From: a virus
Taxonomy: Duplodnaviria > Heunggongvirae > Uroviricota > Caudoviricetes
Direction: 5' to 3' (one strand)
Length of the DNA: 64,000 nt
Virus record (IMG/VR): IMGVR_UViG_2925891887_000001
Shown: in pieces, positions 1 to 64,000 of the stretch
How the letters are laid out: each line of letters opens with the position of its first letter
How positions within the stretch are numbered: position 1 is the first letter of the stretch
Position numbers and translations under genes: made by a program
The notes under the pieces: generated by a model
Databases searched by the model: none
The model's input: the letters and a program-made list of their open reading frames with translations, nothing else
Told to the model about the DNA's origin: nothing

Positions 1-447
1 TTCATCAATAAACAATACCTTCCCACTGGTATTCCCTTCAGTCTTAGCATAAGTGACAATAGGTTCTTCATTGCCAACTCTGATGTTCACTTGGCAACCC
101 GTTGTAGCCATTTCATCACAATAGAGTGTACCGTCTTGAATTTCTAAAACAATTCCAGATGGCTTCATGGCCTCGTTAGAGCTTACATTAGCGTTTTCTG
201 GTACTGCGGTCCCGTTAATTTGCAACCGTAATCTTTCTGTTCCTGCATGAAGTATTGTTTCTTCTGCGTTATCTGAGAATCTATACCAGACTGGTTGAAT
301 CAGACCTCGTGATTTGTATTTTAGTACGTCTTCAGAAGTATACATGCTGTACGTTTTTTGCATGTCAGAGACGAAATCTGATAATGCGTTGGCGGAAAAC
401 GCCGGGAGGCATATACAAGCAAGGAATAACGAAAGTTTCATTTTCAT
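1..447 (-). CDS. Secreted protein, partial (C-terminus beyond window start)
   Basis: Minus-strand frame open from window edge to ATG near 445-447; N-terminus MKMKLSLFLACICLPAFSA looks like a signal peptide. Not in ORF track because no stop lies inside the window. Confidence 0.45.
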   Translation of the reverse strand, partial: MKMKLSLFLACICLPAFSANALSDFVSDMQKTYSMYTSEDVLKYKSRGLIQPVWYRFSDNAEETILHAGTERLRLQINGTAVPENANVSSNEAMKPSGIVLEIQDGTLYCDEMATTGCQVNIRVGNEEPIVTYAKTEGNTSGKVLFIDE

Positions 448-462
448 ATCATGATAATCCAA

Positions 463-951
463 TTATTTAACATCACACTTTCTAATTTTTTCTATTTGTT
501 CTAATTTTTCATGATCATCATTTAGATTTCCTTTGACTATCTCCGTTTCAAGTTTGCTGATTAGCATGTTAAGTGCGTTGTAGTTATTGCATTTTACTTT
601 GTAGGCGTAGTATGACCTTGTCCCTGGTTTTTGTACACCCATATCATTAAAGTTAGAGCTTAAAGTATAACCTTCAAGTTCAACCCCTTTTATTGTTGGA
701 AGAATTATATTTAATGGTTCTAATTTAAATGGGTAGATATAAATATGTGATATGAAGTACTCTTCTGAAGAGATTTTCTTCATGTCTTTTGTGATTGAAA
801 CTGAATATTTACGGTCCCGAGCGATATAAAATTTTGTACATTTGTACGGCTCTAAGTTGAATAGATAATATCTGTCTTTAAAAAGAACATCTTTTCCATG
901 TGATATTTTATGTCGTAAAGAGTTAATTATTTTGTTTATAGAAATACTCAT
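463..951 (-). CDS. Hypothetical protein, low-GC
   Basis: 162-aa ORF in track; visibly AT-rich, Lys/Asn/Ile/Tyr-rich; no recognisable motif. Confidence 0.45.
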   Translation of the reverse strand: MSISINKIINSLRHKISHGKDVLFKDRYYLFNLEPYKCTKFYIARDRKYSVSITKDMKKISSEEYFISHIYIYPFKLEPLNIILPTIKGVELEGYTLSSNFNDMGVQKPGTRSYYAYKVKCNNYNALNMLISKLETEIVKGNLNDDHEKLEQIEKIRKCDVK

Positions 952-1096
952 CTACAGTATCCGACCTTAGTTATCAATTGAAAAGCCTACAAATATCGTT
1001 CAGCCAATCAAGAAATTTTTTCAGCCGGAGGTATGTACTTCAAAAAATGTGATGAATGTCACATGCAGGTGCTCTCATACACCTGCATGTAGACTA

Positions 1097-1673
1097 TTAA
1101 TCATTCAATAATCTATATTTTCTTTTGATTAAATCTTCACCTTTTTTGGTGAACACAAAACCAAATTGCGATTTTTTGTTCAGCCTAAGGACTCTGTTAT
1201 CCAACGCATCGGTTGATGGAATCAATGTTTGATCATCTATCCAATTAAGTAGCGTAAGAAAGTTCAGCAGCCTCAACGTTGTTGTGCGAAGCTCTTTCGA
1301 TATATTTTCAATGCTGGCAATTCGTCTTTCTTTTTTCTCAGGTGGTACAGATAATTGTTCTTGAGGTTTCGTGGGTAGATAATCAATTTCGTTTGCTGAA
1401 TCGAATGATATGTGTGGCGTAATTTTGCTAAAAAAGCCTTTCGCTGACTCACTTGATAATAAACCAGACCTATTCATATCGTTTGTTATTCTGTACAGGA
1501 GTGGACTGTGTTTCATTTCAGGATAACGTTGATAAAAGTTAAGCAATTCAAAAGCAGCATTAGCACCAACAAGAAAATCAGAAGGATCGCTGACTTTCCA
1601 GAAAGAATGATTTTTCTTAGCGCCAGTGGTGTCAACAAATGATAATTCTTTTAACCAACTCATGATGTGCTCC
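1097..1673 (-). CDS. Hypothetical protein
   Basis: ORF track 1097-1696; start moved to ATG (MSWLKEL) preceded by AAAGGAG on minus strand; inverted repeat at about 1059-1090 lies just downstream. Confidence 0.45.
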
Positions 1674-1728
1674 TTTCTAACAAGTGAGCACATCATAGAA
1701 TTAGTAGATAGGGGGTAAATATGAAATG

Positions 1729-2007
1729 TTACGGCAACCTGCTCAGTATTTCCTCTAGATCTTTTTTTGTCATATTGGAGTTCTCATAGATGCGCATGAT
1801 TTTCTCACGCGTCTTAGCGGAAACCCCAACGGCAGATGTGACTTTGTCAAATTCAGCCATAGTCATCGTCTCCAGAATGGCATTGATAACTTCAGCCTTA
1901 GACATCTTGATTTTTTTCTCTTTGAGTTTTATTTGAAATTTTCCAAGTTTTTCATTGGCCTTATCAGACAATGCCACTTGGCAATAAGTTGTTTTCTTTT
2001 CGCTCAT
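1729..2007 (-). CDS. Hypothetical small protein
   Basis: 92-aa ORF tightly packed between neighbours; Lys/Glu-rich. Confidence 0.4.
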   Translation of the reverse strand: MSEKKTTYCQVALSDKANEKLGKFQIKLKEKKIKMSKAEVINAILETMTMAEFDKVTSAVGVSAKTREKIMRIYENSNMTKKDLEEILSRLP

Positions 2008-2009
2008 AA

Positions 2010-3569
2010 CTAATCTCGTTTCAGAACTCCAAAATCGAATGCGCCATCAACAGGCAATACACCTTCTGCAAAGCCAGGTGTGGTGTCGATGATGTGTTTT
2101 CGCTCATAAGAGTGAGACAACAGGTATTTGTTGCTAATGTCAATGAAATCAGTGATAAAACACACGTTTGCCTGATTCTTCTTGGCTCGTAAGCCACGAC
2201 CGACACGTTGTCTCATTTCAACTTCTGCTTTCCCACCACCAGCAAGAATGACCGCACCAACGCTTGGCACATCAACACCGACATCCAGAATAGTCGAGCC
2301 TATTAAAACATCTATGTCGCCAGACGCTAAACTGTTCAGCTTTGCTTGCCTTGTCGACTGGTTCGATTCCCCATAAATGAAGTCAACTCTAAGGCCGGAC
2401 TCTTTCATCATTTCCATCAGGATTTGCCCGTGGCGTTTAAGACGAACCAGAGTCATACAATTGAGAGAATGTTGCTTATAGAGCAATGCTTCGCGAACAA
2501 TGGCCTCATTACGTCCCAAATTATACACGATCCCCAACTGATAAGCCTTTTGGTAGGCAGTGCTCATACCTACTCTAAAATTGAGGTGTTTGTTGGCAAG
2601 TTCTGCCTTGATTCTGGCCTCGTCCGGCTTGTAGGCAACTTTATGATAAAGGAAGTATGGCTTTGCCAGAATGCCTCTATCAATCAGGTACTTTTCCGTG
2701 ACTTTTATTTCAATTCGCCCGGCCACTGCCATCAGACGCATGTTGGCTTCCGTAGAATCCTTCATGAACGGCGTTGCCGTAAGCGCCAGGCGATAGTCTG
2801 CGTTCGCACATAATCTGGCAATGTCATAGAAATTAGAGCCTGAAGACTCATGCGCCTCTTCCAGAATAAGAAGAGAGACACTTGAAAGGAAGCGTTTCAC
2901 CAAGTCCCGACGTTTGAGGTGGTAGCTCTTCTTATCTGGAGTTGCATCGCGTGGTGGTTCTTCAAGGAAACTTGCCAGAGTTTGAACTGTAGCGACGTTG
3001 ATATGTCGTGATACCTGGAACTCACCCGAGCCAATGACTCCAACCTTTTGGTCTTTTAACCACGGTTCGCCATTTTCGGCGCGGTAGTCGATGGATCTCT
3101 GGAAGTTTTCGGCCATCTGAAACATCAGAACAGAGCGGGTTGTTAAAAATAATGTCATTCGACCGATACGTGCAGCTGCTTTGCAGGCAACATTAGATTT
3201 CCCGCCACCAGTAGCGATCTGCGCAATCATCATTCCCTCTCGAACCAGTGTTTCCACAGTCTGATCCTGATATGCATAATCAGGATTGTATGGGAATGGG
3301 TTGACCGCCGGATTTGGCTTTCCAAGCGCCGGAGCTTTGTCTTTGCGGATATGAACACATTTGATGCCCGCCTTGTTCAAGTTCGCCGCTACAGGCTTGG
3401 CAAAGCCAGCAGGGAACGAGTTTTTACTCCAGTTGAACATCGTGCTTGTGCCCTTCCAGTCGCCAGTCTCGACTTCGTAGCTCAACATCTGTTGCACCAG
3501 TTGCTTTACCTTGTCATCTGCGCCAGAAATAAGTGCATTTACTGCGTTAGATACAATCCGAACAGTCAT
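2010..3569 (-). CDS. Superfamily 2 DNA/RNA helicase (DEAD/DEAH-like)
   Basis: Walker A TGGGKS, motif II LILEEAHE, motif III LTATP, motif VI QRVGRGLR in the 519-aa translation. Confidence 0.75.
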   Translation of the reverse strand: MTVRIVSNAVNALISGADDKVKQLVQQMLSYEVETGDWKGTSTMFNWSKNSFPAGFAKPVAANLNKAGIKCVHIRKDKAPALGKPNPAVNPFPYNPDYAYQDQTVETLVREGMMIAQIATGGGKSNVACKAAARIGRMTLFLTTRSVLMFQMAENFQRSIDYRAENGEPWLKDQKVGVIGSGEFQVSRHINVATVQTLASFLEEPPRDATPDKKSYHLKRRDLVKRFLSSVSLLILEEAHESSGSNFYDIARLCANADYRLALTATPFMKDSTEANMRLMAVAGRIEIKVTEKYLIDRGILAKPYFLYHKVAYKPDEARIKAELANKHLNFRVGMSTAYQKAYQLGIVYNLGRNEAIVREALLYKQHSLNCMTLVRLKRHGQILMEMMKESGLRVDFIYGESNQSTRQAKLNSLASGDIDVLIGSTILDVGVDVPSVGAVILAGGGKAEVEMRQRVGRGLRAKKNQANVCFITDFIDISNKYLLSHSYERKHIIDTTPGFAEGVLPVDGAFDFGVLKRD

Positions 3570-3633
3570 AAACCTCTTTCCTTAGTGCCTTTTGTATGTT
3601 ATTTGGCTATTATAATAAGTAAGTGATTACTTA

Positions 3634-4332
3634 ATGGATTGTAGCAATAAAATGGATGTAAAAATCACGATTTTGCAGGTTGATGTTGCCAACCTTCGCC
3701 CGAATACCTGGAACACCAATTCGGTTGGTGCGCAGAATTTCGAAAAACTGAAAGGTTCTATCGAAAAATTGGGCTTTTTTAAGCCAATTTTGGCTCGTGA
3801 ACTTGAAGATGGATTTTTTGAAATCCTCGGCGGCGAACATCGCTGGCGTGCCGCTATTGAGCAAGGAATTTCAACGGTTCCGGTGCTTTCTGTGGGCAAA
3901 ATTAGCGATGTCGTAGCTAAACAGATGTCACTGGTGGACAACGAGCGATACGGTGAAGACGACCAAATCGCATTGCAACGCTTCATTGAAGAAATTCAGT
4001 CAGAGCTTGACTATCAACTGTCTGAAATCGCCCCGTATGACGACGAAATCTCGATGGTTTTAGCAAAAGAGGCGGCAATCGACCTTGAAGCACTGGAGGC
4101 GTTGTCTCGTGGTAGTGATGAGCCTGTCGATACCGACAAACGAGAGAAAACCGAACGTGTGGGTGCGGAACATCAGACCATGCGCTTCAAAGTAACTTTC
4201 GATGCGTCAGATCGTGTTGCAGAAACCATAAAAAACATCATTAAAGAGCAGGCTATTAACACCGGTAATGAAATGGAGAACGCTGGTGAGGCTCTGGTGT
4301 GGCTGGTCGACTACTACAAGGAGCGTATGTAA
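3634..4332 (+). CDS. ParB-like nuclease domain protein
   Basis: N-terminal ParB/Srx-like segment (ARELEDGFFEILGGEHRWRAAIEQGISTVPV); start could instead be the ATG near 3652. Confidence 0.55.
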   Translation: MDCSNKMDVKITILQVDVANLRPNTWNTNSVGAQNFEKLKGSIEKLGFFKPILARELEDGFFEILGGEHRWRAAIEQGISTVPVLSVGKISDVVAKQMSLVDNERYGEDDQIALQRFIEEIQSELDYQLSEIAPYDDEISMVLAKEAAIDLEALEALSRGSDEPVDTDKREKTERVGAEHQTMRFKVTFDASDRVAETIKNIIKEQAINTGNEMENAGEALVWLVDYYKERM

Positions 4333-5000
4333 TGACCAAAAAGTTTGAAATCGTATATCGCGACCCGGCAGATCTTATTCCCTATGAGATGAATGCCAAA
4401 AAGCATGATGAACAGCAGATCCGAGATCTGGCCGCAGCCATTAAAAAGCGCGGATTTGACCAGCCAATTACGGTCGATAAGAACGACGTAATTATTACTG
4501 GCCACGGCCGCCGTGAGGCTGCAATTTTTGCTGGACTTGAGCGCGTACCGGTTATTGTTCGCGATGATCTCAGTGATGACGAGGTTCGTGCGAAGCGCCT
4601 TGAAGATAACCGACTTGCCAGCATTGATTACGATGCAATTAAGCTACAGAAAGAGCTTGAGTCGCTTGTTCTGGACGATATCGAGGTTTTCGGCTTTGAA
4701 GAGCGTGAGTTGAATGTTCTCGTTGGCAGTATGACAGAAGAAATGGACACCGACTCGCTAGTTATCGATCTTGGCGAAGAAACTAAACGACAGAAGGATG
4801 AACACACCGTGATCAGTCGTGAAGTTGCAGCGGAAGAAGTACGTGTTGTCGACGTATTGGGCTTTAAAACGCTCCCTGCTGGCTCTGCCATTGTTGTTGG
4901 TGATTTGCTTGCCCACATGGAAGAAATGACGGGAGAAAGCGGGGTAGACGCATTTGTGGCATATGCGGAGAAGATCTCTTCCGGGGAGATGGCTGCATGA
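4332..5000 (+). CDS. ParB-like nuclease domain protein (second copy)
   Basis: ParB N-terminal-like motif (ITGHGRREAAIFAGLERVPVIV); ATG overlaps upstream stop (TAATG) with AAGGAG upstream; track ORF begins 4299. Confidence 0.55.
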   Translation: MTKKFEIVYRDPADLIPYEMNAKKHDEQQIRDLAAAIKKRGFDQPITVDKNDVIITGHGRREAAIFAGLERVPVIVRDDLSDDEVRAKRLEDNRLASIDYDAIKLQKELESLVLDDIEVFGFEERELNVLVGSMTEEMDTDSLVIDLGEETKRQKDEHTVISREVAAEEVRVVDVLGFKTLPAGSAIVVGDLLAHMEEMTGESGVDAFVAYAEKISSGEMAA

Positions 5001-5635
5001 GCAAATACATCATCAACGTATCGTTTCAGACACGCGTAAATAAAACCACGCGCACGTTGGAAATCGCTGAGTCGTTCGGGCTTGGCCTGGACGAAAAAGA
5101 GTGGACGCTTTACGACAATCTGGAGCTGGAAGTGAAGCAGGGCGATGTGGTGTACATTACCGGCCAATCCGGTTCCGGCAAATCCGTTGTGCTGCGCGAG
5201 CTGCAACACCAGATGAAGGATGAAGGGCTATCTGTGGCCTCCATCGATGATTTTACCTTCGATAATGAGGTTAACGTCATTGACCAACTGGGCAAAACTA
5301 CCAGTGATGCGCTTGGGTTGTTATCTATGGCTGGTCTGAACGATGCATATCTGTTTGTTCGCAAGCCTTCTGAAATGTCAGACGGTCAGAAATATCGTCT
5401 CAAGATTGCCAAACTGATTGAGTCAGGCGCTAAAGTGTGGGCTGCTGACGAGTTCGGCGCTGTTCTCGACCGTGTAACCGCTCAGGTTGTGGCATCTAAC
5501 CTCCAGCGTGCCGCTCGAAAGGTTGGTGCGACGGTAATGGTGGCGACGACTCACGAAGACCTGAAGAACGCGCTGCGCCCGGATATGCAGATCACCAAGC
5601 ACTACAAAGAACGCGTGAAGGTGGAATATGCCTGA
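4997..5635 (+). CDS. ABC-type ATPase domain protein
   Basis: Walker A GQSGSGKS, ABC signature-like SDGQKYRL, Walker B VWAADEFGAVLD, H-loop TTHE; stand-alone 212 aa. Confidence 0.6.
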   Translation: MSKYIINVSFQTRVNKTTRTLEIAESFGLGLDEKEWTLYDNLELEVKQGDVVYITGQSGSGKSVVLRELQHQMKDEGLSVASIDDFTFDNEVNVIDQLGKTTSDALGLLSMAGLNDAYLFVRKPSEMSDGQKYRLKIAKLIESGAKVWAADEFGAVLDRVTAQVVASNLQRAARKVGATVMVATTHEDLKNALRPDMQITKHYKERVKVEYA

Positions 5636-5882
5636 TTTGAAGATCGTAGAGCTGAAGCCATCGAAAGAGACTGATAACAACAACGTGGAAGTCATCCGCC
5701 TGCTGGAAGAAGCACTTCAGCACGCCAGAGAAGGAAAAAGCCAGAGCCTGGCGCTGTTGATGATCAACAACGACGGCAGTGTTCTTGATTGCTGGCATAA
5801 CGGCGGGCGCCCGTATGTCATGGTAGGGGCGATGGAGTCTCTTCGCCTGGATTTCATCAATGCCAATATCGAGCGCAGGTGA
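5628..5882 (+). CDS. Hypothetical protein
   Basis: 84-aa ORF overlapping neighbours (operon-like coupling). Confidence 0.4.
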   Translation: MPDLKIVELKPSKETDNNNVEVIRLLEEALQHAREGKSQSLALLMINNDGSVLDCWHNGGRPYVMVGAMESLRLDFINANIERR

Positions 5883-6778
5883 TCGAGATGGCAGATATCA
5901 TCATCAAACGCTACCGCCCTGAAGAGTTTCCGCGTCATCTGGACTTTCTGGAGCGAATGACTGTCACAAAGGGAACTGTAGAGGACTGGCACGCTCTTAA
6001 GTCGCTTCACTACAAAACAGACGGCAAACCTTTCGCGCCAACTTACTATCGCTGCGAACTTGATGACCGTCTGGTGGGCGTCGTGGTTATGGCTTACCCG
6101 AAACTACTGCTGGCACCTCGCCACCGCATGTTTCCTAAGTTGAAACCAACCACTAATACCACCGTGGCTAACCAGTACTGGGGTCGGTACGTGAATAACA
6201 ACTTTGCGGTGATCAGTCGCTCAGTTGTGGATACTCAGTATCGTGGCGTAGGCGTCTCTTATCGAATGATTAACCTGGTTAGCAGGATGCATGACCGGCC
6301 AATCATTGAGATCCAGTCCTCGATGAGCAAATACAATCCCTTCGCCATGAAAGCAGGGTTTAAGTTCATCCGCCCTGAGCGACCGAAGAGCTATGAAAGT
6401 GCACTGCGTGTATTCCAGCGCCATTTCCGTTCCGACCCGGGTGATAACGAGGCGATCGTCAAAGAGTTGTTCGCAATGAGCGAGTCTCGTCGTCGCCGTG
6501 CACTGCGTGATCTGGTGGCGGACTACCACAAGAACAGTTCCCTGGCAAAAGCTGGGCGGAATCGTGGCACGACGATTCAGGACATTGCCGACAGTCTGGT
6601 GGACGAGGCCAGCATTGTGAAGCTGCTCAAGGACATTCACAACCTGAGCTTTACGTCTCCGTTGTATGGTGTGTACCGAAACCCTGACTTTGGCCGTCGA
6701 CTGCCTGACACGCTGCCACTGCTGGCATTCGACAAACAACCTTTGGATAAACCGTTAGAAATTGCTTTACCGGCATAA
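5879..6778 (+). CDS. GNAT-like acetyltransferase domain protein (tentative)
   Basis: R-x-x-G-x-G-like motif YRGVGVSYRMI typical of GNAT acetyl-CoA binding; 299 aa. Confidence 0.35.
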   Translation: MIEMADIIIKRYRPEEFPRHLDFLERMTVTKGTVEDWHALKSLHYKTDGKPFAPTYYRCELDDRLVGVVVMAYPKLLLAPRHRMFPKLKPTTNTTVANQYWGRYVNNNFAVISRSVVDTQYRGVGVSYRMINLVSRMHDRPIIEIQSSMSKYNPFAMKAGFKFIRPERPKSYESALRVFQRHFRSDPGDNEAIVKELFAMSESRRRRALRDLVADYHKNSSLAKAGRNRGTTIQDIADSLVDEASIVKLLKDIHNLSFTSPLYGVYRNPDFGRRLPDTLPLLAFDKQPLDKPLEIALPA

Positions 6779-6787
6779 GGATTTGCC

Positions 6788-7054
6788 ATGACGTTAACCG
6801 ATAAACAAAAGGACATCATCAAAACGCTCAATCTCGGTTATGAGCGAGGTCATCTACTTGACCTGGACGAATTGCTTGAAGTTTTGCCGTACAAGACAAC
6901 CAAGCAAAGTATCCAGTTCTCAATTCGCGCTCTGATAAAAAAGGGGCTGGTGGAGAAAGGGCATACGCGCCAACGCAGTGACAATCGCTATCACCGCCGA
7001 ACTCTTGGGTTAACTACTTTAGGTCGAGCCAAAGCGAAGTTACTGGTGATGTAA
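6788..7054 (+). CDS. Small putative DNA-binding protein
   Basis: 88 aa, basic C-terminus, winged-helix-like segment (SIQFSIRALIKKGLVEKG). Confidence 0.35.
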   Translation: MTLTDKQKDIIKTLNLGYERGHLLDLDELLEVLPYKTTKQSIQFSIRALIKKGLVEKGHTRQRSDNRYHRRTLGLTTLGRAKAKLLVM

Positions 7055-7135
7055 TCGGTCTGGGAGCTTATTTAAAGACCTGCTTCTGTATATATAAATA
7101 ATAAGTAACTTATTAAATATATACGGAAGCAGGCT
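7055..7135. repeat. Near-perfect palindrome (~58 bp core); one copy of an inverted pair with 41728-41810
   Basis: gacctgcttctgtatatataaataataagtaacttattaaatatatacggaagcaggc; reverse complement recurs at 41728-41785 with about 2 mismatches, and the tttaaaga flank is also shared. Confidence 0.8.
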
Positions 7136-7249
7136 TCGTAAGACATGCCAGACCTAATTAAACACCCCAGAAAACAAGTTGGTTAGCAGATGCAGTAAAC
7201 AAGTTGTTTTAGAGCGCATGGACGCGCTCTGTGTGTTTTAGAGGGATCT

Positions 7250-7882
7250 ATGACGGTCGAAAAAGACGAGGTAAAAACTCGCCTGACACCAGCGGAGTGG
7301 GCCGAAGCTGAAGCCAAATGGACGTCAGGCGAATATACACTCTCAAAGCTGGAGGAAGAGTACGGCATTCGTCGTGAAACACTCTCCAGACATTTCAAAA
7401 AGCGAGGATTAGAGAAAGGCGCGGACTCTGTTGGGAAGATGGTTCGTGAGTCTCTTAAATCTGACGCAGAGCTTCGCGCTAAAGCCCGTGCGGAAAAGAT
7501 AGAAGAACGTCGTACACGTTATGACGGCTGGGCGTATGCGTTGGGGCAGATGGTGATGGTCGAAGTCACTACGGCCAAACGTGAGGGTAAGCCTTTAGGG
7601 GCGATTGAGGATTCTCTCAAGAGCTTACAGAGAGCCAGTAATACCCTTGCAAAATGCTTTGAAGTTTCGTCCAAAGCATTGGGCATGGATCATGCGGAAA
7701 ATGACGAGGAAGAAATTCCGAACCTGGTATTTGGTGAGCTTACGCCTTCCCAGGTGGCGAAATTACGTCAGGAAGACGACGAGCCTGAAATCATCGATGA
7801 CGAATTGCTTGAGACGTTGGAAGAAGAAGCTCTAAGCGAATTTGATGCGACAGATGATGGAAGTGAAGGGGAGGACGAATAA
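7250..7882 (+). CDS. Terminase small subunit (putative)
   Basis: Immediately upstream of large terminase; N-terminal HTH-like segment (YGIRRETLSRHF), acidic C-terminus; GAGG RBS. Confidence 0.6.
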   Translation: MTVEKDEVKTRLTPAEWAEAEAKWTSGEYTLSKLEEEYGIRRETLSRHFKKRGLEKGADSVGKMVRESLKSDAELRAKARAEKIEERRTRYDGWAYALGQMVMVEVTTAKREGKPLGAIEDSLKSLQRASNTLAKCFEVSSKALGMDHAENDEEEIPNLVFGELTPSQVAKLRQEDDEPEIIDDELLETLEEEALSEFDATDDGSEGEDE

Positions 7883-9138
7883 TGGCAATCCCGTCCTCGC
7901 TCAGTCTTGTGCAACTGCATTCTGGACAGATGAAAGTCTTCCAGTCTCCGCATCGATTTAAAGTTGTTTGTGCTGGTCGACGCTGGGGAAAATCCCGGTT
8001 GTCGATCTCCACTATTATTCGTGCGGCGGCAAAGGAAAAAAAGCAAAGGGTCTGGTATGTCGCTCCTACTTACCAGATGGCTCGCCAGATTTTGTGGGAC
8101 GATCTACAGGAAGTTCTGCCTCGTAAGTGGGTTAGGAAAAAGAACGACACCACGATGACAATCGTGTTGAAGAACGGTTCGGAGATCGCCCTCAAAGGTG
8201 CTGATAAGCCTGACACTCTGCGCGGCGTAGCGTTGCATTTTGTAGTGCTTGATGAATTTCAGGATATGAAGGCTGACACCTGGTACAAGGTGTTACGACC
8301 TACTCTTTCATCGACACGCGGCGGTGCACTGATCATTGGTACGCCAAAAGGCTTCTCGGAATTTCACAAACTGTGGACTATAGGCCAGAACGTAGAGCTG
8401 CAAAGAAAGGGACAGTGGAAGAGCTGGCAGTTTGTAACTGCCGATTCTCCGTTTGTGCCTACGGCGGAAATTGAAGCTGCTAAGAACGATATGGACCCCA
8501 AATCGTTCGCTCAGGAGTACCTGGCCAGCTTTGAGAACATGTCCGGGCGCGTTTACTACCCGTTCGATCGTAACGTGCATGTAAAACCGCTTCAGTTCAA
8601 CCCTCGGTTGCCTATATGGGTAGGGCAGGACTTCAACATTGACCCGATGTCTTCAGTAATTTTGCAACCTCAGCCAAATGGTGAGCTATGGGCAATTGAT
8701 GAATTGGTGCTCTTTTCCTCTAACACGGCAGAAGTTTGTGATGAGCTTGAGAGACGCTTCTGGCGCTGGAAATCACAGGTAACGGTATTTCCAGATCCGG
8801 CAGGTGCTTATCGCCAACATGCTCGTGGGGAGTCTGACGTAGACATATTCAAAGAGAAGGGATTCTTACGTGTCGATTATTCGAAAAAGCACCCGCCAAT
8901 TGCGGATCGTGTTAATGCTGTTAACCGAATGCTGATGTCCGCATCTGGAGATATCCGGCTGTATATCGATCCGAAGTGCAAGCATTTGATTGATTCACTG
9001 GAAAAAGTCATCTACAAGCCTGGAACACGAGATATGGATAAGACAGGTGGCATTGAGCATAGTGCAGACGCATTGGGCTATCCAGTACATCGTAGGTATC
9101 CAGTCAAAAACCGTGTTATTCTTGGTGGTTCTCGATAG
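7882..9138 (+). CDS. Terminase large subunit
   Basis: Walker A VVCAGRRWGKS, Walker B-like VLDEFQDM, C-terminal nuclease-like region; 418 aa. Confidence 0.85.
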   Translation: MAIPSSLSLVQLHSGQMKVFQSPHRFKVVCAGRRWGKSRLSISTIIRAAAKEKKQRVWYVAPTYQMARQILWDDLQEVLPRKWVRKKNDTTMTIVLKNGSEIALKGADKPDTLRGVALHFVVLDEFQDMKADTWYKVLRPTLSSTRGGALIIGTPKGFSEFHKLWTIGQNVELQRKGQWKSWQFVTADSPFVPTAEIEAAKNDMDPKSFAQEYLASFENMSGRVYYPFDRNVHVKPLQFNPRLPIWVGQDFNIDPMSSVILQPQPNGELWAIDELVLFSSNTAEVCDELERRFWRWKSQVTVFPDPAGAYRQHARGESDVDIFKEKGFLRVDYSKKHPPIADRVNAVNRMLMSASGDIRLYIDPKCKHLIDSLEKVIYKPGTRDMDKTGGIEHSADALGYPVHRRYPVKNRVILGGSR

Positions 9139-9164
9139 GTAAGTAATTATCTAAGGTTATTCAA

Positions 9165-10739
9165 ATGGAATTGAACGACAAACAAATTAAGGATCTGGTG
9201 GCGCGACGCCACCCGGAATACGAAAAGAAAAAAGAACATTGGGACTTCCTCGCCAGCACTTACGCTGGCGGGCGTGGTTGGTTTACAGACAATATCTTTC
9301 GTTACTTTAAAGAGGGAGATCAGGAGTTTAAGGAGCGAGTTGAACGTGCTTATCGCTTCAACCACACTCGTGAGGTGGTAAACCTCATCAACAAATATCT
9401 CTTTAAAGAAGACATTCATAGAAATATCGAAGAGGCACCAGAGCAGATCCGCAATTTCTGGAAACGTGCGACTCGCCAGAATGCCTCTATTGACTCATTT
9501 ATGGCCGCTATTGATTTGCAGTCGTCTATTTACGGTCGCATATGGGTTGTTGTCGATAGCACGATGAGTGGTGATGTTGAGTCAGTAGCTGACGAGAAAA
9601 AGAAAGATGCTCGCGCCTACGCCTACTGGATTTCACCTCAGCAAATGCTGGATGTGGCATGGGACGACGACGGGAATATGTTGTGGGCGTTAATTGTGGA
9701 AGTCGCTCGTGATGACGCAGATCCTTTTACTTCTACAGGTCAGGAATACCAACGTTATCGTCTGTGGACACAAAACGAGTGGTATCTGTTCCGTGAGGAA
9801 GTGAAGAAGGGCGCTGGTGGAGCAGGTCGCCGTCAGGCAAAAGTTATTTTAGAGGATAGCGGTGAGCATAATCTCGGCGTAGTTCCTGTGTTTCCTGTTG
9901 ATTGTATTGGAGAAAGTGAATCACCGTATTTCAGCCCATCGTTGATCGATGATATCGCTTATCTTGATCGTGCGGTTGCAAACTATCTGTCAAACCTTGA
10001 TGCCATTATTCAGGATCAGACATTTAGCCAGTTGGCTATACCGGTACAGTCGCTTTTACCTGGTGATGAAAACCACACTAAAGTGCTTGAAATGGGCACA
10101 AAGCGAGTCTTCACCTACGATTCTGAAGGTGGAAACCAGCCGTTTTATCTGTCACCAGACCCGAAACAAGCTCAGATGATCATCACTACGATTAAGACGG
10201 TGATTAACGAAATCTACCATTCAGTTGGTGTAGCTGGTGAGCGAACGAAGCAGGACAACGCACAGGGAATCGATAATTCATCTGGTGCCGCAAAAATGTA
10301 TGACTTCCAGCGTGTAAATAGCTTGCTTGTCACAAAAGCAGAGCGTCTGGAAAGGGCTGAACGCCAAATCATGCTACTGGTTGCGAAATGGATGGGGGCA
10401 GATCTGGACGAAGACCACTCTTTAATTGCGTATCCAGAAAGTTTCGATATTCGTGGCCTTACTGATGAATTTTCTGTTGCCGAGAAACTGTCATTACTTC
10501 AGGCACCGGACTCTGTACGTCGTCACCAGATGGAAATGCTTATTGAGAAGATTTTCCCGAACATTACTGAGGCGATGAAAAAGGAATTTGATAAAGATCT
10601 CTTGAATTTTCCTCCAAAAAATGATCTAAATACCCTTGAAAATAAGTCAGTACTTACTTATGATCGTGGTGCAGCCCAAGAAAGCGGGCAAGATCAACCC
10701 CGAGGGAATGGGGACTCATCTACTCAAGAGAACGAGTGA
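9165..10739 (+). CDS. Portal protein
   Basis: 524-aa protein directly after terminase; size and position typical of portal. Confidence 0.7.
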   Translation: MELNDKQIKDLVARRHPEYEKKKEHWDFLASTYAGGRGWFTDNIFRYFKEGDQEFKERVERAYRFNHTREVVNLINKYLFKEDIHRNIEEAPEQIRNFWKRATRQNASIDSFMAAIDLQSSIYGRIWVVVDSTMSGDVESVADEKKKDARAYAYWISPQQMLDVAWDDDGNMLWALIVEVARDDADPFTSTGQEYQRYRLWTQNEWYLFREEVKKGAGGAGRRQAKVILEDSGEHNLGVVPVFPVDCIGESESPYFSPSLIDDIAYLDRAVANYLSNLDAIIQDQTFSQLAIPVQSLLPGDENHTKVLEMGTKRVFTYDSEGGNQPFYLSPDPKQAQMIITTIKTVINEIYHSVGVAGERTKQDNAQGIDNSSGAAKMYDFQRVNSLLVTKAERLERAERQIMLLVAKWMGADLDEDHSLIAYPESFDIRGLTDEFSVAEKLSLLQAPDSVRRHQMEMLIEKIFPNITEAMKKEFDKDLLNFPPKNDLNTLENKSVLTYDRGAAQESGQDQPRGNGDSSTQENE

Positions 10740-10760
10740 TAAGTAACAAAAGGAATTTTT

Positions 10761-11648
10761 ATGAATCTGTGGCAAATGCTTTTGGCCCGTCGTGGTCTGA
10801 TGGATGTCGCTGAAGCGCATGAGCGTGGAGGCGCTGGCGGTGTAGCTGCTGATAATGAGCAGAGCACACAAGATCCTGACAAACAGGGTGAACAAAAAGA
10901 GCAGCCGAAGGGCGATGACGAATACGCTGGCATGACTCAGGAAGAGTTACTGGCCGAACTTCGTAAAACCAAGAAAGCTGGTGCTGAACTGCTGAAGGAG
11001 AACATGAAGCGCAAAGAGAAAGAGCGCACATTGGCCGATCAGCTTGCTCAGTACGGTGATATCGACCCGGCGCGTGCTCGCCAGCTTTTAGAAGCTGAAC
11101 AGGCCGCAGAAAATGCACGTCGTGAGGCGGAGCAAGCTGAACTGGAGCGTCGTGGTGAGTTCGATGCTGTTAAAAAACAGATGATCGAAGCACACCAGGC
11201 AGAGCTGGCACAGCGTGACGAACGTTATACAGCACTGGAAAGTGAAAACGCATCACTGAAATCTCAATTAGTCGAGATGACCGTGGGCGCTTCCTTCAGT
11301 AACTCTCTCTTCCTACGTGACAAAGTTCTGATGACCCCGGCAAAAGCCCGCGTGATCTACGGTTCTCATTTTGAAGTGGGTGAAGACGGTAGCGTAGTGG
11401 GTTATGACAAACCGGCAGGTCATAAAGAACGAGCTGTTCTGGTTGACGGTGAAGGTAAGCCGTTGCCGTTTGAATCCGCGATTGAACGCATTGTGCGGGC
11501 AGATCCGGAAGCTGACGCATTGATGCGTAGCGAAGCCAAGCAGGGTGTAGGCTCACATTCCAAATCGACCTACACAATATCCCAACCGAAGAACAAGTCG
11601 ACTATGGATAAGTTGGCCTCCGGTCTGGGGAAAATTGGACTTAAGTAA
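10761..11648 (+). CDS. Scaffolding protein (putative)
   Basis: Charged, coiled-coil-like sequence (EAEQAAENARREAEQAELERRGE) between portal and capsid genes. Confidence 0.55.
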   Translation: MNLWQMLLARRGLMDVAEAHERGGAGGVAADNEQSTQDPDKQGEQKEQPKGDDEYAGMTQEELLAELRKTKKAGAELLKENMKRKEKERTLADQLAQYGDIDPARARQLLEAEQAAENARREAEQAELERRGEFDAVKKQMIEAHQAELAQRDERYTALESENASLKSQLVEMTVGASFSNSLFLRDKVLMTPAKARVIYGSHFEVGEDGSVVGYDKPAGHKERAVLVDGEGKPLPFESAIERIVRADPEADALMRSEAKQGVGSHSKSTYTISQPKNKSTMDKLASGLGKIGLK

Positions 11649-11673
11649 CATCTAAATCAAAGGGAATTGATAG

Positions 11674-12549
11674 ATGCCATTACTGCGTGAAGAAGCTGAA
11701 AAGCTGTCTAACAACGAACTTGAACAGGGTGTGATCGAAACTATCATCGATCGCGATGACCTGTTTGCCATCCTGCCTTTTATGAAAATTAATTCAAAGG
11801 CATATCTGTACAACCGTGAAAAAACGCTGAGCGAAGCTACTTTCATTGATGTGAACGACACCATCACCGAAGGTGCAGCAACCTTCGAAGAGAAAGTTGC
11901 GAAGCTGCGCATTCTGGCTGGCGACGTTGACGTCGACAAATTCCTGGCTACCACTATGGCTGATACCAACAACCAGCTGGCTATCCAGGTTCGTCAGAAA
12001 GTCAAAGGTCTGGCTCGTGCCTTCCGTCGCAATCTGATTGTTGGCGACTCCACCACTAACAACAAGGCGTTTGACGGCATTCCACGCCTGATGCACGCAG
12101 ATCAGAAGATCGATATCGCCGGTGCATCTATGACTTTCTCCATGTTCGACGAACTGGTCGATGCGGTGAAAGATCTTGGTGCTGACTGCATCATGATGCG
12201 TTCAGAGCACCTGCGTGCTTACCGTGCGCTGCTGCGTACAGTAAACGTAGGTCCGTCTGAAATCATGATGGAGAACTTCGGTCGTCCGATGCTGTGCCAT
12301 AACGACGTTCCGTTTATCGTAAACGACTTCATTCCGACCGATGCTGGCAAAGCAAGCATCTACTGCCTGCATCTGTCAGAAGAGAACGGCGTTACTGGTC
12401 TGTATGGCGGCGACAACGCAGGTATCGTTGTTGAAAACATTGGTACTGTACAGAACAAAGACGCAGTACGTACCCGTGTGAAGTGGTACTGCTCTCTGGC
12501 GAATAAGCACGATAAGGCTATCGCTGCACTGACCAATGTAAAAATTTAA
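11674..12549 (+). CDS. Major capsid protein
   Basis: 291-aa protein after scaffold, followed by a strong intrinsic terminator. Confidence 0.65.
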   Translation: MPLLREEAEKLSNNELEQGVIETIIDRDDLFAILPFMKINSKAYLYNREKTLSEATFIDVNDTITEGAATFEEKVAKLRILAGDVDVDKFLATTMADTNNQLAIQVRQKVKGLARAFRRNLIVGDSTTNNKAFDGIPRLMHADQKIDIAGASMTFSMFDELVDAVKDLGADCIMMRSEHLRAYRALLRTVNVGPSEIMMENFGRPMLCHNDVPFIVNDFIPTDAGKASIYCLHLSEENGVTGLYGGDNAGIVVENIGTVQNKDAVRTRVKWYCSLANKHDKAIAALTNVKI

Positions 12550-12583
12550 TCAGTGTTGTAGATAAGTAATTATCTATGTTTAA

Positions 12584-12609
12584 GGGTGGGCTATACGCCC
12601 ACCCTTTTT
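12584..12609 (+). terminator. Rho-independent terminator after capsid gene
   Basis: gggtgggc-tata-gcccaccc stem-loop followed by TTTTT. Confidence 0.75.
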
Positions 12610-12622
12610 GTAGGAGCAAGAA

Positions 12623-13543
12623 ATGCCAGAACAAAAGATGAAGATTACGGAAGAGGCATTTTCGGATTTTACGGGGCATATGTGCCGCGCCGGATTTACC
12701 AATTCTATCTCCGATGAACCTTTAACCGAGCGGCAACAAAGTCAGCTATCTGCTTGTTTGCAGGCGGTTCCCTTCTCCCAATCCGTAAACATAACTCCGG
12801 CTTCACCATCAGTTTTGGTTGGGAAAACTGTTCAACTTAGTGCAGGTATTAGTATGGGTAAGAGTGCCAGTTCATTTACCTGGAAGTCAGCCAATGATCA
12901 AATTGCAACCGTTAACGGCACTGGATTAGTAACTGGCGTAGCCCCAGGCAAAGTGAAAATTACCGCAACTGATCAGGAAACCCAGCTTTCCGCGTCAGTG
13001 GAAGTCACCGTAAATCCGGTAGCCGTTAAATCCGTAACGGTAACGCCAGACTCAACCTCTGTTGAGAAAGGGAAATCAGTCAGTCTGAAAGCGAATGTTC
13101 AGCCGTCAAATGCGACGAATAAGGCAGTTACCTGGTCTTCCAAAAATGAAGACAAGGCAACGGTAGACCAGAGCGGGAACGTTACTGGTGTAGAAGTTGG
13201 CACTGCGACGATTGAGATCGTTTCCCAAGATGGCAGCAAAAAGGCAACTGCAACGGTGGAAGTAACTGCGCCTGTTGTGGCTGTTACCGGCGTCGAAATC
13301 GACCCAAATAGCACAACCGTTGAGGCAAACAAAACTGTTCAGCTGACCGCAAATGTCGAGCCGGCAGGAGCCACAAATAAAACCGTTACTTGGGAATCCA
13401 AAAATACCGAGTTTGCAACGGTGGACAGCGAAACCGGTGTTGTAACTGGTGTTGCGGCTGGTACTGCCACAATCGAGGTTACTACCCAAGATGGTAGCCA
13501 CAAAGCGACAGCGACCGTAGAGGTCACTGCCGCACAGGAATAA
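12623..13543 (+). CDS. Ig-like (Big_2) repeat protein, probable head decoration protein
   Basis: Three tandem Big_2-like units (VTWSSKNEDKATVDQSGNVTGV...; VTWESKNTEFATVDSETGVVTGV...); position after capsid gene. Confidence 0.6.
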   Translation: MPEQKMKITEEAFSDFTGHMCRAGFTNSISDEPLTERQQSQLSACLQAVPFSQSVNITPASPSVLVGKTVQLSAGISMGKSASSFTWKSANDQIATVNGTGLVTGVAPGKVKITATDQETQLSASVEVTVNPVAVKSVTVTPDSTSVEKGKSVSLKANVQPSNATNKAVTWSSKNEDKATVDQSGNVTGVEVGTATIEIVSQDGSKKATATVEVTAPVVAVTGVEIDPNSTTVEANKTVQLTANVEPAGATNKTVTWESKNTEFATVDSETGVVTGVAAGTATIEVTTQDGSHKATATVEVTAAQE

Positions 13544-13587
13544 CCGATATTGGGCGGCGAAAGCCGCCCAAGAGGAGAGAAAGCGTT

Positions 13588-14022
13588 ATGAAACCAGCAA
13601 AAATTGTTTTATTAGAACCGCAATTTTCCGGTTATTCGGGAATGCTGTGTGGCGTTCAGTTCGAGAACGGGGTATCCGTAGCGGAGTTGCCTTTTATCGA
13701 TCAGCAAAGGATTTGTGCCTCAATGCGAGCATCAACAGTCGAGGGCAAAAATGTTTCTCCGTCTGCCGCATACAGTGATCGTGGCGAGTTGACCGCAGAC
13801 CTGATTACCGAGCCAGCAGCACCTGGCATTGTGCCAATGAAACGTGGGACACCAGATGAACCGGCCAAACAGATCCAGACTTTCACACGAGAAGAGTTGG
13901 AGTCAATTGCAGACAATGAAGGCATTGCCGGTCTACGTGTGATTGGTAATCAGGTTGGTGTCAAAGCGAAAGGAATTGTCGAGATGATTGAAGGCATCCT
14001 GAAAGCACAAGGCGGTGAGTAA
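13588..14022 (+). CDS. Hypothetical head/connector protein
   Basis: 144-aa ORF in head-tail joining region. Confidence 0.4.
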   Translation: MKPAKIVLLEPQFSGYSGMLCGVQFENGVSVAELPFIDQQRICASMRASTVEGKNVSPSAAYSDRGELTADLITEPAAPGIVPMKRGTPDEPAKQIQTFTREELESIADNEGIAGLRVIGNQVGVKAKGIVEMIEGILKAQGGE

Positions 14023-14855
14023 TGGCGCAGATCGACTCGTATCGTAGCGGTGAAGCTGTTTCCCTTTCATTTGCCTTCAACGTGCTGGATATCGAATCTG
14101 CTACCTACACAGTAAAGGACAGCACCGGGGCTATTCTCGTTGATGGCGAGCCGCTAGAAATTACCAGCGGTCAAATGTCGATTCCGGTTGTCGTGTCGGC
14201 TGAATATAACCAGCTCTCTGAGAAAGAGCGAGATCTGCGGTACGTCATTGTGAAGGCTGTTGCATCGGGTCTGACGCATGAAGAGCGGCAAATGTATGTT
14301 CTGCTGAATAGTTTTGAACTGTCGATACCAGAACAGTCGTTTGCAACTGTCGCTGATGCTCAAATGCAGGCGATCGATATGCTGAATGGGGACACTTTGC
14401 TGTCGGATGGTGAAGGCTTAATGCGCAAGCGTCTCATTGAGGCTACCAGACGAATTAAAACTTTACCGTTCTCAATCCGCAAAATTCTACGTATCGACTT
14501 TGACCGATACGATCGCCCTCAAAATATGCTGAATGTGTATGACATTCCGTGGGGAGCAGATGGAGCGTACCGGCATGATTTAGTCGATTGGGAAAAGATG
14601 ACGCAGGAGAAGTTTGAAGAGTTCCCTGACTACTTCAAAGAAGCGTTGATGCTTGCCGTTGTCAACGAAGCGTGTGAGATCGCAAATGGCAATGATGTAG
14701 CCGCAGCACGAGAGGATGGCATTTTGTCAGAGTCCATCGGTGAAACAACCAACATGTACCGTACCGGTAAAGCTGCAAACGTGCATGTGGCTCGTAGTAC
14801 CTGGCGCTTGCTGGTCAGTTACATCAACAACCGTATGATTGTTCGCCGTGCGTAA
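14022..14855 (+). CDS. Hypothetical head-tail connector protein
   Basis: 277-aa ORF with start overlapping upstream stop. Confidence 0.4.
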   Translation: MAQIDSYRSGEAVSLSFAFNVLDIESATYTVKDSTGAILVDGEPLEITSGQMSIPVVVSAEYNQLSEKERDLRYVIVKAVASGLTHEERQMYVLLNSFELSIPEQSFATVADAQMQAIDMLNGDTLLSDGEGLMRKRLIEATRRIKTLPFSIRKILRIDFDRYDRPQNMLNVYDIPWGADGAYRHDLVDWEKMTQEKFEEFPDYFKEALMLAVVNEACEIANGNDVAAAREDGILSESIGETTNMYRTGKAANVHVARSTWRLLVSYINNRMIVRRA

Positions 14856-14934
14856 CGCCAGTCGCATTATTTACTTTTGGTCGAAAGGGTTTTTGGCCAG
14901 TAATGAGAGCGACCGACAACAACAGGGAGAGAGC

Positions 14935-15279
14935 ATGAATATTTCATGGCAAACAGAAATTGCGATCTACCGCTTTGGCGCAAAGAACGTTTACGGTGAG
15001 GCGCAATTACAATTCGTCAGGAAGACGAATGTCGGCGTGGTTAAGTTCGAACAGAGTAATGAGAAATCGTCAGTTCGTGCTGATAGCTCTGGTAGTCGTG
15101 GTAAGGCGAGTCTGGAGCTGTTTGATGCTGTGTTAGTAGTCCCTTTAGAAGCGGCTGTACAACTTGATGATGTACTGATCCTTGAAGGTCAAAAATTAAA
15201 GGTGTCCAGTGTTCATCGCCGCTGGGGGCTACGAGGAAGACCTGGGCATCTTGAAGTAGGGGCGAATATATGGGTCTGA
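14935..15279 (+). CDS. Head-tail joining protein (putative)
   Basis: Track ORF 14839-15279; likely start at ATG (MNISWQ) preceded by GGGAGAGAG. Confidence 0.4.
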   Translation: MNISWQTEIAIYRFGAKNVYGEAQLQFVRKTNVGVVKFEQSNEKSSVRADSSGSRGKASLELFDAVLVVPLEAAVQLDDVLILEGQKLKVSSVHRRWGLRGRPGHLEVGANIWV

Positions 15280-15743
15280 AATACGATGCGCATCAGTTCA
15301 AACGTGCGGGGAATAGACTCAACAACAGCCAGAAAGCATTTAAGCGATATCTTATTCGGGACATGGAAAAGCTGGCGCGTTTGGTTGAGCGCCTCAGCCG
15401 TGCAATGGCCCCGCTGGAAACCGGATCTCTGGAGACAGCCATCTTTGCCAGGGTGATTAAAGAAGGTTATTCAGGGCTGCGCATTGAGCTTTCTGTGTCT
15501 GGAGCAAAACCACGTCAGGGGCATCCGGGCGTAGAAGTCGGTGACTATGCTAAGTACATGGAGCTGGGTAAATACCGACTCGGTTATCTTTCTCGAATGA
15601 AGAACGTGACAAACCCACCAATTGCCGGTGTTAAACCCCGTGTTGGGCCACACTTTCTGGAAAGAGCGGTGGAAATTAGCGAGAAGCAGTTCTCAGAAGC
15701 GATTCTTGAGGCTGCCAGAAAAGCCGGATTTACGAGAGGTTAA
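15270..15743 (+). CDS. Head-tail joining / tail completion protein (putative)
   Basis: 157-aa ORF; position only. Confidence 0.4.
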   Translation: MGLKYDAHQFKRAGNRLNNSQKAFKRYLIRDMEKLARLVERLSRAMAPLETGSLETAIFARVIKEGYSGLRIELSVSGAKPRQGHPGVEVGDYAKYMELGKYRLGYLSRMKNVTNPPIAGVKPRVGPHFLERAVEISEKQFSEAILEAARKAGFTRG

Positions 15744-15744
15744 T

Positions 15745-16128
15745 GTGTTTATTGAAGCGTTTGCAAGTTTGATGCAGAAGGCAAAGATTGGCACGGTCGG
15801 GACTGACATTTTCTGTCACTACTTGCCTGCCAATGTGAAATCTGGCGTCCTGCTTATTAACCCAAATACCGGTATCAGCATCGATCATGAGCTACAGGGC
15901 TTTTACCACGAATCATTCACAATAATTGTGCGTGGTTCGTCAATTACTACGACGGTTGAGAAAGCCAATAAAATCATTGAGATGTTTCCAGTAGAGGAAA
16001 CGGAATCTGGTGGTGTTTATTTTCGACTGGTACGACCGATGGCGATGCCAATCATTTATCCCAAAAATGATGGGGCATTAATAGAAGCAGGCATTCCTAT
16101 TGAATTTGCTGGCTATTTATTGAATTAA
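15745..16128 (+). CDS. Tail terminator/completion protein (putative)
   Basis: Track ORF from 15622; probable GTG start after GAGAGG RBS, coupled to upstream stop. Confidence 0.4.
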   Translation: MFIEAFASLMQKAKIGTVGTDIFCHYLPANVKSGVLLINPNTGISIDHELQGFYHESFTIIVRGSSITTTVEKANKIIEMFPVEETESGGVYFRLVRPMAMPIIYPKNDGALIEAGIPIEFAGYLLN

Positions 16129-16202
16129 CTCAATTGGTAAGTATATACTTACTATTAGCGCAATGAATGCGTAGAATTAACGGAAAAAGGAGTTTTCCAT
16201 CA

Positions 16203-16949
16203 ATGTCTAATACCCATGTAAAAAACATCAAACTTGGTGCCTGTAAGGTGTCGTTTGGTGGTGTGGATTTGGGTTACACCAAAGGTGGTGTTCAGGTTGA
16301 AATCGCAACCGAAACGCTGAAAGTGACCGTAGACCAGCTGGGCCAGACCACGATCTCCGAGCTGATCCAGGGCCGCAACATCACCATTACTGCGCCGCTG
16401 GCTGAATCCGTGTTGAAAAACATGGTCGATCTGATGCCAGGTTCCACGCTGAGTTCTGGCGAAGATACCGTAACCATCACGTCTGCGCAGGGAGTGAACC
16501 TGATCGACGTTGCGAAAGAGTTGGTGCTGACCCCGCAGGATGCGACGGATTATGTTCTGACCATCCCTAAAGCAGCAACCGCGGGTAACTTCACCATGAC
16601 CTACCAGTCTGACGACGTTCGCGTGTTCTCAGTTGAGTTTTCCGCTTACCCGGACGACGCTGGCGTGTTGGGGAAAATGAGCCTCCCAAAGCCGGTTGAG
16701 AGCGTCACGCTGACCCCGTCTTCACCGACCGTAAAAGTGGGCACTAAAGTTCAATTGAGCGCAACCTTCACCCCGGCCGATGCAACCAATAAGACTGGCG
16801 TGTGGAGCTCTGATGCGACTGATAAAGCGACCGTAGATCAGAACGGACTGGTAACTGGTAAAGCTGTCGGTTCAGCCAATATCACCTTCACAACTAATGA
16901 CGGTGCCAAGAAGGCGACCAAAGCCGTCTCTGTAACTGCCGCAAGCTAA
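16203..16949 (+). CDS. Major tail protein with C-terminal Ig-like (Big_2) domain
   Basis: ATG after AAAAAGGAG; lambda gpV-like N-terminus (KLGACKVSFGGVDLGYTKGG); C-terminal Big_2-like domain. Confidence 0.75.
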   Translation: MSNTHVKNIKLGACKVSFGGVDLGYTKGGVQVEIATETLKVTVDQLGQTTISELIQGRNITITAPLAESVLKNMVDLMPGSTLSSGEDTVTITSAQGVNLIDVAKELVLTPQDATDYVLTIPKAATAGNFTMTYQSDDVRVFSVEFSAYPDDAGVLGKMSLPKPVESVTLTPSSPTVKVGTKVQLSATFTPADATNKTGVWSSDATDKATVDQNGLVTGKAVGSANITFTTNDGAKKATKAVSVTAAS

Positions 16950-17011
16950 ATTGTGATAACCCAAGAGGCCCATGGATGGGCCTCTGTATGAGTTTAAAAG
17001 GATTTTAACCA

Positions 17012-17329
17012 ATGACCAAATTACTCGATCTCGATTCCATTCTGCCTCCGAAGAAAAGCATCAAATTTGGCGGTCAGGAATATCCCATCGTTGAAATGAC
17101 GGTAGGTCTGTTCGTTTCCATCAAGCAGATGGAAGGCAAAGATCTCATGAACATGTCTCCTGTTGAGCAAGTGACAGCTTATGCAGATCTGGTTCGTAAG
17201 GTTATCCCTTCAGTACCTGACGAAGTTCTTGAAAAACTGACTGTTCCGCAACTCCAGCAGATCTTCACCTTCGCTATGGAAGTGATTGATGAAGAAAACG
17301 AAAAAGCGGCTGGCGAAGGGGCAAAGTAA
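17012..17329 (+). CDS. Tail assembly chaperone (gpG-like)
   Basis: 105-aa acidic protein just upstream of tape measure gene. Confidence 0.6.
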   Translation: MTKLLDLDSILPPKKSIKFGGQEYPIVEMTVGLFVSIKQMEGKDLMNMSPVEQVTAYADLVRKVIPSVPDEVLEKLTVPQLQQIFTFAMEVIDEENEKAAGEGAK

Positions 17330-17679
17330 TTTCCCGCGATGAATCCGGGACAAGGACCGTCTCAATAGATCTCGGATTCTATTTCAGTCGTGTAGTTGCT
17401 CACTACGCCGTGTCGCCATTAGAGCTACTGAACGTTCCTCTCACGATGTTCTGGATGCTCAGTCGCAATATAGACCGTCTGCGTGCGGAAGAGGATGTCC
17501 GCAACTTACAAGTCGCTCGTGCGTCCCAGGCGGATGGCGAGGCTGTGAAGGCGTTCATGGAGGGTTTGCAACTCAGGATTGGAAGACCAGTCGTAACAGA
17601 TAAAGTCTACGATCCAAGCCAGGATAAGGCAGACCCTGACGCCAAAGAGCAACTGATGCAAATATTTGGCAGAGGATGA
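17293..17679 (+). CDS. Tail assembly chaperone frameshift extension (gpT-like), candidate -1 frameshift product
   Basis: The -1 frame is open from about 17293 through 17679, overlapping the end of the G-like ORF; A-rich run gaaaaag at 17300-17306 is a candidate slip site. Confidence 0.4.
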   Translation, partial: RKRKSGWRRGKVISRDESGTRTVSIDLGFYFSRVVAHYAVSPLELLNVPLTMFWMLSRNIDRLRAEEDVRNLQVARASQADGEAVKAFMEGLQLRIGRPVVTDKVYDPSQDKADPDAKEQLMQIFGRG

Positions 17680-17686
17680 CAAGGGA

Positions 17687-20600
17687 ATGTCACAAAACGT
17701 AGAGTTTATCCTGTCGCTGGAAGACAAACAGTTTACAGCGTCAATCGATCGTGCGGGGAAACTGCTTACTCGATTTGGTGAGCAGGTAACAAAGCCTGCT
17801 CAAAAAATCCAAACCTTTGAACGCTCTTTGGGTTCGGTCGCCCGTATCATTGGCGTTCTGGAAAGCAAGCTCGATTCTACGGCAGATAAACTACAGGATG
17901 TAGCTGCCGGTTTTGAGCTTGCTTCAGATGCTACGCGTAAAATGCGTGGCAACATCACCAGCCTCAATTCTGGTCTTAAAGCCCTGATTGAGCGCGTCGA
18001 TACGACAACTTCTTCAGTAGATAAACTCACCGCGTCATTACGTAAAGTGCAATCAGAGCTAAATGATTTCTCTGATTGGGCGACCTATGCAAGCAAAAGC
18101 GCAAGCCGCTTTGGTACGGAGGTCAAAGAAGCCTCTGCGTCCGTGAGTGGCATGAATACGCGCCTTAATACCACGACGAAGCGACTCAGTAATTGGGGTG
18201 TCTCAACGAGTCAGGCTGCCGAGGGACTGAAAAAGGTTCGTGAGCAGATGGACGAAGTTATCGGACGTCAGCAACTGATTAGCAAGCCGGTACGCGTTCG
18301 TACATCTGGAGGTAGCGATGGTGGCAGCGGGCGGCGTAGCGGCTCTGGCCATAGCGGTAAAAGTAACGAAGGAGGTATGTTCTCTGGCCTTCGTGGCAAC
18401 ATTTTCCTGCTTGGCGAGATCGGAGATGCAGCCAGAACGGTTACTGACATCATGTTTGGGTGGCAGAAGCCTATTGTTGAAGCTGCGGCCGAAATGGAAC
18501 GTATGCGGGTGATGCTTCGAGGGTTGAATAAGGAGAAGTCCAACCCGGGCCAGGCTGCCGCTGATGATATGAAGTACATCGTAGACATGGCTCAAAATGC
18601 GCCGTTCGCGATGCAGGCGTTAACAGACTCCTTCGTGAAGTTTCGTTCTGCTGGCTTAGATCCAACCGATGGTTCTCTGAAGGCGCTGGTGGACTCCGTT
18701 GCTCGTTTTGGTGGTGATAGTGAGCTGTTGAAACGTGCGGCTGTGGCCGTTCAGCAGATGTCCGGTAAGGGCGTTGTGTCAATGGAAGAGCTACGTCAGC
18801 AATTAGGTGAAGCCGTTCCTAACGCGATGCAGGCAATGGCAGACGCCGCAGGCATCACTATGGGGGAACTGACTAAAGCCGTTGCCAGCGGTACGGTTGA
18901 GGCAAAACAGGCGTTGTCTCTGATGTTTGTTGGTCTGCGTGCGGAGAATGAGAACGCAGCGAAAGACATGATGCAAACCTACACAGGTGCGCTGGCGCAA
19001 CTTCAGACGTCATTCACGTTATTTGCTGATCGGGTTGGTCAGGCCGGATATCTGGATTCTCTATCGAAGGGGATGAAAGAACTGGCTTCAATCATGAATA
19101 GCGCCGAAGGGATTTCGTTTGCCAATTCTTTAGGTTCGGGGTTAACAACGGCAATCGATGGGTTGCGTCAGCTTGCTCAATGGTTAGCAAAGAACCAAGA
19201 GCTGGTAATTAATCTCGGTAAGGTCGTGGCCGCGATGGTTGCGTTCAAACTGATGCGAGCAGGGATCATGGGGGTAGTTGGCGCTGGGAGCCAGATGGTT
19301 AGCACCTTTGCCACGATGGCGACCGCCATACAGACTCCATTTAACCTCGGCGCTACAGCAGTAACTCGATTCAATCGTGCGGCACGTATGGGGCTGGCTC
19401 CGATCCCCTCTCTTATTTTCGCCATCCGTGGGGCGATTACGGGGCTTAAAGGCGCTTTTGCTGGATTAACGGCGTTCATTGCAGCAAACCCTATAGGGGC
19501 AGCATTTACAGTTGCCACAGTAGCTGTTGCTGGCCTAATCACGTACATGACCATGCTCCGCAGCGAAACTTCAAAGGTCGTTGACGAGATTAGGAAAATA
19601 CCAGAGGCGATGACGGCGGCCAAACGTGCACAGATGGCGGAGTATAAAGCGCGTCTTGAGCAACAAATCACGCAAAAGGAACAAGAGTTAAAATCTGGCG
19701 AAAAGGTGGTTTATGGGCCGGGTATGGCCGGAACTACAGTAAAGATTAATCAGGATGAACGTAAGCGTATAGAAAATGAGCTAAATGACCTTCGTGAGAA
19801 ACGCGATAAAACTACTGGGGCAATTGAACGCGGAGACACTGCTGTAGCCAAACGTCTTGCAAAAGATGCGGCAGAATCACAGATAGAGAAAATACGGGAA
19901 GAGAATAGAGACTTTGCGGCAACATTCGCTAAAGCTCGTCAAGAGGCTCTGGATAAGATCCAGAAAATCAATGATGACGGTTCACTTTCAGATGACGAAA
20001 AGAACAAGCTATTGGCACCGTTACGTGAAACGGTAAACAAAAGCTATCTGGAGCCTGCGCAAAAACTGGTTGATTCACTTTCTTCTCGTAAGAATGCGAC
20101 CGAGAAGCAAATTGCGACTCTTAATGATCAGCTTGAAAAAGCCAAAAAGGATGGAAATACCGAGCAGATCCAGAAACTGCAAGGCAGTATTCGTGGTTAT
20201 CAGGAGCATTTGGAAGCCGTTGCTCAGGAGCTGACTCAGGCAGAGTTCGAGAGAGATAACGCGGCCAAAACTGGTAAGGGCGTAATGTCAAACCAGGGGA
20301 CTGTTCTTGGGTTAGGTACAACTGATAAAGCTGCTCAGAAGGCGCTGGCGCAATATATGCGAAACCAGATGGATTCTGCGACTTATCAGCGTACTTTGCC
20401 TGACGGCACTCCGATGATGGACTTCGAAGGTAAGCCGATTATTGGGCCTAAACAACTCAAGACGCAGCTTAATTTGCAGAAAGCATCCAGCGCCAGCTCT
20501 CTGGAGAAAATGAGCGATGAAGAGCGTGCCGCAGCCATTGCTGCACTGACTAAAGCTCGTGAACAGGATGCCGCAGCCGCCGAGAAAGCAGCCCAACGAT

Positions 20601-22261
20601 CAGCTAACGCCTCGCAGCGTGCGGCCAAGAAGGAACAGGCAGCGCAACAGAAACTGGCAGCCGGATACCAGAAGGCTCTGGACAAAGCCGATCAGCTTAT
20701 GGGGCAAATGGGTGAAAGCTCTAAGGCTACGGTATCGTTTGATCAGTCTCTTCGCGATACAACGAAATCGCTGACAGATTTGGCTAATGCGGTTCCTAAC
20801 GAGTTCATCACTCAAGAGATGATCGACAAGGCGAAAAAACGTCTTGAAGACCTCAAAAATGCGACACCTGAATATCGCGAGATGTTTAATCGCCGCAATG
20901 TTGAGCAGATGATCTCCACCTGGGCACCGGAGGCGGATTCCATTATTAGTGCTGGCTATACGCCGTCTCGCGAAGAGAAAGTTGCTGATTTCGAAGACAC
21001 CTACAACCGCAATCTCAAAGCGTTGATAGAACTTCGTGATAAGGCGTCTGATCCTAAAGTTGTGGCGCTTTATACAAAGAAAATCAATCAACTGATTGCT
21101 GCTGGCAATACCGCGCTTATTAAAGAGACGGGGACTGCGACGCAGAAGTTGGCACTGGAATACGAAAACCTGGCAGAGCAGATCGAAAGCACCTGGACTG
21201 ATTTGTTTAGTGGCTTAACTGATGTCCTGACTGATTTCGTTATTAACGGGAAGATGAGCTTCTCCAGCCTATCTCAGTCCATTTTGAAAGATATCACCAA
21301 TATGGTCGTGAAGTCGCAAATCACGCTGCCTCTAATGAACATGTTGGGGATGGGAACCACCGCAGCTGGTAGTTCACAGAGTGGCAATTTGCTCACTGGA
21401 GTTGCTTCTGCCGTTGCCAATCAAGGTGTACGAATGGGCAACACTGTTAATGGCGACAAGTCGGTAGGAGAAGCCACGAAGGAGACGTCCAGTTCGGTAA
21501 CTGGATTGGGGCAAACAACACAGCAGACCACCAGCGCAATTGGCACAGCAACAAATGCGATTGGTAGCTGGGTATCGGGGCTATTTGATAGCACCGAAGC
21601 CAAAGATGCTGAGACAAAAGCAGTGAAGGACTCCATCTTCTCGATGCAGAACCTCAGCTCTGTTACCGGCGCTCTGTCTGCCGCGTTTGCAATGCTTGGA
21701 GCTAATGCTTCCGGCTCTGGTAATAAGTGGTTGAATTTCGGCGCGACAGTTGCATCTGGTTTGGTTTCAGTATGGGCTGGTGGTGGATTCGATGGATTGA
21801 TGTCCGGTTCTTCTGGCTCAACTTCCGGGTTCAACAATCTGACCAGTTCTGCTGCCGATGGCACGAATGGTATTCCTGCAATTCCGAAGTTTGCAAATGG
21901 TGGCATATTCGGAAAAGACGGCGTGATCCCGCTCCGGGCATACCAGAAAGGCGGTATCGCCAACTCACCTCAATTGGCGTTGTTTGGGGAAGGCGATATG
22001 AATGAGGCGTATGTTCCATTGCCTGATGGCCGAACAATCCCTGTAACGCTCAGTACCGATGGTATGAGTGGAGGCGGAAATGTTCTTTCTCCTGTATCAA
22101 TTGAGATCAACGTCCATAGTGACGGTAGCACGACAGAATCCGGCGATACAGAAAGCATATGGAACAATGCCGCTCAACGGATGAAAGCAATCGCGCTTGA
22201 GACTATCGCTCAAGAGAAACGCCCTGGCGGATCACTCAACCCAAACACTCAACGTAACTAA
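17687..22261 (+). CDS. Tape measure protein
   Basis: About 1525 aa, coiled-coil rich, hydrophobic Gly/Ala segments; track start 17666 is TTG, ATG at 17687 has a better RBS. Confidence 0.85.
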   Translation: MSQNVEFILSLEDKQFTASIDRAGKLLTRFGEQVTKPAQKIQTFERSLGSVARIIGVLESKLDSTADKLQDVAAGFELASDATRKMRGNITSLNSGLKALIERVDTTTSSVDKLTASLRKVQSELNDFSDWATYASKSASRFGTEVKEASASVSGMNTRLNTTTKRLSNWGVSTSQAAEGLKKVREQMDEVIGRQQLISKPVRVRTSGGSDGGSGRRSGSGHSGKSNEGGMFSGLRGNIFLLGEIGDAARTVTDIMFGWQKPIVEAAAEMERMRVMLRGLNKEKSNPGQAAADDMKYIVDMAQNAPFAMQALTDSFVKFRSAGLDPTDGSLKALVDSVARFGGDSELLKRAAVAVQQMSGKGVVSMEELRQQLGEAVPNAMQAMADAAGITMGELTKAVASGTVEAKQALSLMFVGLRAENENAAKDMMQTYTGALAQLQTSFTLFADRVGQAGYLDSLSKGMKELASIMNSAEGISFANSLGSGLTTAIDGLRQLAQWLAKNQELVINLGKVVAAMVAFKLMRAGIMGVVGAGSQMVSTFATMATAIQTPFNLGATAVTRFNRAARMGLAPIPSLIFAIRGAITGLKGAFAGLTAFIAANPIGAAFTVATVAVAGLITYMTMLRSETSKVVDEIRKIPEAMTAAKRAQMAEYKARLEQQITQKEQELKSGEKVVYGPGMAGTTVKINQDERKRIENELNDLREKRDKTTGAIERGDTAVAKRLAKDAAESQIEKIREENRDFAATFAKARQEALDKIQKINDDGSLSDDEKNKLLAPLRETVNKSYLEPAQKLVDSLSSRKNATEKQIATLNDQLEKAKKDGNTEQIQKLQGSIRGYQEHLEAVAQELTQAEFERDNAAKTGKGVMSNQGTVLGLGTTDKAAQKALAQYMRNQMDSATYQRTLPDGTPMMDFEGKPIIGPKQLKTQLNLQKASSASSLEKMSDEERAAAIAALTKAREQDAAAAEKAAQRSANASQRAAKKEQAAQQKLAAGYQKALDKADQLMGQMGESSKATVSFDQSLRDTTKSLTDLANAVPNEFITQEMIDKAKKRLEDLKNATPEYREMFNRRNVEQMISTWAPEADSIISAGYTPSREEKVADFEDTYNRNLKALIELRDKASDPKVVALYTKKINQLIAAGNTALIKETGTATQKLALEYENLAEQIESTWTDLFSGLTDVLTDFVINGKMSFSSLSQSILKDITNMVVKSQITLPLMNMLGMGTTAAGSSQSGNLLTGVASAVANQGVRMGNTVNGDKSVGEATKETSSSVTGLGQTTQQTTSAIGTATNAIGSWVSGLFDSTEAKDAETKAVKDSIFSMQNLSSVTGALSAAFAMLGANASGSGNKWLNFGATVASGLVSVWAGGGFDGLMSGSSGSTSGFNNLTSSAADGTNGIPAIPKFANGGIFGKDGVIPLRAYQKGGIANSPQLALFGEGDMNEAYVPLPDGRTIPVTLSTDGMSGGGNVLSPVSIEINVHSDGSTTESGDTESIWNNAAQRMKAIALETIAQEKRPGGSLNPNTQRN

Positions 22262-22459
22262 CTATCGACTGCCCCGACCGGGGCAGTCTCACAAGGATGT
22301 GAGATGGAAAGACAAACGTTTAATTGGTATCCAGATTACGAATCTGAAAAGAGCGTAAAACCGAATGTAACGGTACTTAATTTTGGTGATGACTACGAGC
22401 AGCGACAGGCTCAAGGTCTTAATCGTATTAAAGAAGAATGGTCGGGTAATGACTCCAAC

Positions 22460-22963
22460 TTATTGATAGTGTTTTATGTTCAGATAATGCCCGATGACTT
22501 TGTCATGCAGCTCCACCGATTTTGAGAACGACAGCGACTTCCGTCCCAGCCGTGCCAGGTGCTGCCTCAGATTCAGGTTATGCCGCTCAATTCGCTGCGT
22601 ATATCGCTTGCTGATTACGTGCAGCTTTCCCTTCAGGCGGGATTCATACAGCGGCCAGCCATCCGTCATCCATATCACCACGTCAAAGGGTGACAGCAGG
22701 CTCATAAGACGCCCCAGCGTCGCCATAGTGCGTTCACCGAATACGTGCGCAACAACCGTCTTCCGGAGCCTGTCATACGCGTAAAACAGCCAGCGCTGGC
22801 GCGATTTAGCCCCGACATAGCCCCACTGTTCGTCCATTTCCGCGCAGACGATGACGTCACTGCCCGGCTGTATGCGCGAGGTTACCGACTGCGGCCTGAG
22901 TTTTTTAAGTGACGTAAAATCGTGTTGAGGCCAACGCCCATAATGCGGGCAGTTGCCCGGCAT
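22460..22963 (-). CDS. insB: IS1 InsB (transposase C-terminal ORF)
   Basis: 167-aa translation ...[36 protein letters not shown]... recognised as IS1 InsB. Confidence 0.95.
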
Positions 22964-23157
22964 CCAACGCCATTCATGGCCATATCAATGATTTTCTGGT
23001 GCGTACCGGGTTGAGAAGCGGTGTAAGTGAACTGCAGTTGCCATGTTTTACGGCAGTGAGAGCAGAGATAGCGCTGATGTCCGGCGGTGCTTTTGCCGTT
23101 ACGCACCACCCCGTCAGTAGCTGAACAGGAGGGACAGCTGATAGAAACAGAAGCCAC
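22882..23157 (-). CDS. insA: IS1 InsA
   Basis: 91-aa translation [43 protein letters not shown]... recognised as IS1 InsA. Confidence 0.95.
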
Positions 23158-23498
23158 TGGAGCACCTCAAAAACACCATCATACACTAAATCAGTAAGTT
23201 GGCAGCATCACCGAATGGTCGTTAACCTTTACCAGATCATACAACGAAATTAATGCAATCGATGACTTCCTGACTGAGCGAGCAGGCGTTGAGTCGTTCT
23301 ATTGGGTTAATCCAAGAGGAAAACGGATTGTAGTTGTATGTGACAGTCATACGGTCAAGCGATATCAGGGGTACTGTGTCTTAACTGCTACATTCAGACA
23401 AGTATTTGAGGCTTAAGTATCTGGATAAGTAAGTACTAATTTACTATCATTGTGGCGCTGACAGGATGTTAGCGCCTACTTATTTCAAGGATGAAACA

Positions 23499-24197
23499 AT
23501 GGGAATTAAAGCTGATATTCAGAGCTTATCTCCCTCTGCACTCATTGAGTTGTTCGTACTGGATATGTCGAACACAACTTCAGGGGGGAAGTTATTCTTC
23601 CACGCCGGAACAAACGAACTGATGCAACCTGTCGTCTGGCAAGGAGTGACATACGAGCCGTGGCCAATCAAAGCATCAGGCTTTGACAAAACTGGCCAGG
23701 GAACGTTGCCACGTCCAAAAATTCAGGTATCGAACTTTGCCGGAACCGTCTCTGCGGAAGTTCAGGCGAACGACGATCTTGTTGGCTGCCGCATTATTCG
23801 CAAGATGACGCTGGCTCGCTTCCTCGATGCCGTTAATTTTAAAGACGGCAACCCAACAGCAGATCCAAACCAACATTTCCCGGATGAAATGTGGTTTATC
23901 GAACAGAAAACGCTCGAAACTCATCAGGTTGTCGAGTTTGAGTTGTCCAGTGTGTTCGATTTGATGGGGGTGCAACTGCCGTATCGTCAGATCATTAAAA
24001 ACACCTGCCCGTGGAAATACCGAGGGCCAGAATGCGGCTATACCGGTCCATATTTCGACAAAAATAACCAGCAGACGTCTATGTCTGGTGCTGATTACTG
24101 CACAAAACGTTATGACGCCTGTAATGCGCGTCGGAATTATTTTGCCAACGGAGTGATCCATTTTGGCGGGTTTATTGGAGCTACGCGATATGGGTAA
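23499..24197 (+). CDS. Minor tail protein L (lambda gpL-like)
   Basis: Clear gpL-like segments (KMTLARFLDAVNF; NTCPWKYRGPECGYTGP; FGGFIG); ATG after AAGGA; track ORF begins 23466. Confidence 0.9.
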   Translation: MGIKADIQSLSPSALIELFVLDMSNTTSGGKLFFHAGTNELMQPVVWQGVTYEPWPIKASGFDKTGQGTLPRPKIQVSNFAGTVSAEVQANDDLVGCRIIRKMTLARFLDAVNFKDGNPTADPNQHFPDEMWFIEQKTLETHQVVEFELSSVFDLMGVQLPYRQIIKNTCPWKYRGPECGYTGPYFDKNNQQTSMSGADYCTKRYDACNARRNYFANGVIHFGGFIGATRYG

Positions 24198-24987
24198 TAA
24201 AGCAATCCCTGAGCTTGGCTCTGATGTTATGCAGCAAATCTATCTCTGCGCCATAAATCGCTACCCTAATGAAGCGTGTGGCTTTCTGGTGAGAACTAAT
24301 GGCGACAAATATCGCTTTATGGAAGCGCGAAATGTTTCGGAGAACCCGCAGAACACTTTTGTAATGCACGTTGACGACATTATAGCGGCAGAGGATGCAG
24401 GTGACGTAATCGCAATCTGGCATTCACATACTGATGAATCAGCAGAAGCATCTGATGCCGATCGTGCAGGCTGTGAAGCGACGGAAGTTCCGTGGATGAT
24501 TCTGGCTATTCGCAAGAATGTTGAGGGAGATGCCCCTTTCCATTTTAGCGAGATGAATGTGATCACACCTGATGGTTTCGAAATGCCATACCTGGGTAGA
24601 CCGTATGTATTTGGCGTATTCGATTGCTGGATGTTGTGTCGGGACTATTTGAAGCGTGAGTTTAACGTCGAGCTTAACCCGAACGCACACCTGCATATTC
24701 CATCGTGGTACACCGGCGATAACGACATTCTCGACCAGAACTACCGAAACGAAGGGTTGGTACGGCTTGCGCCTGGAACAGAGCCTCAACGTGGGGACGT
24801 CTTCTTTATTCAATACGGGAAAATGCCAGATCACTGCGCGGTTTATATCGGCGATGGAATGATTCTTCATCACCAGATCGACCGTCTTAGTTGTCGTGCT
24901 TATTACGGCGGAATGTATCAGAAACATACGACGCATCACTTGCGTCACAGAGACTTGCTCAAGGGAGATGAGACGTGTCTGAGTTAG
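24163..24987 (+). CDS. Tail assembly protein K (MPN/JAMM + NlpC/P60 domains)
   Basis: JAMM motif IWHSHTDESAEASD and C-terminal NlpC/P60-like Cys/His region; start may be 24190 or later. Confidence 0.85.
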   Translation: MAGLLELRDMGNKAIPELGSDVMQQIYLCAINRYPNEACGFLVRTNGDKYRFMEARNVSENPQNTFVMHVDDIIAAEDAGDVIAIWHSHTDESAEASDADRAGCEATEVPWMILAIRKNVEGDAPFHFSEMNVITPDGFEMPYLGRPYVFGVFDCWMLCRDYLKREFNVELNPNAHLHIPSWYTGDNDILDQNYRNEGLVRLAPGTEPQRGDVFFIQYGKMPDHCAVYIGDGMILHHQIDRLSCRAYYGGMYQKHTTHHLRHRDLLKGDETCLS

Positions 24988-25568
24988 TTCATGTGCAGCT
25001 TGGCGGACCTATGGCTAAACATTTTGGTCGCCACTGGCATCTAAAGGTGCGCAATACAAAACAGGCTCTGGATTTAATTGAAGCCAACAAGCCTGGGTTT
25101 AAAGCATGGATGAAGCGCAATATCAAAACCTATGACAGTTACCACATCCAGATCACCAATAAACAGGGCCACAAGTGGTCTGTTGACGAAAGTGAATATC
25201 AGATGATGGGGCAGTCTGACAACATTGCCAAAATCCGCATTACACCTGTTCCGCGAGGAAGCGGTGGATCTGCTTTTGGGTGGTTTCAGACGGTAGTAGG
25301 GGCCGCTTTGTTGGTTGTATCGGCGGTAGTGATGCCTGCTTTAGCACCTCTCGGTTTGTCACTGATGATGGGCGGCATATCACAAATCATATCGCCGCAA
25401 GCCACTAACGAAAGTGTGAGACAGGCAGATAACTCGAACTCTTATTATTTCGACGGCCCTCAAAATACAGAAAACCAGGGCAACCCAGTACAACTTATCT
25501 ATGGCGAGGAAATTCTGGTTGGCTCACAGGTTGTGAGTTCTTCAATCACGATTGACCAGCTAATGTAA
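24975..25568 (+). CDS. Tail assembly protein I (lambda gpI-like)
   Basis: Position between K and J; C-terminal hydrophobic segment (FGWFQTVVGAALLVVSAVVMPALAPLGLSLMMGG). Confidence 0.75.
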   Translation: MSELVHVQLGGPMAKHFGRHWHLKVRNTKQALDLIEANKPGFKAWMKRNIKTYDSYHIQITNKQGHKWSVDESEYQMMGQSDNIAKIRITPVPRGSGGSAFGWFQTVVGAALLVVSAVVMPALAPLGLSLMMGGISQIISPQATNESVRQADNSNSYYFDGPQNTENQGNPVQLIYGEEILVGSQVVSSSITIDQLM

Positions 25569-25585
25569 ACAAGGATTTTTTGAAC

Positions 25586-28500
25586 ATGGAACAGTTCAAG
25601 AAGAAAAAGCTACCGCTGTTTATTGCCGGTGCGGGTGGTAAAAAAAGCAGCAAAAGCTCTAGTCGTACACCGGTTGAAGCCGACGATACCGTAAATTCTC
25701 GTGCAATGGCCGCTATCCTCGATCTTCTTGGGGAAGGGGTAATTGGCGGCTTAGTAAATGGCGCAAGATCTATTTTTATCGACGATCTGCCGATTGTAAA
25801 TGAAGACGGTTCCTCCAACTTCAGCGGAATCACATGGGATTTTCGCGACGGTTCACAAGACCAGACTCCAATGTCTGGCTTTGATTTCGTTGAAACGCCT
25901 AAATCCGTCAATATCCAGTTAAAAAAAACACATTATGTAACGGTTTCAATCGATAACGATGAAGCTGATCGGGTTCGTGTCATCATGAAGTTTCCTTCTT
26001 TGCGAAGCATAGATAAAAAAACTGGTGACACGAACGGTACGACTGTTGAGTACAAGTTCCAGATAGCAAATGGCGACTCAACATTTGTAGATGTGGTCGC
26101 GGAAGGTGAAAAAAGCGTTGGCATTAAGCTAACAGCAAAGAAGACCGGCGTTTATTACCGTAGCTACGAGCTGAAGCTGCCTAAGCCTGGACGCGCATAC
26201 AAGGTTCGTGTAGTCCGTATTACCGATGATAACAGTAGCCAGTATCTCTATAACGATACATGGGTGGATTCAATCGGGGAAATTGTCGATACACCGATGA
26301 ACTATCCAAACTCTGTTTTGGTTGGATTGAAGGTAAACTCTGAGCAATTCGGCAGCACCATGCCATCTCGCTCTTATCTGGTGCGTGGCCTAAAAATTCG
26401 AGTACCTTCAAACTATAACGAGTCCAGTAACACTTACGCTGGGGTATGGGATGGCACTTTTAAGCTGTTGTCTTCTTCGAACCCCGCGTGGATTCTCTTT
26501 GATTTGCTGACCAATGCTCGATATGGCCTTGGTCAGTATGTGTCGGAATCTATGATTGACCTTGGCCAGTTGTACCAGATTGGTCGATATTGTGACGAAG
26601 AGGTCGATGATGGCTTTGGTGGCAAAGAGAAACGCTTTGCAATCAATACGCAGATCACCAGTCGACAGGACGCATACCGGCTAATTCAGGATATTGCCGG
26701 AGCATTCCGCGGCATGGTGTTTTGGGCTGGTGGGATGGTTAACATCATGCAGGATAGCCCATCAGATCCGGTAATGATGTTTACCAACTCTAACGTCAAA
26801 GATGGATTGTTTACCTATAAAGGTTCTGCGCGTAAAGATCGCCCATCCGTTGCGCTCGTAACCTACAACAACAAGGAGGACGGTTATAAGCAAAACATCG
26901 AGTACGTCGAAGATCAGGACGCAATGCGCCGTTATGGTGAGCGTAAAACAGAAGTCGTAGCATTTGGCTGTACAAGCCGAGGGCAGGCTCACCGAGTTGG
27001 TTTGTGGCTTTTATATACCGCCAGAATGGAGTCGGATGTAATTACATTTACTGCCGGCTTAGACGCGTCATTTCTGATGCCTGGTGAAACCGTTCTGATT
27101 CAGAACAAATATCGCGCAGGCAAACGTAACTCAGGTCGAATTGTGGCGTTTACCAAAAACAGCGTCACACTCGATGCGCCTGTGTCGTTAGCCAAAGGCG
27201 GCTGCTTTATTCGAATACTGAATCAGGAAGGCAAAATCGTTGAACGCGATGTTCTTGAAACTGGCGAAAATATAACAAAAGTTACGTTTTCAAAAGCCCT
27301 GTCTTCGGCTGAAACGCCTGTTTTGAACGGCGTCTGGACTATTACAGAACCAGACCTCGAACCTATGCGCGTTCGCATCGTTAACATCGCGCAGGGGGAA
27401 ACGCCGGGTAGCTTTGACATCACCGCTGTTGAGAACAATCCGTCTAAATATGAGGCAATCGACAATGGTGCAACGCTGATCCCACAGAATACGACGGTAT
27501 TGGACCCAACTTACTCCAAGCCATCTAATCTGCAAATCACTGAAGGGACTTATCTCTCAAGCCCGGGCAACCTGTCAGTAAAACTGACTGCAACATGGGA
27601 AGGGAAATCTCCAGAGTATTGGATCAGTTGGCGACGTTCTGATGAAAACAATGTATCGAACTGGCAATCGGCGCGTGTAACCGAAGAGCAATACGAAATC
27701 GTTAATGTCGCGGAGAATGGACGCTACGACTTCCAGCTGTATGCGGTTTCATTCAACGGTAAAAAAACAGAGATTATCAGTACCGTTTATCAGGTGTTGG
27801 GCACAATGACACCGCCGGATGCCCCAACGTCATTAACGGCCGTTGGAGACTATCGTAATGTGATACTGAATTGGGTTAATCCAGATTCGGTAGACCTTGA
27901 TCACATTAATGTTTACGCATCCCAGACCAACAATCTGGATACGGCGAAACTGATCGCAGAGTCTGCAAGCACCACCTTTACACATGCTGGTCTTGGGGAT
28001 AGCGAAACGTGGTATTACTGGGTTCGAGCATCGAACAAGCGAGGTATGTTAAGTCCTCCGAACTCAAACTTGGGTACAGAGGCGACAACTCGCGATGTAC
28101 TGTCGTTCCTGACTGGCAAAATTACATCTTCCGAGCTTGGTCAGGCTCTGCTTGAGGACATCAACAGCAAAGCCTCTCAAGAAGCAGTTGACGAGTTAAA
28201 TGAGCATATCAACCAGAGCGTCGAATCTTTGGAGGGGGCGGTAAACGACGTTAAGGAAGATATAGCTGAATTAGATAAGCAGTTCAGCGATAACCTCGCG
28301 GATTTTGAAATAAAATTCAACGAGCGTAGCGATGCTTTGGAGAACGCACAAACCGAGCTTAAAGGTGAGGTTTCGGCAACGATCGACAAGGTCAATGAAG
28401 CGTTTGAAAAAATTGATGCTACTGATGCTGCAATTGTTGAAATCGAAAACACCGTATCTGAACACGATAAAGCTCTCGCTAATACAGTCGAGGCAATAAA

Positions 28501-30313
28501 GGCTGCAAGAGATGAAGCGGCGGCTCTTATTGCTAAGGAAAGCGAGGCTCGTGTTGAAGGCGATGCTGCAAACGCTAAACAACTGGAAGTGTTGCAGTCA
28601 ACGGTAGAGGAAAGCTCCGCTGCCGTTGAAGAAATGAAAAAGACGGTTGCAGAGGTCGATCGTGCCAGTGCAGAACTGACTACGAACATTGAAGCGTTAG
28701 CTAAAACAAATATTGACCTGGCTCTTCGTCAAGATGAAGACCAGCACAAGCAGATGGTCAATAACGCGAAGATCGCAACAACACAGAAAACCTTTGCTGA
28801 TGATATGTCCGCAATGGCCACGAAGGTTGAGGAAATTCGCGTAGAAATTGGCGAAGACATTAAGGCCAGTATTCTGGAAGAGTCCACCGCTCGTGCCGAT
28901 GGCGATGAAGCGTTGGCAAAGCGTGTCACTCAGCTGCAATCTAAGTTTGAAGGAGATATCAGCGCGGCGATTAGTACAGAGCAGGAGGCTCGTACATCTG
29001 CCGATGAAGCTCTGACGACACAAATCACTCAGCTTGAGTCGAAAGTAAGCAACGATATCGTCGCAGCTATTAAGGAAGAGCAAGAAGCCCGAGCAACGGA
29101 AGATTCGGCTCTGGCAAGCCAGATCACCCAACTTCAGGCAAAAGTTGATGATGATATTTCTGCTGCAATACGCAGTGAGCAGGAGGCCCGAGCAAGCGGG
29201 GACTCTGCGTTAGCCAAACAAATAAACCAGCTTCAGTCAAAGGTTGACGGTGATATATCCGCTGCCATCACTCAGGAGCAGGAGGCCAGAGCAAGTGCTG
29301 ACCAGGCGCTCTCACGAGAAATTAACAGCCTGCGAGCACAAACCGGAACTGATATTGCCGCAGCGGTTGCTGTAGAGACAAAAGCAAGGACTGATGCCGA
29401 TAGTGCATTGTCTACCCAGATTACGTCTCTTACAGCAAAAGCTAATGATCTCAAGGCGTCTCTTGCCAGAGAAACAACGGCTCGTGCAGATGGTGATACC
29501 GCTTTAACAAAAGAGGTTTCAAGTTTAAAAGCACAGACAGCGAAAGATATTAGTGCGGCCGTTGCAGTTGAAACGCAGGCTCGAACTGATGCTGACTCGG
29601 CGTTGTCGTCTCAGATCACCAAGCTGACCTCTCAATACAAAGAGGATATTAAAGCGGCTGTAGCAACCGAAACGAAAACGCGTACAGAGCAAGATGCTGC
29701 ATTGGCGACTCAAATCACAAACTTAGAGTCTCAAACGGCAGCCAACATTTCCGCGGCGGTCACAACTGAAACGAAAGCGAGAACGCAGGCAGATAATGCT
29801 CTGAGTGGGCGAATCGATACTCTGAAAGCAGAGGTGAATGGAAATACCGCGACAATTCAACAGCAGGCAACAGCTATTGCTGATACCAACAAAAAAGTGT
29901 CAACCGCGTGGACGTTGAAAATGGAGACTTCAACGAGCGGAGGGCAGAAGTATGTTGCCGGTATTGCGCTTGGTATTGACACCACTGGGCTATCTCAGTT
30001 TTTGGTTCAGGCGGACAGGTTTGGTTTGGTCAACTCTGTTAACGGGAAGATCACAACGCCATTTGTTATCGAAAACAGTATCGCCTATATGAATGGAGCG
30101 TATATCAAGGATGGCACAATCACCAATGCAAAAGTAGGCGATCTGCAATCTACCAATTTTGTTAGCGGTAGATCTGGATGGCGGTTCGGCAAAAATGGAA
30201 CGCTTGAGATCAACGGTAATAGCGGCGGCAATGGGCGATTGGTTATAAATGGTCAGCGGATTGACGTTTATGACGATAACAACGTCCTACGAGTAAGAAT
30301 TGGCCGTCTGTGA
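25586..30313 (+). CDS. Tail tip / host specificity protein J (central fibre)
   Basis: gpJ-like N-terminus (GGKKSSKSSSRTPVEADDTVNSRAMAAILDLLGEGVIGG), FN3-like region, then about 9-10 tandem 33-aa repeats; track start 25580 is TTG, ATG at 25586. Confidence 0.9.
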   Translation: MEQFKKKKLPLFIAGAGGKKSSKSSSRTPVEADDTVNSRAMAAILDLLGEGVIGGLVNGARSIFIDDLPIVNEDGSSNFSGITWDFRDGSQDQTPMSGFDFVETPKSVNIQLKKTHYVTVSIDNDEADRVRVIMKFPSLRSIDKKTGDTNGTTVEYKFQIANGDSTFVDVVAEGEKSVGIKLTAKKTGVYYRSYELKLPKPGRAYKVRVVRITDDNSSQYLYNDTWVDSIGEIVDTPMNYPNSVLVGLKVNSEQFGSTMPSRSYLVRGLKIRVPSNYNESSNTYAGVWDGTFKLLSSSNPAWILFDLLTNARYGLGQYVSESMIDLGQLYQIGRYCDEEVDDGFGGKEKRFAINTQITSRQDAYRLIQDIAGAFRGMVFWAGGMVNIMQDSPSDPVMMFTNSNVKDGLFTYKGSARKDRPSVALVTYNNKEDGYKQNIEYVEDQDAMRRYGERKTEVVAFGCTSRGQAHRVGLWLLYTARMESDVITFTAGLDASFLMPGETVLIQNKYRAGKRNSGRIVAFTKNSVTLDAPVSLAKGGCFIRILNQEGKIVERDVLETGENITKVTFSKALSSAETPVLNGVWTITEPDLEPMRVRIVNIAQGETPGSFDITAVENNPSKYEAIDNGATLIPQNTTVLDPTYSKPSNLQITEGTYLSSPGNLSVKLTATWEGKSPEYWISWRRSDENNVSNWQSARVTEEQYEIVNVAENGRYDFQLYAVSFNGKKTEIISTVYQVLGTMTPPDAPTSLTAVGDYRNVILNWVNPDSVDLDHINVYASQTNNLDTAKLIAESASTTFTHAGLGDSETWYYWVRASNKRGMLSPPNSNLGTEATTRDVLSFLTGKITSSELGQALLEDINSKASQEAVDELNEHINQSVESLEGAVNDVKEDIAELDKQFSDNLADFEIKFNERSDALENAQTELKGEVSATIDKVNEAFEKIDATDAAIVEIENTVSEHDKALANTVEAIKAARDEAAALIAKESEARVEGDAANAKQLEVLQSTVEESSAAVEEMKKTVAEVDRASAELTTNIEALAKTNIDLALRQDEDQHKQMVNNAKIATTQKTFADDMSAMATKVEEIRVEIGEDIKASILEESTARADGDEALAKRVTQLQSKFEGDISAAISTEQEARTSADEALTTQITQLESKVSNDIVAAIKEEQEARATEDSALASQITQLQAKVDDDISAAIRSEQEARASGDSALAKQINQLQSKVDGDISAAITQEQEARASADQALSREINSLRAQTGTDIAAAVAVETKARTDADSALSTQITSLTAKANDLKASLARETTARADGDTALTKEVSSLKAQTAKDISAAVAVETQARTDADSALSSQITKLTSQYKEDIKAAVATETKTRTEQDAALATQITNLESQTAANISAAVTTETKARTQADNALSGRIDTLKAEVNGNTATIQQQATAIADTNKKVSTAWTLKMETSTSGGQKYVAGIALGIDTTGLSQFLVQADRFGLVNSVNGKITTPFVIENSIAYMNGAYIKDGTITNAKVGDLQSTNFVSGRSGWRFGKNGTLEINGNSGGNGRLVINGQRIDVYDDNNVLRVRIGRL
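28870..29830 (+). repeat. Tandem 99-bp (33-aa) coding repeats inside gene J
   Basis: Repeated unit DISAAIxxEQEARxxADxALxxQITQLxSKVxx, about 9-10 copies. Confidence 0.8.
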
Positions 30314-30406
30314 TGGTGGAAAAAAAATTTTATATCGGTAAAAATAGGTAGGTATATACTTAATGGCGGGCAAGGATAGCCCGCCAAATCAAGGAGCATA
30401 TTCAAC

Positions 30407-33400
30407 ATGTGGTACAGGGAAGGTACTATCACATTTACACAGGGCAGCAATACTCTGGTTGGGGCAGGGACAGCCTGGAACGTAACAGCTAATGGTGTGT
30501 TGCCGGGGATGATCGTCATTGGCCCCGACAATAAGCTGTATGAGATCAAGCGCGTAACCAGTGATACGAACATTGTTCTCTCAGAACCTTATACCGGCGA
30601 AACTCAGTCTGAAGTTCCGTGCCGAATCATTACGACCTATGAAGGCGACTTAACACAGTTTAGCGCGCGCTTTACTGCGCTAATGTCGCGTATGTCGGCT
30701 GATTCCAAGTCCATACGCAGTTGGTTGACTGCGCTGGATGAGGTGACAATCGAGCGTGAAGACGGTACAGAAGTGACCGTTAAGCCGCTAATGCAGATCG
30801 TCAACGAGCACAACGAAAACGTTGAGTGGTATAAAAATAACACTGACGCGATTGATGCTGCTGGCGACAAAGCTCGTGAGGCGGCGGCCAGTGCTGCCGC
30901 AGCAGCAAAAAGCGCCAATGCCGCTGGAGAAAAAGCCTCTCAAGCGTCTCAAAGTGCATCCGCTGCGGCATCCTCACAAAGTGCCGCAAGTGCGAGTGCA
31001 ACTGCTGCGAAAAAATCTGAAACGAATGCTGCAGCGTCACAAAAATCTGCAGCCACTTCTGCATCCACCGCGACCACGAAGGCGTCAGAAGCTGCCACCT
31101 CAGCCCGGGATGCGGCGGCCTCAAAAGAGGCAGCGAAATCATCAGAAACGAGCGCAGCCTCGAGCGCCAGTAATGCCGCTTCCTCGGCAACGGCGGCAGG
31201 AAATTCCGCGAAGGCGGCAAAAACGTCCGAGACGAACGCCAGGTCTTCTGAAACGGCAGCGGGACAGAGCGCCTCGGCTGCGGCAGGCTCAAAAACAGCG
31301 GCTGCGTCGTCTGCCAGTGCCGCGTCAACAAGTGCCGGGCAGGCCTCAGCCAGTGCCACCGCCGCCGGAAAATCGGCAGAAAGTGCCGCATCGTCTGCTT
31401 CAACTGCCACAACGAAGGCTGGCCAAGCCACTGAACAGGCCAGCGCAGCAGCGAGGTCTGCTTCCGCAGCGAAGACATCCGAAACGAACGCGAAAGCGTC
31501 GGAAACCCGTGCAGAATCCTCAAAAACGGCAGCCGCATCGTCCGCCAGTTCGGCGGCGTCATCGGCATCATCGGCGTCTGCTTCAAAAGATGAGGCGACC
31601 AGACAGGCGTCAGCAGCGAAGGGCAGCGCCACGACGGCATCCACGAAAGCAACAGAGGCGGCAGGCAGTGCGACGGCAGCATCTCAGAGCAAAACTGCTG
31701 CTGAATCCGCTGCGACCCGTGCGGAAGCTGCTGCTGATCGTGCTGAAGAGATTGCCGGTGCAGTTGCGATGGAAGACGCAAGCCTTACAACTAAAGGTGT
31801 TGTGAAACTTAGCAGTGCTGTCGACAGCACCAGTGAATCGCTGGCCGCAACGCCAAAAGCAGTTAAAGCAGCCAATGACAATGCGAATAGCAGGGTGCCA
31901 TCTAACCGAAAAGTTAACGGTAAAGCACTGACTGCGGATATCAAATTAACGCCGAAAGATATTGGTACTTTAAATTCAGTAACGATGTCTTTCTCTGGCG
32001 GGGCAGGGTGGTTCAAACTGGCTACGGTTACCATGCCACAAGCGAGTTCCATCGTTTACATCGCATTGATTGGTGGCGCTGGTTACAACGTCGGCTCCCC
32101 ACATCAGGCAGGCATTTCAGAACTGGTTCTACGAGCAGGCAATGGAAACCCCAAAGGGATTACAGGTGCTTTGTGGAAGCGTACAGCTGTCGGATTAACG
32201 AATTTCGCCTGGATCAACACATCCGGCGATACATATGATATTTACGTTGAGATTGGCAATTATGCGACTCGTGTAAATATCCATTGGGATTGTACTGCAA
32301 ATGCGACAGTTTCTATTTATACCTCGCCAACATATTCAGCGAGTAAGCCTTCCAGCGTTACCGATGGTGTTGTTTATACGATGTATAGCACACATCAGAA
32401 ACCGACGCCGTTAGATATTGGAGCACTGCCAACAACCGGAGGAACAGTTTCAGGTCCGTTGTCTGTTACAGGTGGATTAACTGGTTCATTGAATGGTAAT
32501 GCAAGTACAGCCACGAAATTGCAGACGGCAAGATCTATCGGTGGAGTTGTTTTCGACGGTTCTGCAAATATTAACCTTCCAGGTGTAAACACTACGGGTA
32601 ATCAGAACACCACTGGTAATGCTGCAACTGCTACAAAACTTCAGACTGCAAGAAAAATATCCGGTGTTCCATTTGATGGTTCTACTGATATCACTTTAAC
32701 CGCTGCGCATGTTGCCGCTTTCGCAAGAAGGGCAACAGGGTCATATGCGGATGCTGATGGTGGCGTGCCGTGGAATGCTGAATCTGGTGCTTACAATGTA
32801 ACTAGAACAGGCGACACCTATATTCTTGCCAACTTTTATACCGGTGTAGGTAGTTGCCGGACCCTGCAGATGAAGGCGCATTACAGAAATGGAGGTCTGT
32901 TCTACCGTTCCTCAAGAGATGGCTATGGTTTTGAAAGTGGTTGGGAGCAGGTTTACACGACTGGATTTATGCCTCAGCCGGCTGATATAAACGCGCCAAC
33001 CGCTGCCGCTGGATGGTTAAATAGTGGTAACGGAACGGCATTTACGACTGCTCAATTTATAACTTGGCTAAATAATCAGGGGGCATTTACAAACAAACAT
33101 TGGATCGCACGGTGCTCATGGACTTACGCCAACAATAATTATATAGACGACACTGGTTGCGGTAGGATCGATCTATCTGGTTCCGTGATTGAGGTGTTTA
33201 GTAATAAGGCAACAAGCCACTACACTATTCGTGTTACAACGACAACAACATCGGGTCATGGTGGTGTTAACAATGCGGAATTTATTTATGTGTACAATGG
33301 AAGTGATTATGCACCAGGCTGGCGTCGTTCTTATAACACTAGAAACAAACCAACAGCTTCTGATGTAGGAGCATTACCGCTTTCAGGTGGCACATTATCT

Positions 33401-34705
33401 GGAGGGTTAACATCTTCTGGTGAGATCATTTCAAAATATGCAAATGGTTTCCGCATTGCTTACGGTAAGTTTGGGTTCTTTATCCGTAATGATGGGGTGA
33501 ACACATATTTCCTGCTAACAGCATCAGGAGACACATTAGGTTCATGGAACGGTTTGCGACCTATTACAATTAATAATACCAGCGGTGCTGTATCAATTGG
33601 TAATGGACTAAATGTGACTGGTGGCGTAAATGGTAGTTTGAACGGTAATGCTTCAACAGCTACGAAGTTGCAAACAGCGAGAAACATCAATGGTGTTAAG
33701 TTTGATGGTTCAGGCGATATCAATATTAATACATTGGTATCTCGTGGCCGAGTTACGGCGTTAAGCGGCTCTACTCAAGGCACTGCTGGCATTCAAATGT
33801 ATGAGGCGTACAACAATAGCTACCCGACCACGTATGGCAACGTATTGCACATGAAAGGTGCGAGTGCTGCTGGTGAGGGCGAGTTGCTTATTGGCTGGAG
33901 TGGTACGAGCGGTGCACATGCGCCAGTTTTCATTCGCTCACGAAGAGATAACACAGGTGCAGCATGGTCAGCGTGGGCGCAGGTATATACCGCTAAGGAT
34001 TCAATCCCTGGTGTGAATACAACTGGTAATCAGAACACTACTGGTAATGCCGCAACCGCCACAAAATTGCAGACAGCAAGGAAAATTGCTGGTGTGGCGT
34101 TTGATGGCTCTGCCGATATAACTTTGACTGCGGCTAACCTTAATGCTTACACGAAAACAGAGGTAGCAAACCTTCTAAGTTCCTATGCAAGCAGATCATC
34201 ACTGACAGGCTATAGTGGCAACCTGGATATTGTTGCTGAAACACTGGTTGTCAAATCAGGCGGTAGTGGAGGGTTTGCTATATGGGATATTGGCACAACT
34301 ACTAGCGGTGCCAATATGTACATTGATCCAAACCCAGGTATCAATACAGTTTGGCGTTCAACGTCTTCAAGGCGCTATAAAAAGGATATTGAAACATTAC
34401 AAGATCGATATGCTGATGAACTTTTGTCATTAAGACCTGTTTGGTATCGTTCAATTTGTCGAGGTGACCGAAAGGATTGGGGGTATTACGGCCTTATTGC
34501 TGAAGAGGTTGGTGAGATTGCCCCGCAATATGTCCATTGGCGTGAACCAACAAATAATGATTCTCCAGAAGATATTTCCTCAAATGGTATGGTCGCTGAA
34601 GGAGTGATGTATGAGCGTTTGGTTGTACCACTCATTTATCATATTCAGCAATTGACCAAAAGGGTTGAGGAGCTTGAAACGAAGTTAAATTCACCTAAAG
34701 AATAA
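30407..34705 (+). CDS. Side tail fibre protein with C-terminal intramolecular chaperone (peptidase S74-like) domain
   Basis: Stf-like Ala/Ser/Thr low-complexity region (KTSETNAKASE...), three copies of NGNASTATKLQTAR-x-I-x-GV-x-FDGS, and C-terminal chaperone-like segment (SRRYKKDIETLQDRYADELLSLRPVWYR). Confidence 0.85.
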   Translation: MWYREGTITFTQGSNTLVGAGTAWNVTANGVLPGMIVIGPDNKLYEIKRVTSDTNIVLSEPYTGETQSEVPCRIITTYEGDLTQFSARFTALMSRMSADSKSIRSWLTALDEVTIEREDGTEVTVKPLMQIVNEHNENVEWYKNNTDAIDAAGDKAREAAASAAAAAKSANAAGEKASQASQSASAAASSQSAASASATAAKKSETNAAASQKSAATSASTATTKASEAATSARDAAASKEAAKSSETSAASSASNAASSATAAGNSAKAAKTSETNARSSETAAGQSASAAAGSKTAAASSASAASTSAGQASASATAAGKSAESAASSASTATTKAGQATEQASAAARSASAAKTSETNAKASETRAESSKTAAASSASSAASSASSASASKDEATRQASAAKGSATTASTKATEAAGSATAASQSKTAAESAATRAEAAADRAEEIAGAVAMEDASLTTKGVVKLSSAVDSTSESLAATPKAVKAANDNANSRVPSNRKVNGKALTADIKLTPKDIGTLNSVTMSFSGGAGWFKLATVTMPQASSIVYIALIGGAGYNVGSPHQAGISELVLRAGNGNPKGITGALWKRTAVGLTNFAWINTSGDTYDIYVEIGNYATRVNIHWDCTANATVSIYTSPTYSASKPSSVTDGVVYTMYSTHQKPTPLDIGALPTTGGTVSGPLSVTGGLTGSLNGNASTATKLQTARSIGGVVFDGSANINLPGVNTTGNQNTTGNAATATKLQTARKISGVPFDGSTDITLTAAHVAAFARRATGSYADADGGVPWNAESGAYNVTRTGDTYILANFYTGVGSCRTLQMKAHYRNGGLFYRSSRDGYGFESGWEQVYTTGFMPQPADINAPTAAAGWLNSGNGTAFTTAQFITWLNNQGAFTNKHWIARCSWTYANNNYIDDTGCGRIDLSGSVIEVFSNKATSHYTIRVTTTTTSGHGGVNNAEFIYVYNGSDYAPGWRRSYNTRNKPTASDVGALPLSGGTLSGGLTSSGEIISKYANGFRIAYGKFGFFIRNDGVNTYFLLTASGDTLGSWNGLRPITINNTSGAVSIGNGLNVTGGVNGSLNGNASTATKLQTARNINGVKFDGSGDININTLVSRGRVTALSGSTQGTAGIQMYEAYNNSYPTTYGNVLHMKGASAAGEGELLIGWSGTSGAHAPVFIRSRRDNTGAAWSAWAQVYTAKDSIPGVNTTGNQNTTGNAATATKLQTARKIAGVAFDGSADITLTAANLNAYTKTEVANLLSSYASRSSLTGYSGNLDIVAETLVVKSGGSGGFAIWDIGTTTSGANMYIDPNPGINTVWRSTSSRRYKKDIETLQDRYADELLSLRPVWYRSICRGDRKDWGYYGLIAEEVGEIAPQYVHWREPTNNDSPEDISSNGMVAEGVMYERLVVPLIYHIQQLTKRVEELETKLNSPKE
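32582..32708 (+). repeat. ~125-bp direct repeat within tail fibre gene (copy 1)
   Basis: ggtgtaaacactacgggtaatcagaacaccactggtaatgctgc... recurs with few mismatches at about 34010-34136. Confidence 0.8.
34010..34136 (+). repeat. ~125-bp direct repeat within tail fibre gene (copy 2)
   Basis: Near-identical to 32582-32708; encodes GVNTTGNQNTTGNAATATKLQTARKI-GV-FDGS-DITLTAA. Confidence 0.8.
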
Positions 34706-34765
34706 ACAACTTCAATCGGGGCTGGAGCTAAACCAGCCCCTGCTTAAAAGTATAAGGATATATTT

Positions 34766-35020
34766 ATGAGCTATGGTGCACAGGTTTGGTCGCCATCAAG
34801 ACAGGAGATGGTCAATGCGTTGGCCCCTGTTTATTACCTCGATTATTTTACTCCCTCTGGTTCAGGAAGTAGAACATATGAGGTTGAGGCGGGATTGGGA
34901 ATCGACTATTACATAATGGACGTAACCAATGGAAAGTACACAAGTCTTACGGTTTCTGGAAATACCATTTCGTGGTCTGGAGCTAGTGGTAATTTAAACA
35001 TATTGGTTTTTCAAAAATAA
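34766..35020 (+). CDS. Hypothetical protein (tail fibre accessory?)
   Basis: 84-aa ORF immediately downstream of tail fibre gene. Confidence 0.35.
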   Translation: MSYGAQVWSPSRQEMVNALAPVYYLDYFTPSGSGSRTYEVEAGLGIDYYIMDVTNGKYTSLTVSGNTISWSGASGNLNILVFQK

Positions 35021-35628
35021 TGTACGGAAGCAAGATATATCGATCTGACGGGAAGGTCTGGATGTCTCCTTCTTTGTCTCCTATCGTTTTTCAGAGAAAG
35101 CAGGTTGTTTCTTTGTCCGGCGGGACAGAGTTTAACACCAAAATATCTCCAGATCGTTCACCGATTATTTTTGTTGCCTATTCGAAAGCTGTTTCATTAA
35201 TAGCCAACAGAATAGTGCGTAACAACCAGGTGATTTACAGTTTCGGAGGTCAGGGTAGCGACTCTAGTGCCACGATATACGTATTTTCGAAAGGTATAGC
35301 CAAAAAAGAAACTTGGGGCATGAGTTTTTTCAATGCACAAGGGGAGGAAATCTATAATACGGCAAATATCCCACTTTCATTTACCTTTCTTAATAATACG
35401 GAGTGGAACAGCTCTGGAGGGCATGTTTTTGATTACCCTCCAGCGATAATCCCAACATATGCGAATGTGTTCGCTGTTCCAGTACCGGGCGGAGCCATGA
35501 CAATGGTTTATGGATATGCGGCATATGGAAATACTGTTAGCTCGATATTCGTAAACCAACTTAATGGCGGCCATAGTTTTAGCGTAAATGGCAGAGTACC
35601 GGTAATAAATAGAAATCTGTATAACTGA
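35020..35628 (+). CDS. Hypothetical protein (tail fibre accessory?)
   Basis: 202-aa ORF coupled to upstream ORF (ATG overlaps stop). Confidence 0.35.
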   Translation: MYGSKIYRSDGKVWMSPSLSPIVFQRKQVVSLSGGTEFNTKISPDRSPIIFVAYSKAVSLIANRIVRNNQVIYSFGGQGSDSSATIYVFSKGIAKKETWGMSFFNAQGEEIYNTANIPLSFTFLNNTEWNSSGGHVFDYPPAIIPTYANVFAVPVPGGAMTMVYGYAAYGNTVSSIFVNQLNGGHSFSVNGRVPVINRNLYN

Positions 35629-35635
35629 TGAGTAG

Positions 35636-35869
35636 ATGATGAAAAGATTATTTCTAACAATAGCTGTTGTTCTCTCTCTTACTGGCTGCCAGAAATTGCC
35701 GACACCTATATGTTACGGTGAGGCTATCATTGGTGGACAGGAGACAGTCATACCCATATATGCTGTTAAAAAAGTGAACGACTATACCTTATACAAAGCG
35801 GGTAGCATCTATAACTGGCGATGGGTAGGAGTAGGTGCTTTCTCATCAGTCCGTTGCAATGCTGAATGA
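35636..35869 (+). CDS. Small lipoprotein, Cor/Llp-like superinfection-exclusion candidate
   Basis: 77 aa; signal peptide plus lipobox (MMKRLFLTIAVVLSLTGC); sits just downstream of receptor-binding genes. Confidence 0.5.
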   Translation: MMKRLFLTIAVVLSLTGCQKLPTPICYGEAIIGGQETVIPIYAVKKVNDYTLYKAGSIYNWRWVGVGAFSSVRCNAE

Positions 35870-35950
35870 TAGGTAAGTACACACCTACAACAAAAGGGTG
35901 AAATGTGATATAAATCCGCCATCCCGATTTGACTTTTCATGGAGGAAAAC

Positions 35951-36274
35951 ATGTCGAACGAGATGGCGGGCGTTACAACAGAGCAAGTTGAGCGTATTGC
36001 CGCGATCGTTGCTCGGGAGGTTGTTGGCAAATTAGGTAAAGAGCTACGTGAAGAAATTGGCCAGGAGGTCAACGATCAGCTGAAAACCTACTTTGGTGAT
36101 ATGACCCCGGCGCAACATAGTATTCAACACTCCAACCTGGACAAACTCCTTAACCGGTTAGATTCCATCTCAAGTGGGTTCTTTGGCGGCATTGTTTCTA
36201 AAATAACGTCGTTCATTATTACCGCACTGCTTTTGGGGTTAGCCGCGTATGGCGTAAAAAATGGACTGCAATAA
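35951..36274 (+). CDS. Holin-like small membrane protein (putative)
   Basis: ATG after GGAGG; one C-terminal transmembrane segment (ITSFIITALLLGLAAYGV); directly upstream of lysis genes. Confidence 0.35.
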   Translation: MSNEMAGVTTEQVERIAAIVAREVVGKLGKELREEIGQEVNDQLKTYFGDMTPAQHSIQHSNLDKLLNRLDSISSGFFGGIVSKITSFIITALLLGLAAYGVKNGLQ

Positions 36275-36287
36275 CAGGAGATCAAGG

Positions 36288-36980
36288 ATGAAGACTCCGA
36301 GAGGTATTCGTAATAATAACCCCGGTAATCTTGATAAAGGATCACCGTGGCAAGGTCTGGTTGCGAATCCAGACGAACCGCGCTTTTGCACGTTTAAAGA
36401 CCCTGTTTGGGGGATTCGTGCACTGGCGGTGACTCTAATTACCTACCACGACAAGCGTCGCGCAAAAGACGGCTCAAGTATCGATACCATTCGTGAAGTT
36501 ATTGAACGTTGGGCACCGCCGAATGAAAACAACACTGACGCCTACATTAATGAGGTGTCTAAAGCCGTTGGTGTAACCGCAGACATGATTATCGATCTGC
36601 ATGATTACGACATTCTTCGACCTTTGGTTGAGGCAATCATTCGCCATGAGAATGGGCGAGGTCCGCTAAAAACGCTGAACACCTGGTATGCGGCAGAAGT
36701 TATTGAGGAAGGTCTGCGTCGAGCTGGCGTCGTTAAGCCGGTGAAAACCGTGAAGGCTGTTCCTGTAACTAAAGAAACAGCAGGCGCAACTGTTACAGCA
36801 GGTATTGGTCTGGCGCAGCTGGCCGATGTTATGCCGCAGGTTTCCGCTGCTATGGATAAAGCACAAGGTCATATCTCTAGCGGGGATACAGTACGCATCA
36901 TCTTCGGTATTGCCACTATTGTTGTGGCTGGATTTATCGCCTGGTCGCAGGTAAGAAGACACCAGAAAGGGATGGTCTAA
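36288..36980 (+). CDS. Lysis cassette protein, endolysin candidate with C-terminal membrane anchor
   Basis: Sits between holin-like gene and Rz/Rz1; conserved-looking N-terminal motif RNNNPGNLDKGSPWQG; C-terminal TM (IIFGIATIVVAGFIAW). Enzymatic class not resolved. Confidence 0.4.
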   Translation: MKTPRGIRNNNPGNLDKGSPWQGLVANPDEPRFCTFKDPVWGIRALAVTLITYHDKRRAKDGSSIDTIREVIERWAPPNENNTDAYINEVSKAVGVTADMIIDLHDYDILRPLVEAIIRHENGRGPLKTLNTWYAAEVIEEGLRRAGVVKPVKTVKAVPVTKETAGATVTAGIGLAQLADVMPQVSAAMDKAQGHISSGDTVRIIFGIATIVVAGFIAWSQVRRHQKGMV

Positions 36981-36981
36981 T

Positions 36982-37233
36982 ATGCTAGGCAGCCTGATGA
37001 CAAAGCTAAAAGTTGCTTTGATTACGCTGGCTGCCGTTCTTTTCGTTCTGGTCGGCGCTTACACGATGGGCGGAAATGCGGCGCGACGAGCAATGGAAGA
37101 GAAGGCAAAACAGGAAGACAGAAAACGACTTCAAAGCACAGTGGATGTCAAAAATGAAACGGTTAATGAAGTGCGGCAAAAAGATGCCTCTGGTGTTCAT
37201 CGCGAGCTGTTTGATAAATGGGTGCGTGATTAA
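36982..37233 (+). CDS. Rz-like inner-membrane spanin (i-spanin)
   Basis: N-terminal TM (LKVALITLAAVLFVLVGAY) then charged coiled-coil region; 83 aa. Confidence 0.6.
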   Translation: MLGSLMTKLKVALITLAAVLFVLVGAYTMGGNAARRAMEEKAKQEDRKRLQSTVDVKNETVNEVRQKDASGVHRELFDKWVRD

Positions 37234-37381
37234 GACGCAGGCTCCAGGCGTGCTATTCTGCGATGCTGCAAATCCTATCTATGTGAGTAGAGAGGATTTT
37301 ATGACTGAGGAAACGGAGCGACAGTTGCTTATCCACAATACGATAGGTGAAAGGCTGTGTGAGTGGGGGCACCTGAACTGA
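37145..37381 (+). CDS. Rz1-like outer-membrane lipoprotein spanin (o-spanin), overlapping Rz in +1 frame
   Basis: Alternate-frame ORF begins inside Rz and extends past its stop; signal peptide with lipobox (MKRLMKCGKKMPLVFIASC); exact start among several in-frame ATGs unresolved. Confidence 0.55.
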   Translation: MSKMKRLMKCGKKMPLVFIASCLINGCVIKTQAPGVLFCDAANPIYVSREDFMTEETERQLLIHNTIGERLCEWGHLN

Positions 37382-37605
37382 GTCGATGATTGATGAGTGG
37401 TCTCAGTTTACCTTTTATCCTAAAGATGGCATCTTCACTCATATACACGCCTGTTCACTCAAGCTCATGTTGAATCATTTAGTAATTTGATGTAGATTTA
37501 TTAGGCATCCACGTAAGTGGGCACATACAGGCTACGCATCCTCGTAGCCTTCAACCCCGAGAGGGGTGCCGCAATGACACTTGTGTTAACGGCTAAGGTG
37601 GATAT

Positions 37606-38025
37606 ATGCTAAATTATCATGACAATACGCGTTCTATGCAGACGATCCGCACCAATACTGCGGTCATCGACAGCTTTCCTATGCGTATTCACAACAGTGA
37701 AGACGCAGTAGAAGTGCGACGTATGTTGTGCCGTGAATCAGCTAACCGCCAGCACTTCATCGTCACTTTTAAGAGCGATGTGGCGCGTGCCGAAAAGATC
37801 TCTAATTCTACGTCACTGGTTAAACCGTTGGCCGAGGTTGTCGCTAACGGTAAACGAACCTCTTTTGTTTTAGATGTTGCTGAACAATATCCTGACTTGA
37901 AGTGTTTAGATCGTGATATTTCTTCACGAATCAAACAAGTTGTAGAGTCTTTTATGAAGAAATTCTGTAAAATCGATGATATGGAACCATCAACGGCACA
38001 GAATACTTCATGGCACCATCTCTAA
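37606..38025 (+). CDS. Hypothetical protein
   Basis: 139-aa ORF from track. Confidence 0.35.
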   Translation: MLNYHDNTRSMQTIRTNTAVIDSFPMRIHNSEDAVEVRRMLCRESANRQHFIVTFKSDVARAEKISNSTSLVKPLAEVVANGKRTSFVLDVAEQYPDLKCLDRDISSRIKQVVESFMKKFCKIDDMEPSTAQNTSWHHL

Positions 38026-38783
38026 TTGGTCAGGCGAACAGATTAATCCCTGAAATAGAAGACTACAGCAAGGTCTTGTCTGAAATGCCGAGAGCGACGA
38101 GAATTATCGCTCTCGGTGAGTTCTATTTTATCTCCCGAGGTTTCGATCTAATTCGATTTACCGAATACGAGCTTGTTGATTCGGCCTATGAACGCTGTAT
38201 TGTTGGCGAGTGTCTTGAGTCATGTGATCCTGATTACCAAGAGCAGGAAGTTAAGCGACTCAAACGTGCTGGTTACACACCTCTTGAGATAGGAGCAGAA
38301 ATTGAATCCTACAAGTTGCATGTGGGGCAGCCAGTCCAAACAGTCTTCCGCGTGGCCTACTGCGAGTTTCCAATCAAGGATAAATCTGGAGTAAAAGTCA
38401 GCGCCAAGCAGATTAGAGGGGTTTTTACTCATGCTGATTATATGGGATTAGGCATCGCAAGTTTTGCTTACCTTTATCTCGTAGATAAGTATCAGTACTT
38501 GGTTTGCGATACGTTACAGACGGTAAAAGGCGCAACTCTTTGGGCTGTGAGTATGCGCAAACATGGACTGGTCGAAATTTACGATACGAAGAACGAAAAT
38601 TTTATAGAGGAATTGGGTGAGGATGCCTGTGGCGTAAGTGGTTTTATTCCGTGGGATATCGGTAAGTCTGACGGAGGCCAGATGCGAAGACGTGAAGAGT
38701 GGGGGACTAATAAAATCAATCTCACCCCAGGTGCTTGTACTCATATAGTGAACATTCTGACTAAACGATCTATGAATCAATAA
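38010..38783 (+). CDS. Hypothetical protein
   Basis: 257-aa ORF from track; followed by intrinsic terminator. Confidence 0.35.
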   Translation: MAPSLIGQANRLIPEIEDYSKVLSEMPRATRIIALGEFYFISRGFDLIRFTEYELVDSAYERCIVGECLESCDPDYQEQEVKRLKRAGYTPLEIGAEIESYKLHVGQPVQTVFRVAYCEFPIKDKSGVKVSAKQIRGVFTHADYMGLGIASFAYLYLVDKYQYLVCDTLQTVKGATLWAVSMRKHGLVEIYDTKNENFIEELGEDACGVSGFIPWDIGKSDGGQMRRREEWGTNKINLTPGACTHIVNILTKRSMNQ

Positions 38784-38805
38784 ACCCGCTACGGCGGGTT
38801 TTTTG
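38784..38805 (+). terminator. Rho-independent terminator
   Basis: acccgc-tacg-gcgggt stem followed by TTTTT. Confidence 0.7.
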
Positions 38806-38932
38806 TTATTAAGCCCCCCCTATGTACCTATCATTAAACCTTTACACCGCAGCCGTAGGCATTTAGGCTATATCACATATAAGAAAACAAGTTGTTTCAG
38901 ACGATAATTATATACGCAAAGGGAACTCTCCA

Positions 38933-39601
38933 ATGACCAAGATCTTTGTGGTTGGCGGCACAAAGGGCGGGCCTGGCAAATCCACCGTTGCCCAGCAAAT
39001 TGCCGTTTGCCTGAAAGTCAAAAAGAAGAAGAAGGTTTATATTACCGATATAGATATTCAGCGCACGACAACGAGCTGGTGTGAAGACCGTCGACAGAAC
39101 GAAGACCTTGAGCTGATTCCTTTCGCATACGTTCAGGATGACATCATTAAGCACCTAAAATCGCTTCAGGGTAGAGCTGAGTTTGTAGTGGTAGATGCTG
39201 GTGGCTTCGACTCCGAAATTCAGCGACAAGCGATGCTGATGGCTGACGTTATCATTATCCCGCTGCGTCCTAAGCGTCGTGATTTGAAATCTTTACGTGA
39301 CATCGATCCTATTATCGACAATGTTCGCAATGTAAACGATAAAGTGAAGGTCCGCGCGGTCATGAACCAGTGCCCGGCTTTGCCATCACAAGTGTCTCGC
39401 ATTCTGGCGGCTAAAGAGATTGTTGAGACGTTTGGCATCGAGTCTGCGCCAGTCAATCTATATAACCGCAACGTCTATGATGATGCGGAAGAGTCTGGTC
39501 GTTCTATCTTTGAAATGACCGGTAGCGAGCGCGACAAAAAGGCGGAAGCCGAGTTTGAAGAATTTGTAGATTATCTGTTGAGTCTGGAGGAAGAAGAATA
39601 A
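38933..39601 (+). CDS. ParA/ParF-like partition ATPase (type Ib)
   Basis: Deviant Walker A GGTKGGPGKST, small size (222 aa), acidic C-terminus. Confidence 0.8.
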   Translation: MTKIFVVGGTKGGPGKSTVAQQIAVCLKVKKKKKVYITDIDIQRTTTSWCEDRRQNEDLELIPFAYVQDDIIKHLKSLQGRAEFVVVDAGGFDSEIQRQAMLMADVIIIPLRPKRRDLKSLRDIDPIIDNVRNVNDKVKVRAVMNQCPALPSQVSRILAAKEIVETFGIESAPVNLYNRNVYDDAEESGRSIFEMTGSERDKKAEAEFEEFVDYLLSLEEEE

Positions 39602-39960
39602 TGTCCATGAAAATGGGTGACCTAGCAAAGCGCAAAGAGCCTGATGCACCGGCTAAGAACACAACTCCTTTGCGCCAACCAGTCAGACCACAGGGACGCC
39701 CGACTCGTGGCAAAGAGAAAATTAAAAGCCGCACAATGTCACTGGAGGACGAATACTTCGAACTGCTGGAGATGATGAAGTTCATCCCTCGCTTCGAGAA
39801 GTTCACTCGTTCTGACGTGATTCGTGCTGCTATTTTCCATCTTGCGGAGAAGACACCGCAGGAAATCGAGGACATCGTGAAACTTAACGAGGCGATCACA
39901 GCTGCCGATGTCACGATGCGTACCGATGAAATTAAACGCGAGTTGATGAAGAAAGGGTGA
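39601..39960 (+). CDS. Partition centromere-binding protein (ParG/RHH-like), putative
   Basis: Small basic protein coupled to ParA (start overlaps stop); unstructured basic N-terminus, C-terminal helix-rich region. Confidence 0.5.
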   Translation: MSMKMGDLAKRKEPDAPAKNTTPLRQPVRPQGRPTRGKEKIKSRTMSLEDEYFELLEMMKFIPRFEKFTRSDVIRAAIFHLAEKTPQEIEDIVKLNEAITAADVTMRTDEIKRELMKKG

Positions 39961-40011
39961 TTATATTGGGCGTTTGTTACGCCCAATATATGAGTTGAAG
40001 GATAGACACCA

Positions 40012-41718
40012 ATGGAATCGATAGAAGTATTTTTAAAAAATTTTTTGGACTCAGATCATCGGGTTGCTGTCATAAAAGGAAATTGGGGAGTAGGTAAAAC
40101 GCATTATTGGAATAGCTTTTATACTAAACATTCTAAAAAATTAGATTTTAATGCATATTCATATGTTTCTTTGTTTGGAATAAATTCTATTGGAGACATT
40201 AAAAAAGCTCTTTATCATTGTGCCACACCAATTAATGAAAAGAAATATAAAGAACTGATTTTATCTGAAACGGATCGAACTATGATTCGTTATAGAAATG
40301 GGTTTTGGGGATGGTTGAAATACAACTCCTTGTCAAAATTTATAATACATTTTGGAAAGAACGATTTTTTTGGGTTCAAAACTGATAATCTGCTGTCATC
40401 TCTTGAGTATAAATTTGTTAATAATTATTTGGTTTGCATTGATGATATTGAACGAAAAGGTAGTGCGCTAGAAATTAAAGAGATTATGGGGGTAATTGAT
40501 GAGTTGGCAAGAAGAAAAAATTGCAAGGTTGTTCTAATATTAAATGAAGATAACTTACATGAAGAAACTGCACAACAACAGTTTTTAGAGTATAGAGAAA
40601 AAATAATTGATGTGGAAATAAAATACGATCCCACGCCTGAGAAAAACTTAAGAAAAGTTTTTTATGAGACTGACCCTGATTTTCTTTTGTTAAAAAACCT
40701 AGCAAATGATTTAAACATCAAAAACATTAGAATATTAAATAAAATAAAATCATCTCTAGTTATATTTAGAGATGTGCTAAAGTTAGCAGAGGATAAGGTT
40801 AGAGAAAGTTTTATTAATAGATTGGTCTTATTTTCAGTGGTTTACTATTTTGGTGTTCCTAGCGTTGATTATGCTTCATTTAAGGAGTCAATCAAAAATA
40901 TACATGCATTCGACTATATGTTAGATGATAAAGATGAAAAGGAAGAAGTTAACTCTGTATATTCATTTGTTAATAGCCTTGATGTTATTTATGAACGAGC
41001 AGAAAGTGCTTTCGATGATGATATAGATTTTTACCTTAAGAACGGTTATGTTTCTTCTGAAAGCAATATTCTAAATATAATAAAAGAAAAAAATGAACAA
41101 TATAGAGATAATAGGGTTTTATGTGAGGTTTATAAAATTTGGGATGTTTTTAGAAACTCTTTTAAAGATAATGAATCAGAGTTTATTTTTCAAATTGAGC
41201 GCGTAATTAACGATAGTCTGTTGCGTATACCAATTGGACAGTTCGTAGGTTTAATAAATGTCCTAATTAAATTGGATAGAGATTGTAATAATATTATAGA
41301 GGCATATGCAGATGCTTTTGTTAATAAAGACAATGCGTATGCTACATTTAATTCTTTGCGAGTAGAGATCTTCGGAAATGAAGAATTAGGTTTCAGAATT
41401 GAAAAAAAATTGAAAGATAGAAATCCAGATGACTATAACTTAGATAAAATTATAAAAAAAATAGCTGGTGGAAGATTTAACCATAGTGATGTGAATATTC
41501 TTAACAGTTTTTCTAAAGATGATTACGTAAACTGGATATTATCCTGTGATCAGGATGCTTTGAATTTAGTAGAAGAGACTATGCTCAAGTTCAAGGGTAT
41601 GCAACACCCGACAGACGAACAGAAGAGCATCACTGATAAAGCAATAGAAGCTTTGGAGGAAGTTGCTTCAAAATCAACACTTAATAAGCTGCGTGTTAAT
41701 AAAATACTCAATCATTAA
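40012..41718 (+). CDS. KAP-family P-loop NTPase-like protein, low-GC cargo gene
   Basis: Walker A GNWGVGKT and Walker B LVCIDDIER about 120 aa later (KAP-like spacing); strongly AT-rich versus flanks; bracketed by hairpin 39962-39990 and palindrome 41728-41785. Confidence 0.55.
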   Translation: MESIEVFLKNFLDSDHRVAVIKGNWGVGKTHYWNSFYTKHSKKLDFNAYSYVSLFGINSIGDIKKALYHCATPINEKKYKELILSETDRTMIRYRNGFWGWLKYNSLSKFIIHFGKNDFFGFKTDNLLSSLEYKFVNNYLVCIDDIERKGSALEIKEIMGVIDELARRKNCKVVLILNEDNLHEETAQQQFLEYREKIIDVEIKYDPTPEKNLRKVFYETDPDFLLLKNLANDLNIKNIRILNKIKSSLVIFRDVLKLAEDKVRESFINRLVLFSVVYYFGVPSVDYASFKESIKNIHAFDYMLDDKDEKEEVNSVYSFVNSLDVIYERAESAFDDDIDFYLKNGYVSSESNILNIIKEKNEQYRDNRVLCEVYKIWDVFRNSFKDNESEFIFQIERVINDSLLRIPIGQFVGLINVLIKLDRDCNNIIEAYADAFVNKDNAYATFNSLRVEIFGNEELGFRIEKKLKDRNPDDYNLDKIIKKIAGGRFNHSDVNILNSFSKDDYVNWILSCDQDALNLVEETMLKFKGMQHPTDEQKSITDKAIEALEEVASKSTLNKLRVNKILNH

Positions 41719-41727
41719 TAGATTATG

Positions 41728-41810
41728 ACCTGCTTCCGTATGTATTTAATAAGTTACTTATTATTTGTATATACAGAAGCAGGTCTTTTAAAGACGCCCA
41801 CCAGAACAAG
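41728..41810. repeat. Near-perfect palindrome; inverted copy of element at 7055-7135
   Basis: gacctgcttccgtatgtatttaataagttacttattatttgtatatacagaagcaggtc; reverse complement matches 7078-7135 with about 2 mismatches. Confidence 0.8.
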
Positions 41811-41890
41811 TCCCTTCCGTTTCCACTTCCAAAAACTGCCACCAGTCGCTATCATCCGCTCATTGTGATAAGTAAGTAACTACCTACCAG

Positions 41891-42640
41891 GTGAGCCACA
41901 TGAGCCAAATCTTTTTCGATACCATCGACAACGACCAGTACGACTTCATGACAGAGTGGAATACCGCTGTTATGGACAAGTGGGTTGCTGAAAACATTGG
42001 TTTGTCGCGCTGCAAAGACGAGGCTGAACTGTTTGAGACGAAGTGGTTTGATTACCGCGATATGCATCCTCTCATGGCCACCTGTCTGTTTACGGAGGCA
42101 TACAAACGTCAGTACTCAAATATCATGCTGACGCACGGTCGTGAACACTTTGAAACAGCTCCGTTCACCACCGGGTTAAAACGCTTGCCTTATCAGGAGT
42201 TGTCGACTGCTAATAAAACGTCGCTATGGAAAGCACGCCAGTTTGCGGATCGCTATTGCTGCTCATACGACTACTTTATCTCCACTGTTCTTTCCGCAGC
42301 TGCACGACGTCTGTGGGACAAGCTGCCTCGCCCACAGCATTTGTGGCAGCCAGAACTGATTGAGATATTTGAAGAGAAATTAGCCAGACGCGCAACAACC
42401 CGTCTGGATGACTCTCTGGTTAGCTTTAAGCATATGGGAGACATGCAGTTCAACCCGATTCAGGAAAGCTATTTTGAGTGGATTCTGGAGCGTTTGCGCA
42501 CCATCCCTCGCAGTAAGCGCATACGCGCAATTTTCTCCGCTATCTGGCTAATGGAAATCGTTCCAGAGCGCCTTATTTCCGCCCACTTTCCAGAAGAACT
42601 GGAAGAAGCACGGCGGTTTATTGATCCCCTATCTAATTAA
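41891..42640 (+). CDS. Hypothetical protein (replication module)
   Basis: 249-aa ORF immediately upstream of DnaB-like helicase. Confidence 0.35.
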   Translation: MSHMSQIFFDTIDNDQYDFMTEWNTAVMDKWVAENIGLSRCKDEAELFETKWFDYRDMHPLMATCLFTEAYKRQYSNIMLTHGREHFETAPFTTGLKRLPYQELSTANKTSLWKARQFADRYCCSYDYFISTVLSAAARRLWDKLPRPQHLWQPELIEIFEEKLARRATTRLDDSLVSFKHMGDMQFNPIQESYFEWILERLRTIPRSKRIRAIFSAIWLMEIVPERLISAHFPEELEEARRFIDPLSN

Positions 42641-42683
42641 CTAATACTAGAAAACAATTTGTTTAAAAAACAAAGGAAAGCAC

Positions 42684-44024
42684 ATGACCGAACTTTGCCA
42701 TACAGGACGCGGGCTGTCCGAAGAGTTTGATGAAGATTTCCAGAACAGACTGACGGCATATTTTTGTCGTGATCACGAGTTTCTTACTCGTGCGGGAGAT
42801 CTGGTTGTGCCTAGCCAATTTGCCAATGCGGCCAATGCCATATTGGTTAATATGGTTTCGGGCTATTACCGTATGTACAAGAGCGCGCCCTCTTCATCTG
42901 CAATTCTGGATATGCTTAAGCGTGCGAAACGCGATAAGACTATCCGTGAGGAACTATTCGCCGATGTTGTTGTTGCGTTTAAGCGCATCCTTGCAGAAAA
43001 ATTGTCCGATACCTCGTACATGGTTGACCAGGTATCAACCTTCGCAAAAAGCGTAGCGTTTGATGATGCTCTGATTAAGGCTGCTGAACTGAAAGAGAAG
43101 GGCGACTTTCAGGGGGCGATGGCAATCATGGCCAAGGTTCAGCAGATTGGATCGAACGAAGCGACCGGAATCTATGACTACTACACCTCCGCAAGTGAGC
43201 GATTGAAAGCGCGTGAATATGAGGCTTCAGAGGAGTATGTACCAAACAGTATTACAACTGGACTCCCTCTTCTCGATAGGTTGCTGTACCAAAAAGGCTG
43301 GGCAAAGCGCGAAATGGTGCTCTTCATGGGGTTCGCTAAATCCGGTAAATCGACCGCAATGGGTGAGTTTTCCATAAACGCAACGCTTGCTGGCTACAAT
43401 GTTCTGTATCTCTCGCTGGAGGTTCACACCAACATTTTGTCCGACCGTTTTGATGCAAGATTGTCGGAGACGGAAATGTCCAAGTTGGTGGAACGGCGCG
43501 ATGAAGTTCATCGTAAGTTGGCAGAGTTGGGAGCCTCTAAGGGGATTGGTAGTTTGTGGGTTGTTGAGCGTCCGTCAGGAAGTATGTCACCGGCAGATCT
43601 GGACCGTATGCTTAACAGCATGAAAGCCAACGGCATGGTGCCTGACATGGTTGTTGTCGACTACGCAGATTTGATGCGTGCCAGTTATGACCTTCGTGAT
43701 GATCGCGCCAACATTCGTAGTATCTACACCGATTTACGTGCTCTTTATGACAAGCATAACGTTGCTGGGATCACGGCATCGCAGACAAACCGTGAAGGTG
43801 GCGCGTCAGAAGTTGCCACAATGATGCACGCTGCCGACAACATCGAAAAAGTACGTATTGCTGACCTGGTAATAACGATCAACAAAACCGAAGAAGAAGA
43901 AGCGAAAGGAGAGGCTCGTCTCTACTTTGCCGGTTCACGTAACCAGCAGGGAGGGATCAGCATTCGCGTTAAACAAAACCTCGAACAAATGCGCTTCATT
44001 GAGCGAATCTTAGACGTTACCTAA
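42684..44024 (+). CDS. DnaB-like replicative DNA helicase
   Basis: Walker A GFAKSGKST, RecA-like C-terminal domain with DYADLM and arginine finger region; 446 aa. Confidence 0.8.
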   Translation: MTELCHTGRGLSEEFDEDFQNRLTAYFCRDHEFLTRAGDLVVPSQFANAANAILVNMVSGYYRMYKSAPSSSAILDMLKRAKRDKTIREELFADVVVAFKRILAEKLSDTSYMVDQVSTFAKSVAFDDALIKAAELKEKGDFQGAMAIMAKVQQIGSNEATGIYDYYTSASERLKAREYEASEEYVPNSITTGLPLLDRLLYQKGWAKREMVLFMGFAKSGKSTAMGEFSINATLAGYNVLYLSLEVHTNILSDRFDARLSETEMSKLVERRDEVHRKLAELGASKGIGSLWVVERPSGSMSPADLDRMLNSMKANGMVPDMVVVDYADLMRASYDLRDDRANIRSIYTDLRALYDKHNVAGITASQTNREGGASEVATMMHAADNIEKVRIADLVITINKTEEEEAKGEARLYFAGSRNQQGGISIRVKQNLEQMRFIERILDVT

Positions 44025-44105
44025 AAAATAAGCGTGGAGAACACCTCCACGCTTGATTCATTGGTGAAACAACTTTTCTTTTGCCAAACCACAAAAGAAA
44101 AACAC

Positions 44106-45287
44106 ATGAGCCTTTATGTTATATCAACATTTAGGTTGGTCACAATATTGCCTGTTAAAAGTGGAATTATCGTGAGCGAGCTGAAAGAGCTAATTGCCGA
44201 ATTAGATTTTGAACAATGGTTGGATACTGAAGGTATCGTTTATCGACGTGGAGGCGTGAGTGCTCGCGGTCGTGAAGTGAATATCAAAGAGTGTCCGGTA
44301 TGCGGCAGCTCCAACTGGAAGGTATATTTCAATCTGACCAGTGGCGTCGGCAAATGCTTCGCTGGTGATCATCCCGAAGAGATTCAGTTCAATAAGCTGG
44401 TCTTCCTCAAGCACTACAGCGGTAAATCACGACGACAGTTCGAGGAATATGTGCAGAACGCTCTTCTTTCCCAGGGGTGGACACCAAAGAAAGAAGAGCT
44501 AGTGCTTGCAAGCACAGTCGAGTTAGAGGGGCCAGTTGCACTCCCTCGTCATTACGAGCTTCCTATAGATGGCCGTCTTCCAGACTATCTGGTTGAACGA
44601 AACATATCACCTGAAATGGCAAAGTATTTTGACCTACGATACTGCGTCGAAGGCAAGCACGCTTATGTAGATCCGTATACAGATCAGGTAAAAGGGCAGA
44701 TATTCGATATGCGAATACTGATACCGGTTTACGATCTGGATGGGGTAATGAAGACATTTCAGGGACGAGACATTACCGGTACAGCAGAACGCCGCTACCT
44801 CTTTCCTATGCAGCTTCCAGCTTCAGGTAAATTTCTCTACAACGGCCATAATGCAGTCGGCAAACAGACTGTAGTTGTCTGTGAGGGTTCGTTCGATGTT
44901 ATGGGGGTCAAACGAGCTATTTTCGACGAAGAAACATTACGTGATTACGTGGAGCCAATAGGAACGTTCGGGATGCATCTATCTGGCAACACCACTCAGG
45001 ATGCAGAAGATCAGTTGGGCGCGTTCCTGACGCTCAAGGCGCGTGGATTACGTAATGTGATCATGATGTGGGATAGTGAAAAGCAAGCTATACGAAACAC
45101 GATGGCCGCAGCCAGGCGACTGACCAGTATTGGTCTTAATGTCAAAGTTGCGTGTTTGGGCGAGGAAGGACTCGACCCCGGCGATGCGACACCGGGGCAG
45201 ATTATCAAAGCCTACTATTGCGCAAAACCTTATTCACGACAGCTTGAACTTTTAAGCAAGGTAAAAGGTATAGCAGCATTAGTTTGA
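44106..45287 (+). CDS. DNA primase (zinc finger + TOPRIM)
   Basis: Zn-binding-like CPVCGSS...KCFAGDH; TOPRIM motifs VVVCEGSFDVMGV and MWDSE; track ORF starts 44034 but includes a hairpin, so start is probably 44106 or 44173. Confidence 0.7.
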   Translation: MSLYVISTFRLVTILPVKSGIIVSELKELIAELDFEQWLDTEGIVYRRGGVSARGREVNIKECPVCGSSNWKVYFNLTSGVGKCFAGDHPEEIQFNKLVFLKHYSGKSRRQFEEYVQNALLSQGWTPKKEELVLASTVELEGPVALPRHYELPIDGRLPDYLVERNISPEMAKYFDLRYCVEGKHAYVDPYTDQVKGQIFDMRILIPVYDLDGVMKTFQGRDITGTAERRYLFPMQLPASGKFLYNGHNAVGKQTVVVCEGSFDVMGVKRAIFDEETLRDYVEPIGTFGMHLSGNTTQDAEDQLGAFLTLKARGLRNVIMMWDSEKQAIRNTMAAARRLTSIGLNVKVACLGEEGLDPGDATPGQIIKAYYCAKPYSRQLELLSKVKGIAALV

Positions 45288-46532
45288 ACCAGTATTAGTC
45301 ACGTAAACATTGACCGAAAATGATTTAACTTCTGTGTTGAAGTTGTCAGTCATTACCGCGAGGTAGGCATTCTTGGTATCTCTGAATTGCTTCAGGATGA
45401 TTTGAACGTTATCGGTGCAAACAAACGAGGTAGCCAGATTGCCTCCTTTCTCTGAAAAATCCTTCAAGAAGGTGCAGTCAACTTTGCCATCATTAGCGGT
45501 GAAGACGGCATCATCACCCTGCCAGGTAAATGTTGCGTTAACGCCTTTATCAATGGATTTAGCAATAAGTCGCTGAGTGTCAGATTTGGCATTTTGCTGT
45601 TTTGAAGGCGAACGGAACGTACCTTTTGCTTTCATTGCAGCAACGTTTTCGCAGCCCGTTTCGTCATCTTTATCGCAAGCAGCTTGGTAAAGCTCTGATG
45701 CTTTCCGATAATCCTGTTTGACGCCCAATCCCTTAAGATACATGTAACCAAGGTGGTTCATGGCATAATCATTTCCTAAGCTGATTGCTTGTTCTAAAAG
45801 ACTTCTGGCCTTCGAATAGTCTTTTTTTATACCTTCTCCATGCATCAACTTGTATCCAAGCGCGCTCATGGCGTTATTATTTCCTAATTCAGCTGCTTTC
45901 AAGTACCACTTAATTGCCTCTTTATTGTTGCGCTTAACAGCAACACCATCGTCGTACATAGAGCCTAGCCCATACATTCCTGCGGCATTTCCACTATCCG
46001 CAGCCTTTTTATAAGATTTAAATGCTTTCTTGTAATCTTTCGGAACTCCCTTACCGTATTGATATAAATATCCCATATAGGCAAGCGAAGGTATATCACC
46101 AGCTTCTACTGCTAGTTTGTGATATTTTAAAGCAGCTTCTGGGTCCTCCTTTCCAGTCCAACCTCGTTCGTATATAACGGCAAGATTATGGTAAGCACTG
46201 CCGTTGCGAGCATTTCCTGCTAGTTTGTAGTACTCAACGGCCTTATTTAGATCTTTATCTACTCCCTTCCCAATTGTGTACATAACCCCAAGCGCATAAT
46301 ATGCTACTTTATCTCCCTTTTCTGCGGCGAGATCGATCCACTTCTTGGCCTCTACTAAATCCTCATCAAAGCCATTAGCCCCATCCAAATAATTTGTCCC
46401 TAACGCACTTTGTGCTGTGGTATCTCCTGCGGTGGCGGCGTCGATCAGCGTTTGTTTATTATCTGCGTTAACGTATCCAGGGCCGAAAAGCAAAGCTAAT
46501 GCCAGCAACGATGAAGGTTTTATGAGTTTCAT
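45279..46532 (-). CDS. Sel1-repeat (TPR-like) secreted protein
   Basis: Signal peptide (MKLIKPSSLLALALLFGPGYVNA), then at least 8 Sel1-like repeats (A..YxLGxMYxxGxGVxxDxxxAxxWYxKAA); only minus-strand gene in this block. Confidence 0.7.
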   Translation of the reverse strand: MKLIKPSSLLALALLFGPGYVNADNKQTLIDAATAGDTTAQSALGTNYLDGANGFDEDLVEAKKWIDLAAEKGDKVAYYALGVMYTIGKGVDKDLNKAVEYYKLAGNARNGSAYHNLAVIYERGWTGKEDPEAALKYHKLAVEAGDIPSLAYMGYLYQYGKGVPKDYKKAFKSYKKAADSGNAAGMYGLGSMYDDGVAVKRNNKEAIKWYLKAAELGNNNAMSALGYKLMHGEGIKKDYSKARSLLEQAISLGNDYAMNHLGYMYLKGLGVKQDYRKASELYQAACDKDDETGCENVAAMKAKGTFRSPSKQQNAKSDTQRLIAKSIDKGVNATFTWQGDDAVFTANDGKVDCTFLKDFSEKGGNLATSFVCTDNVQIILKQFRDTKNAYLAVMTDNFNTEVKSFSVNVYVTNTGSN

Positions 46533-46759
46533 ATTTTATGTTCTGTTGATATAGGATGAACAGTTTAGACGCGGCAAGCGTCAAGTGTGCGAAAAGGGTA
46601 CTTAAATTTAGTTAATCTGTCAGCTTTGATAATTTATGAACTGTAAAGTTGATGTGATATTAATCACTGATGGAAATAATGAGCTATGGAATTATTGTGA
46701 CACGGCTCGTGTTTTGGTTAACTAATACCTACGATAAATATAAATAAAGGGAAGTCAAA

Positions 46760-47173
46760 ATGAGCAAAAAGAAGTTGATTTTAACAGGTGCTTTATTGTC
46801 GTTGTTTGCATTAGTTGGGTGTAAGCCTACAGACGAGAAGGCTATTACTCTGGGCCAACAGGCAATTGCGGATGATATGAAAGATCCCACGTCGGTGATG
46901 TTTAGGAAAGATAAGTTTGTCAGGACTGATCATGATGATGGGAGTGTGACAGGCTTTGTGTGTGGTGAATTAAACGCCAAAAATGGCTTTGGTGCATACG
47001 TGGGCTATCACTCATATGTTGTTGAACTCGAAATGAAGCCAAAGGGCATGTTTTCAAAAGGGGTGGTATACAAAATCCTATCGAAGTCGTTGGCACCTAA
47101 TGATCCTCATGATTTACAGCGTTATAAGCAGGTCTACAGAAAGATGTGCAACAGTGAGGCTGTAGCTCATTAA
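46760..47173 (+). CDS. Lipoprotein, hypothetical
   Basis: Signal peptide plus lipobox (LSLFALVGC); 137 aa. Confidence 0.5.
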   Translation: MSKKKLILTGALLSLFALVGCKPTDEKAITLGQQAIADDMKDPTSVMFRKDKFVRTDHDDGSVTGFVCGELNAKNGFGAYVGYHSYVVELEMKPKGMFSKGVVYKILSKSLAPNDPHDLQRYKQVYRKMCNSEAVAH

Positions 47174-47298
47174 AGGTGAATGCTGGGCTGAGGATATGCC
47201 CGGCATCTTAGTATAAAGAACTATTGCACCTAAAATGATAAGTAGATACATACTTAAGTTTTTGTAAGAATACTTTCATCCGTTAGCTAGGAGTTGGT

Positions 47299-48081
47299 AT
47301 GAAAGAAGAAATTAAGAGATTAGCCTGCAACATCATTGATAAAACTGGTTTAGAAATCAGCGAGAGCAATCGGCTAGACATCATTGAAAAAGCCGTCAAT
47401 ACGGCAATGGATCATATCGCCACTCGTTTGGTCGAGATCCCTCTACCGGGGCTACCTTATCTGAAGGTTAAGTTGTGCGTATGGGACGAACCTGCACATG
47501 CACGACGTTCTGCATTAGTTGTTTTTGTACGCAAAGAAAACTTACGAACTCTAAAAGTGCAGGTTGGGGCGTGGTTTGATGGCAGAGTCATCTATACAGA
47601 TACCATTATCTGTCCTCCAGGTGACGAACATATTGAAGCCGTTATTCGAGAATCAATTCGAGCTATGCGTAGTTTAGCTTTGCTGGAAGACAAGCAAAAC
47701 TTTGAAGATTACTTGCTGTCGGTAAAAGCTGAACCAACATTGTCTCTGAAAGCCGATTTCGTCACCCCGACAAATCTGTTGGAGGTTTTGATTAATAAAG
47801 GGGCTAATGATGCTGTAAACCTAATCAGGGAGAGCGAATATTCGACTCTTTGGGACATGTGCAAAAGCCAGTTGGATCTTGTGCATATCATTGTTGATGC
47901 GGGTAAGGCGTGTGATGGCGTAATGGCGGAATTTGCTGGGAAGATGGTCAGGATTGCTAACGAATTACCGATGATAGAGCAAGAGGCCAAATCATACGCC
48001 ACCAATCATGTCACAGAGCTTCTTGCCCCCTATCGCTTAGAAAGCGATCAGCGCAAGATGATTAGCTGGGGAAGTTGGTAA
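47299..48081 (+). CDS. Hypothetical protein
   Basis: 260-aa ORF from track; preceded by GATAAGTA motif. Confidence 0.35.
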   Translation: MKEEIKRLACNIIDKTGLEISESNRLDIIEKAVNTAMDHIATRLVEIPLPGLPYLKVKLCVWDEPAHARRSALVVFVRKENLRTLKVQVGAWFDGRVIYTDTIICPPGDEHIEAVIRESIRAMRSLALLEDKQNFEDYLLSVKAEPTLSLKADFVTPTNLLEVLINKGANDAVNLIRESEYSTLWDMCKSQLDLVHIIVDAGKACDGVMAEFAGKMVRIANELPMIEQEAKSYATNHVTELLAPYRLESDQRKMISWGSW

Positions 48082-48148
48082 GCTCTCTGTGTGTCGTTTT
48101 TTACGCAAATAATGATAAGTAAGCACAAGATTATTTCTGGCGGTAATT

Positions 48149-48619
48149 GTGAAAGCTGATTTGTCAAAAGTCCCTTCTATTTCAGGAAATAACGGTTATT
48201 CACTTCGTTGTGAGGAAGTAAAGATAAACGGTGAGTCGGCATATTGCAGCTACTCCGTTTGCCAGCACACCATTCTTGCCTTCAAAGAAAACCGTCTTCC
48301 TCGAACGTCTTTCCAGTCGTGCGCAACCGCTATTAAAGCAGGCAAATGCAAGGCGTTAAAAATGATGGTTGAAGAGATTCGTAAAGGAGAATCTCTGTAT
48401 TTCGAAGATATGACCGCACTCATTAAGGAGGTTGAAGAACGGAATAAACAAGCCAGAACTATAAAACGAAAACGTGACAGTGTAACGATTAATAGCATGG
48501 TTAAGAAGAGCGCCACATCACAAACAGCGATCACTGACGTGTATGCGGCGTTGATTGAAGAAACAACAAAAGAAACACATGAGCAAATCGATCAACATAT
48601 GGAGGCAAAACAACAATGA
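48149..48619 (+). CDS. Hypothetical Cys-rich protein
   Basis: 156 aa with N-terminal Cys cluster; coupled to ligase gene. Confidence 0.35.
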   Translation: MKADLSKVPSISGNNGYSLRCEEVKINGESAYCSYSVCQHTILAFKENRLPRTSFQSCATAIKAGKCKALKMMVEEIRKGESLYFEDMTALIKEVEERNKQARTIKRKRDSVTINSMVKKSATSQTAITDVYAALIEETTKETHEQIDQHMEAKQQ

Positions 48620-49938
48620 AAAAGTTGATCGCACTTAAGCATAAGCTGGACGAAATGAAAGCTATAGGAACCAATGCAAAAAAAGAGGCATTGGCCAACA
48701 TGGATGACTTTGAACAAAGCATGGTTTCATTGATGCTCAACCCTTTCATCCGTTTTGGGGTAAAGAAATACAAAGTGGCAGAGCCGCTTAGTGAGTCCAT
48801 CCCAAGTGACGTAAAAGCCATTGATGTACTGAATAAGCTGGCCTCTCGCGAGCTAACGGGGAACGCAGCAATAGCAGCTGTTGAGTCTATCGTGGCGTCA
48901 ATGTGCGCCGATGGGCAGGACGTGTTCCGTCGTTTCCTCTTAAAAGACCCGAAAGCAGGTGTTGGGATTAGCCTATGCAACAAGGTTTTTGAAAATCCCA
49001 TTCCGAAATTCGAGGTGCAGCTGGCGTCACCGTATAAAGAAAAAGGCGACAAATACCCCTTCAAGCCAAATCCTAAAGCAAAATGGCCGATGATTGGCAG
49101 TCTTAAGCTCGATGGTTTGCGAGTAATTTGCGAGGTTATTGTTGACGAGGAAGAGGTTAACTTCCTTTCTCGTACTGGTAATCCAATCACGTCTCTCGAT
49201 CACCTAAAGCCAGCAATGCTCGAATTAGGCAAACTTTCAGGCCACAAACACATCTTCTTCGATGGTGAAGGAACAGCCGGTTCATTTAACCAGTCCGTAT
49301 CTGCATTGCGCAAAAAGAACGTGCAGGCAATTGGCGCTATTTATCATGTTTTCGACTTCTTCCTACCGGAATGGCGAGCACAGGCTAAATCCAAAGAGTA
49401 TGCAAAGACAGGTATGAAGCTGAAAGAGCGCCTGGCTATTCTCGTGGCGTTGTTCAAAAACGATCGCAGTGAAGGCTACACACAAGACATTCACCTGCAT
49501 CCGTTCTATATCATCCATAGCCACGAAGACTTCATCGAACGCTTCATGAAACGCCTGGACGATAATGAAGAAGGGGAGATGGGCAAAGATCCGAACTCTG
49601 TTTACGAGTTTAAACGTACCCGCAGCTGGTGGAAGTTAAAAGACGAAGATTCAGAAGATGGTGAAATTATCGATTTTGAGCCGGGCGATCCGGACTCTGG
49701 TTTTGCCAACACGCTTGGAAAAATTGTTATTCGTCTTGAAAACGGCGTCATCGTTCGTGCGAGCGGTATTAAGCATAAATATCTGGACGAGATCTGGAAC
49801 AACAAAGAGAAGTACCGTGGTCGTATTGTTGAGGTTCATTGTCACGAGAAAACACCGGATGGCAGCTTACGCCACCCCCGACTGAAATGGCCGCGTTGCT
49901 TACGCGATACAGAAGATCGAATCGGAGATAAAGAATGA
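48616..49938 (+). CDS. ATP-dependent DNA ligase
   Basis: Motif I KLDGLR (adenylation lysine), motif III-like FFDGEG, motif V-like WWKLK; 440 aa. Confidence 0.75.
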   Translation: MKKLIALKHKLDEMKAIGTNAKKEALANMDDFEQSMVSLMLNPFIRFGVKKYKVAEPLSESIPSDVKAIDVLNKLASRELTGNAAIAAVESIVASMCADGQDVFRRFLLKDPKAGVGISLCNKVFENPIPKFEVQLASPYKEKGDKYPFKPNPKAKWPMIGSLKLDGLRVICEVIVDEEEVNFLSRTGNPITSLDHLKPAMLELGKLSGHKHIFFDGEGTAGSFNQSVSALRKKNVQAIGAIYHVFDFFLPEWRAQAKSKEYAKTGMKLKERLAILVALFKNDRSEGYTQDIHLHPFYIIHSHEDFIERFMKRLDDNEEGEMGKDPNSVYEFKRTRSWWKLKDEDSEDGEIIDFEPGDPDSGFANTLGKIVIRLENGVIVRASGIKHKYLDEIWNNKEKYRGRIVEVHCHEKTPDGSLRHPRLKWPRCLRDTEDRIGDKE

Positions 49939-50114
49939 TGCTCGGCTGGATGATTGCATTTTTAGCAGTTGGTTTTTTCATAGGTATTGTGGTGATGTCC
50001 AGTTGCATCAATGACTACATTAAAAGCGGTGTTATAGAAAGACGCGGTCGTATTTATCGCATTGTAGAAATAACCAACACCCTGAAGGAGATTAAGGATG
50101 ATCGTATTAAGTAA
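49935..50114 (+). CDS. Small membrane protein (59 aa), not in ORF track
   Basis: ATG overlaps ligase stop; one TM helix (LGWMIAFLAVGFFIGIVVM) then basic tail RRGRIYRIVEIT; paralogous to 50310-50462. Confidence 0.4.
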   Translation: MMLGWMIAFLAVGFFIGIVVMSSCINDYIKSGVIERRGRIYRIVEITNTLKEIKDDRIK

Positions 50115-50313
50115 ACGGGAGAAGGAAACGCTTCATGAAATCAGTAAGTGGCCGGAGTTCCCTGAGTACTGGAAGCCTAAAACGCGAGCTAAGTTAGAGC
50201 GTTTAGGGTTGGTTGCAAACGTTTCTGAAACGTGGTGTTCGGCCAACTACCAGTTAACTGATAAAGGGAAAGTATTGCTACAGCAATTAGTAGAATCAGG
50301 AGTGTTAAAATGA
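50098..50313 (+). CDS. Hypothetical small protein
   Basis: 71-aa ORF from track. Confidence 0.35.
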   Translation: MIVLSKREKETLHEISKWPEFPEYWKPKTRAKLERLGLVANVSETWCSANYQLTDKGKVLLQQLVESGVLK

Positions 50314-50462
50314 TTCCATACATCTCATTAGCTTTTATGGGTGGCTTCCTTATCGGCTTCGGCATCTGTCGTGATTTAGTTAAGCAGGAACTTAAAACCA
50401 AAACACTGTGCATCGGAAAGCGTGTGTATCGGGTAGTTCATGAAACAAAGGTGAAAAAATGA
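50310..50462 (+). CDS. Small membrane protein (50 aa), not in ORF track
   Basis: One TM helix (ISLAFMGGFLIGFGIC) then basic tail GKRVYRVVHET; same architecture as 49935-50114. Confidence 0.4.
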   Translation: MIPYISLAFMGGFLIGFGICRDLVKQELKTKTLCIGKRVYRVVHETKVKK

Positions 50463-50749
50463 GCAATTTAACTTCTTGGGAATGGTGGTTGGCCACCTAT
50501 TTCTTAGCGGCCGGAGTCGCATTCGCCTTTTACGTAGGTCAGTTAGTCGTAAAACTGTTGCTGATTAAATTTGCTAGTCATAAACGTATCGATGATGGTC
50601 TGTGGCGTCTTGGCGCCCTGGTGGAAACTCGCTACGGGCAACTTAAGGAGAACGAAACCATTACTATCCAAGCGAAACGATTCACTGCCACCATTACAAG
50701 AACACCTAGTCGTAGAGTGGCCTTGATCAAAAAAGTCACAACCGAATAA
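50459..50749 (+). CDS. Small membrane protein
   Basis: 96 aa with N-terminal TM (WWLATYFLAAGVAFAFYVGQLVV). Confidence 0.4.
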   Translation: MSNLTSWEWWLATYFLAAGVAFAFYVGQLVVKLLLIKFASHKRIDDGLWRLGALVETRYGQLKENETITIQAKRFTATITRTPSRRVALIKKVTTE

Positions 50750-51527
50750 AAACATATTGATAAGTATTTACTTACTTATCTTTTGTGTATAAGATGACTT
50801 TGTTTTCGTTGAGACGCGACTGTTTGAACTTAAATACAAGTGCAAACGAAGAAGTCTATCTGGCAGTAGCCTAATAAGCCAAACACCAGCGAGGTCAGTT
50901 TCCAGCCTCGTTACCGAAATGGGACACACTGAGCGAGTGTGATTGCAGAACGCAGGAGGGAACATTCATGTTCCCTCCGATGAAGTAACAGAATGGGCGG
51001 TTGGTATATTTTCAACTCCATATGACTCCCGGATTCTTAGCCACTGACCGCCCATCCTGTTACGTCATTTTGTTCAATTATGTCGTTTATACTGGGTTAA
51101 AAAGCGGCGACGTAGCCCGGCTGGTATGGTTAGCCAGCACACAACGTTGAGGCCATTACATTTTTATCAATTCTAAGGTTCTATTCACAGAGATACCGGC
51201 GAGCGTTGATATGTAACATGTTGGGCAAACATTCAATCGGAGTAGTGGCCTCAACGTTGTGAAGACGGGATTGTTGTGTAGGTTTAACCACTGTTGCCAT
51301 TGGTGCCTGTTTTCACAACAAATGATTCCATACATCACATTGTATAAATTACAAAGTAGGTGCTGTCCTCAGAAACATCATCTACTTAAAGATTTTGCCT
51401 TCTACTATTGAGCGAAGTCGAAAGCGTCTGGCACTAACGAAAAGTGCAAGTAGCGGTGCGTTTCCTGGCAGAAACTAAACCGTCGCGATTGGCACTGTTG
51501 AGTAATAAATACTGGCAGTGCTGAATT

Positions 51528-51602
51528 GATGGTGTAGCTCAGCGGTAGAGCAGTTGGCTGTTAACCAACTGGTCGGTGGTTCGAATCCACCCACCATCGC
51601 CA
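51528..51602 (+). tRNA. tRNA-Asn (anticodon GTT)
   Basis: Manual fold: acceptor gatggtg/caccatc, D-arm tagctcagcggtagagca, anticodon loop ctGTTaa, T-loop ggttcgaatcc, encoded CCA. Confidence 0.8.
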
Positions 51603-51607
51603 ATTTA

Positions 51608-51694
51608 GGGGAGTTAGTCCGTAGAGGTAGCGGTGTAGACTGTAAATCTACTGTCATGGCGACTCGGGTGGTTCGACTCCATCACTCCCCACCA
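51608..51694 (+). tRNA. tRNA-Tyr (anticodon GTA), long variable arm
   Basis: Acceptor ggggagt/actcccc, anticodon loop ctGTAaa, long variable arm, T-loop ttcgact, encoded CCA; D-arm pairing weak. Confidence 0.7.
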
Positions 51695-51698
51695 AATT

Positions 51699-51774
51699 GC
51701 CGGTTTAGCTCAGTTGGTAGAGCAGTCGCTTTGTAAGCGAATGGCCAGCGGTTCAAGTCCGTTAACCGGCACCA
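51699..51774 (+). tRNA. tRNA-Thr (anticodon TGT), tentative isotype
   Basis: Acceptor gccggtt/aaccggc, D-arm tagctcagttggtagagca, anticodon loop ttTGTaa, T-loop ttcaagt, encoded CCA. Confidence 0.7.
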
Positions 51775-52094
51775 ACACAACAGGTAAGAGCATTGGGCGA
51801 ATCGGCGATACTGACCCACAAGGCCGTAAATCGATAGAGTCAGACCAGTGCTCTTACCGTTGTGAGGAAGTGCAGCTCTTTGAAGCAACCAGAAGATAAG
51901 CATCTGGCTTCACAACACAACGATAATATCATTACGGTTAATCGTCGTTCATGTGCACAATGACTGGTCGAAAGGTAGTGATCTTACCGTTGTGATGAAT
52001 GCACAGGCTGATGTGCCGCAACTACAGTAGTGCGCGCTTTGCGGGGCTTGCTACAACCCTGTGTCGGAGTTCAGCACCGACCATCACAATAGCT

Positions 52095-52181
52095 GGAGAG
52101 TAGGGAGCATGGTGCTCAAGCGGTCTTGAAAACCGTCCCATTGTGCAAACGATGATGGTTCGATTCCATTACTCTCCGCCA
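52095..52181 (+). tRNA. tRNA-Ser (anticodon TGA), atypical D-arm
   Basis: Acceptor ggagagt/actctcc, anticodon loop ctTGAaa, long variable arm, T-loop ttcgatt, CCA; D-arm lacks canonical GG. Confidence 0.55.
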
Positions 52182-52335
52182 GACACAGCGTTGAGCGGTT
52201 TGGCCTTTTAATCAACTCGATTAAGACTCCGCTAACATAAACCAGACCGCTCAACGCTGTGATAGATAATTACGGCAGACGTTCTTAACCATAGCTTGCT
52301 AACATCCTAGCAACACTTTTTTCAGCGCAAAATTC

Positions 52336-52358
52336 AAAGGGGCTTCGGCCCCTTTTTT
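52336..52358. terminator. Bidirectional rho-independent terminator
   Basis: aaaggggc-ttcg-gcccctttttt; serves plus-strand tRNA cluster and minus-strand gene ending at 52374. Confidence 0.8.
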
Positions 52359-52373
52359 GTTGAACAGTGCAAT

Positions 52374-53636
52374 TTACTTTGCATAGTCGCCCAATTTTAA
52401 TATTTCGCGCTTATATTCATTAACCATGCTACTGGATTCAGTATAAATTCGATTTAAAAGATTATCGTTATCTTTATTTTCATTTATCTTAATTAGTGCT
52501 AATTTATATTCATAGTCATCAAATGCCACAATTAAATGGTGGCCTGGGATTATATCTTCGTCACTCTTAAAGTATATATCTTCAAGTATGTAATCTAGTT
52601 GATTAGATTTTCTTTTCTCGATGTAATCTTCAGCCATAGCTATTACATCATTCCTGTCATTTAACCTGTTTTTTTCGGAAGGCACATCTTCGTAATGTTG
52701 CACGATTGAACAACCAATAAGGCGTGGGATGTAAACGTCAAAATGAGTAACTCTATCATTCGCGGTTTTAAGTAGTTCCTCAAAGTAGTTTCTTACATGT
52801 AAAGGCAACTTCTCAAAGTAATCATTAATTATAGGAGAACAAGGAGTTTTATAATTCATAAGAACCGACGGTACGAGCTTTGGGTGTCGAAACATCCAGT
52901 CCCTTTTAACGTCCGATGGAACATAATAACTTTTAATGATATTATCAAAATAATTTATCATTCGAGATTTGAATATTTTGTTGAATCTAAGGTTTATGAA
53001 TGTATCCAGATAAGGCATATTTGAATAAGCATCATCAAAAAATATTTCATCATTGAAAAAATCATATTTATTCAATAAACAACACAGTTTTTCCGAATTA
53101 ATATGTTCACAATAATCGATTTTTAATCCAAAGATAGCAATGATCAACTTCATCTGAGGTGGGATTTTAAAAATTAATTGTGACACATACGCTCTTTTTT
53201 CCTTGAGACATTCCCCATCAATATAAAATGAACCATCCACATACTCAAATATATTAATAATATGCTTCACATACTGTATTACCTCATGCTGTCTTACCAA
53301 TGGATAATATAGTCTATGTAACTCATCGCTGTTTAAATTAATTTTGTGTTTATCGATAATTTGTTTTGCAAGAAGACATAACTCATCATGTTGATTTAAT
53401 AAGGAATCAAACCATTGTTTAAATGCACTCTTTCGCATTTCGAACAATGATTCAGTTGTTAATTGAAGGGCTGAAAAAGCTGCTTTTGCACTTTTTCTCG
53501 CTTCGTAGGCATTCCATGCTGTTGCTATAAAAGCAAATGCTGTAGCCAATGTTCCAACAGTTTGACCATTTAAAACAACCCAATCCCAAAAAATGACGGT
53601 GAGCAGTAGTATAATAATGAAAATTAAAAAAGGCAT
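52374..53636 (-). CDS. Hypothetical membrane protein, low-GC cargo gene
   Basis: 420 aa; N-terminal hydrophobic segments (FLIFIIILLLTVIFWDWVV; LATAFAFIATAW); strongly AT-rich; only minus-strand gene here. Confidence 0.5.
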   Translation of the reverse strand: MPFLIFIIILLLTVIFWDWVVLNGQTVGTLATAFAFIATAWNAYEARKSAKAAFSALQLTTESLFEMRKSAFKQWFDSLLNQHDELCLLAKQIIDKHKINLNSDELHRLYYPLVRQHEVIQYVKHIINIFEYVDGSFYIDGECLKEKRAYVSQLIFKIPPQMKLIIAIFGLKIDYCEHINSEKLCCLLNKYDFFNDEIFFDDAYSNMPYLDTFINLRFNKIFKSRMINYFDNIIKSYYVPSDVKRDWMFRHPKLVPSVLMNYKTPCSPIINDYFEKLPLHVRNYFEELLKTANDRVTHFDVYIPRLIGCSIVQHYEDVPSEKNRLNDRNDVIAMAEDYIEKRKSNQLDYILEDIYFKSDEDIIPGHHLIVAFDDYEYKLALIKINENKDNDNLLNRIYTESSSMVNEYKREILKLGDYAK

Positions 53637-53810
53637 GTATGTATTTCACTCTACTAACTATAAAATATTAGGCTAATGTTAACCAAACAATGCCTTAATT
53701 AATAGATTGATCGAGGCTTTAATAGCTTTATAATGCAGACTTTAAAGATAAGTATGCACATACCTATCTTCTTTGTAAGTAAAGTTGCATATCAATTCTA
53801 TGAGGTAACA

Positions 53811-54056
53811 ATGACGATCACTATCTACGGACGAGATAACTGCTCATACTGCAAACGTGCGGTCGAGCTGGCGAAGCAACTAAAGGGACATGGCTACGGT
53901 GATTATGAGTACATCGACATCACCACTGCCGGTATCGACAAGGAAAAACTAAGTGAAATTGTTGGTAAACCGGTAGAGACTATCCCCCAAGTGCTGATCG
54001 ATGGCCAACCGATTGGCGGATACACAGAACTGGCTGCATACGTCAGCACCCTCTGA
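53811..54056 (+). CDS. Glutaredoxin (GrxA-like)
   Basis: CxxC active site (NCSYC) and strong resemblance to E. coli glutaredoxin 1 layout (KPVETIPQVLIDGQPIGGYTELAAYV); ATG after GAGGT; terminator at 54061-54083. Confidence 0.85.
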   Translation: MTITIYGRDNCSYCKRAVELAKQLKGHGYGDYEYIDITTAGIDKEKLSEIVGKPVETIPQVLIDGQPIGGYTELAAYVSTL

Positions 54057-54060
54057 TTTT

Positions 54061-54083
54061 AACGGCTCACAGGAGCCGTTTTT
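54061..54083 (+). terminator. Rho-independent terminator
   Basis: aacggctc-acag-gagccgtt followed by TTT. Confidence 0.7.
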
Positions 54084-54266
54084 ATTCCCACCAAACTCAC
54101 TCCCGTTTCCCTTAAAATTCAAAAAACAACGTCAAAATGATTCCATACCTACTATGTATGGAATCATTACTGAAAATGAGTTACTTTTACTCTTGATCCT
54201 ATAAGAATCTATGCCTAATATACTGTTTACTTATACAGTAAATCGGCGTAACTCGGTGATTGTCAT

Positions 54267-55370
54267 ATGAAAAATAGCTTTGACAGAGCACGCGCTGCGG
54301 AGAACACCTCAAAAGAGGCGATTGAGTATCTCGAAAGAGCATCTCAAATGCAGGCCGTTATGATCTCGCAGGTCAGCAATGACATGAGATTCTCGGACGC
54401 ATTCATGTTATTCACTCGCTTATCTCTGCTGATAACAAGACGTCGGCCAGAGATCGCTGTTCATTGTATTTTGATACATGTTTTGCCGCACATTGCCGAT
54501 GTAAAAGTAAGTGACATTAATAGGTTCATGGTGAACCAACTGGTCAACCCACTAATACTGGATGGCAAAATTGTTATGGGCCGCCGCGTTTTCTCTCTGA
54601 TGAAGCAGTTCCTTAGCTGGTGCGCCTTCCAGGGGATGATAGACGTGTCACCGTTAAACGATATGTCACTAAACAAAGTTGCCGGTGGCGCAAAGCCCAC
54701 ACCTCGCGAGCGGAAGCTGACCGACGCAGAGGTATGGGTGTTCTGGAATATATGGGACTACTTCAATGTGTGCGCTGGTACAAAATGGGCGGCCAGGCTG
54801 TGTCTTGTATCCGCAAGACGACCTGACGAAGTACTGCGGGCTAAAAAAAGTGAGTTCAATCTTAAGCGTGGGGTTTGGAATCAAGGCAAGAGGAACAAAT
54901 CTGCCCGTGAGCATTCGCTGCCTTTAAGCACATTAATGCGCACATGTATTGAAGAGTTGTTCGAATACGGTAAAGGCAGCCAGTGGCTCGTGCCTTCGAA
55001 TAAAAAAATCGGGAAAGACCTTCCTATGTCTAAAGTGGCAATAGCCCAGGCATTACGTCGTATCCTGGAACGACCAGAACTGATGGAGCTTGAGCCATTT
55101 ACACCCCGAGACTTGCGCCGTACTGCGCGTAGTTACTTCCCAGCATTAGGCATAAGCCAGGAGGTCTCACGCAAAATCATGAACCACAGTCTTGAGGGGA
55201 TAGATCGAGTCTACGACCGGCACGATTATATGGACGAGATGCGAGACGCCTTAGAAAGTTTCTCGACGTACATCGCATCAATCGTAGAGCAACCGGATTT
55301 AGACGAAATTGACCACAAATTCAAGGGAGATCGTCTATCAACAGAGCTTATTCGTGTAAATTTTTCATAG
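54267..55370 (+). CDS. Tyrosine recombinase / integrase family protein
   Basis: C-terminal catalytic region with conserved Arg (LVSARRPDEV), box II-like PRDLRRTARSY, then NHSLEGIDRVYDRHDY with candidate catalytic Tyr; 367 aa. Confidence 0.65.
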   Translation: MKNSFDRARAAENTSKEAIEYLERASQMQAVMISQVSNDMRFSDAFMLFTRLSLLITRRRPEIAVHCILIHVLPHIADVKVSDINRFMVNQLVNPLILDGKIVMGRRVFSLMKQFLSWCAFQGMIDVSPLNDMSLNKVAGGAKPTPRERKLTDAEVWVFWNIWDYFNVCAGTKWAARLCLVSARRPDEVLRAKKSEFNLKRGVWNQGKRNKSAREHSLPLSTLMRTCIEELFEYGKGSQWLVPSNKKIGKDLPMSKVAIAQALRRILERPELMELEPFTPRDLRRTARSYFPALGISQEVSRKIMNHSLEGIDRVYDRHDYMDEMRDALESFSTYIASIVEQPDLDEIDHKFKGDRLSTELIRVNFS

Positions 55371-55751
55371 AGACTTTATGGCCTCAACAACCTTTTGTGA
55401 TGCGCCTTTCTCTTTACCGAATCGCTCGTTATATGCAGCAAGAACCTGTTTTTCGTCCTCGTTAAGAGGAGCGGTGCCTTCTTTGTATAAAAATGCTGCG
55501 AGTTCAGGTTGGCGTTCTTCCAGCACCATCATCATAAGACGACTTGGCTCAATACCCAGCGCCAGCGCCAACGGACGAACCTTATCGATAGGCAAAGGAA
55601 TTTTGCCACTTTTAATTAAAGAAAGGTTGTTGGCATTTTTATAACCAATAAGTCTGGCTATTTGGGCCTGACTCATAGGTGAGGATTCAATCAGCCCTGC
55701 GATAAAAGCGGCATAGCGACTTTCTATAAATTCAATCTTGTTGTCAGACAT
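55365..55751 (-). CDS. XRE-family HTH transcriptional regulator (repressor-like)
   Basis: HTH segment SQAQIARLIGYKNANNLSLIKSG; 128 aa; divergent from 56002 ORF, with palindrome GGTAAGTGCTTACC about 32 bp upstream of its start. Confidence 0.65.
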   Translation of the reverse strand: MSDNKIEFIESRYAAFIAGLIESSPMSQAQIARLIGYKNANNLSLIKSGKIPLPIDKVRPLALALGIEPSRLMMMVLEERQPELAAFLYKEGTAPLNEDEKQVLAAYNERFGKEKGASQKVVEAIKSL

Positions 55752-56001
55752 TGTTACAACCTTTGCGCGTTCAATTCTCTCTGGTAAGTGCTTACCGATA
55801 TTACATCAAAGGTTAGGGTTGTAAAGCTATTATCATTTTTTCGATAGGCACTTAAAAGACCGGTTAAAGGCCATTGCACGGAGAAAAATTAGCCCAAAAC
55901 AGGTAAGAAAATTAACTTGCATATGATATGAATGTATTCAGTATTGATATAAATTTTAGTAGTATTCCTTACCATAGTATAAGTTAGAATGGATTGATTG
56001 A

Positions 56002-56214
56002 ATGAACACCACTATTTCCAGCCTAATCGCTCTTGAGATCGGACACGTACAGAAATTAGCTGATGAGTGTGTAGCTGACATCCTCACCGATCTACCGAAT
56101 GAGCAGATTCAGGTTGGTGTGAATGACACAACTGGCTTTATATTCGAACTTAACAACAAACGCTTCACGCTTCTCAATATCGGCTCCGGGTCTTTAGCCG
56201 TCAGAATCTGTTAA
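56002..56214 (+). CDS. Hypothetical small protein
   Basis: 70-aa ORF divergent from XRE regulator; followed by hairpin at about 56229-56263. Confidence 0.3.
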   Translation: MNTTISSLIALEIGHVQKLADECVADILTDLPNEQIQVGVNDTTGFIFELNNKRFTLLNIGSGSLAVRIC

Positions 56215-56312
56215 CCCCTCTTCTCCCTGCGCGAATGGCTTAGTTCCCTGTTCGCGCAGTGCTACATTAAACACACTAGTAAATAATTTGTTTTCATAAC
56301 AAAGGATTAGCC

Positions 56313-58421
56313 ATGTCTAAAAAACGTTCCATCAAAGAGGTTCAGGACTTCCGTGACAGTGTAAAACGAGTAGTCGCTCTCCTTTCAGGTAAAAACATCC
56401 CTGTTGCAGAACGAGGGGACGACGCTTATGTACGCTATAACGATGATGGAGAGCCAATTCTCGTAAACATCCCATCAATCCCGGATAACGCAACACCGGC
56501 ATTGATGAATGCTGTGCGCGGATTTCTCGATCATGAGGTTGCTCACATTTTGTTTACCGATATTCGTGTGTCCAACAAAATGAGAGAAAAAGGACGCGTT
56601 CCTTCCTGGTCGCTATGGAATGCCTTAGAAGACGTGTTCATCGAGCGAAAAATGGGTCAGGTCTTTAACGGAACAAGACGTAATCTGATGGCAACTCAGC
56701 GCCTTATAATCGAAAAAGTCTTTAAACCAAAGGCTTCAGAGGCTATTGCTTATTGTGGCAAAGATCAGCGCGCGCTTTTTCTAAACTTCTTTCTCTGTCC
56801 GGTTGTAAGAGCCTGGGATGGCCAAGCACCGTTCGTAGATTTCATGGATGAACATTGGCCTGTCATTGAGAAACCAATTTCATTATTAAAAGAACATGGT
56901 ATCGATGTGGCCGTGCGTAACATGTCTTGCACCGAGGATTGTGTAAAGGTGGCTGCGACCATAGCTAAGATCCTCAAAGACACTGAAAGTGAAAGCAAAG
57001 GTAAGGAGTCAGCTCCGGGAAAAACTTCCGATCCTTCAGACGCTGACCAGACGGATGCCTCTGGAGAAAACAATGAAGACAACGAAGATCATGAGACTCC
57101 CTCAGTGTTAGATAATCACAAATCTATCAAATCAGAATCACATAGTAAGTACAAACATGATAATAACAACAGTGATGATTCAGATAATTCTGAATCATCA
57201 GAAACAATATTCGATGATACAGAAAATGATAAAGAGGTATCAGATTCTGATGCTTCTGATAACGCGGCGTCAGAATCATTAACCGCTGACCACGAAAAAA
57301 GAAAAACGACAGAAGACGGCTCTTCAGATATCCCAACTCCGTCAAAAATGAGTCTGGAAGAGGCTTTAGAGGAGCTGGATAGCATAGAAGATGAAGTCGG
57401 AGGCATGACAGAAGATGCTCTATCCGAAACGATTAAAAGCGAGTTAACAGAAAGCTCGAAAAGCGAATACAGGCCATACAATCGCTCATACGACTTCATC
57501 GGCTCGATTGATCAGGCAGAAGCCCATATCAAACGGCTTATTAAAACATTCTCCGATATTGATTTGGGAGGATATCCAATCAGCCGCTATCGCATCGTTC
57601 CTGAAGGCAACCAGCTCTTCGACAAATATATTGAAAAGCATCTTTCGTCAGGTGTTTCGTCGACGCTGGCAAAAGACCTGGAGCGAGCAATAGCAAGCAG
57701 AAACAGAGTTCAGTTTATACCGGGCCAGCGTCGGGGGCGCATTCATGGTTCTAGTATCTACAGATTAGCAATGAATGATGCTCGCGTGTTTCGTAAAAAA
57801 GAAGAATCTAAAGCCGTTAACGCCTGTGTTCAACAAGTGATTGATTTATCAGGTTCAATGAGTGGTATAACGATTAAACTGGCTCTTGCAAGTGCATATA
57901 CCATCGCCGATGCCCTTGATCGAATAAATGTTCCCAACATTATCACTGGCTTCACTACATTTGGTAGTCATATGGCGGCAGGAGAACTTAAGGCTGTCAA
58001 GTATGAGTTCTCTCGCTTTGAATCTTTAATGCTACCTATCATCAAAAATTGGAATGAAAAGGTAAATTCTCGCGAAGTTCGCTCACGTATGGGGTGCGTA
58101 GGCTACACATTCCCACTTCTTAATAACGTGGATGGTGAAAGCATAGCCAGCCTTGCATCGTTATTTTCCGGTCGCATGGAGGACAGGAAGATCATGCTTG
58201 TTCTGAGTGATGGCGCGCCGTGGGCTGTTGGGAGAGGTTTTGACGCTCATTTGCGTTCAGTTGCGAAGCAAATTGAAACGCAGACTGATATTGATTTGAT
58301 GGCAATTGGCATCATGACTGACGCACCGGAGAGATTTTACTCAAATCATGCCCTGGTAACGAGCGTTGATAGTCTTGGTTCATCTGTAGTTACTGAACTA
58401 TCTCGTATCATTTTAAAGTGA
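56313..58421 (+). CDS. von Willebrand factor A domain protein (CobT-like) with long acidic linker
   Basis: MIDAS-type motif DLSGSMSG in C-terminal VWA region; central acidic, Ser/Asp/Glu-rich low-complexity stretch; 702 aa. Confidence 0.65.
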   Translation: MSKKRSIKEVQDFRDSVKRVVALLSGKNIPVAERGDDAYVRYNDDGEPILVNIPSIPDNATPALMNAVRGFLDHEVAHILFTDIRVSNKMREKGRVPSWSLWNALEDVFIERKMGQVFNGTRRNLMATQRLIIEKVFKPKASEAIAYCGKDQRALFLNFFLCPVVRAWDGQAPFVDFMDEHWPVIEKPISLLKEHGIDVAVRNMSCTEDCVKVAATIAKILKDTESESKGKESAPGKTSDPSDADQTDASGENNEDNEDHETPSVLDNHKSIKSESHSKYKHDNNNSDDSDNSESSETIFDDTENDKEVSDSDASDNAASESLTADHEKRKTTEDGSSDIPTPSKMSLEEALEELDSIEDEVGGMTEDALSETIKSELTESSKSEYRPYNRSYDFIGSIDQAEAHIKRLIKTFSDIDLGGYPISRYRIVPEGNQLFDKYIEKHLSSGVSSTLAKDLERAIASRNRVQFIPGQRRGRIHGSSIYRLAMNDARVFRKKEESKAVNACVQQVIDLSGSMSGITIKLALASAYTIADALDRINVPNIITGFTTFGSHMAAGELKAVKYEFSRFESLMLPIIKNWNEKVNSREVRSRMGCVGYTFPLLNNVDGESIASLASLFSGRMEDRKIMLVLSDGAPWAVGRGFDAHLRSVAKQIETQTDIDLMAIGIMTDAPERFYSNHALVTSVDSLGSSVVTELSRIILK

Positions 58422-58516
58422 ACAAAACAGCCTTAACGATAAGTAACCACTTACGATATATAATGATATATTTATATAAGAAGTTGAACGCTCATTAGAG
58501 AACAAAGGAAAAACGC

Positions 58517-59752
58517 ATGACGACTACTGCACTGCAAAATGAAAAAAATCCTTCTGATTACCTTGTTTGCAAGTGGTGCGGCAAATCATTTCACTATTTT
58601 AAGTCCCATGTAGCCAATGGTAATTGCGAGGGCATTCCTGAGTCAGTAAAAGATGCCGATCCTGACACCGTACTGAAAATGTACACAACGCAGTTTCCAG
58701 ATGAACCAACGCTATCGAAAAAGGCACTTGATGCAATTCAAGCTAAACGTGCCGAGCAAAAAAGCGAAATGGCCAAATCTTCTGGCTTGACCAGTAGCCC
58801 TGGCTACACAGGCACAGTTGAGTACAAGACAGATCTGGTCGCAGCTCACGAACTGCTAAACGTAACAGTGGAAGAACTCGGAACAAAACGTGGGACGCCG
58901 CTCATGGTTAGCGTCAACGTCAATACGCCGTATCCAGAGTTCGTTCCCGAAGTGAAGAAAGGCTACGTATATGGCGACTTCGAACTGATCAAAGATATTT
59001 TCATGATGCTTGAACTTGGCATACCTGGCTATTTGTGGGGTCATGCAGGAACAGGCAAATCGTCATTGCCTACACAGCTATGTGCTTTGCTCAATCGTCC
59101 GTTGATCCGTGCCCAACATACAGCATCAATGGAAGAGGCACATGTTACGGGGCAAATTCTGGCGCGTGATGGCTCTACGTATTTCGAACCTGGCTTGCTT
59201 GCGCTCGCAATGAAGCATGGCTGGGTTTACCTCGCGGATGAATACGACTTTGCGTTTCCACAAATTCTTGGCGTGTATCAGCCAGTGCTGGAAGGTGAAG
59301 CGTTGGTCATCAAAGAGGCAACTCCAGAATGGCGTCGCATTACTCCGCATGAACGGTTTGCTTTCATTGGCACTGGCAACACGAACGGATCTGGTGATGA
59401 AACCGGCTTGTACCAGGGTACAAACATCCAGAACGCCGCGAACTTTTCGCGTTTTGGCATCGTTTCGAATGTGAAATACATGAGCAAAGACGCAGAGATC
59501 AACATGTTGACAAATGCAGGCATCGTGGATGAATACGCTGAAAAGATGGTTAAGTTTGCCGGTATCGTTCGCGATGGATACGAAGAACACCTCATTAGTC
59601 AGCCAATTGGCCCTCGTGAACTTTTGTTGTCGGCCAAGATTGGAATGATGCGAGGCGACTTTGTGACAGGTATTGAGCGTTCTTTCATTAACAAACTCCC
59701 TTCAGCTTCTGCACAAGCGGCTCGTGAAGTTGTTCAAAAAATATTTGGTTAA
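58517..59752 (+). CDS. AAA+ ATPase (CobS/MoxR-like)
   Basis: Walker A GHAGTGKSS, Walker B VYLADEYDF; 411 aa; paired with downstream-facing VWA protein. Confidence 0.7.
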   Translation: MTTTALQNEKNPSDYLVCKWCGKSFHYFKSHVANGNCEGIPESVKDADPDTVLKMYTTQFPDEPTLSKKALDAIQAKRAEQKSEMAKSSGLTSSPGYTGTVEYKTDLVAAHELLNVTVEELGTKRGTPLMVSVNVNTPYPEFVPEVKKGYVYGDFELIKDIFMMLELGIPGYLWGHAGTGKSSLPTQLCALLNRPLIRAQHTASMEEAHVTGQILARDGSTYFEPGLLALAMKHGWVYLADEYDFAFPQILGVYQPVLEGEALVIKEATPEWRRITPHERFAFIGTGNTNGSGDETGLYQGTNIQNAANFSRFGIVSNVKYMSKDAEINMLTNAGIVDEYAEKMVKFAGIVRDGYEEHLISQPIGPRELLLSAKIGMMRGDFVTGIERSFINKLPSASAQAAREVVQKIFG

Positions 59753-59754
59753 TC

Positions 59755-59958
59755 GTGCGTAAAGGATGTTTCGGCTCTCTTATCGCTGCTTCTGAAACTG
59801 GTAAGGCTTGTCTGGTGTGTCCAGACAAGCCCGATTGTCACCAATCAGCAAAAGAAGTTGCGATTTCGATGCATGGGAAGTTCGTAGGCTTCCCCAATGA
59901 CAAAATCAAAAAAACCAGAAAGGTAAAAACACATGAAGGCACTGATGGTTCGAACTGA
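59755..59958 (+). CDS. Hypothetical small Cys-rich protein
   Basis: 67-aa ORF (GTG start) between CobS-like and polymerase genes; weak support. Confidence 0.25.
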   Translation: MRKGCFGSLIAASETGKACLVCPDKPDCHQSAKEVAISMHGKFVGFPNDKIKKTRKVKTHEGTDGSN

Positions 59959-62296
59959 CTTCTCACTTGGGGAGTCGGCTCTAAAAGCAGAAAACGCGGT
60001 GAAGATTGCCAGAGAAGCTGGCTACACCGCTGTAATTTCAGCAGATAGCATGAATATTGCGAGCGTTATTCCACTACAACGTGCCGCTGGTGACGACATG
60101 GCGGTTATTTGTGGTGTGAAACTAAACATTGTTGATGATCCCACATACGAGCACCGGGCTAAACTTGCTAAAGAATCTATGAGATGTATGGAATCATTAG
60201 AGCGAGGACGTAACTACTCGTTTACCGCTCTAATTAAAAATGAGAAAGGATATCGCGACATCTGCGAACTAATGACGGCGGCCAACACACGAGAACAGTT
60301 CTACTTTGTACCGCGTCTCTCGCTCGAACAGTTGGTTTCTACATATGCCAAAGGCAACATCATCCTGCTTACTTCCGACATCGGTAGCGTGTTCCAACGC
60401 AACGATTTTGCAAAAATCATAAGCACACTGATTACAGCGGGTGGAAAAGACAACTTCTATAGTGTGGTTTATCCGCACCCTACCCCATTCTACGACCAGA
60501 TTAACGTCCGGGCGATGAAAGTCGCCAGCGCATTGAAAATAGAGCCAGTGGCGTTCTATCCCGCTTATTACGAATCGATCGACGATGCAGACATTAAAGA
60601 CATTGCGCACATGGTTACGAACAACATCAAAATCGACCAGCCGCATCGTCTGCGTATCCCCCACCAGCGAGATAACGCCGTCAATGGTCGCCGCCATCTC
60701 CTTGAGGCGCTTAAAGCCTTCTCCGTTCGCATGGATGTGCCGGTAACAGCTGCAATGGCCTCAACAACGCAGGATACCATTATCGATGCCTGCACATGGC
60801 GCTGGCATGAATTGCCGCCAGCACTGCCAAAGATGGCAGACGACGAGCCTGCAACGCTGATGAAACTGGCTGTTGCAGGGCTGCGTAAACGTCTTACCAC
60901 AAAAGAGTTTGGCTACACACCACCTGCTTCTGAGAACAGGGTTTATGTTGAGCGGCTAAAGTACGAAATGGACACGCTGACTCGCCTGGGATTCTGTGGT
61001 TACTTCCTGATGGTGCGCGATCTGATGAATCATAGTCGTGAAACTGGCATTCCCGTTGGGCCTGGTCGTGGTTCCTCTGCCGGTTCTCTGGTGGCGTGGT
61101 GCATAGGCATAACCAACGTCGACCCAATCCGTCACGGTCTTCTGTTTGAGCGTTTCATCAACCCTGAGCGTCTCGACTTGCCGGATGCGGACTTGGACTT
61201 CAGCCAGGCACGTCGCCATGAGGTGATCGAGTATCTGAATGAACGCTACGGCGAAGATTACGTTGCAGGCATTCCGAACTTCACCTACCTGGGCGCAGCC
61301 TCTGCACTACGTGATACCGCTCGTATTTATGGTGTGGAGTCCGCAGATATGGCGGTATCAAAAGAGCTGAAGAACGTCGAGGATGATAGCCTTCCATTGG
61401 AGGAGCTGCGCGAACAACTGGCAAGTCTCGACAAATACGCAACAAAATATCCTGATGCATTCAATGCAGCCTGCAAGTTACAAAGCCTTATGCGTGGCTT
61501 TGGTAGACATGCGGCAGGGATGATCGTAGCAGGTGTTCCTCTGACAGAACGTACACCGGTTGAACGCCGTGGTGACGCGCGTTGTATCGCATTTGACAAG
61601 CGTTACTGCGAGGCTATGGGCCTAATTAAGCTGGACGTGCTTGGCCTGGCAACTCTCGATTTGCTCGATAGTGCAAAACGCTACATAAAAGAGAACACAG
61701 GTGAAGATATCAATCTTGATGCCATTTCTCTTGAAGATCGCAAGGTGCTGGATGGTTTTGCTGCAGGGTATACACAGGGCGTATTCCAGCTTGAATCAGG
61801 CCCAATGCGCAAGCTGCTTAAAGATTTAGGTGGTGGAATTGAGCCAATGAGCTTTAAAACGGTCGTCGCTACAACTGCGCTCTTCCGACCTGGCCCGATT
61901 CAATCCGGCATGTTGGACGATTATGTGTCCGTGGCCAAAGGCTTCATGGCCCCACATTCCTTACACCCAATGCTGGACGACATCTCTCGCGACACAAACG
62001 GAGTTCTGATTTATCAGGAACAGATCATGGCTGCTACGCGAATCTTGGCGGGGTTCTCAATGGCGGAAGCAGACTCGGTCAGGAAAGCGATCGGGAAAAA
62101 AGATATGGAGAAAATGAAATCCATTGGCGGCGACTTCATTAAGCGAGCGGAGGAAGGCTGGGTGACAGTGTCACTGGATGATGGTTCTACGAGAAAAATC
62201 CATAAAGCAGCACGCCTACTTTGTGCTGATGGTGAGCGTCGCACTTATGCCGAAGCAATGGCAATAAATGCCGACATAACGAGCTTCGATATTTGA
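59933..62296 (+). CDS. dnaE: DNA polymerase III alpha (DnaE-type), N-terminal segment ending at interruption
   Basis: Degenerate PHP-like N-terminus, palm motifs GPGRGSSAGSLVAWCIGIT and PDADLDF, FRPGP fingers motif; about 43 codons before the stop stop resembling DnaE. Confidence 0.85.
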   Translation: MKALMVRTDFSLGESALKAENAVKIAREAGYTAVISADSMNIASVIPLQRAAGDDMAVICGVKLNIVDDPTYEHRAKLAKESMRCMESLERGRNYSFTALIKNEKGYRDICELMTAANTREQFYFVPRLSLEQLVSTYAKGNIILLTSDIGSVFQRNDFAKIISTLITAGGKDNFYSVVYPHPTPFYDQINVRAMKVASALKIEPVAFYPAYYESIDDADIKDIAHMVTNNIKIDQPHRLRIPHQRDNAVNGRRHLLEALKAFSVRMDVPVTAAMASTTQDTIIDACTWRWHELPPALPKMADDEPATLMKLAVAGLRKRLTTKEFGYTPPASENRVYVERLKYEMDTLTRLGFCGYFLMVRDLMNHSRETGIPVGPGRGSSAGSLVAWCIGITNVDPIRHGLLFERFINPERLDLPDADLDFSQARRHEVIEYLNERYGEDYVAGIPNFTYLGAASALRDTARIYGVESADMAVSKELKNVEDDSLPLEELREQLASLDKYATKYPDAFNAACKLQSLMRGFGRHAAGMIVAGVPLTERTPVERRGDARCIAFDKRYCEAMGLIKLDVLGLATLDLLDSAKRYIKENTGEDINLDAISLEDRKVLDGFAAGYTQGVFQLESGPMRKLLKDLGGGIEPMSFKTVVATTALFRPGPIQSGMLDDYVSVAKGFMAPHSLHPMLDDISRDTNGVLIYQEQIMAATRILAGFSMAEADSVRKAIGKKDMEKMKSIGGDFIKRAEEGWVTVSLDDGSTRKIHKAARLLCADGERRTYAEAMAINADITSFDI

Positions 62297-62344
62297 GAAT
62301 TAATTTATAAGATAAGAAAACAATTTGTTTAGTGAGTCTTAGAA

Positions 62345-63079
62345 ATGCCGAGTACGAAGTACAAAATCACAGAAGAATGGTTACGTCAGCGTTACATGGT
62401 TGACCTGATGAGAAAAGAAGACATTGCCGCCGAAGCTGGTTGCAGCAAGGCAAATATTGACCGCTTATTAGCCAAATGGGGGATCAGGCGCGGAAGCGCG
62501 CGGATCTCCGCTACCCCAGCCTGGAATCGTGGCAAAAACAAAAATAATGACGAACGTATGAAGCGTCTCTCCGAAGCCCGGACTGGCACTGGCAACCCTA
62601 TGTATGGGAAAACCTCGTGGAATGCCGGTCTGCGTGCTGATATCGATGAGCGAGTGGCCACCGTTTCGAAAAAGCTAACCGGCAGAACAATCCGCGCGGA
62701 GACGAAGGAAAAGCTGGCGGCTGCCAAACGCGGAAAGATCGGAGAAGAAGCGAACAACTACAAAGGTGGCATCATCGTAAAAACCAACGGCTACATGATG
62801 CAGCTGGTTGGTAACAATGGCGTTTCGCAATACGAATACGTTCATCGATTGATAGCGAAAGAACGTCTCGGTCGGGAGCTACGTGACGATGAACATGTCC
62901 ACCATATTAACCGCGATACGATAGATAACGCCCCTGGGAATCTTGTAGCACTTCCAGAAGACGCCCACATTCGCCTGCATAGTGAAATGCGTGAAGAGAT
63001 ATGGAGCTGGGAGCGCCAACGGAACTGGCTGGCCTCCAATGGGTATGAGTTCGTGAAGATTGATGAGGTGACTGCATGA
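62345..63079 (+). CDS. HNH homing endonuclease with NUMOD-like motifs
   Basis: HNH motif EHVHHINRDTIDNAPGNLVALPEDAHIRLH; NUMOD3-like repeats (GKTSWNAGL; TIRAETKEKLAAAKRG); sits inside the polymerase gene. Confidence 0.8.
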   Translation: MPSTKYKITEEWLRQRYMVDLMRKEDIAAEAGCSKANIDRLLAKWGIRRGSARISATPAWNRGKNKNNDERMKRLSEARTGTGNPMYGKTSWNAGLRADIDERVATVSKKLTGRTIRAETKEKLAAAKRGKIGEEANNYKGGIIVKTNGYMMQLVGNNGVSQYEYVHRLIAKERLGRELRDDEHVHHINRDTIDNAPGNLVALPEDAHIRLHSEMREEIWSWERQRNWLASNGYEFVKIDEVTA

Positions 63080-64000
63080 AAATTACCGGTGTTGTCGAAG
63101 AGAGCAATGGCCTGACGCACGAACGAGCCGAAGAAATCTGGAATATGTTTGAGAAATCCGGCGCGTATGCCTTCAACAAATCACACTCTGTTGCTTACTC
63201 CTTAATCAGTTATCAATCTATGTGGTTGAAAACTCATTATCCCGCAGAGTTTTTCGCTGCTGCTCTCACTATTCTTGGCGAAGATAAACACCAGGGGCTG
63301 GTTAAAGATGCGCTGACCTATGGCATTCGCGTATTGCCACCAGACGTTAACGTGTCATCTAACCGAATCGAGATCCGCACGCTTGAAGATGGCAGCCAGG
63401 TGCTGTATGCGCCCTTCTCTGCTGTGAAGGGGTGTTCTGAGAATGGCTGCCAAGCCATCATGAGAGCGCGAGAAAAAGTTGGCGGCAAATTCGAGTCACT
63501 GGCGCAATTCGAAGAAGCTGTCGAGAAACGTGCCTGTAATAGTCGAGTGCGCGAATCGCTGCAAAAAGTAGGGGCGTTTGCATCCATCGAGCCAGGCAGT
63601 CTGCCAGCAACTGATCCAGAGCGCCTACGCGACCAGGCTGAATTGATGGGAAACCTTGTCATAGACGCAGTTAAAGCCTCACGTCCGTTTGAGATGAACC
63701 CCAAACGTTCGGCTGAAATTAACGTACTCATGACGCGGATGGCGGCTGAAATGGGCTTAGGTGATGAACTAATCCGCCCCAGCATTGGTATTAAGCCGAA
63801 AATCATGATCATTCTGGACAATGCGAACGGCAATGATGCTCGAACCGGTTACTTTATGGAGAACGGATACGACGACTTTAAGGCCAAGCTATTGACGGCT
63901 GGAGATTTACGCATGGGCGATCTCTATGTCACAGGTGTTTGCAAGAAGGTTAAAGACAAAGAAAAAGACTACACCAAAGACGAGATCGGCCAGTTCACCG
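63076..64000 (+). CDS. dnaE: DNA polymerase III alpha (DnaE-type), C-terminal segment, partial (runs off window)
   Basis: ATG overlaps HNH stop (ATGA) with GAGGTG 6 nt upstream; frame open to window end; carries the conserved AYAFNKSHSVAYSLISYQSMWLKTHYPAEF block. Confidence 0.8.
   Translation, partial: MKITGVVEESNGLTHERAEEIWNMFEKSGAYAFNKSHSVAYSLISYQSMWLKTHYPAEFFAAALTILGEDKHQGLVKDALTYGIRVLPPDVNVSSNRIEIRTLEDGSQVLYAPFSAVKGCSENGCQAIMRAREKVGGKFESLAQFEEAVEKRACNSRVRESLQKVGAFASIEPGSLPATDPERLRDQAELMGNLVIDAVKASRPFEMNPKRSAEINVLMTRMAAEMGLGDELIRPSIGIKPKIMIILDNANGNDARTGYFMENGYDDFKAKLLTAGDLRMGDLYVTGVCKKVKDKEKDYTKDEIGQFT

What the first reader, a model, noticed from the sequence alone, without database searches (positions are those of the whole stretch)
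38933..39960. Plasmid-type ParA/ParG-like partition cassette inside a tailed-phage genome
A small type Ib ParA-like ATPase (deviant Walker A GGTKGGPGKST) with a coupled small basic partner sits between lysis and replication genes, preceded by an AACAA..TTGTT dyad and followed by a strong hairpin. Together with the own replisome genes, recombinase and repressor-like regulator, this suggests the element is maintained as an extrachromosomal phage-plasmid; naming a specific family (SSU5/pHCM2-like) is from memory and unverified.
Basis: inference. Interest (0 to 1): 0.5.

Follow-up and report, generated by a model that had tools for sequence, protein, structure and literature searches.

The report
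Partition cassette of SSU5-like phage-plasmid
This is the plasmid-segregation gene pair (a small ParA ATPase plus a small DNA-binding partner) of a well-known family of E. coli phages that live as about 110-kb circular plasmids, so the finding is correct but largely ordinary; the open points are where its centromere lies and which protein binds a 13-bp palindrome it shares with many other promoters of the element.

Summary
There is a 222-aa ParA-type ATPase (38933-39601, deviant Walker A GGTKGGPGKST) and a 119-aa basic partner (39601-39960) whose start overlaps the ParA stop. A dyad AAACAAgTTGTTT (38885-38897) lies upstream and a 12-bp-stem hairpin (39962-39990) lies downstream.

The SSU5/pHCM2 guess is right. 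The window is 99.997% identical over 36 kb to the circular 109-kb E. coli plasmid p22AR0322A and 86% identical to phage SSU5 across the cassette. The cassette occurs in 261 of 5,426 complete E. coli genomes, always on plasmids.

ParA is closest to ParF of TP228 among solved structures. The partner belongs to a tiny lineage-restricted family with no Pfam domain. It has a conserved N-terminal peptide, a disordered basic linker and a probable ribbon-helix-helix core, but no detectable homology to ParG. Its annotation as a RelE/ParE toxin in phage Cyrano is unsupported.

The dyad is not par-specific. It recurs at five other promoter-proximal sites in the window and at 19 sites in a complete relative. 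It persists in Yersinia pMT1, which lacks the cassette.

No repeat-array centromere was found. The hairpin is not conserved. This copy carries an IS1 in a tail gene, so it is probably a defective phage that depends on plasmid maintenance.

The parts
38782..38806 (+). Intrinsic terminator of the preceding gene (stem AAACCCGC/GCGGGTTT followed by a T-run). It insulates the par promoter from upstream transcription.
   Evidence: also present in SSU5 and PhiR41_1
38825..38932 (+). Conserved par leader. It is the left end of the block shared by all close relatives. A 62-bp core is almost invariant between E. coli, Salmonella and Klebsiella elements whose coding DNA is only about 79% identical. The centromere or operator is presumed to lie here but is not proven.
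   Evidence: the probability of 2 or fewer differences in 62 bp at 21% divergence is 7e-5
38825..38835 (+). Motif TACCTATCATT. It is one copy of a second motif that recurs in intergenic DNA of the element. Its function is unknown.
38841..38869 (+). Inferred sigma-70 promoter: -35 TTTACA (38841-38846), 17-bp spacer, -10 TAGGCT (38864-38869). The spacer and -10 hold two TAGGC pentamers 8 bp apart (38856-38868).
   Evidence: The hexamers and the 17-bp spacing are conserved in relatives down to 47-64% leader identity. The TAGGC pair is unique in the window. The promoter scan did not call this site, so it is an inference.
38885..38897 (+). 13-bp dyad AAACAAgTTGTTT, about 15 nt downstream of the -10, in an operator position.
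38933..39601 (+). parA: a 222-aa type Ib-style deviant Walker A ATPase. The Walker A motif is encoded at nt 38954-38986.
39601..39960 (+). Partner gene, 119 aa. The protein has a conserved N-terminal peptide MGDLAKR, a disordered basic linker (RPQGRPTRGK), a putative ribbon-helix-helix core (residues about 41-82: IKSRTMSLEDE...TRSDVIRAAIFHLAE) and two further helices. It is the presumed centromere-binding adaptor.
39962..39990 (+). Hairpin with a perfect 12-bp stem and no U-tract. It sits in the variable slot and is shared by only a subset of relatives. It may be a 3' end or mRNA-stability element, or a junction of a cargo insertion.
7172..7209 (+). Two further copies of the dyad (7172-7184 and 7197-7209), 41-78 nt upstream of the small-terminase-like gene that starts at 7250.
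42652..42664 (+). Dyad copy AAACAAtTTGTTT, 19 nt upstream of the DnaB-like helicase gene.
56281..56293 (+). Dyad copy AAATAAtTTGTTT, 19 nt upstream of the CobT-like gene. It is downstream of the divergent 128-aa HTH regulator gene (55365-55751, minus strand) and a 70-aa ORF.
62318..62330 (+). Dyad copy AAACAAtTTGTTT, 14 nt upstream of the HNH endonuclease gene.

Best explanation
The region is the partition module of an SSU5-type phage-plasmid. It consists of a 108-bp leader, parA and a small partner gene.

Proposed mechanism, in order:
1. The operon is transcribed from a sigma-70 promoter (TTTACA-17-TAGGCT). This step is inferred.
2. The two genes are translationally coupled through a TAATG overlap. 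The overlap is read directly from the sequence; coupling is inferred.
3. ParA is a small type Ib ATPase with no N-terminal DNA-binding domain. By analogy with ParF and delta it dimerises on ATP, binds the nucleoid non-specifically, and is released when its ATPase is stimulated. This step is inferred.
4. The 119-aa partner acts as the adaptor. A dimeric ribbon-helix-helix-like core binds specific DNA on the plasmid, and its conserved N-terminal peptide (MGDLAKR, on a disordered basic tail) contacts and stimulates ParA. The roughly five plasmid copies are then spread over the nucleoid and inherited by both daughter cells. This step is inferred.

The centromere most probably lies in the invariant leader, but it is not a classical repeat array and I could not pin it down.

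The 13-bp dyad in the leader sits just downstream of the promoter. The same dyad occupies the same position at many other promoters of the element. The par operon therefore appears wired into a genome-wide regulon. My preferred reading (about 55%) is that a phage regulator conserved across the lineage binds the dyad, with the 128-aa HTH protein as the obvious candidate. The alternative is that the partner itself binds it.

In this particular copy an IS1 disrupts a tail gene, so vertical inheritance through this cassette is probably the element's only route of persistence.
For: Identity and context:
- ORFs and motifs are as described.
- Among solved structures ParA is closest to ParF of TP228 (4dzz, E 1e-10, aligned over residues 9-199).
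- ParA scores 115.7 bits on NCBIfam ParA_partition and matches PHROG 164.
- The same gene pair sits at the same position, between the lysis genes and the DnaB helicase gene, in every SSU5-like relative examined. These come from E. coli, Salmonella, Klebsiella, Enterobacter, Xenorhabdus and Photobacterium.

The module behaves as a unit:
- Similarity between relatives starts at about 38825 and stops at the partner's stop codon, while the neighbouring genes differ.

Extrachromosomal state:
- The window is 99.997% identical to a circular 109-kb plasmid.
- All 262 places found in complete E. coli genomes are on plasmids.
- Phage Cyrano has 5.5 copies per cell, and its par operon is expressed in the lysogen (ParA 50, partner 89, helicase 21 normalised units).

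Partner architecture:
- The N-terminal peptide and the core IKSRTxSxEDE...RSDVxRAA are conserved.
- AlphaFold predicts a disordered N-terminus and confident helices at 48-59 and 70-82.
- Weak ribbon-helix-helix hits fall at the expected residues in several family members and in the window protein: aCcr1 E 2e-4, RHH_1 E 0.005, RHH_1 and RHH_3, and the NikR N-terminus in register.

Leader constraint.

The dyad as a regulon element:
- 17 matches against 3.3 expected in the window.
- 19 sites in a complete relative, all in 5' leaders.
- 10 perfect copies in 50 kb against 0 in shuffles.
- pMT1 lacks the cassette but keeps six dyads and a homologue of the 128-aa regulator.
Against: - No experiment on this par locus was found in the literature searched.
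- ParA scores below the NCBIfam equivalog cut-off (115.7 against 180). Its best Pfam hit is MipZ, and RefSeq names some copies 'division plane positioning ATPase MipZ'.
- The partner has no significant match in Pfam, the PDB or fold libraries and no detectable similarity to ParG or omega. Its fold and its DNA binding are therefore inferred.
- No iterated centromere-like repeats lie next to the operon.
- If the dyad is bound by a lysogeny repressor, it is odd that par is transcribed at about the level of the repressor gene while the helicase and CobT-like genes stay low.
Confidence: 0.85

Rival explanations
1. The 119-aa partner itself binds the AAACAA-N-TTGTTT dyads. The leader dyad would then be its operator and centromere, and the other copies would be dispersed centromere-like and regulatory sites. 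The partner would act as a genome-wide regulator in the manner of KorB of RK2, omega of pSM19035 or SopB of N15.
For: - A distant homologous cassette on a Pseudomonas syringae plasmid contig has no phage genes nearby. It carries its own 8-2-8 dyad at the same position upstream of parA and a second copy directly after the partner's stop codon.
- AAACAA half-sites are enriched in the par leaders of all SSU5-like relatives, in varying number and orientation, as with omega heptads.
- A Photobacterium relative whose partner has a changed putative DNA-reading strand (KGRMVSME) has no such dyad anywhere in 20 kb.
- The promoter region of the 128-aa regulator gene holds other palindromes (GGTAAGtgCTTACC) and not this dyad.
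- The par operon is expressed in lysogens at a moderate, autoregulation-like level.
Against: - pMT1 has no homologue of ParA or the partner by tblastn or profile search. It nevertheless keeps six dyads, unchanged relative to a par-positive relative whose flanks are 87-98% identical.
- One relative (L016) has the same strand residues but no dyad in its par leader.
- Nineteen promoter-proximal operators at early genes look more like the regulon of a lysogeny repressor, as with C1 of P1 (established knowledge).
Confidence: 0.3
2. The ATPase is not a partition protein. It would be a MipZ-like or other positioning ATPase that, for example, interferes with host division or places phage components, as some RefSeq names suggest.
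For: The best Pfam hit is MipZ (52 bits, E 7e-14), and MipZ structures match at E about 1e-9. Some records name the protein 'division plane positioning ATPase MipZ'.
Against: - The MipZ match covers only the N-terminal 130 residues that all ParA/MinD ATPases share.
- ParF and the NCBIfam ParA_partition model align over the whole protein.
- The gene is always paired with the small partner and sits on low-copy plasmid prophages that carry no other ParA-type partition operon in the stretches examined. The ParB_N-domain genes next to the terminase were not pursued.
- pMT1, which lacks the cassette, carries a separate large ParA/ParB pair instead.
Confidence: 0.04
3. The small ORF is a RelE/ParE-type toxin, as annotated for CYRAN_29 in phage Cyrano. 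The pair would then be an addiction module rather than a partition module.
For: Only the GenBank annotation of Cyrano.
Against: - No RelE/ParE or other toxin family was hit in Pfam, NCBIfam or PADLOC.
- The predicted protein is all-helical with a disordered N-terminus, unlike the RelE fold.
- The upstream gene is a Walker ATPase, not an antitoxin.
- All other records call the ORF hypothetical.
Confidence: 0.02
4. The cassette is an inactive relic. Stable inheritance would come from copy number, toxin-antitoxin genes and dimer resolution alone.
For: No centromere array was found, and copy number is about 5.5. Relatives carry TA systems next to the cassette, and there is a tyrosine recombinase at 54267-55370.
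Against: - Both ORFs are intact and kept at the same position across genera down to about 30% partner identity.
- The leader is under stronger constraint than the coding DNA.
- The operon is transcribed.
Confidence: 0.05

Closest known systems
ParF-ParG-parH of Salmonella plasmid TP228 (type Ib partition)
   Same: Both have a small deviant Walker A ATPase without an N-terminal DNA-binding domain, and ParF is the closest solved structure (E 1e-10). In both, a small partner gene follows the ATPase gene directly, and the partner has a flexible N-terminal tail ahead of a putative ribbon-helix-helix core. In both, the regulatory DNA lies upstream of the ATPase gene.
   Different: The partner shows no detectable sequence similarity to ParG. 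It is longer (119 against 76 aa) and has two extra C-terminal helices. There is no array of tetramer repeats like parH, only a single 13-bp dyad and two TAGGC pentamers. The host replicon is a tailed phage-plasmid.
delta-omega of pSM19035 and KorB/IncC of RK2 (partition adaptors that are also global regulators)
   Same: If the partner binds the dyads, it would combine the roles of partition adaptor and multi-operon repressor, as omega (a ribbon-helix-helix protein that reads heptads in variable orientation) and KorB (13-bp palindromic operators at 12 sites) do. These properties of omega and KorB are stated from established knowledge.
   Different: Binding of the partner to the dyads has not been shown, and pMT1 argues against it. 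There is no sequence similarity to omega.
Partition loci of the phage-plasmids P1 (ParA-ParB-parS) and N15 (SopA-SopB with dispersed centromeres)
   Same: The biological role is the same: segregation of a low-copy plasmid prophage. N15 gives a precedent for centromere sites scattered among phage promoters, and P1 for a repressor with many dispersed operators (established knowledge).
   Different: P1 and N15 use large type Ia ParA proteins with helix-turn-helix ParB partners. The system here is of the small type Ib kind with an unrelated partner.
ParA-like partition protein of Salmonella phage SSU5 (SSU5_033 and SSU5_034) and pHCM2-type plasmids
   Same: It is the same cassette at the same position. 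It is 86% identical in DNA to SSU5 and 93% identical in partner protein to the S. Typhi plasmid copy.
   Different: Only the neighbouring cargo differs: a KAP NTPase here, against three other genes in SSU5. This copy also carries an IS1 in a tail gene.

Membership tests
Type Ib ParA (ParF/delta-like small partition ATPases) | Deviant Walker A motif KGGxxGK[ST] with the signature lysine | tested here: met
   Residues 11-18 read KGGPGKST, taken directly from the sequence.
Type Ib ParA (ParF/delta-like small partition ATPases) | Small size (about 200-230 aa) with no N-terminal helix-turn-helix domain | tested here: met
   The protein is 222 aa. The Walker A motif starts at residue 8, and ParF aligns from its own residue 8.
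Type Ib ParA (ParF/delta-like small partition ATPases) | Full-length sequence similarity to characterised members | tested here: met
   ParF 4dzz matches at E 1.2e-10 over residues 9-199. PHROG 164 matches at E 4e-51.
NCBIfam NF041546 ParA_partition (equivalog) | Score at or above the curated cut-off of 180 bits | tested here: not met
   The score is 115.7 bits. The protein is related to this family but is not an equivalog member.
Type Ib ParA (ParF/delta-like small partition ATPases) | ATP-dependent dimerisation and nucleoid binding, with ATPase activity stimulated by the partner | not testable with these tools
   This needs biochemistry.
ParG family (TP228) | Sequence homology to ParG | tested here: not met
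   hhalign of the family profile against ParG (sequence verified as 1P94) gave probability 0.2%. There was no ParG or RHH hit in the PDB searches.
Ribbon-helix-helix superfamily (CopG/Arc/MetJ/NikR-type) | A strand-helix-helix core recognised by family profiles or by fold comparison | tested here: inconclusive
Type Ib centromere-binding adaptor | Flexible N-terminal tail with a conserved basic residue that stimulates ParA | tested here: inconclusive
   Residues 1-46 have low pLDDT. The MGDLAK(R/K) peptide is nearly invariant in the family, and a similar peptide occurs in partners of distant homologues. Its function is untested.
Complete partition locus (any type) | A recognisable cis-acting centromere (repeat array or defined palindromes) next to the operon | tested here: inconclusive
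   No iterated array was found. The candidates are the single dyad, which is shared genome-wide, and the TAGGC-N3-TAGGC pair. The leader is strongly constrained.
SSU5-type phage-plasmids (SSU5/pHCM2 group) | Nucleotide similarity and gene order shared with SSU5 and related roughly 110-kb plasmids | tested here: met
SSU5-type phage-plasmids (SSU5/pHCM2 group) | Existence as a circular extrachromosomal replicon | tested here: met
   The window is 99.997% identical to the circular plasmid p22AR0322A. Of 262 places in complete E. coli genomes, none is chromosomal.
SSU5-type phage-plasmids (SSU5/pHCM2 group) | Ability to produce infectious virions | not testable with these tools
   An IS1 splits the minor tail protein gene at 22445-23212, so this copy is probably defective.
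RelE/ParE toxins | Match to RelE/ParE family profiles | tested here: not met
   No hit was found in Pfam, NCBIfam or PADLOC.
MipZ | Full-length match to the MipZ profile | tested here: not met
   The score (52 bits) exceeds the Pfam cut-off, but the match covers only profile positions 2-150 of 262, which is the shared P-loop half. A ParB/FtsZ-dependent role in placing the division site, which also defines MipZ, cannot be tested with these tools.

The most novel reading that the evidence does not exclude
The small partner protein, not a classical repressor, is what binds the 13-bp dyads found at the par promoter and at some 19 early and replication promoters of SSU5-type phage-plasmids. One ribbon-helix-helix-like protein would then serve as partition adaptor, as marker of dispersed centromeres, and as genome-wide silencer of phage genes during plasmid carriage. 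That would couple segregation directly to the control of lysogeny.
Probability: 0.3. Interest if true: 0.65.

Novelty: new member of a known kind. Interest (0 to 1): 0.3.

Why it matters
SSU5-type phage-plasmids are common in clinical Enterobacteriaceae. The cassette is present in 4.8% of complete E. coli genomes, and relatives include pHCM2 of S. Typhi. Some of these elements carry resistance genes. Their ParA is used as a hallmark gene, yet the partition system has not been characterised, and the partner gene is annotated as hypothetical or, wrongly, as a toxin.

Three results are usable here:
- The partner can be assigned as the probable adaptor.
- The module can be delimited as a 108-bp leader plus two genes.
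- The par promoter shares an operator with many other promoters of the element.

Together these give concrete, testable handles on how these elements are inherited and on how their phage genes are kept quiet. For the scan itself, the result is that the finding is correct and mostly already explained.

Tried and rejected
- **Remote homology of the partner.** phmmer and profile searches of the PDB gave only noise. Pfam scans of the whole protein and of its core gave nothing. hhalign against ParG and omega gave nothing. A profile search of 1.84 billion representative proteins found only 18 relatives, and every one whose locus I fetched lay in an SSU5-like context.
- **Centromere search.** No repeat array lies in or around the cassette. 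A blastn-short search of the leader against the window found only the dyad copies and two short motifs. The TAGGC-N3-TAGGC pair is unique in the window but is not conserved in all relatives.
- **pMT1 as a natural knock-out.** It lacks the cassette and keeps the dyads. This is only moderately informative, because the flanks are 87-98% identical to par-positive relatives, so little time may have passed since the loss.
- **Covariation test in a Photobacterium relative.** The dyad is absent from both the par and the replication leaders, so the test cannot separate the two candidate binding proteins.
- **Hairpin as a terminator.** Rejected as a canonical terminator: it has no T-run and it is not conserved.
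- **RelE/ParE toxin annotation.** Rejected.
Full report
**1. Observation**

ORF listing and direct reading confirm the two genes.
- The first ORF, 38933-39601, encodes 222 aa. Residues 8-18 are GGTKGGPGKST, a deviant Walker A motif.
- The second ORF, 39601-39960, encodes 119 aa. Its ATG shares one base with the parA stop codon (TAATG), and a GGAGG lies 10 nt upstream.

The upstream dyad is AAACAA-G-TTGTTT at 38885-38897. The downstream hairpin at 39962-39990 has a perfect 12-bp stem, folds at -19 kcal/mol and scores z = -4.1 against shuffles. It has no T-run and was not scored as a terminator. A canonical terminator at 38782-38806 ends the preceding gene.

**2. What the replicon is**

The cassette matches known phage-plasmids at the nucleotide level.
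- It is 98% identical to Escherichia phages CMS-2020a, PhiR41_1 and Cyrano, 86% to Salmonella phage SSU5 and about 80% to Klebsiella phage-plasmids.
- It matches 720 plasmid records, 687 of them typed non-mobilizable.

The whole window is collinear with E. coli plasmids of about 110 kb at 98-99% identity. Window 21325-57460 differs by one base in 36,136 from the circular 109,442-bp plasmid p22AR0322A. Among 5,426 complete E. coli genomes, 261 carry the cassette, at 262 places, all on plasmids and none on a chromosome.

Gene content is that of a siphovirus with its own replisome:
- large terminase (7882-9138);
- tape measure protein (17666-22261);
- tail fibres;
- endolysin (36261-36980) and Rz spanin (36982-37233);
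- DnaB-like helicase (42684-44024) and primase (44034-45287);
- DNA ligase (48616-49938);
- integrase (54267-55370);
- a 128-aa HTH regulator (55365-55751, minus strand);
- a CobT-like protein (56313-58421);
- a DnaE-like polymerase (59933-62296).

Published work on phage Cyrano, which is 97.5% identical across the cassette, reports 5.5 plasmid copies per cell and virion production (PMC9928086). Its RNA-seq table shows ParA at 50 and the partner at 89 normalised units in the lysogen, against 21 for the helicase and 96 for the putative repressor.

**3. The ATPase**

The Pfam hits are MipZ, AAA_31, CbiA and ParA. NCBIfam ParA_partition scores 115.7 bits, below its cut-off of 180. PHROG 164 'ParA-like partition protein' matches at E 4e-51.

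The closest solved structure is ParF of TP228 (4dzz, E 1e-10), aligned over residues 9-199. MipZ matches only the N-terminal P-loop half. The protein has no N-terminal DNA-binding extension, so it is a type Ib-style ParA.

Homologues fall into three tiers:
- SSU5-like elements of Enterobacteriaceae, at 60-100% identity;
- Xenorhabdus, Providencia and Photorhabdus contigs of about 100-110 kb, at 50-55%;
- Pseudomonas plasmid contigs and an Agarivorans chromosomal locus, at about 43%.

**4. The partner**

The family is very small. It has 25 clusters among 5.8 billion proteins and 18 representatives among 1.84 billion. It is PHROG 5111, of unknown function. Every member whose locus I fetched lies directly downstream of the ParA gene in an SSU5-like context.

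Alignments show three conserved features:
- a nearly invariant N-terminal peptide MGDLAK(R/K);
- a variable linker followed by a basic stretch (RPQGRPTRGK);
- a conserved core, I(K/R)SRTxSxEDE(Y/F)...(T/S)RSDVxRAA.

AlphaFold predicts disorder up to about residue 46, then helices at 48-59, 70-82, 86-97 and 101-117. The second model has pLDDT 73.5 overall and about 90 in the helical part.

The core has the pattern of a ribbon-helix-helix protein, but support is weak throughout:
- NCBIfam aCcr1 (a ribbon-helix-helix family, stated from my own knowledge) at E 2e-4 over residues 54-79;
- Pfam RHH_1 at E 0.005 in 2 of 12 family members;
- RHH_1 and RHH_3 in the partners of the Xenorhabdus and Agarivorans ParA homologues;
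- 8.5 bits to the NikR N-terminus, in the right register.

There is no detectable similarity to ParG. Fold searches returned nothing, and a dimer could not be modelled.

I therefore treat the partner as a type Ib-style adaptor by architecture, not as a member of the ParG family. The 'RelE/ParE putative toxin' label in the Cyrano record has no support.

**5. The module and its leader**

Similarity between relatives begins at about 38825 and ends at the partner's stop codon. The genes on both sides vary:
- Cyrano has a KacAT toxin-antitoxin pair upstream.
- This window has a KAP NTPase downstream.
- SSU5 has a DUF2971 gene and two others downstream.
- One relative (L016) has an Abi_2 gene downstream.
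- A Xenorhabdus element (L015) has PAAR, TsiV and VgrG-type genes downstream.

Within the 108-bp leader, a 62-bp core is almost invariant between E. coli, Salmonella and Klebsiella copies whose coding DNA is about 79% identical. The probability of this by chance is 7e-5.

Comparison with relatives down to 47-64% leader identity keeps TTTACA, a 17-bp spacer and TAGGCT. I read these as the -35 and -10 elements of the par promoter. The simple promoter scan did not call this site, so it is an inference. The dyad starts 15 nt after the -10, which is an operator position.

**6. The dyad is genome-wide**

With up to two mismatches the dyad has 17 matches in the window, against 3.3 expected and a maximum of 8 in shuffles.

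The palindromic copies all lie 14-78 nt upstream of gene starts:
- 7172 and 7197, before the small-terminase-like gene;
- 38885, before parA;
- 42652, before the helicase gene;
- 56281, before the CobT-like gene;
- 62318, before the HNH endonuclease gene.

The par and helicase copies are conserved in every SSU5-like relative from Enterobacteriaceae that I examined except L016, which lacks the par copy and whose contig does not reach the helicase gene.

In a complete par-positive relative, Enterobacter plasmid pTUECL19001-1 (120 kb), there are 19 copies with at most one mismatch, 13 of them perfect. In the copies where a start codon is visible in the printed flanks, it lies 15-25 nt away, and several copies are preceded by a GATAAT-like -10 element about 13 nt upstream. 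Ten perfect copies occur in 50 kb, against none in shuffles. This is a regulon operator, not a feature specific to par.

**7. Who binds the dyad**

Evidence that a phage regulator other than the partner binds it:
- Yersinia pMT1 has no homologue of ParA or the partner, by tblastn and by profile search. It uses a separate large ParA/ParB pair.
- pMT1 nevertheless keeps six dyads, identical to those of the Enterobacter plasmid at the twelve specified arm positions, with flanks 87-98% identical.
- pMT1 also keeps a 64%-identical homologue of the 128-aa HTH regulator.
- One relative (L016) with the same partner strand residues has no dyad in its par leader.

Evidence that the partner binds it:
- A homologous cassette on a Pseudomonas syringae plasmid contig is flanked by two copies of its own 8-2-8 dyad. 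One copy sits at the equivalent upstream position and the other directly after the partner gene.
- AAACAA half-sites are enriched, in varied arrangements, in all SSU5-like par leaders.
- The promoter region of the regulator gene carries different palindromes.
- A Photobacterium relative with an altered partner strand lacks the dyad everywhere in 20 kb.
- par is expressed in lysogens while other dyad-bearing genes stay low.

I put the phage-regulator reading at about 55%, the partner reading at about 30% and something else at the remainder.

**8. Centromere**

No iterated array exists in or beside the cassette. The candidates are the dyad and the pair TAGGC-N3-TAGGC (38856-38868), which overlaps the -10 and is unique in the window. 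The centromere remains unidentified. This is the main gap in calling the cassette a complete partition locus.

**9. Comparison with known systems, and novelty**

In how it works, the closest systems are the type Ib loci, ParF-ParG-parH and delta-omega. In biological role, it parallels the P1 and N15 partition loci.

It is the same cassette that is annotated as 'ParA-like partition protein' in SSU5, so the existence of the cassette is already known. Its partner family, centromere and regulation have not been characterised in any paper I could find. I classify it as a new, uncharacterised member of a known kind.

**10. State of this copy**

An IS1A at about 22445-23212, with the 9-bp target duplication GAATGGTCG, splits the 111-aa minor tail protein gene. 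RefSeq also marks a tail fibre gene as truncated. This element is probably unable to make infectious particles and so depends on replication and partition for persistence.

Noticed in passing
window 22445-23212 (gene halves at 22304-22444 and 23213-23413): An IS1A insertion with the 9-bp target duplication GAATGGTCG splits the 111-aa minor tail protein gene. RefSeq marks both halves as pseudogenes in the near-identical plasmid p22AR0322A. This copy is probably a defective phage locked in the plasmid state.
   Followed up: yes
window 40012-41718: A 568-aa KAP-family P-loop NTPase gene sits in the variable slot just after the par cassette. Its GC content is 27-32% against 45-49% for the backbone. 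It matches the PADLOC defence candidate PDC-S49 (E 2e-21) and PHROG 4740. It looks like acquired defence cargo.
   Followed up: partly
window 7172, 7197, 38885, 42652, 56281, 62318; L024-L026 (19 sites); pMT1 L006/L007 (6 sites): The 13-bp palindrome AAACAA-N-TTGTTT, usually preceded by AGA, lies in the 5' leaders of many genes across SSU5-type elements. It looks like the operator of an undescribed genome-wide regulon. The protein that binds it is unknown.
   Followed up: partly
window 35865(-), 38825(+), 47234(-), 48111(-), about 23440(+); also pMT1 and L008: A second recurrent intergenic motif, TAC(C/T)TATCATT, is often preceded by GATAAG-like sequence. One copy marks the left edge of the conserved par leader. 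It could be a promoter or operator element.
   Followed up: partly
window 3634-5635: Two adjacent ParB_N-domain ORFs (232 and 233 aa) and an ABC-type ATPase ORF lie upstream of the terminase genes and are conserved in pMT1 and the Enterobacter relative. They are not next to parA. They may be packaging-associated proteins rather than partition ParB proteins (my guess, not tested).
   Followed up: no
window 59933-63079: A DnaE-like polymerase ORF of 787 aa matches only about the first two thirds of full-length phage polymerase profiles. It is followed directly by an HNH/NUMOD endonuclease gene that has its own dyad. The polymerase gene may be split by a homing endonuclease.
   Followed up: no
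L002 4776-5135 (Escherichia phage Cyrano CYRAN_29): The orthologue of the 119-aa partner is annotated 'RelE/ParE putative toxin' in GenBank. No family search supports this.
   Followed up: yes
L013 2954-2971 and 4004-4021 (Pseudomonas syringae plasmid contig): A distant homologue of the cassette (ParA 44% identical) is flanked by two copies of an 8-2-8 palindrome, (A/T)TAACTTA-NN-TAAGTTAT. One copy is upstream of parA and the other lies just after the partner gene. These are probably the binding sites of its partner.
   Followed up: partly
L014 5001-5979 (Agarivorans chromosome, 4.7 Mb): A homologous ParA (43% identical) and a 107-aa partner with a weak RHH_3 hit sit in a housekeeping neighbourhood that includes priA, argS, a PilZ-domain gene, hslVU and zapB. 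This suggests a chromosomal positioning role unrelated to plasmids.
   Followed up: no
both sides of 38825-39960, compared with L001, L002, L003, L004, L012, L015, L016: The par module is bracketed by two cargo hotspots. Their content changes between close relatives: a KacAT toxin-antitoxin pair, a KAP NTPase, Abi_2, DUF2971, and PAAR/TsiV/VgrG-like genes.
   Followed up: partly
window about 51528-52181: A cluster of four tRNA genes (Asn, Tyr, Thr, Ser) is annotated in the near-identical plasmid p22AR0322A. I did not run ARAGORN on the window.
   Followed up: no
window 55752-56001: The region between the 128-aa HTH regulator gene and a 70-aa ORF holds a perfect palindrome GGTAAGtgCTTACC (55784-55797) and a tandem 21-bp repeat (55924-55965). 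These are candidate operators of the lysogeny switch and are distinct from the AAACAA dyad.
   Followed up: no

Follow-up and report, generated by a model that had tools for sequence, protein, structure and literature searches.

A low-GC KAP-type NTPase gene as exchangeable cargo, with a probable role in defence, in a variable slot of an SSU5-like phage-plasmid

The window, meaning the whole stretch of 64,000 nucleotides analysed here, is from an E. coli SSU5-like phage-plasmid, a type of element often met in clinical isolates of E. coli, Shigella, Salmonella and Klebsiella. A gene for a KAP-type P-loop NTPase lies, as the preliminary description had placed it, between the partition and replication modules, with the ParA genes on its left and ORF249 followed by the DnaB-like helicase and primase genes on its right. 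The features of this region are all on the + strand.

38933–39601, +: parA, small ParA-type partition ATPase of 222 aa (NCBIfam ParA_partition, E 1.9e-33)
39601–39960, +: parA partner gene, 119 aa, presumed centromere-binding protein, conserved beside parA in all relatives
39962–41721, +: exchangeable cargo cassette of upstream hairpin and KAP-type NTPase gene, bounded by homology breaks
39962–39990, +: cassette-specific hairpin, perfect 12-bp stem and 5-nt loop (folding z −4.2)
39998–40002, +: Shine-Dalgarno-like AAGGA, 9 nt 5′ of the ATG, read directly in the sequence
40012–41718, +: KAP-type P-loop NTPase gene, 568 aa, ATG start, stop codon included
41727–41789, +: backbone palindrome and TTTT, conserved predicted intrinsic terminator closing the slot (z −6.9, conservation)
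41891–42640, +: ORF249, right flank of the slot and first gene of the replication module, kept in all relatives
42684–44024, +: DnaB-like helicase of the replication module, from the annotation of near-identical relatives
44034–45287, +: primase of the replication module, from the same source

The left edge of the slot is the TGA stop (39958–39960) of the parA partner gene, whose product has no family match above threshold. The backbone to its left is conserved, with parA about 100% identical to that of L013 and 97.6% identical to that of Cyrano. To the right, ORF249 has no match in Pfam, NCBIfam or PADLOC, and Pfam DnaB_C is precomputed for the Klebsiella and Salmonella orthologues of the helicase.

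The KAP gene had been described as far more AT-rich than its neighbours. Indeed, its GC of 0.295 (GC3 0.236) is the lowest among all 1707-bp intervals of the 64 kb (mean 0.461, sd 0.042), against 0.47–0.50 (GC3 0.51–0.57) in parA, its partner gene, ORF249 and dnaB, and GC across the cassette is 0.27–0.32. Homology to Cyrano and SSU5 stops at 39961 and returns at about 41722–41728, so the gene and the upstream hairpin form one cassette. Compared with L013, the flanks are 99–100% identical and the KAP gene just 67–99%. Among complete E. coli genomes, 27 of 5426 carry the gene, every time on plasmids of ~110 kb. Together, these observations support the KAP gene as dispensable, horizontally exchanged, foreign cargo, placed after the ParA partition genes and before the DnaB/primase module.

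Most likely, the element does not use the gene for its own replication. As a rival reading, the product might be an accessory factor in replication or partition, either an initiator or helicase loader of ORC/Cdc6 or DnaC type that cooperates with the adjacent DnaB helicase and primase, or else a partner of ParA. Relatives, however, do not keep the gene as a fixed part of replication or morphogenesis, a finding that the preliminary description had named as one that would speak against cargo: it is present in about 113 of ~704 related plasmids. Neither the conservation of an essential replicon component nor a DNA-binding domain, both expected of an initiator or helicase loader, was found, which makes such a role very unlikely.

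Among relatives, the same flanks enclose six different contents. One occupant is a homologue of CMoRE/PD-T4-3 (PADLOC E 1.3e-23; PDB 9U7U, E 2e-15), a validated restriction enzyme (PMC12923530), another is a DUF2971 protein which matches the PADLOC candidate PDC-S31 (E 3e-41), and at least three other gene sets occur, on either strand. The CMoRE/PD-T4-3 homologue was counted in 158 plasmids, the DUF2971 gene in 236 and the KAP gene in 113. Judged by gene content, the slot has the makeup of a defence hotspot, that is one conserved site with core-gene borders which holds alternative, unrelated genes including a homologue of a validated defence gene. The contents of variable slots shape the phage susceptibility of strains and are hence relevant to phage therapy and to competition among mobile elements.

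The Klebsiella SSU5-like plasmid p2 of Kp1604 lowers both phage plaquing and plasmid uptake (PMC8969562). We considered it as an experimental link to the KAP gene and rejected it; its slot is occupied by DUF2971 and a type I RM system is also present. That the one SSU5-like plasmid shown to lower phage plaquing carries DUF2971 rather than the KAP gene was counted against a defence reading.

Two hairpins had been proposed to insulate the gene in a moron-like layout. Both hairpins are significant, with z-scores of −4.2 upstream and −6.9 downstream (41727–41785) and none of 200 shuffles equally stable in either case, but the downstream palindrome proved to be backbone rather than cargo. Insulation was overstated, because the upstream hairpin has no U-tract, is only 21 nt from the ATG and is followed by no promoter-like site, none being found anywhere between the par genes and the ATG. 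The allele of 77% identity has the same hairpin sequence, Cyrano and SSU5 lack it, and at the same place the alleles of Salmonella and Klebsiella form other hairpins, with a canonical GC-stem and T-run. The upstream hairpin is likely an attenuator or RNA-stability element between par genes and cargo; a par centromere was rejected on the basis of this absence and of the differing sequences in the Salmonella and Klebsiella alleles. Searches for known RNA families at both hairpins gave only chance miRNA/snoRNA matches (E~0.5).

The downstream palindrome is kept in 10 of the 10 relatives examined, across six different cargos, with an invariant right arm and variation only through G-U wobbles, which are valid in + strand RNA. 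Being present whatever the cargo, it was rejected as a cargo part or cassette boundary repeat. Located 3′ of the cargo in all relatives, the palindrome with its TTTT reads as the terminator of the par/cargo transcription unit. The KAP gene thus appears to lie within the par unit and is probably transcribed by read-through from the par operon. Of the moron-like layout, the foreign composition stands, whereas no promoter of the gene's own was found, the backbone supplies the terminator and the gene is apparently inside the par unit. Read-through from the par promoter, attenuated at the hairpin, would mean that the gene is expressed in the plasmid-prophage state, and a slot between par genes and operon terminator suggests a rule for finding lysogeny-expressed cargo in SSU5-like elements.

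The protein comprises two domains, encoded as follows.

40012–40776, +: N-terminal NTPase domain, aa 1–255, AAA+/ORC-like ASCE fold
40078–40101, +: Walker A GNWGVGKT, aa 23–30
40429–40455, +: Walker B LVCIDDIER, aa 140–148, aligned with VVMDDLDR of PifA
40777–41715, +: C-terminal all-alpha domain, aa 256–568, family-specific and the more divergent part

Pfam KAP_NTPase (PF07693) matches aa 18–258 with 25.7 bits against a cut-off of 20 (profile positions 22–282 of 293) and is precomputed for nearly all homologues, which supports the assignment of the protein as a KAP-type P-loop NTPase made in the preliminary description. The two Walker motifs named there are likewise present, and are invariant or nearly so among 46 homologues: 35 residues are invariant, including G23, W25, G26, G28, K29 and T30 of Walker A and C142, D144, D145, E147 and R148 of Walker B. 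An insert of ~60 aa between the two motifs (aa ~76–133) is non-hydrophobic and predicted to be helical with low model confidence. No transmembrane segment was detected in the protein, the highest 19-residue Kyte-Doolittle mean (1.6) being in the C-domain. Transmembrane helices with the NTPase domain are typical of the KAP family, but absent in PifA (PMC13001434). Lacking them, the protein belongs with the soluble, PifA-like minority of the family, by criteria taken from Pfam and from secondary literature on how KAP was first described.

An effector domain could not be recognised, be it nuclease, protease, TIR or membrane, and solved structures searched by sequence, with the protein and with a 46-sequence profile, gave no match. 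Clustering at 50% identity gives at least 1,182 clusters in the family, which has a fixed NTPase plus alpha-solenoid architecture, and among the best 150 of 1,638 matches none joined the C-domain to another N-terminal domain. The product is an intact NTPase, kept under purifying selection, to which a family-specific helical domain is attached; this domain is presumed to be the sensor or specificity domain.

Four KAP alleles, of 99, 77, 42 and 38% identity, occur in the slot in elements of E. coli, Salmonella and Klebsiella, and all are low in GC, under purifying selection and intact in frame. Values of dN/dS are 0.15 for the NTPase domain and 0.25 for the C-domain, with dS of 0.36–0.79. In-situ diversifying selection was rejected as the source of this divergence in view of the low dN/dS and of flanks that are nearly undiverged against the high dS. 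As dN/dS is no higher than ~0.25 and dS far exceeds the flank divergence, the data point to recombinational exchange of old alleles. These natural alleles differ mainly in the C-terminal domain, and the other occupants of the slot include a proven restriction enzyme type.

In E. coli, H-NS may silence a gene with a GC of only 29%, a point against the defence reading. Such silencing is plausible at a GC of 0.295, and together with the missing promoter and the rarity of the gene in E. coli (27 of 5426 genomes) would fit a gene carried along silently or in decay, without present function in this host. This explanation is nevertheless very unlikely, given intact frames in all four alleles, dN/dS of 0.15–0.25 at dS of 0.36–0.79, catalytic motifs invariant in 46 homologues, and at least 1,182 clusters of fixed architecture.

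The preliminary description had also called for a search of defence-system profiles, and this returned one partial, N-terminal match. It was to PDC-S49 (E 2.1e-21, profile positions 8–319 of 624, other models reaching ~378), scored by profile without PADLOC's own coverage rules. Ten diverse relatives also match only PDC-S49 in PADLOC, at best with E 7e-32, and just one match reaches position 479. PDC-S49 is one of a set of 145 candidates and was found by 'guilt by embedding' in BREX, DISARM and type I RM loci (10.1101/2024.01.29.577857). Like the window protein, it is a single protein of ~600 aa in which a KAP-type NTPase at the N-terminus is followed by a long C-terminal region. The matches of 60–110 bits, however, cover mostly the N-terminal 250–420 residues of 620-residue profiles and leave the C-terminal third unmatched, and the window gene is in a phage-plasmid slot rather than inside a BREX, DISARM or RM locus. 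The window protein therefore seems a relative of PDC-S49, not clearly of the same cluster. A full-text literature search for PDC-S49 returned no papers, we found no published experimental test of any member of the window protein's family, and two other PDC candidates showed no activity when tested in a native host (10.1101/2024.12.20.629700). If active, the gene would lend validation to the large, so far uncharacterised family related to PDC-S49 and give KAP-type defence a soluble model that is tractable in E. coli.

Other KAP NTPases do have such activity. Up to 6-log protection was obtained with four whose C-terminal regions are uncharacterised, and in EF_KAP, the one that was mutagenised, defence needs Walker B and the C-terminal region (PMC13552941). 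These systems resemble the window protein in consisting of one protein with a KAP NTPase and a C-terminal region of ~300 aa without known domain or structural match, but EF_KAP has two transmembrane helices and the window protein none, and the systems, compared here by description only, are of Firmicutes origin and associated with small serine recombinases. PifA, by which the F plasmid excludes T7 (PMC13001434), is likewise a one-protein exclusion function on an extrachromosomal element, and a plasmid-borne, soluble KAP NTPase with no transmembrane helices and the same GxWGxGKT and hhhhDDxxR motifs. It differs in being 741 aa long and in its unrelated C-terminal region, the similarity covering 172 NTPase columns (hhalign probability 43%, 18% identity), and in its pifC-pifA operon under the PifC repressor, where the window gene has par genes and ORF249 as neighbours; neither full-length PifA orthology nor a pifC-pifA context was found for the window gene.

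QatA is soluble, binds single- and double-stranded DNA and forms heptamers or octamers (PMC13279940), and so could serve as a model for an effector-less KAP assembly engaging nucleic acid. It acts with QatB, QatC and QatD, however, and no gene for QatB, QatC (QueC-like) or QatD (TatD) adjoins the window gene or the homologues examined, nor does the QatA profile in PADLOC match the protein at E≤1. Tmn, likewise an NTPase defence of one protein, uses variable regions to sense a phage protein and ATP turnover to drive the response (PMC13001434), but it is a membrane decamer with two transmembrane helices inserted in the P-loop domain, whereas the window protein is soluble, with no transmembrane segment of the kind seen in Tmn/YobI NTPases and no Tmn match in PADLOC. 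Unlike STAND/Avs proteins, it has no effector domain, and nSTAND3 matches below threshold (19.6 vs 27.2 bits) and over the P-loop only; matches to ORC/Cdc6 are better than those to STAND.

A defence or exclusion role appears best supported, because the slot is a hotspot which holds proven or candidate anti-phage genes in relatives, the sole PADLOC match is PDC-S49, and one homologue adjoins the S24 repressor of a Pseudomonas prophage. We judge it fairly probable that this dispensable, exchangeable cargo would serve to protect the lysogen or element against other phages or mobile DNA. A role in competition or maintenance, either exclusion of related phage-plasmids and other plasmids or an addiction/stability function, overlaps with this reading, since defence against mobile DNA in general fits both. 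It would suit a gene near par genes, with a second variable slot just upstream of parA that holds a KacT/antitoxin pair in relatives, and also the effect of the Klebsiella plasmid on plasmid uptake besides plaquing (PMC8969562); furthermore, secondary accounts of the first KAP description place many KAP genes on plasmids. We nonetheless consider it unlikely, as the KAP gene is solitary in all contexts examined, with no cognate antitoxin or partner, the Klebsiella plasmid showing the phenotype has no KAP gene, and plasmid incompatibility hardly explains chromosomal and prophage copies.

Known anti-defence proteins are mostly small, and the product here is a 568-aa ATPase. Together with solitary chromosomal copies outside phages, a defence enzyme as the validated relative of a slot occupant, and family relatives that came to notice as defence candidates inside BREX, DISARM or type I RM loci, this makes it quite unlikely that the gene inhibits a host immune system or alters host physiology as a counter-defence or other lysogenic-conversion gene. 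Phage variable regions do contain anti-defence besides defence genes, SSU5-group elements carry the Rad anti-retron system (10.1101/2025.09.12.675607), and the helical C-domain has no assigned function.

For the favoured defence role, the N-terminal AAA+/ORC-like NTPase could act through Walker A/B as a nucleotide-dependent switch or oligomerisation motor, with N178 as candidate sensor-1 and R195 and R240 as candidate arginine finger and sensor-2 residues. The fast-diverging C-terminal alpha-solenoid would recognise a phage-derived trigger and set specificity. Since no separate effector domain is present, antiviral activity would have to come from the ATPase assembly itself, which may consume NTPs or bind and remodel phage DNA or replication proteins; this is the weakest step, with QatA, a soluble oligomer that binds DNA, and PifA as its closest precedents. 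A broader version, which we regard as doubtful, is that the soluble effector-less family is a widespread single-protein immune system with a mechanism not yet described, in which the solenoid senses a phage component and the ATPase, assembled on phage DNA or replication proteins, directly blocks replication, or else drains NTPs, with no need for a nuclease, protease, pore or signalling domain. SSU5-like phage-plasmids would then swap KAP alleles, CMoRE and DUF2971 in a par-unit slot expressed during lysogeny.

Outside phage-plasmids, six chromosomal homologues were examined, the sixth being the prophage copy. The Shewanella homologue is near an OLD-family nuclease and the Oleispira homologue near IS66 and T5orf172, while three of the six stand alone among housekeeping genes with no defence neighbours, which counts against a defence role. 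In every context checked, the gene has a lower GC than its surroundings.

The window is, judging from nucleotide similarity, an SSU5-like phage-plasmid. The region of its KAP-type NTPase gene shares 99.5–99.8% identity with non-mobilizable E. coli plasmids of ~110 kb (MF554642.1, NZ_CP020118.1), and the sequence on either side of the gene matches that of Escherichia phage Cyrano (pLF82), of Salmonella phage SSU5 and of several hundred plasmids from Klebsiella, Enterobacter, Salmonella and Citrobacter. NZ_CP195468.1 carries a copy of the gene with 100% identity. Gene order runs tail fibre, lysis genes, a small variable region, parA (product ParA_partition, NCBIfam, E 2e-33), a 119-aa partner gene, an exchangeable site (the slot), a conserved gene of 241–249 aa, DnaB-like helicase and primase. 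The KAP gene hence lies between partition and replication modules as first described, with parA and its partner on the left and the conserved gene, helicase and primase on the right.

40012–41718, + strand, KAP-type NTPase gene (ATG start, AAGGA 9 nt upstream, 568 aa)
39962–39990, + strand, upstream hairpin (perfect 12-bp stem)
41727–41785, + strand, downstream palindrome (strong folding)

The preliminary description of an AT-rich KAP-type gene between two inverted repeats held up. The ORF has a GC content of 0.295, the minimum among all 1707-bp windows of the 64-kb stretch (mean 0.461, sd 0.042), and the comparison with flanking genes gave a GC3 of 0.236 against 0.51–0.57 in parA, its partner, ORF249 (the conserved gene) and the DnaB-like gene, where GC is 0.47–0.50. 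Walker A (GNWGVGKT, aa 23–30) and Walker B (LVCIDDIER, aa 140–148) are present and Pfam KAP_NTPase matched aa 18–258 with 25.7 bits (cut-off 20 bits); nSTAND3 fell below the Pfam threshold. Both repeats fold far more stably than shuffled sequence (z −4.2 for the hairpin, −6.9 for the palindrome, 0/200 shuffles as stable in each case), and neither matched an Rfam family. Ten of the 12 promoter-like sites in 38800–42800 lie on the minus strand within the ORF (40480–41200), the total not exceeding shuffle expectation. Such a pattern is expected where foreign DNA is AT-rich, and would fit H-NS binding as well as spurious transcription, whether intragenic or antisense.

Across a 46-sequence alignment, 35 positions of the KAP protein are invariant, including G23, W25, G26, G28, K29, T30, D144, D145, E147 and R148, and also Y194, R195, E196, K197, N238, R240 and K244, with N178 nearly invariant (≥90%). 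From motif positions, N178, R195 and R240 are candidates for an AAA+-like sensor-1, arginine finger and sensor-2, respectively. An AlphaFold model (pLDDT 85, pTM 0.68) predicts an alpha/beta NTPase domain over aa 1 to ~255, interrupted between the two Walker motifs by a helical insert of ~60 aa with low model confidence, and after it an all-helical domain (aa ~260–568).

Homology to Cyrano and SSU5 ends at 39961, one base past the TGA of the parA partner, and returns at 41722–41728. Because this break precedes the hairpin, the hairpin moves together with the KAP gene. The downstream palindrome is no part of the cassette: with its T-run, it was kept in 10/10 relatives examined, whatever the slot content and on either cargo strand. 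It has an invariant right arm (TATACRGAAGCAGGTCTTT), and the sole variation consists of G-U wobbles which preserve pairing and are valid on the + strand transcript. We read it as a putative backbone intrinsic terminator ending the par transcription unit. No sigma-70-like site was found on the + strand from the par genes to the KAP ATG. The upstream hairpin, only 21 nt from this ATG, has no U-tract; Salmonella and Klebsiella alleles carry hairpins of different sequence at the same position, with canonical GC-stem and T-run. The simplest reading is that attenuated read-through from the par promoter would transcribe + strand cargo, which would therefore be expressed in the plasmid-prophage state. 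A "moron-like, insulated" layout is thus only partly right: hairpins stand on both sides, no promoter-like site was found upstream on the + strand, and the terminator belongs to the backbone.

The intergenic stretch past the terminator to the ORF249 start (41727–41890) shows high conservation across E. coli, Klebsiella and SSU5 (CCCTTCCGTTTCCACTTCCAAAAA ... CCAGTCGCTAT ... TAAGTAAGTAACTACCTA) and holds a second inverted pair, AGTTACTTA (41752–41760) and TAAGTAACT (41873–41881). It may serve the replication module as promoter or operator.

By its predicted contents, the slot is a defence hotspot:

Slot of the window: KAP gene
Slot of Cyrano, SSU5 and Kp1604 p2: DUF2971 protein (PADLOC candidate PDC-S31, E 3e-41)
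Slot of L014, a related locus, opposite strand: 255-aa GIY-YIG protein (PD-T4-3, E 1.3e-23; CMoRE structures 9U7U/9U75, E 2e-15)
Slot of L015, a related locus, opposite strand: 352-aa uncharacterised protein
Slot in Cronobacter, Klebsiella and SSU5: two or three small uncharacterised genes

CMoRE has been validated as a modification-dependent restriction enzyme (PMC12923530), and an independent DefenseFinder survey also found PD-T4-3 on SSU5-group elements; the KAP gene, for which the tool has no model, was not flagged (10.1101/2025.09.12.675607). In PLSDB (~704 SSU5-like records), tblastn detected the full-length KAP protein in 113 plasmids, with 236 for the DUF2971 protein and 158 for the CMoRE-like one; the counts are of plasmids, not slots. 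The KAP gene occurred in 27/5426 complete E. coli genomes, every copy on a ~110-kb plasmid and none chromosomal.

Four KAP alleles take the same slot, with GC of 0.295–0.314 throughout:

Window allele: 99–100% identity, 6 complete E. coli genomes at ≥99%
77% allele: E. coli and Shigella, O104:H4 plasmids among them
42% allele: Salmonella and Citrobacter
38% allele: about 75 Klebsiella plasmids

Between the window and 77% alleles, flanks are 99–100% identical whereas the gene is 86–99% identical in the NTPase part and 67–79% in the C-terminal part, with dN/dS of 0.15 (dS 0.36) and 0.25 (dS 0.79), respectively. The alleles hence appear to be old and functional, brought by recombination into backbones that are nearly identical, and a mosaic junction lies within the gene; the same values speak against recent in-place diversification. 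We consider the gene almost certainly dispensable, exchangeable and functional cargo. It is a mosaic between the two E. coli alleles (window 40200–40400 versus 41200–41700): against the related locus L013, a block near codons 65–130 is 95–99% identical, compared with 86–93% in the rest of the NTPase domain and 67–79% in the C-terminal part, which implies recombination breakpoints inside the gene.

PDC-S49 was the sole PADLOC match for the KAP protein and ten diverse relatives (60–110 bits), although mostly over the profile's N-terminal half, so that the protein appears related to PDC-S49 with membership not demonstrable. The label is a lead, short of proof, because the match is partial, the 145 PDCs are candidates picked for embedding in BREX, DISARM or type I RM loci (10.1101/2024.01.29.577857), and two other PDCs were inactive when assayed (10.1101/2024.12.20.629700). 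In 2026, KAP-type NTPases whose C-terminal regions are uncharacterised were reported to protect E. faecalis against phages; the one mutagenised, EF_KAP, is membrane-anchored and depends on Walker B as well as on its C-terminal region (PMC13552941). PifA of the F plasmid is a soluble KAP NTPase which excludes T7 (PMC13001434), its likeness to the KAP protein being confined to NTPase motifs (hhalign probability 43%). QatA, also soluble, binds DNA, forms 7–8-mers and depends on QatBCD (PMC13279940), whereas Tmn, of the YobI family, is transmembrane (PMC13001434) and the KAP protein soluble. The KAP-type single-protein class thus gains a new soluble member in the KAP protein.

Homologues elsewhere have a GC below their surroundings in all contexts checked (Pragia, Oleispira, Pseudomonas prophage, phage-plasmids; for example 0.27 versus 0.47 and 0.41 versus 0.57). 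In the Pseudomonas prophage the homologue lies between leftward early genes and an S24-type repressor, where exclusion genes expressed in lysogeny are classically found. An OLD-family ATPase-TOPRIM nuclease follows within 1 kb in Shewanella algae, the Oleispira homologue adjoins IS66 and a T5orf172 gene, and those of Pragia, Vreelandella and Pseudomonas frederiksbergensis are lone inserts amid housekeeping genes. The gene probably defends against phages or other mobile DNA, a role well supported by circumstantial evidence; the rivals are a replication factor, an element-competition or stability function, counter-defence and a silent passenger. The original observation was sound and its hedged interpretation largely correct. 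Mechanistically, a par-expressed NTPase switch may be coupled to a C-terminal sensor; more speculatively, output might come with no dedicated effector: the protein would consume NTPs, or else bind or remodel phage DNA or replication proteins. The gene is not categorically new, but a good, cheap candidate for experiment, and points to a defence slot, expressed in lysogeny, within a phage-plasmid family that is common in the clinic.

A second variable slot lies directly upstream of parA (37606–38783; compare 2317–3151 in L001 and L002). The window and three relatives (L013, L007, L009) carry two uncharacterised ORFs (139 and 257 aa) on the + strand here, neither matching Pfam or PADLOC. In their place, L001, the window's closest relative, and Cyrano encode a GNAT toxin of the KacT type and a DUF1778 antitoxin on the opposite strand. 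Further loci in the window were:

463–951, − strand, low-GC island ORF (GC about 0.29–0.35), 162 aa
52374–53636, − strand, low-GC island ORF (GC about 0.29–0.35), 420 aa
45279–46532, − strand, Sel1-repeat protein, 417 aa (Pfam E 5e-56), convergent with the primase gene
2010–3569, − strand, ResIII/DEAD-box helicase, 519 aa (partial PADLOC PbeA match, E 4e-23, over the profile's C-terminal two-thirds)
54267–55370, + strand, tyrosine recombinase (Phage_integrase E 7e-10), also in Klebsiella p2

The two low-GC ORFs had no Pfam or PADLOC match and may be further foreign cargo. The Sel1-repeat locus looks like another variable position, with a TPR protein (L013) or a 388-aa uncharacterised protein (L007, Kp1604 p2) in its place in relatives. 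The tyrosine recombinase probably serves multimer resolution or integration of the phage-plasmid.

What the first reader, a model, noticed from the sequence alone, without database searches (positions are those of the whole stretch)
45279..47173. Oppositely oriented secreted Sel1-repeat protein and a divergent lipoprotein inside the replication module
A 417-aa Sel1/TPR-like protein with a signal peptide is encoded on the minus strand, converging on the primase gene, and shares a 227-bp divergent promoter region with a plus-strand lipoprotein. Secreted Sel1-repeat proteins commonly act in envelope or host-interaction roles and are atypical for a replication operon, suggesting lysogenic-conversion cargo.
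Basis: partly seen in the sequence, partly recalled or inferred. Interest (0 to 1): 0.5.

Follow-up and report, generated by a model that had tools for sequence, protein, structure and literature searches.

The report
Two envelope cargo genes in phage-plasmid
Two optional genes, one for a periplasmic Sel1-repeat protein and one for an outer-membrane lipoprotein, sit in a swap-prone slot of the replication region of an SSU5/pHCM2-type phage-plasmid; they are real accessory cargo, but their function is unknown and nothing about them is extraordinary.

Summary
A 417-aa Sel1-repeat ORF (45279-46532, minus) overlaps the primase stop by 9 bp. It lies 227 bp from a divergent 137-aa lipoprotein ORF (46760-47173).

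The window is an SSU5/pHCM2-like phage-plasmid, 97% identical to phage Cyrano. Cyrano has about 39 bp where this window has a 1,975-bp cassette. Relatives show five states of the same slot: empty, lipoprotein only, Sel1 only, both, or an unrelated 321-350-aa gene. So the two genes are independent, optional cargo, not replication or structural genes.

About a quarter of Escherichia elements of this type carry both genes, always on plasmids. A decayed chromosomal copy in E. whittamii keeps only Sel1 intact. dN/dS of 0.05-0.4 indicates purifying selection.

The Sel1 protein has a Sec signal peptide, eight helix pairs and a conserved C-terminal β domain with no known relatives. The lipoprotein belongs to an unnamed family found in cargo slots of several temperate phage types. 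In two phages the domain is fused to peptidoglycan-binding domains.

Cargo status is shown. Expression in the carrier state and the function are not. My inference is envelope protection, such as superinfection exclusion. Interest is modest.

The parts
45279..46532 (-). Gene for a 417-aa secreted Sel1-like-repeat (SLR) protein. It has a signal peptide (aa 1-23), 16 helices forming 8 helix pairs (aa 26-303), a K/S/Q-rich linker, and a C-terminal beta-rich domain (aa ~317-417).
   Evidence: ORF. Pfam Sel1 E 5.4e-56, 7 stretches. phrog_8741, unknown function. AF2 gives pLDDT above 90 for aa 30-300 and 32-57 for the C-terminal part. The closest solved structure is EsiB/c5321 (4BWR), 35% identity over 280 columns.
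45282..45584 (-). Codons for the C-terminal ~100-aa domain, predicted all-beta, with two invariant Cys (C353, C372). It is the most conserved part of the protein.
   Evidence: Identity to the window domain is 71-90% across Escherichia, E. whittamii, Pantoea, Enterobacter and metagenome copies, against 54-61% for whole proteins. There is no Pfam hit at E<=10 and no PDB profile hit. Only 5 representative clusters matched the profile over its C-terminal-domain positions in the listed hits.
45753..45860 (-). One 36-aa Sel1 repeat (aa 225-260). It is present in this allele and absent from the commoner 381-aa allele.
   Evidence: Alignments. The eight-repeat form also occurs in the E. whittamii, Pantoea, P0125 and P0126 copies.
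46533..46759 (.). AT-rich (33% GC) spacer between the divergent genes. Two conserved blocks, 46592-46632 and 46693-46759, are candidate promoter or operator regions.
   Evidence: Block B is partly shared with lipoprotein-only elements. Only weak sigma-70-like matches were found: TTGACT-16-TATCGT at 46758-46731 (-) and TTATCA-16-TAAATT at 46632-46605 (-).
46760..47173 (+). Gene for a 137-aa lipoprotein. The lipobox is L-V-G-C21 and residue +2 is Lys, which implies outer-membrane sorting. The mature domain is an alpha+beta roll with a likely C68-C130 disulfide.
47180..47206 (+). GC-rich hairpin just after the lipoprotein stop codon. It is a probable terminator, but the U-tract is weak.
   Evidence: Folding energy -16.4 kcal/mol, z = -2.8. 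A hairpin of different sequence occupies the same place in the pHCM2-like element L005 (z = -3.0).
45263..47237 (.). The cassette as defined by loss of homology to phages Cyrano and PhiR41_1, which have about 39 bp here.
   Evidence: Pairwise BLAST and alignments. In the window, DNA similarity fades about 25 nt before the primase stop, although the primase C-terminus is still recognisable at protein level.
47234..47272 (+). Right border of the slot. This conserved element lies ~45 bp upstream of the phrog_4248 gene and is present whatever the slot contains.
   Evidence: Conserved in Cyrano, PhiR41_1, SSU5, the pHCM2-like element L005 and E. hormaechei L024. Its core recurs at 30344 and 50760: 4 matches against 0.02 expected.
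44034..45287 (+). DNA primase gene, the left border of the slot. It is context, not cargo.
   Evidence: Pfam DnaG_N and Toprim_2 below threshold, phrog_47 E 6e-62.

Best explanation
SHOWN: the window is an SSU5/pHCM2-type phage-plasmid. Its replication region has an exchange-prone slot between the primase stop codon and a conserved promoter-like element. In this element the slot holds two independently acquired accessory genes. The lipoprotein gene with about 45 bp of leader is the older occupant, because it is found alone in Salmonella Typhi pHCM2-like, Enterobacter and Cronobacter elements. The Sel1 gene with about 170 bp of its own upstream DNA was added between primase and lipoprotein. It points the opposite way, and it also occurs alone in the slot in a metagenomic relative. 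Both genes are intact and the Sel1 gene is under purifying selection. Both products carry export signals. One is a soluble periplasmic alpha-solenoid of eight Sel1-like helix pairs ending in a conserved orphan beta domain. The other is a small disulfide-containing alpha+beta protein lipid-anchored to the outer membrane.

INFERRED: both act in the cell envelope of the carrier cell, not in replication or virion assembly. The lipoprotein belongs to a family that sits in classical cargo (moron) slots of several temperate phage types, and in two phages it is fused to peptidoglycan-binding domains. The most likely role of the lipoprotein is therefore to sit at the outer-membrane/peptidoglycan interface and block an incoming attacker, that is, superinfection exclusion at the wall-penetration or DNA-entry step. 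The Sel1 protein would act as a periplasmic adaptor or decoy that binds a partner through its variable repeats. The specific targets are unknown.
For: Identity of the element: 97% to Cyrano and 80% to SSU5 over helicase and primase.

Insertion/deletion and slot states: empty; lipoprotein only; Sel1 only; both; an SSU5_041-like gene.

Order of acquisition: the leader upstream of the lipoprotein gene is homologous to that of lipoprotein-only elements.

Prevalence: 60 of 393 plasmids and 53 of 251 E. coli genomes with the primase, with 0 chromosomal copies in E. coli.

Selection: dN/dS is 0.05-0.41 in all segments where dS could be estimated. The mid-region comparison between the two allele types has saturated dS, so no ratio could be computed there.

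Retention of Sel1 alone: the E. whittamii chromosomal island keeps an intact Sel1 gene beside a primase fragment and a frameshifted lipoprotein remnant truncated next to an IS3-family transposase remnant.

Export signals: read.

Folds.

Lipoprotein family in cargo slots: between ogr and int in P2-like SEN4/SEN5; upstream of the tape-measure gene in enterobacterial siphoprophages; between tail genes K and I in Fraca and AUS531phi.

Fusions: to SPOR (E 7e-16) and to PG_binding_1 (E 7.5e-7).

Composition: cassette GC 42-43% (spacer 33%) against 44-49% for the flanking core genes.
Confidence: 0.55

Rival explanations
1. The Sel1 protein is an orphan immunity protein. It is exported to the periplasm and neutralises a toxin delivered by competing bacteria (a type VI effector or bacteriocin). 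The phage-plasmid would thereby give its host a competitive advantage.
For: Sel1-repeat proteins are proven type VI immunity proteins: Klebsiella Sel1E against VgrG4 (PMC7108748) and P. aeruginosa PA5086-PA5088, which appear among the structural matches (5JKP, 5JJO, 6LCH). The protein has a periplasmic address. The repeats vary while the rest is conserved. Sel1 survives alone in a decayed chromosomal island, as orphan immunity genes do.
Against: There is no effector, vgrG or T6SS gene near any copy examined. Similarity to the known immunity proteins is only repeat-level, and they rank far below EsiB, LceB and LpnE. The best-conserved part is the orphan C-terminal domain, which those immunity proteins are not known to have. 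No positive selection was detected.
Confidence: 0.15
2. The Sel1 protein is a host-interaction factor of the EsiB kind. It would reach the cell surface or medium and bind a mammalian protein such as secretory IgA, so the cassette would be a virulence or colonisation determinant.
For: The closest solved structure and closest PDB sequence is EsiB/c5321 of uropathogenic E. coli (E 1.2e-55, 35% identity). EsiB is reported to bind secretory IgA (PMC3735183, listed). Carrier strains come from human and animal guts, including enterotoxigenic strains.
Against: 35% identity is the usual level between any two Sel1-repeat proteins. EsiB's chain is longer (467 residues in 4BWR), and it aligns only to the repeat region (query aa 27-270; 280 aligned columns), not to the C-terminal domain. 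No route beyond the periplasm is encoded nearby. A 54%-identical copy lies on a Pantoea megaplasmid among metabolic genes. Papers on these plasmids call them devoid of virulence factors (PMC8085198).
Confidence: 0.08
3. The two genes form one obligate two-component envelope system, in which the lipoprotein anchors or partners the Sel1 protein. They are co-regulated from the shared spacer.
For: They are adjacent and divergent in all seven PLSDB cassette plasmids whose annotation was fetched, and the cassette DNA matches 60 PLSDB plasmids. The same arrangement existed in the diverged ancestor of the E. whittamii island, whose Sel1 is only 60% identical. The spacer contains strongly conserved blocks.
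Against: All four combinations occur in the same slot: neither, lipoprotein only, Sel1 only, both. Sel1 occurs alone in Pantoea and stays intact in E. whittamii, where the lipoprotein is destroyed. The lipoprotein family is widespread in phages that have no Sel1 gene.
Confidence: 0.1
4. The Sel1 gene matters mainly as a source of antisense transcription into the primase gene. It converges on primase, overlaps it by 9 bp and has no terminator, so it could damp the lytic replication module in the plasmid state.
For: Convergent 9-bp overlap. There is no convincing terminator downstream of Sel1 on the minus strand. The alternative occupant of the slot, the SSU5_041-like gene, is also on the minus strand directly after primase.
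Against: The protein is intact in every copy compared and under purifying selection. It is conserved at protein level in non-phage contexts. Elements with an empty slot are maintained and produce virions (Cyrano; PMC9928086).
Confidence: 0.04
5. The genes are core phage functions (replication accessory, lysis or structural) that merely look odd.
For: They are located inside the replication module. In pHCM2-like elements the lipoprotein gene follows primase by only 44 bp on the same strand.
Against: They are absent from about 75-80% of related Escherichia elements, from SSU5 itself and from the virion-producing Cyrano. Both have export signals. The lysis genes lie elsewhere in SSU5.
Confidence: 0.03

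Closest known systems
Phage 'morons' / lysogenic-conversion cargo genes in hotspots of temperate phages and phage-plasmids (for example lambda bor/lom and the P2 old/tin/fun slots)
   Same: Optional genes are inserted between conserved transcription units. They show presence/absence and replacement polymorphism at a fixed site, slightly lower GC, a hairpin after the lipoprotein gene, and products addressed to the envelope.
   Different: Expression from the carrier state is not shown and autonomous promoters were not identified. The site lies inside a replication module, not at the tail end or next to att.
EsiB / c5321 of extraintestinal pathogenic E. coli (PDB 4BWR) and other secreted bacterial Sel1-like-repeat proteins (LpnE, LceB, HcpC)
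   Same: Tandem Sel1-like repeats forming an alpha-solenoid, with the best sequence and fold match (35% identity, Foldseek E 4.6e-17).
   Different: The 4BWR chain (467 residues) is longer, and it aligns only to the repeat region. Here there are 8 helix pairs plus a conserved ~100-aa beta domain without relatives in Pfam or PDB, and the gene is on phage-plasmids. No functional inference can be transferred.
Sel1-repeat type VI immunity proteins (Klebsiella Sel1E; P. aeruginosa PA5086-PA5088)
   Same: Sel1-repeat proteins that protect against toxins delivered by the type VI system; they appear among the structural matches to this protein.
   Different: No neighbouring effector, only distant repeat-level similarity, and an extra C-terminal domain.
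Phage-encoded exclusion lipoproteins (T5 Llp, phi80/N15 Cor, Streptococcus phage TP-J34 Ltp)
   Same: A small phage-borne lipoprotein with a predicted outer-membrane address, in cargo positions often beside tail genes. Lipobox lipoproteins of this kind block receptor use or DNA entry (established knowledge; papers listed).
   Different: No sequence or fold similarity to them was detected. The family (phrog_2320) is uncharacterised, and exclusion was not tested.
Cystatin / NTF2 / VirB8-like alpha+beta rolls (including latexin and the periplasmic domains of TraE, DotI and VirB8)
   Same: The predicted fold of the mature lipoprotein is a helix packed on a four-stranded sheet plus a C-terminal helix.

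Membership tests
Sel1-like repeat (SLR) proteins, Pfam PF08238 | Several tandem 36-44-aa repeats scoring above the Pfam gathering threshold | tested here: met
   185.5 bits against a cut-off of 30.7, with 7 stretches.
Sel1-like repeat (SLR) proteins, Pfam PF08238 | Alpha/alpha-solenoid fold of paired antiparallel helices | tested here: met
   The AF2 model has 16 helices at aa 26-303 with pLDDT above 90. Foldseek matches 4BWR, 8SXQ, 6OK3, 6DEH and 1OUV at E 1e-13 to 5e-17. This is a prediction, not a solved structure.
Sec-exported periplasmic protein | N-terminal signal peptide with a basic n-region, a hydrophobic core, small residues at -3/-1, and no lipobox Cys | tested here: met
   MKLIKPSSLLALALLFGPGYVNA|DNK is read directly and is conserved in alleles and in the E. 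whittamii and Pantoea copies. No SignalP-type predictor was available.
EsiB (c5321) orthologue | High full-length identity and the same architecture as EsiB | tested here: not met
   35% identity over 280 aligned columns of a 467-residue chain, confined to the repeats. The C-terminal beta domain finds no PDB relative.
EsiB (c5321) orthologue | Binds secretory IgA | not testable with these tools
   This needs a binding assay.
Type VI immunity protein (Sel1E / PA5087 type) | Encoded next to its cognate effector or vgrG | tested here: not met
   The neighbours are primase, a lipoprotein and the phrog_4248 gene. No effector lies near the E. whittamii, Pantoea, E. kobei or metagenome copies. An orphan immunity gene would not need this feature.
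Type VI immunity protein (Sel1E / PA5087 type) | Neutralises a specific toxin | not testable with these tools
   This needs competition or co-expression assays.
Bacterial lipoprotein (Lgt/LspA substrate) | Lipobox [LVI][ASTVI][GAS]C after a hydrophobic signal sequence | tested here: met
   L-V-G-C21 in the window. Cys21 is invariant and the position before it is nearly invariant in 65 homologues.
Bacterial lipoprotein (Lgt/LspA substrate) | Outer-membrane sorting (no Asp at +2) | tested here: met
   Residue +2 is Lys, nearly invariant in the family. Localisation itself is inferred from the Lol sorting rule.
Known exclusion lipoproteins (Llp, Cor, Ltp) | Sequence or fold homology to a characterised member | tested here: not met
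Known exclusion lipoproteins (Llp, Cor, Ltp) | Blocks infection by a superinfecting phage | not testable with these tools
   This needs plaque assays.
Phage moron / accessory cargo | Present or absent among otherwise collinear close relatives, at a fixed site | tested here: met
Phage moron / accessory cargo | Own promoter and terminator | tested here: inconclusive
   A hairpin follows the lipoprotein gene (z = -2.8) and the spacer has conserved blocks. Sigma-70 matches are weak and not enriched, and there is no terminator after Sel1.
Phage moron / accessory cargo | Expressed from the repressed prophage or plasmid state | not testable with these tools
   No transcriptome of a cassette-bearing strain was found. 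Cyrano, which has RNA-seq data, lacks the cassette.
Phage moron / accessory cargo | Base composition differs from the flanking genes | tested here: met
   GC is 42.8% (Sel1), 42.3% (lipoprotein) and 33% (spacer), against 46.7% (primase), 48.5% (helicase) and 46.2% (ligase). The downstream phrog_4248 gene is 44.3%, so the difference is modest.
Known anti-phage defence systems (PADLOC-DB) | Match to a defence-protein model | tested here: not met
   The only hit is a spurious sub-domain match to PtuA (E 1.5e-4, 0 stretches) for Sel1, and there is none for the lipoprotein.

The most novel reading that the evidence does not exclude
The lipoprotein is the founding example of an undescribed, widespread family of phage-borne envelope proteins. 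It is anchored at the outer-membrane/peptidoglycan interface and, in other phages, fused to SPOR or PG_binding_1 domains. These proteins would block the cell-wall-penetrating step of incoming phage tails or other attackers. The Sel1 protein, with its orphan, highly conserved beta domain and exchangeable repeats, would be a second, independent periplasmic protection module. The primase-proximal slot of SSU5-type phage-plasmids would then be a dedicated hotspot for envelope-level defence cargo.
Probability: 0.15. Interest if true: 0.55.

Novelty: new member of a known kind. Interest (0 to 1): 0.3.

Why it matters
SSU5/pHCM2-type phage-plasmids occur in about 5% of complete E. coli genomes (251 of 5,426) and in Salmonella Typhi, Enterobacter, Klebsiella and Cronobacter. 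They are usually called cryptic unless they carry resistance genes. This work gives three concrete leads. It maps a precise exchange slot with at least five alternative contents. It defines two exported proteins with no known function, one of which has a domain without relatives in Pfam or PDB. And it shows that the lipoprotein family recurs in cargo slots of P2-like, lambdoid and SSU5-like phages. If these proteins alter phage sensitivity, inter-bacterial competition or envelope robustness, they would explain part of the benefit these elements bring to their hosts. As it stands this is an ordinary example of phage cargo with unknown function.

Tried and rejected
(1) Diversifying selection on the central Sel1 repeats. 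The first comparison showed about 50% amino-acid divergence in aa 107-316 between near-identical flanks. Nei-Gojobori counts, however, give saturated dS there and dN/dS of 0.05-0.41 in every segment where a ratio could be computed. One plasmid (L015) is a clear recombinant. The pattern is therefore mosaic recombination between two old allele types (417 aa and 381 aa), not hypervariation.

(2) A known defence system or named family. PADLOC, NCBIfam and Pfam gave nothing specific.

(3) A known fold for the C-terminal domain. The PDB profile search was empty, the AF2 model has low confidence there because the alignment is shallow, and hhalign shows no relation to the lipoprotein.

(4) The exhaustive representative search was partly wasted. 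My query alignment still contained one Sel1 repeat, so repeat proteins filled the list. It shows only that full-length matches to the C-terminal domain are few. Distant relatives of that domain could be hidden below the top 150.

(5) The search for homologous proteins with the C-terminal domain returned only fragments, so alleles were taken from plasmid records instead.

(6) The AlphaFold-database fold library was unavailable.

(7) Structured RNA, flanking repeats or IS ends that might explain insertion. There is no Rfam hit in the cassette, and no meaningful direct or inverted repeats at its borders.

(8) A chromosomal E. coli donor for the divergent central segment. None was found; all 54 places are on plasmids.

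(9) Homology between Sel1 and the alternative occupant SSU5_041. None.


Full report
OBSERVATION. Both ORFs exist exactly as described. The minus-strand ORF 45279-46532 encodes 417 aa with seven Pfam Sel1 repeats (E 5.4e-56, 185.5 bits against a cut-off of 30.7). The plus-strand ORF 46760-47173 encodes 137 aa with no Pfam family. The Sel1 stop codon overlaps the last codons of the primase ORF (44034-45287) by 9 bp. The two start codons are 227 bp apart, and that spacer is 33% GC.

The Sel1 N-terminus, MKLIKPSSLLALALLFGPGYVNA|DNK, has the features of a Sec signal peptide. The second protein starts MSKKKLILTGALLSLFALVG|CKP, a canonical lipobox with Lys at +2, which implies outer-membrane sorting. 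I read these from the sequence, because no signal-peptide predictor was available. The surrounding genes are a DnaB-like helicase, the primase, two conserved unknowns (phrog_4248, phrog_5055) and an ATP-dependent ligase. Sigma-70-like matches in the spacer are weak and no more frequent than in shuffled sequence.

WHAT THE ELEMENT IS. The region is 96-97% identical to Escherichia phages Cyrano, CMS-2020a and PhiR41_1, and 80% identical to Salmonella phage SSU5. The window is therefore an SSU5/pHCM2-type phage-plasmid. It also carries parA, a tRNA cluster, a tyrosine recombinase and a CobT-like gene, as SSU5 does.

THE CASSETTE IS AN INSERTION/DELETION. Homology to Cyrano and PhiR41_1 stops at 45262 and resumes at 47238. 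Those phages have about 39 bp where the window has 1,975 bp. To the right of the slot, every relative shares a ~40-bp element (47234-47272) about 45 bp upstream of the phrog_4248 gene. The slot was found in five states:
- Empty: Cyrano, PhiR41_1, an E. coli plasmid from Mali and an E. hormaechei plasmid.
- Lipoprotein only, on the plus strand 44-55 bp after primase: Salmonella Typhi pHCM2-like contigs and E. hormaechei AKB48. Cronobacter plasmids also carry a lipoprotein homologue, though I did not inspect its context.
- Sel1 only: a metagenomic contig in which a 57%-identical Sel1 gene overlaps the primase end by the same 9 bp and faces the phrog_4248 gene directly.
- Sel1 plus lipoprotein: the window and 60 PLSDB plasmids, 59 of them Escherichia.
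- An unrelated 321-350-aa minus-strand gene: SSU5_041 and an E. coli homologue, 56% identical to each other.

The roughly 45 bp upstream of the lipoprotein start codon is homologous between the window and the lipoprotein-only elements. The simplest history is therefore that Sel1, with about 170 bp of its own upstream DNA, was inserted between primase and a resident lipoprotein gene. Since all four combinations of the two genes occur, they assort independently.

PREVALENCE AND SELECTION. The primase segment is found in 393 PLSDB plasmids (220 Escherichia) and in 251 of 5,426 complete E. coli genomes. The Sel1 gene is found in 60 plasmids and 53 genomes respectively, never on an E. coli chromosome.

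Two allele types exist. The window's 417-aa form occurs in 5 PLSDB plasmids and 9 complete genomes at 99% identity or more. The commoner 381-aa form lacks exactly one 36-aa repeat. Between the types, aa 107-316 are about 50% diverged, while the N-terminal 106 aa, the C-terminal 100 aa and the lipoprotein are nearly identical. This looked like hypervariation, but synonymous sites in the middle are saturated. dN/dS is 0.05-0.41 in every segment where it could be computed, and one plasmid (L015) combines the window-type N-terminus with the other type's middle. The pattern is recombination between old alleles under purifying selection.

AN INFORMATIVE RELIC. In Escherichia whittamii a 60%-identical, intact Sel1 gene lies in the chromosome between yciB and yciA. 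DNA homology to the window runs from inside the lipoprotein gene, through the spacer, to the end of Sel1 (window 46851-45299, 69% identity). It resumes in a primase fragment that is 86% identical in DNA and 88% in protein. The lipoprotein remnant is frameshifted and is truncated next to an IS3-family transposase remnant; the sequence at the break resembles an IS911 end, from my own recall.

This island is thus a decayed piece of a phage-plasmid in which only Sel1 remained intact. That is what one expects if Sel1 benefits the bacterium independently of the phage. Against this 69%-identical stretch, two spacer blocks (46592-46632 and 46693-46759) are almost invariant. I take them to be the regulatory sites, although this is inference. 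A 54%-identical copy sits alone on a Pantoea megaplasmid. A truncated copy lies beside an IS in a mobile-element region, with phage tail genes nearby, of the Enterobacter kobei chromosome.

THE SEL1 PROTEIN. AlphaFold2 predicts 16 helices (eight helix pairs, aa 26-303) with pLDDT above 90. These are followed by a K/S/Q-rich linker and a beta-rich domain of seven or eight strands at low confidence. The nearest solved structures are EsiB/c5321 (35% identity), LceB, LpnE, Oxalobacter Sel1 proteins and HcpC. The type VI immunity proteins PA5086-PA5088 appear much lower in the list. All of these align only with the repeats.

The C-terminal ~100 aa are the best-conserved part. Identity to the window domain is 71-90% across genera, against 54-61% for whole proteins, and two Cys are invariant. 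The domain has no Pfam match even at E<=10 and no PDB relative. NCBIfam gives only sub-threshold repeat matches to MerG, AlgK, MotX and ExoR, and PADLOC gives nothing credible.

Context is more telling than fold:
- Homologues sit immediately upstream of the tape-measure gene in E. coli and Salmonella siphoprophages, in some cases after a block of KilA-N/Bro-N genes.
- They sit between ogr and the integrase gene in P2-like phages SEN4 and SEN5.
- They sit between tail genes K and I in the lambdoid phage Fraca.
- In Pseudomonas phage AUS531phi the domain is fused to a C-terminal SPOR domain. In Paracoccus phage Pkon1 it is fused to an N-terminal PG_binding_1 domain.

These are classical cargo positions. 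The two independent fusions to peptidoglycan-binding modules place the domain's site of action at the cell wall.

HOW IT MOST LIKELY WORKS. Shown: there are two optional, independently acquired genes that are exported to the envelope, with Sel1 under purifying selection. Inferred: they act on the carrier cell's envelope. For the lipoprotein I favour superinfection exclusion or a related protective role at the outer-membrane/peptidoglycan interface. The grounds are analogy with other phage lipoproteins, its cargo positions beside tail genes and the peptidoglycan-domain fusions. For Sel1 I favour a periplasmic adaptor or decoy whose exchangeable repeats bind a partner and whose conserved beta domain provides the constant function.

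The main rival for Sel1 is an orphan immunity protein against periplasm-acting toxins. Sel1E of Klebsiella is a proven precedent (PMC7108748). No effector is nearby, and similarity is only repeat-level. An EsiB-like host-binding role is less likely, because no export route beyond the periplasm is evident and a copy lives on a Pantoea plasmid. An obligate two-gene system is contradicted by the independent assortment. A core phage role is contradicted by absence from most relatives, including Cyrano, which produces virions (PMC9928086).

EXPRESSION. Expression is the open point. In Cyrano's carrier-state transcriptome the helicase, primase and ligase genes (CYRAN_31-36) are not among the genes five-fold or more above local background. 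A lipoprotein transcribed only with primase, as the 44-bp spacing in pHCM2-like elements might allow, would then be expressed with the replication module, which may act in the lytic cycle. In the window the lipoprotein has a 227-bp upstream region with conserved blocks and a hairpin after its stop codon (-16.4 kcal/mol, z = -2.8). That is compatible with an autonomous unit but does not prove one. Sel1 has no recognisable terminator and would be transcribed antisense into primase.

COMPARISON AND NOVELTY. The finding belongs to a known kind, accessory envelope genes carried in phage hotspots. The papers I searched do not describe this slot or either protein. No paper holds both 'pHCM2' and 'Sel1', 'Sel1' does not occur in any of the 20 phage-plasmid papers listed, and one survey has no mention of lipoprotein, primase or hotspot. 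ETEC genome authors call such plasmids cryptic. Public annotation already labels the genes 'tetratricopeptide/Sel1 repeat protein' and 'hypothetical protein'. The new elements are three: the definition of the slot and its states, the orphan C-terminal domain, and the recognition of the lipoprotein family as recurrent phage cargo linked to peptidoglycan. I rate this a new member of a known kind, with interest 0.3.

Noticed in passing
window 47234-47272; also 30344-30362 and 50760-50779: A conserved element (AATGATAAGTAGATACATACTTA...TGTAAGAATAC) lies ~45 bp upstream of the phrog_4248 gene. It is present in all SSU5-type relatives whatever the slot contains. Its core, an inverted repeat AAGTA..TACTT, recurs upstream of the 1,432-aa ORF at 30407 and as a palindrome at 50760 (4 matches against 0.02 expected). 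It is a candidate operator or promoter motif of these phage-plasmids.
   Followed up: partly
window 40012-41718 (+): A 568-aa KAP-family P-loop NTPase (weak nSTAND3 match) lies in a 29-34% GC stretch between the parA region and the replication genes. Cyrano, PhiR41_1 and SSU5 have other genes at the equivalent place (DUF2971 or a 255-aa hypothetical). This looks like a second cargo slot, possibly holding a defence gene.
   Followed up: partly
window 52374-53636 (-): A 420-aa minus-strand ORF with no Pfam family lies in a 34-38% GC stretch, directly after the tRNA cluster and before a glutaredoxin-like gene and a tyrosine recombinase. It is another oppositely oriented candidate cargo gene.
   Followed up: no
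window 51528-52181 (+): A cluster of four tRNA genes (Asn-GTT, Tyr-GTA, Thr-TGT, Ser-TGA). SSU5 has a tRNA-Asn at the equivalent position.
   Followed up: no
L013 (Escherichia whittamii NZ_JACSQI010000004.1) 4517-7945: This chromosomal island between yciB and yciA is a decayed phage-plasmid fragment. It holds IS3-family transposase remnants, a frameshifted 5' remnant of the lipoprotein gene, the conserved spacer, an intact Sel1 gene (60% identity) and a primase fragment (88% aa identity). The sequence at the truncation point resembles an IS911 end (from my own recall).
   Followed up: yes
L003 9289-10254 (-) (SSU5_041) and L022 4490-5542 (-): The alternative occupant of the same slot is a family of 321-350-aa proteins without signal peptide or Pfam domain (56% identical to each other), also on the minus strand directly after primase. 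Function unknown.
   Followed up: partly
L025 2980-3633 (Pseudomonas phage AUS531phi) and L026 2752-3282 (Paracoccus phage Pkon1): The conserved core of the lipoprotein family (DP.S..F ... VCG..NAKN..GAY.G) is fused to a SPOR domain in one phage and to a PG_binding_1 domain in the other. Both genes lie in tail modules.
   Followed up: partly
L007-L012 (E. coli and Salmonella prophages): Lipoprotein homologues of 124-127 aa sit immediately upstream of the tape-measure gene, after a DUF6246 gene or after inserted KilA-N/Bro-N/ORF6N genes. One cluster (P0060) is indexed in 979 blocks of the contig collection.
   Followed up: partly
window 1-3600 (-): The start of the window is 35-37% GC. It carries minus-strand ORFs 463-951 and 1097-1696 (no Pfam) and a 519-aa ResIII/DEAD-box helicase (2010-3569), opposite in orientation to the structural genes that follow.
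   Followed up: no
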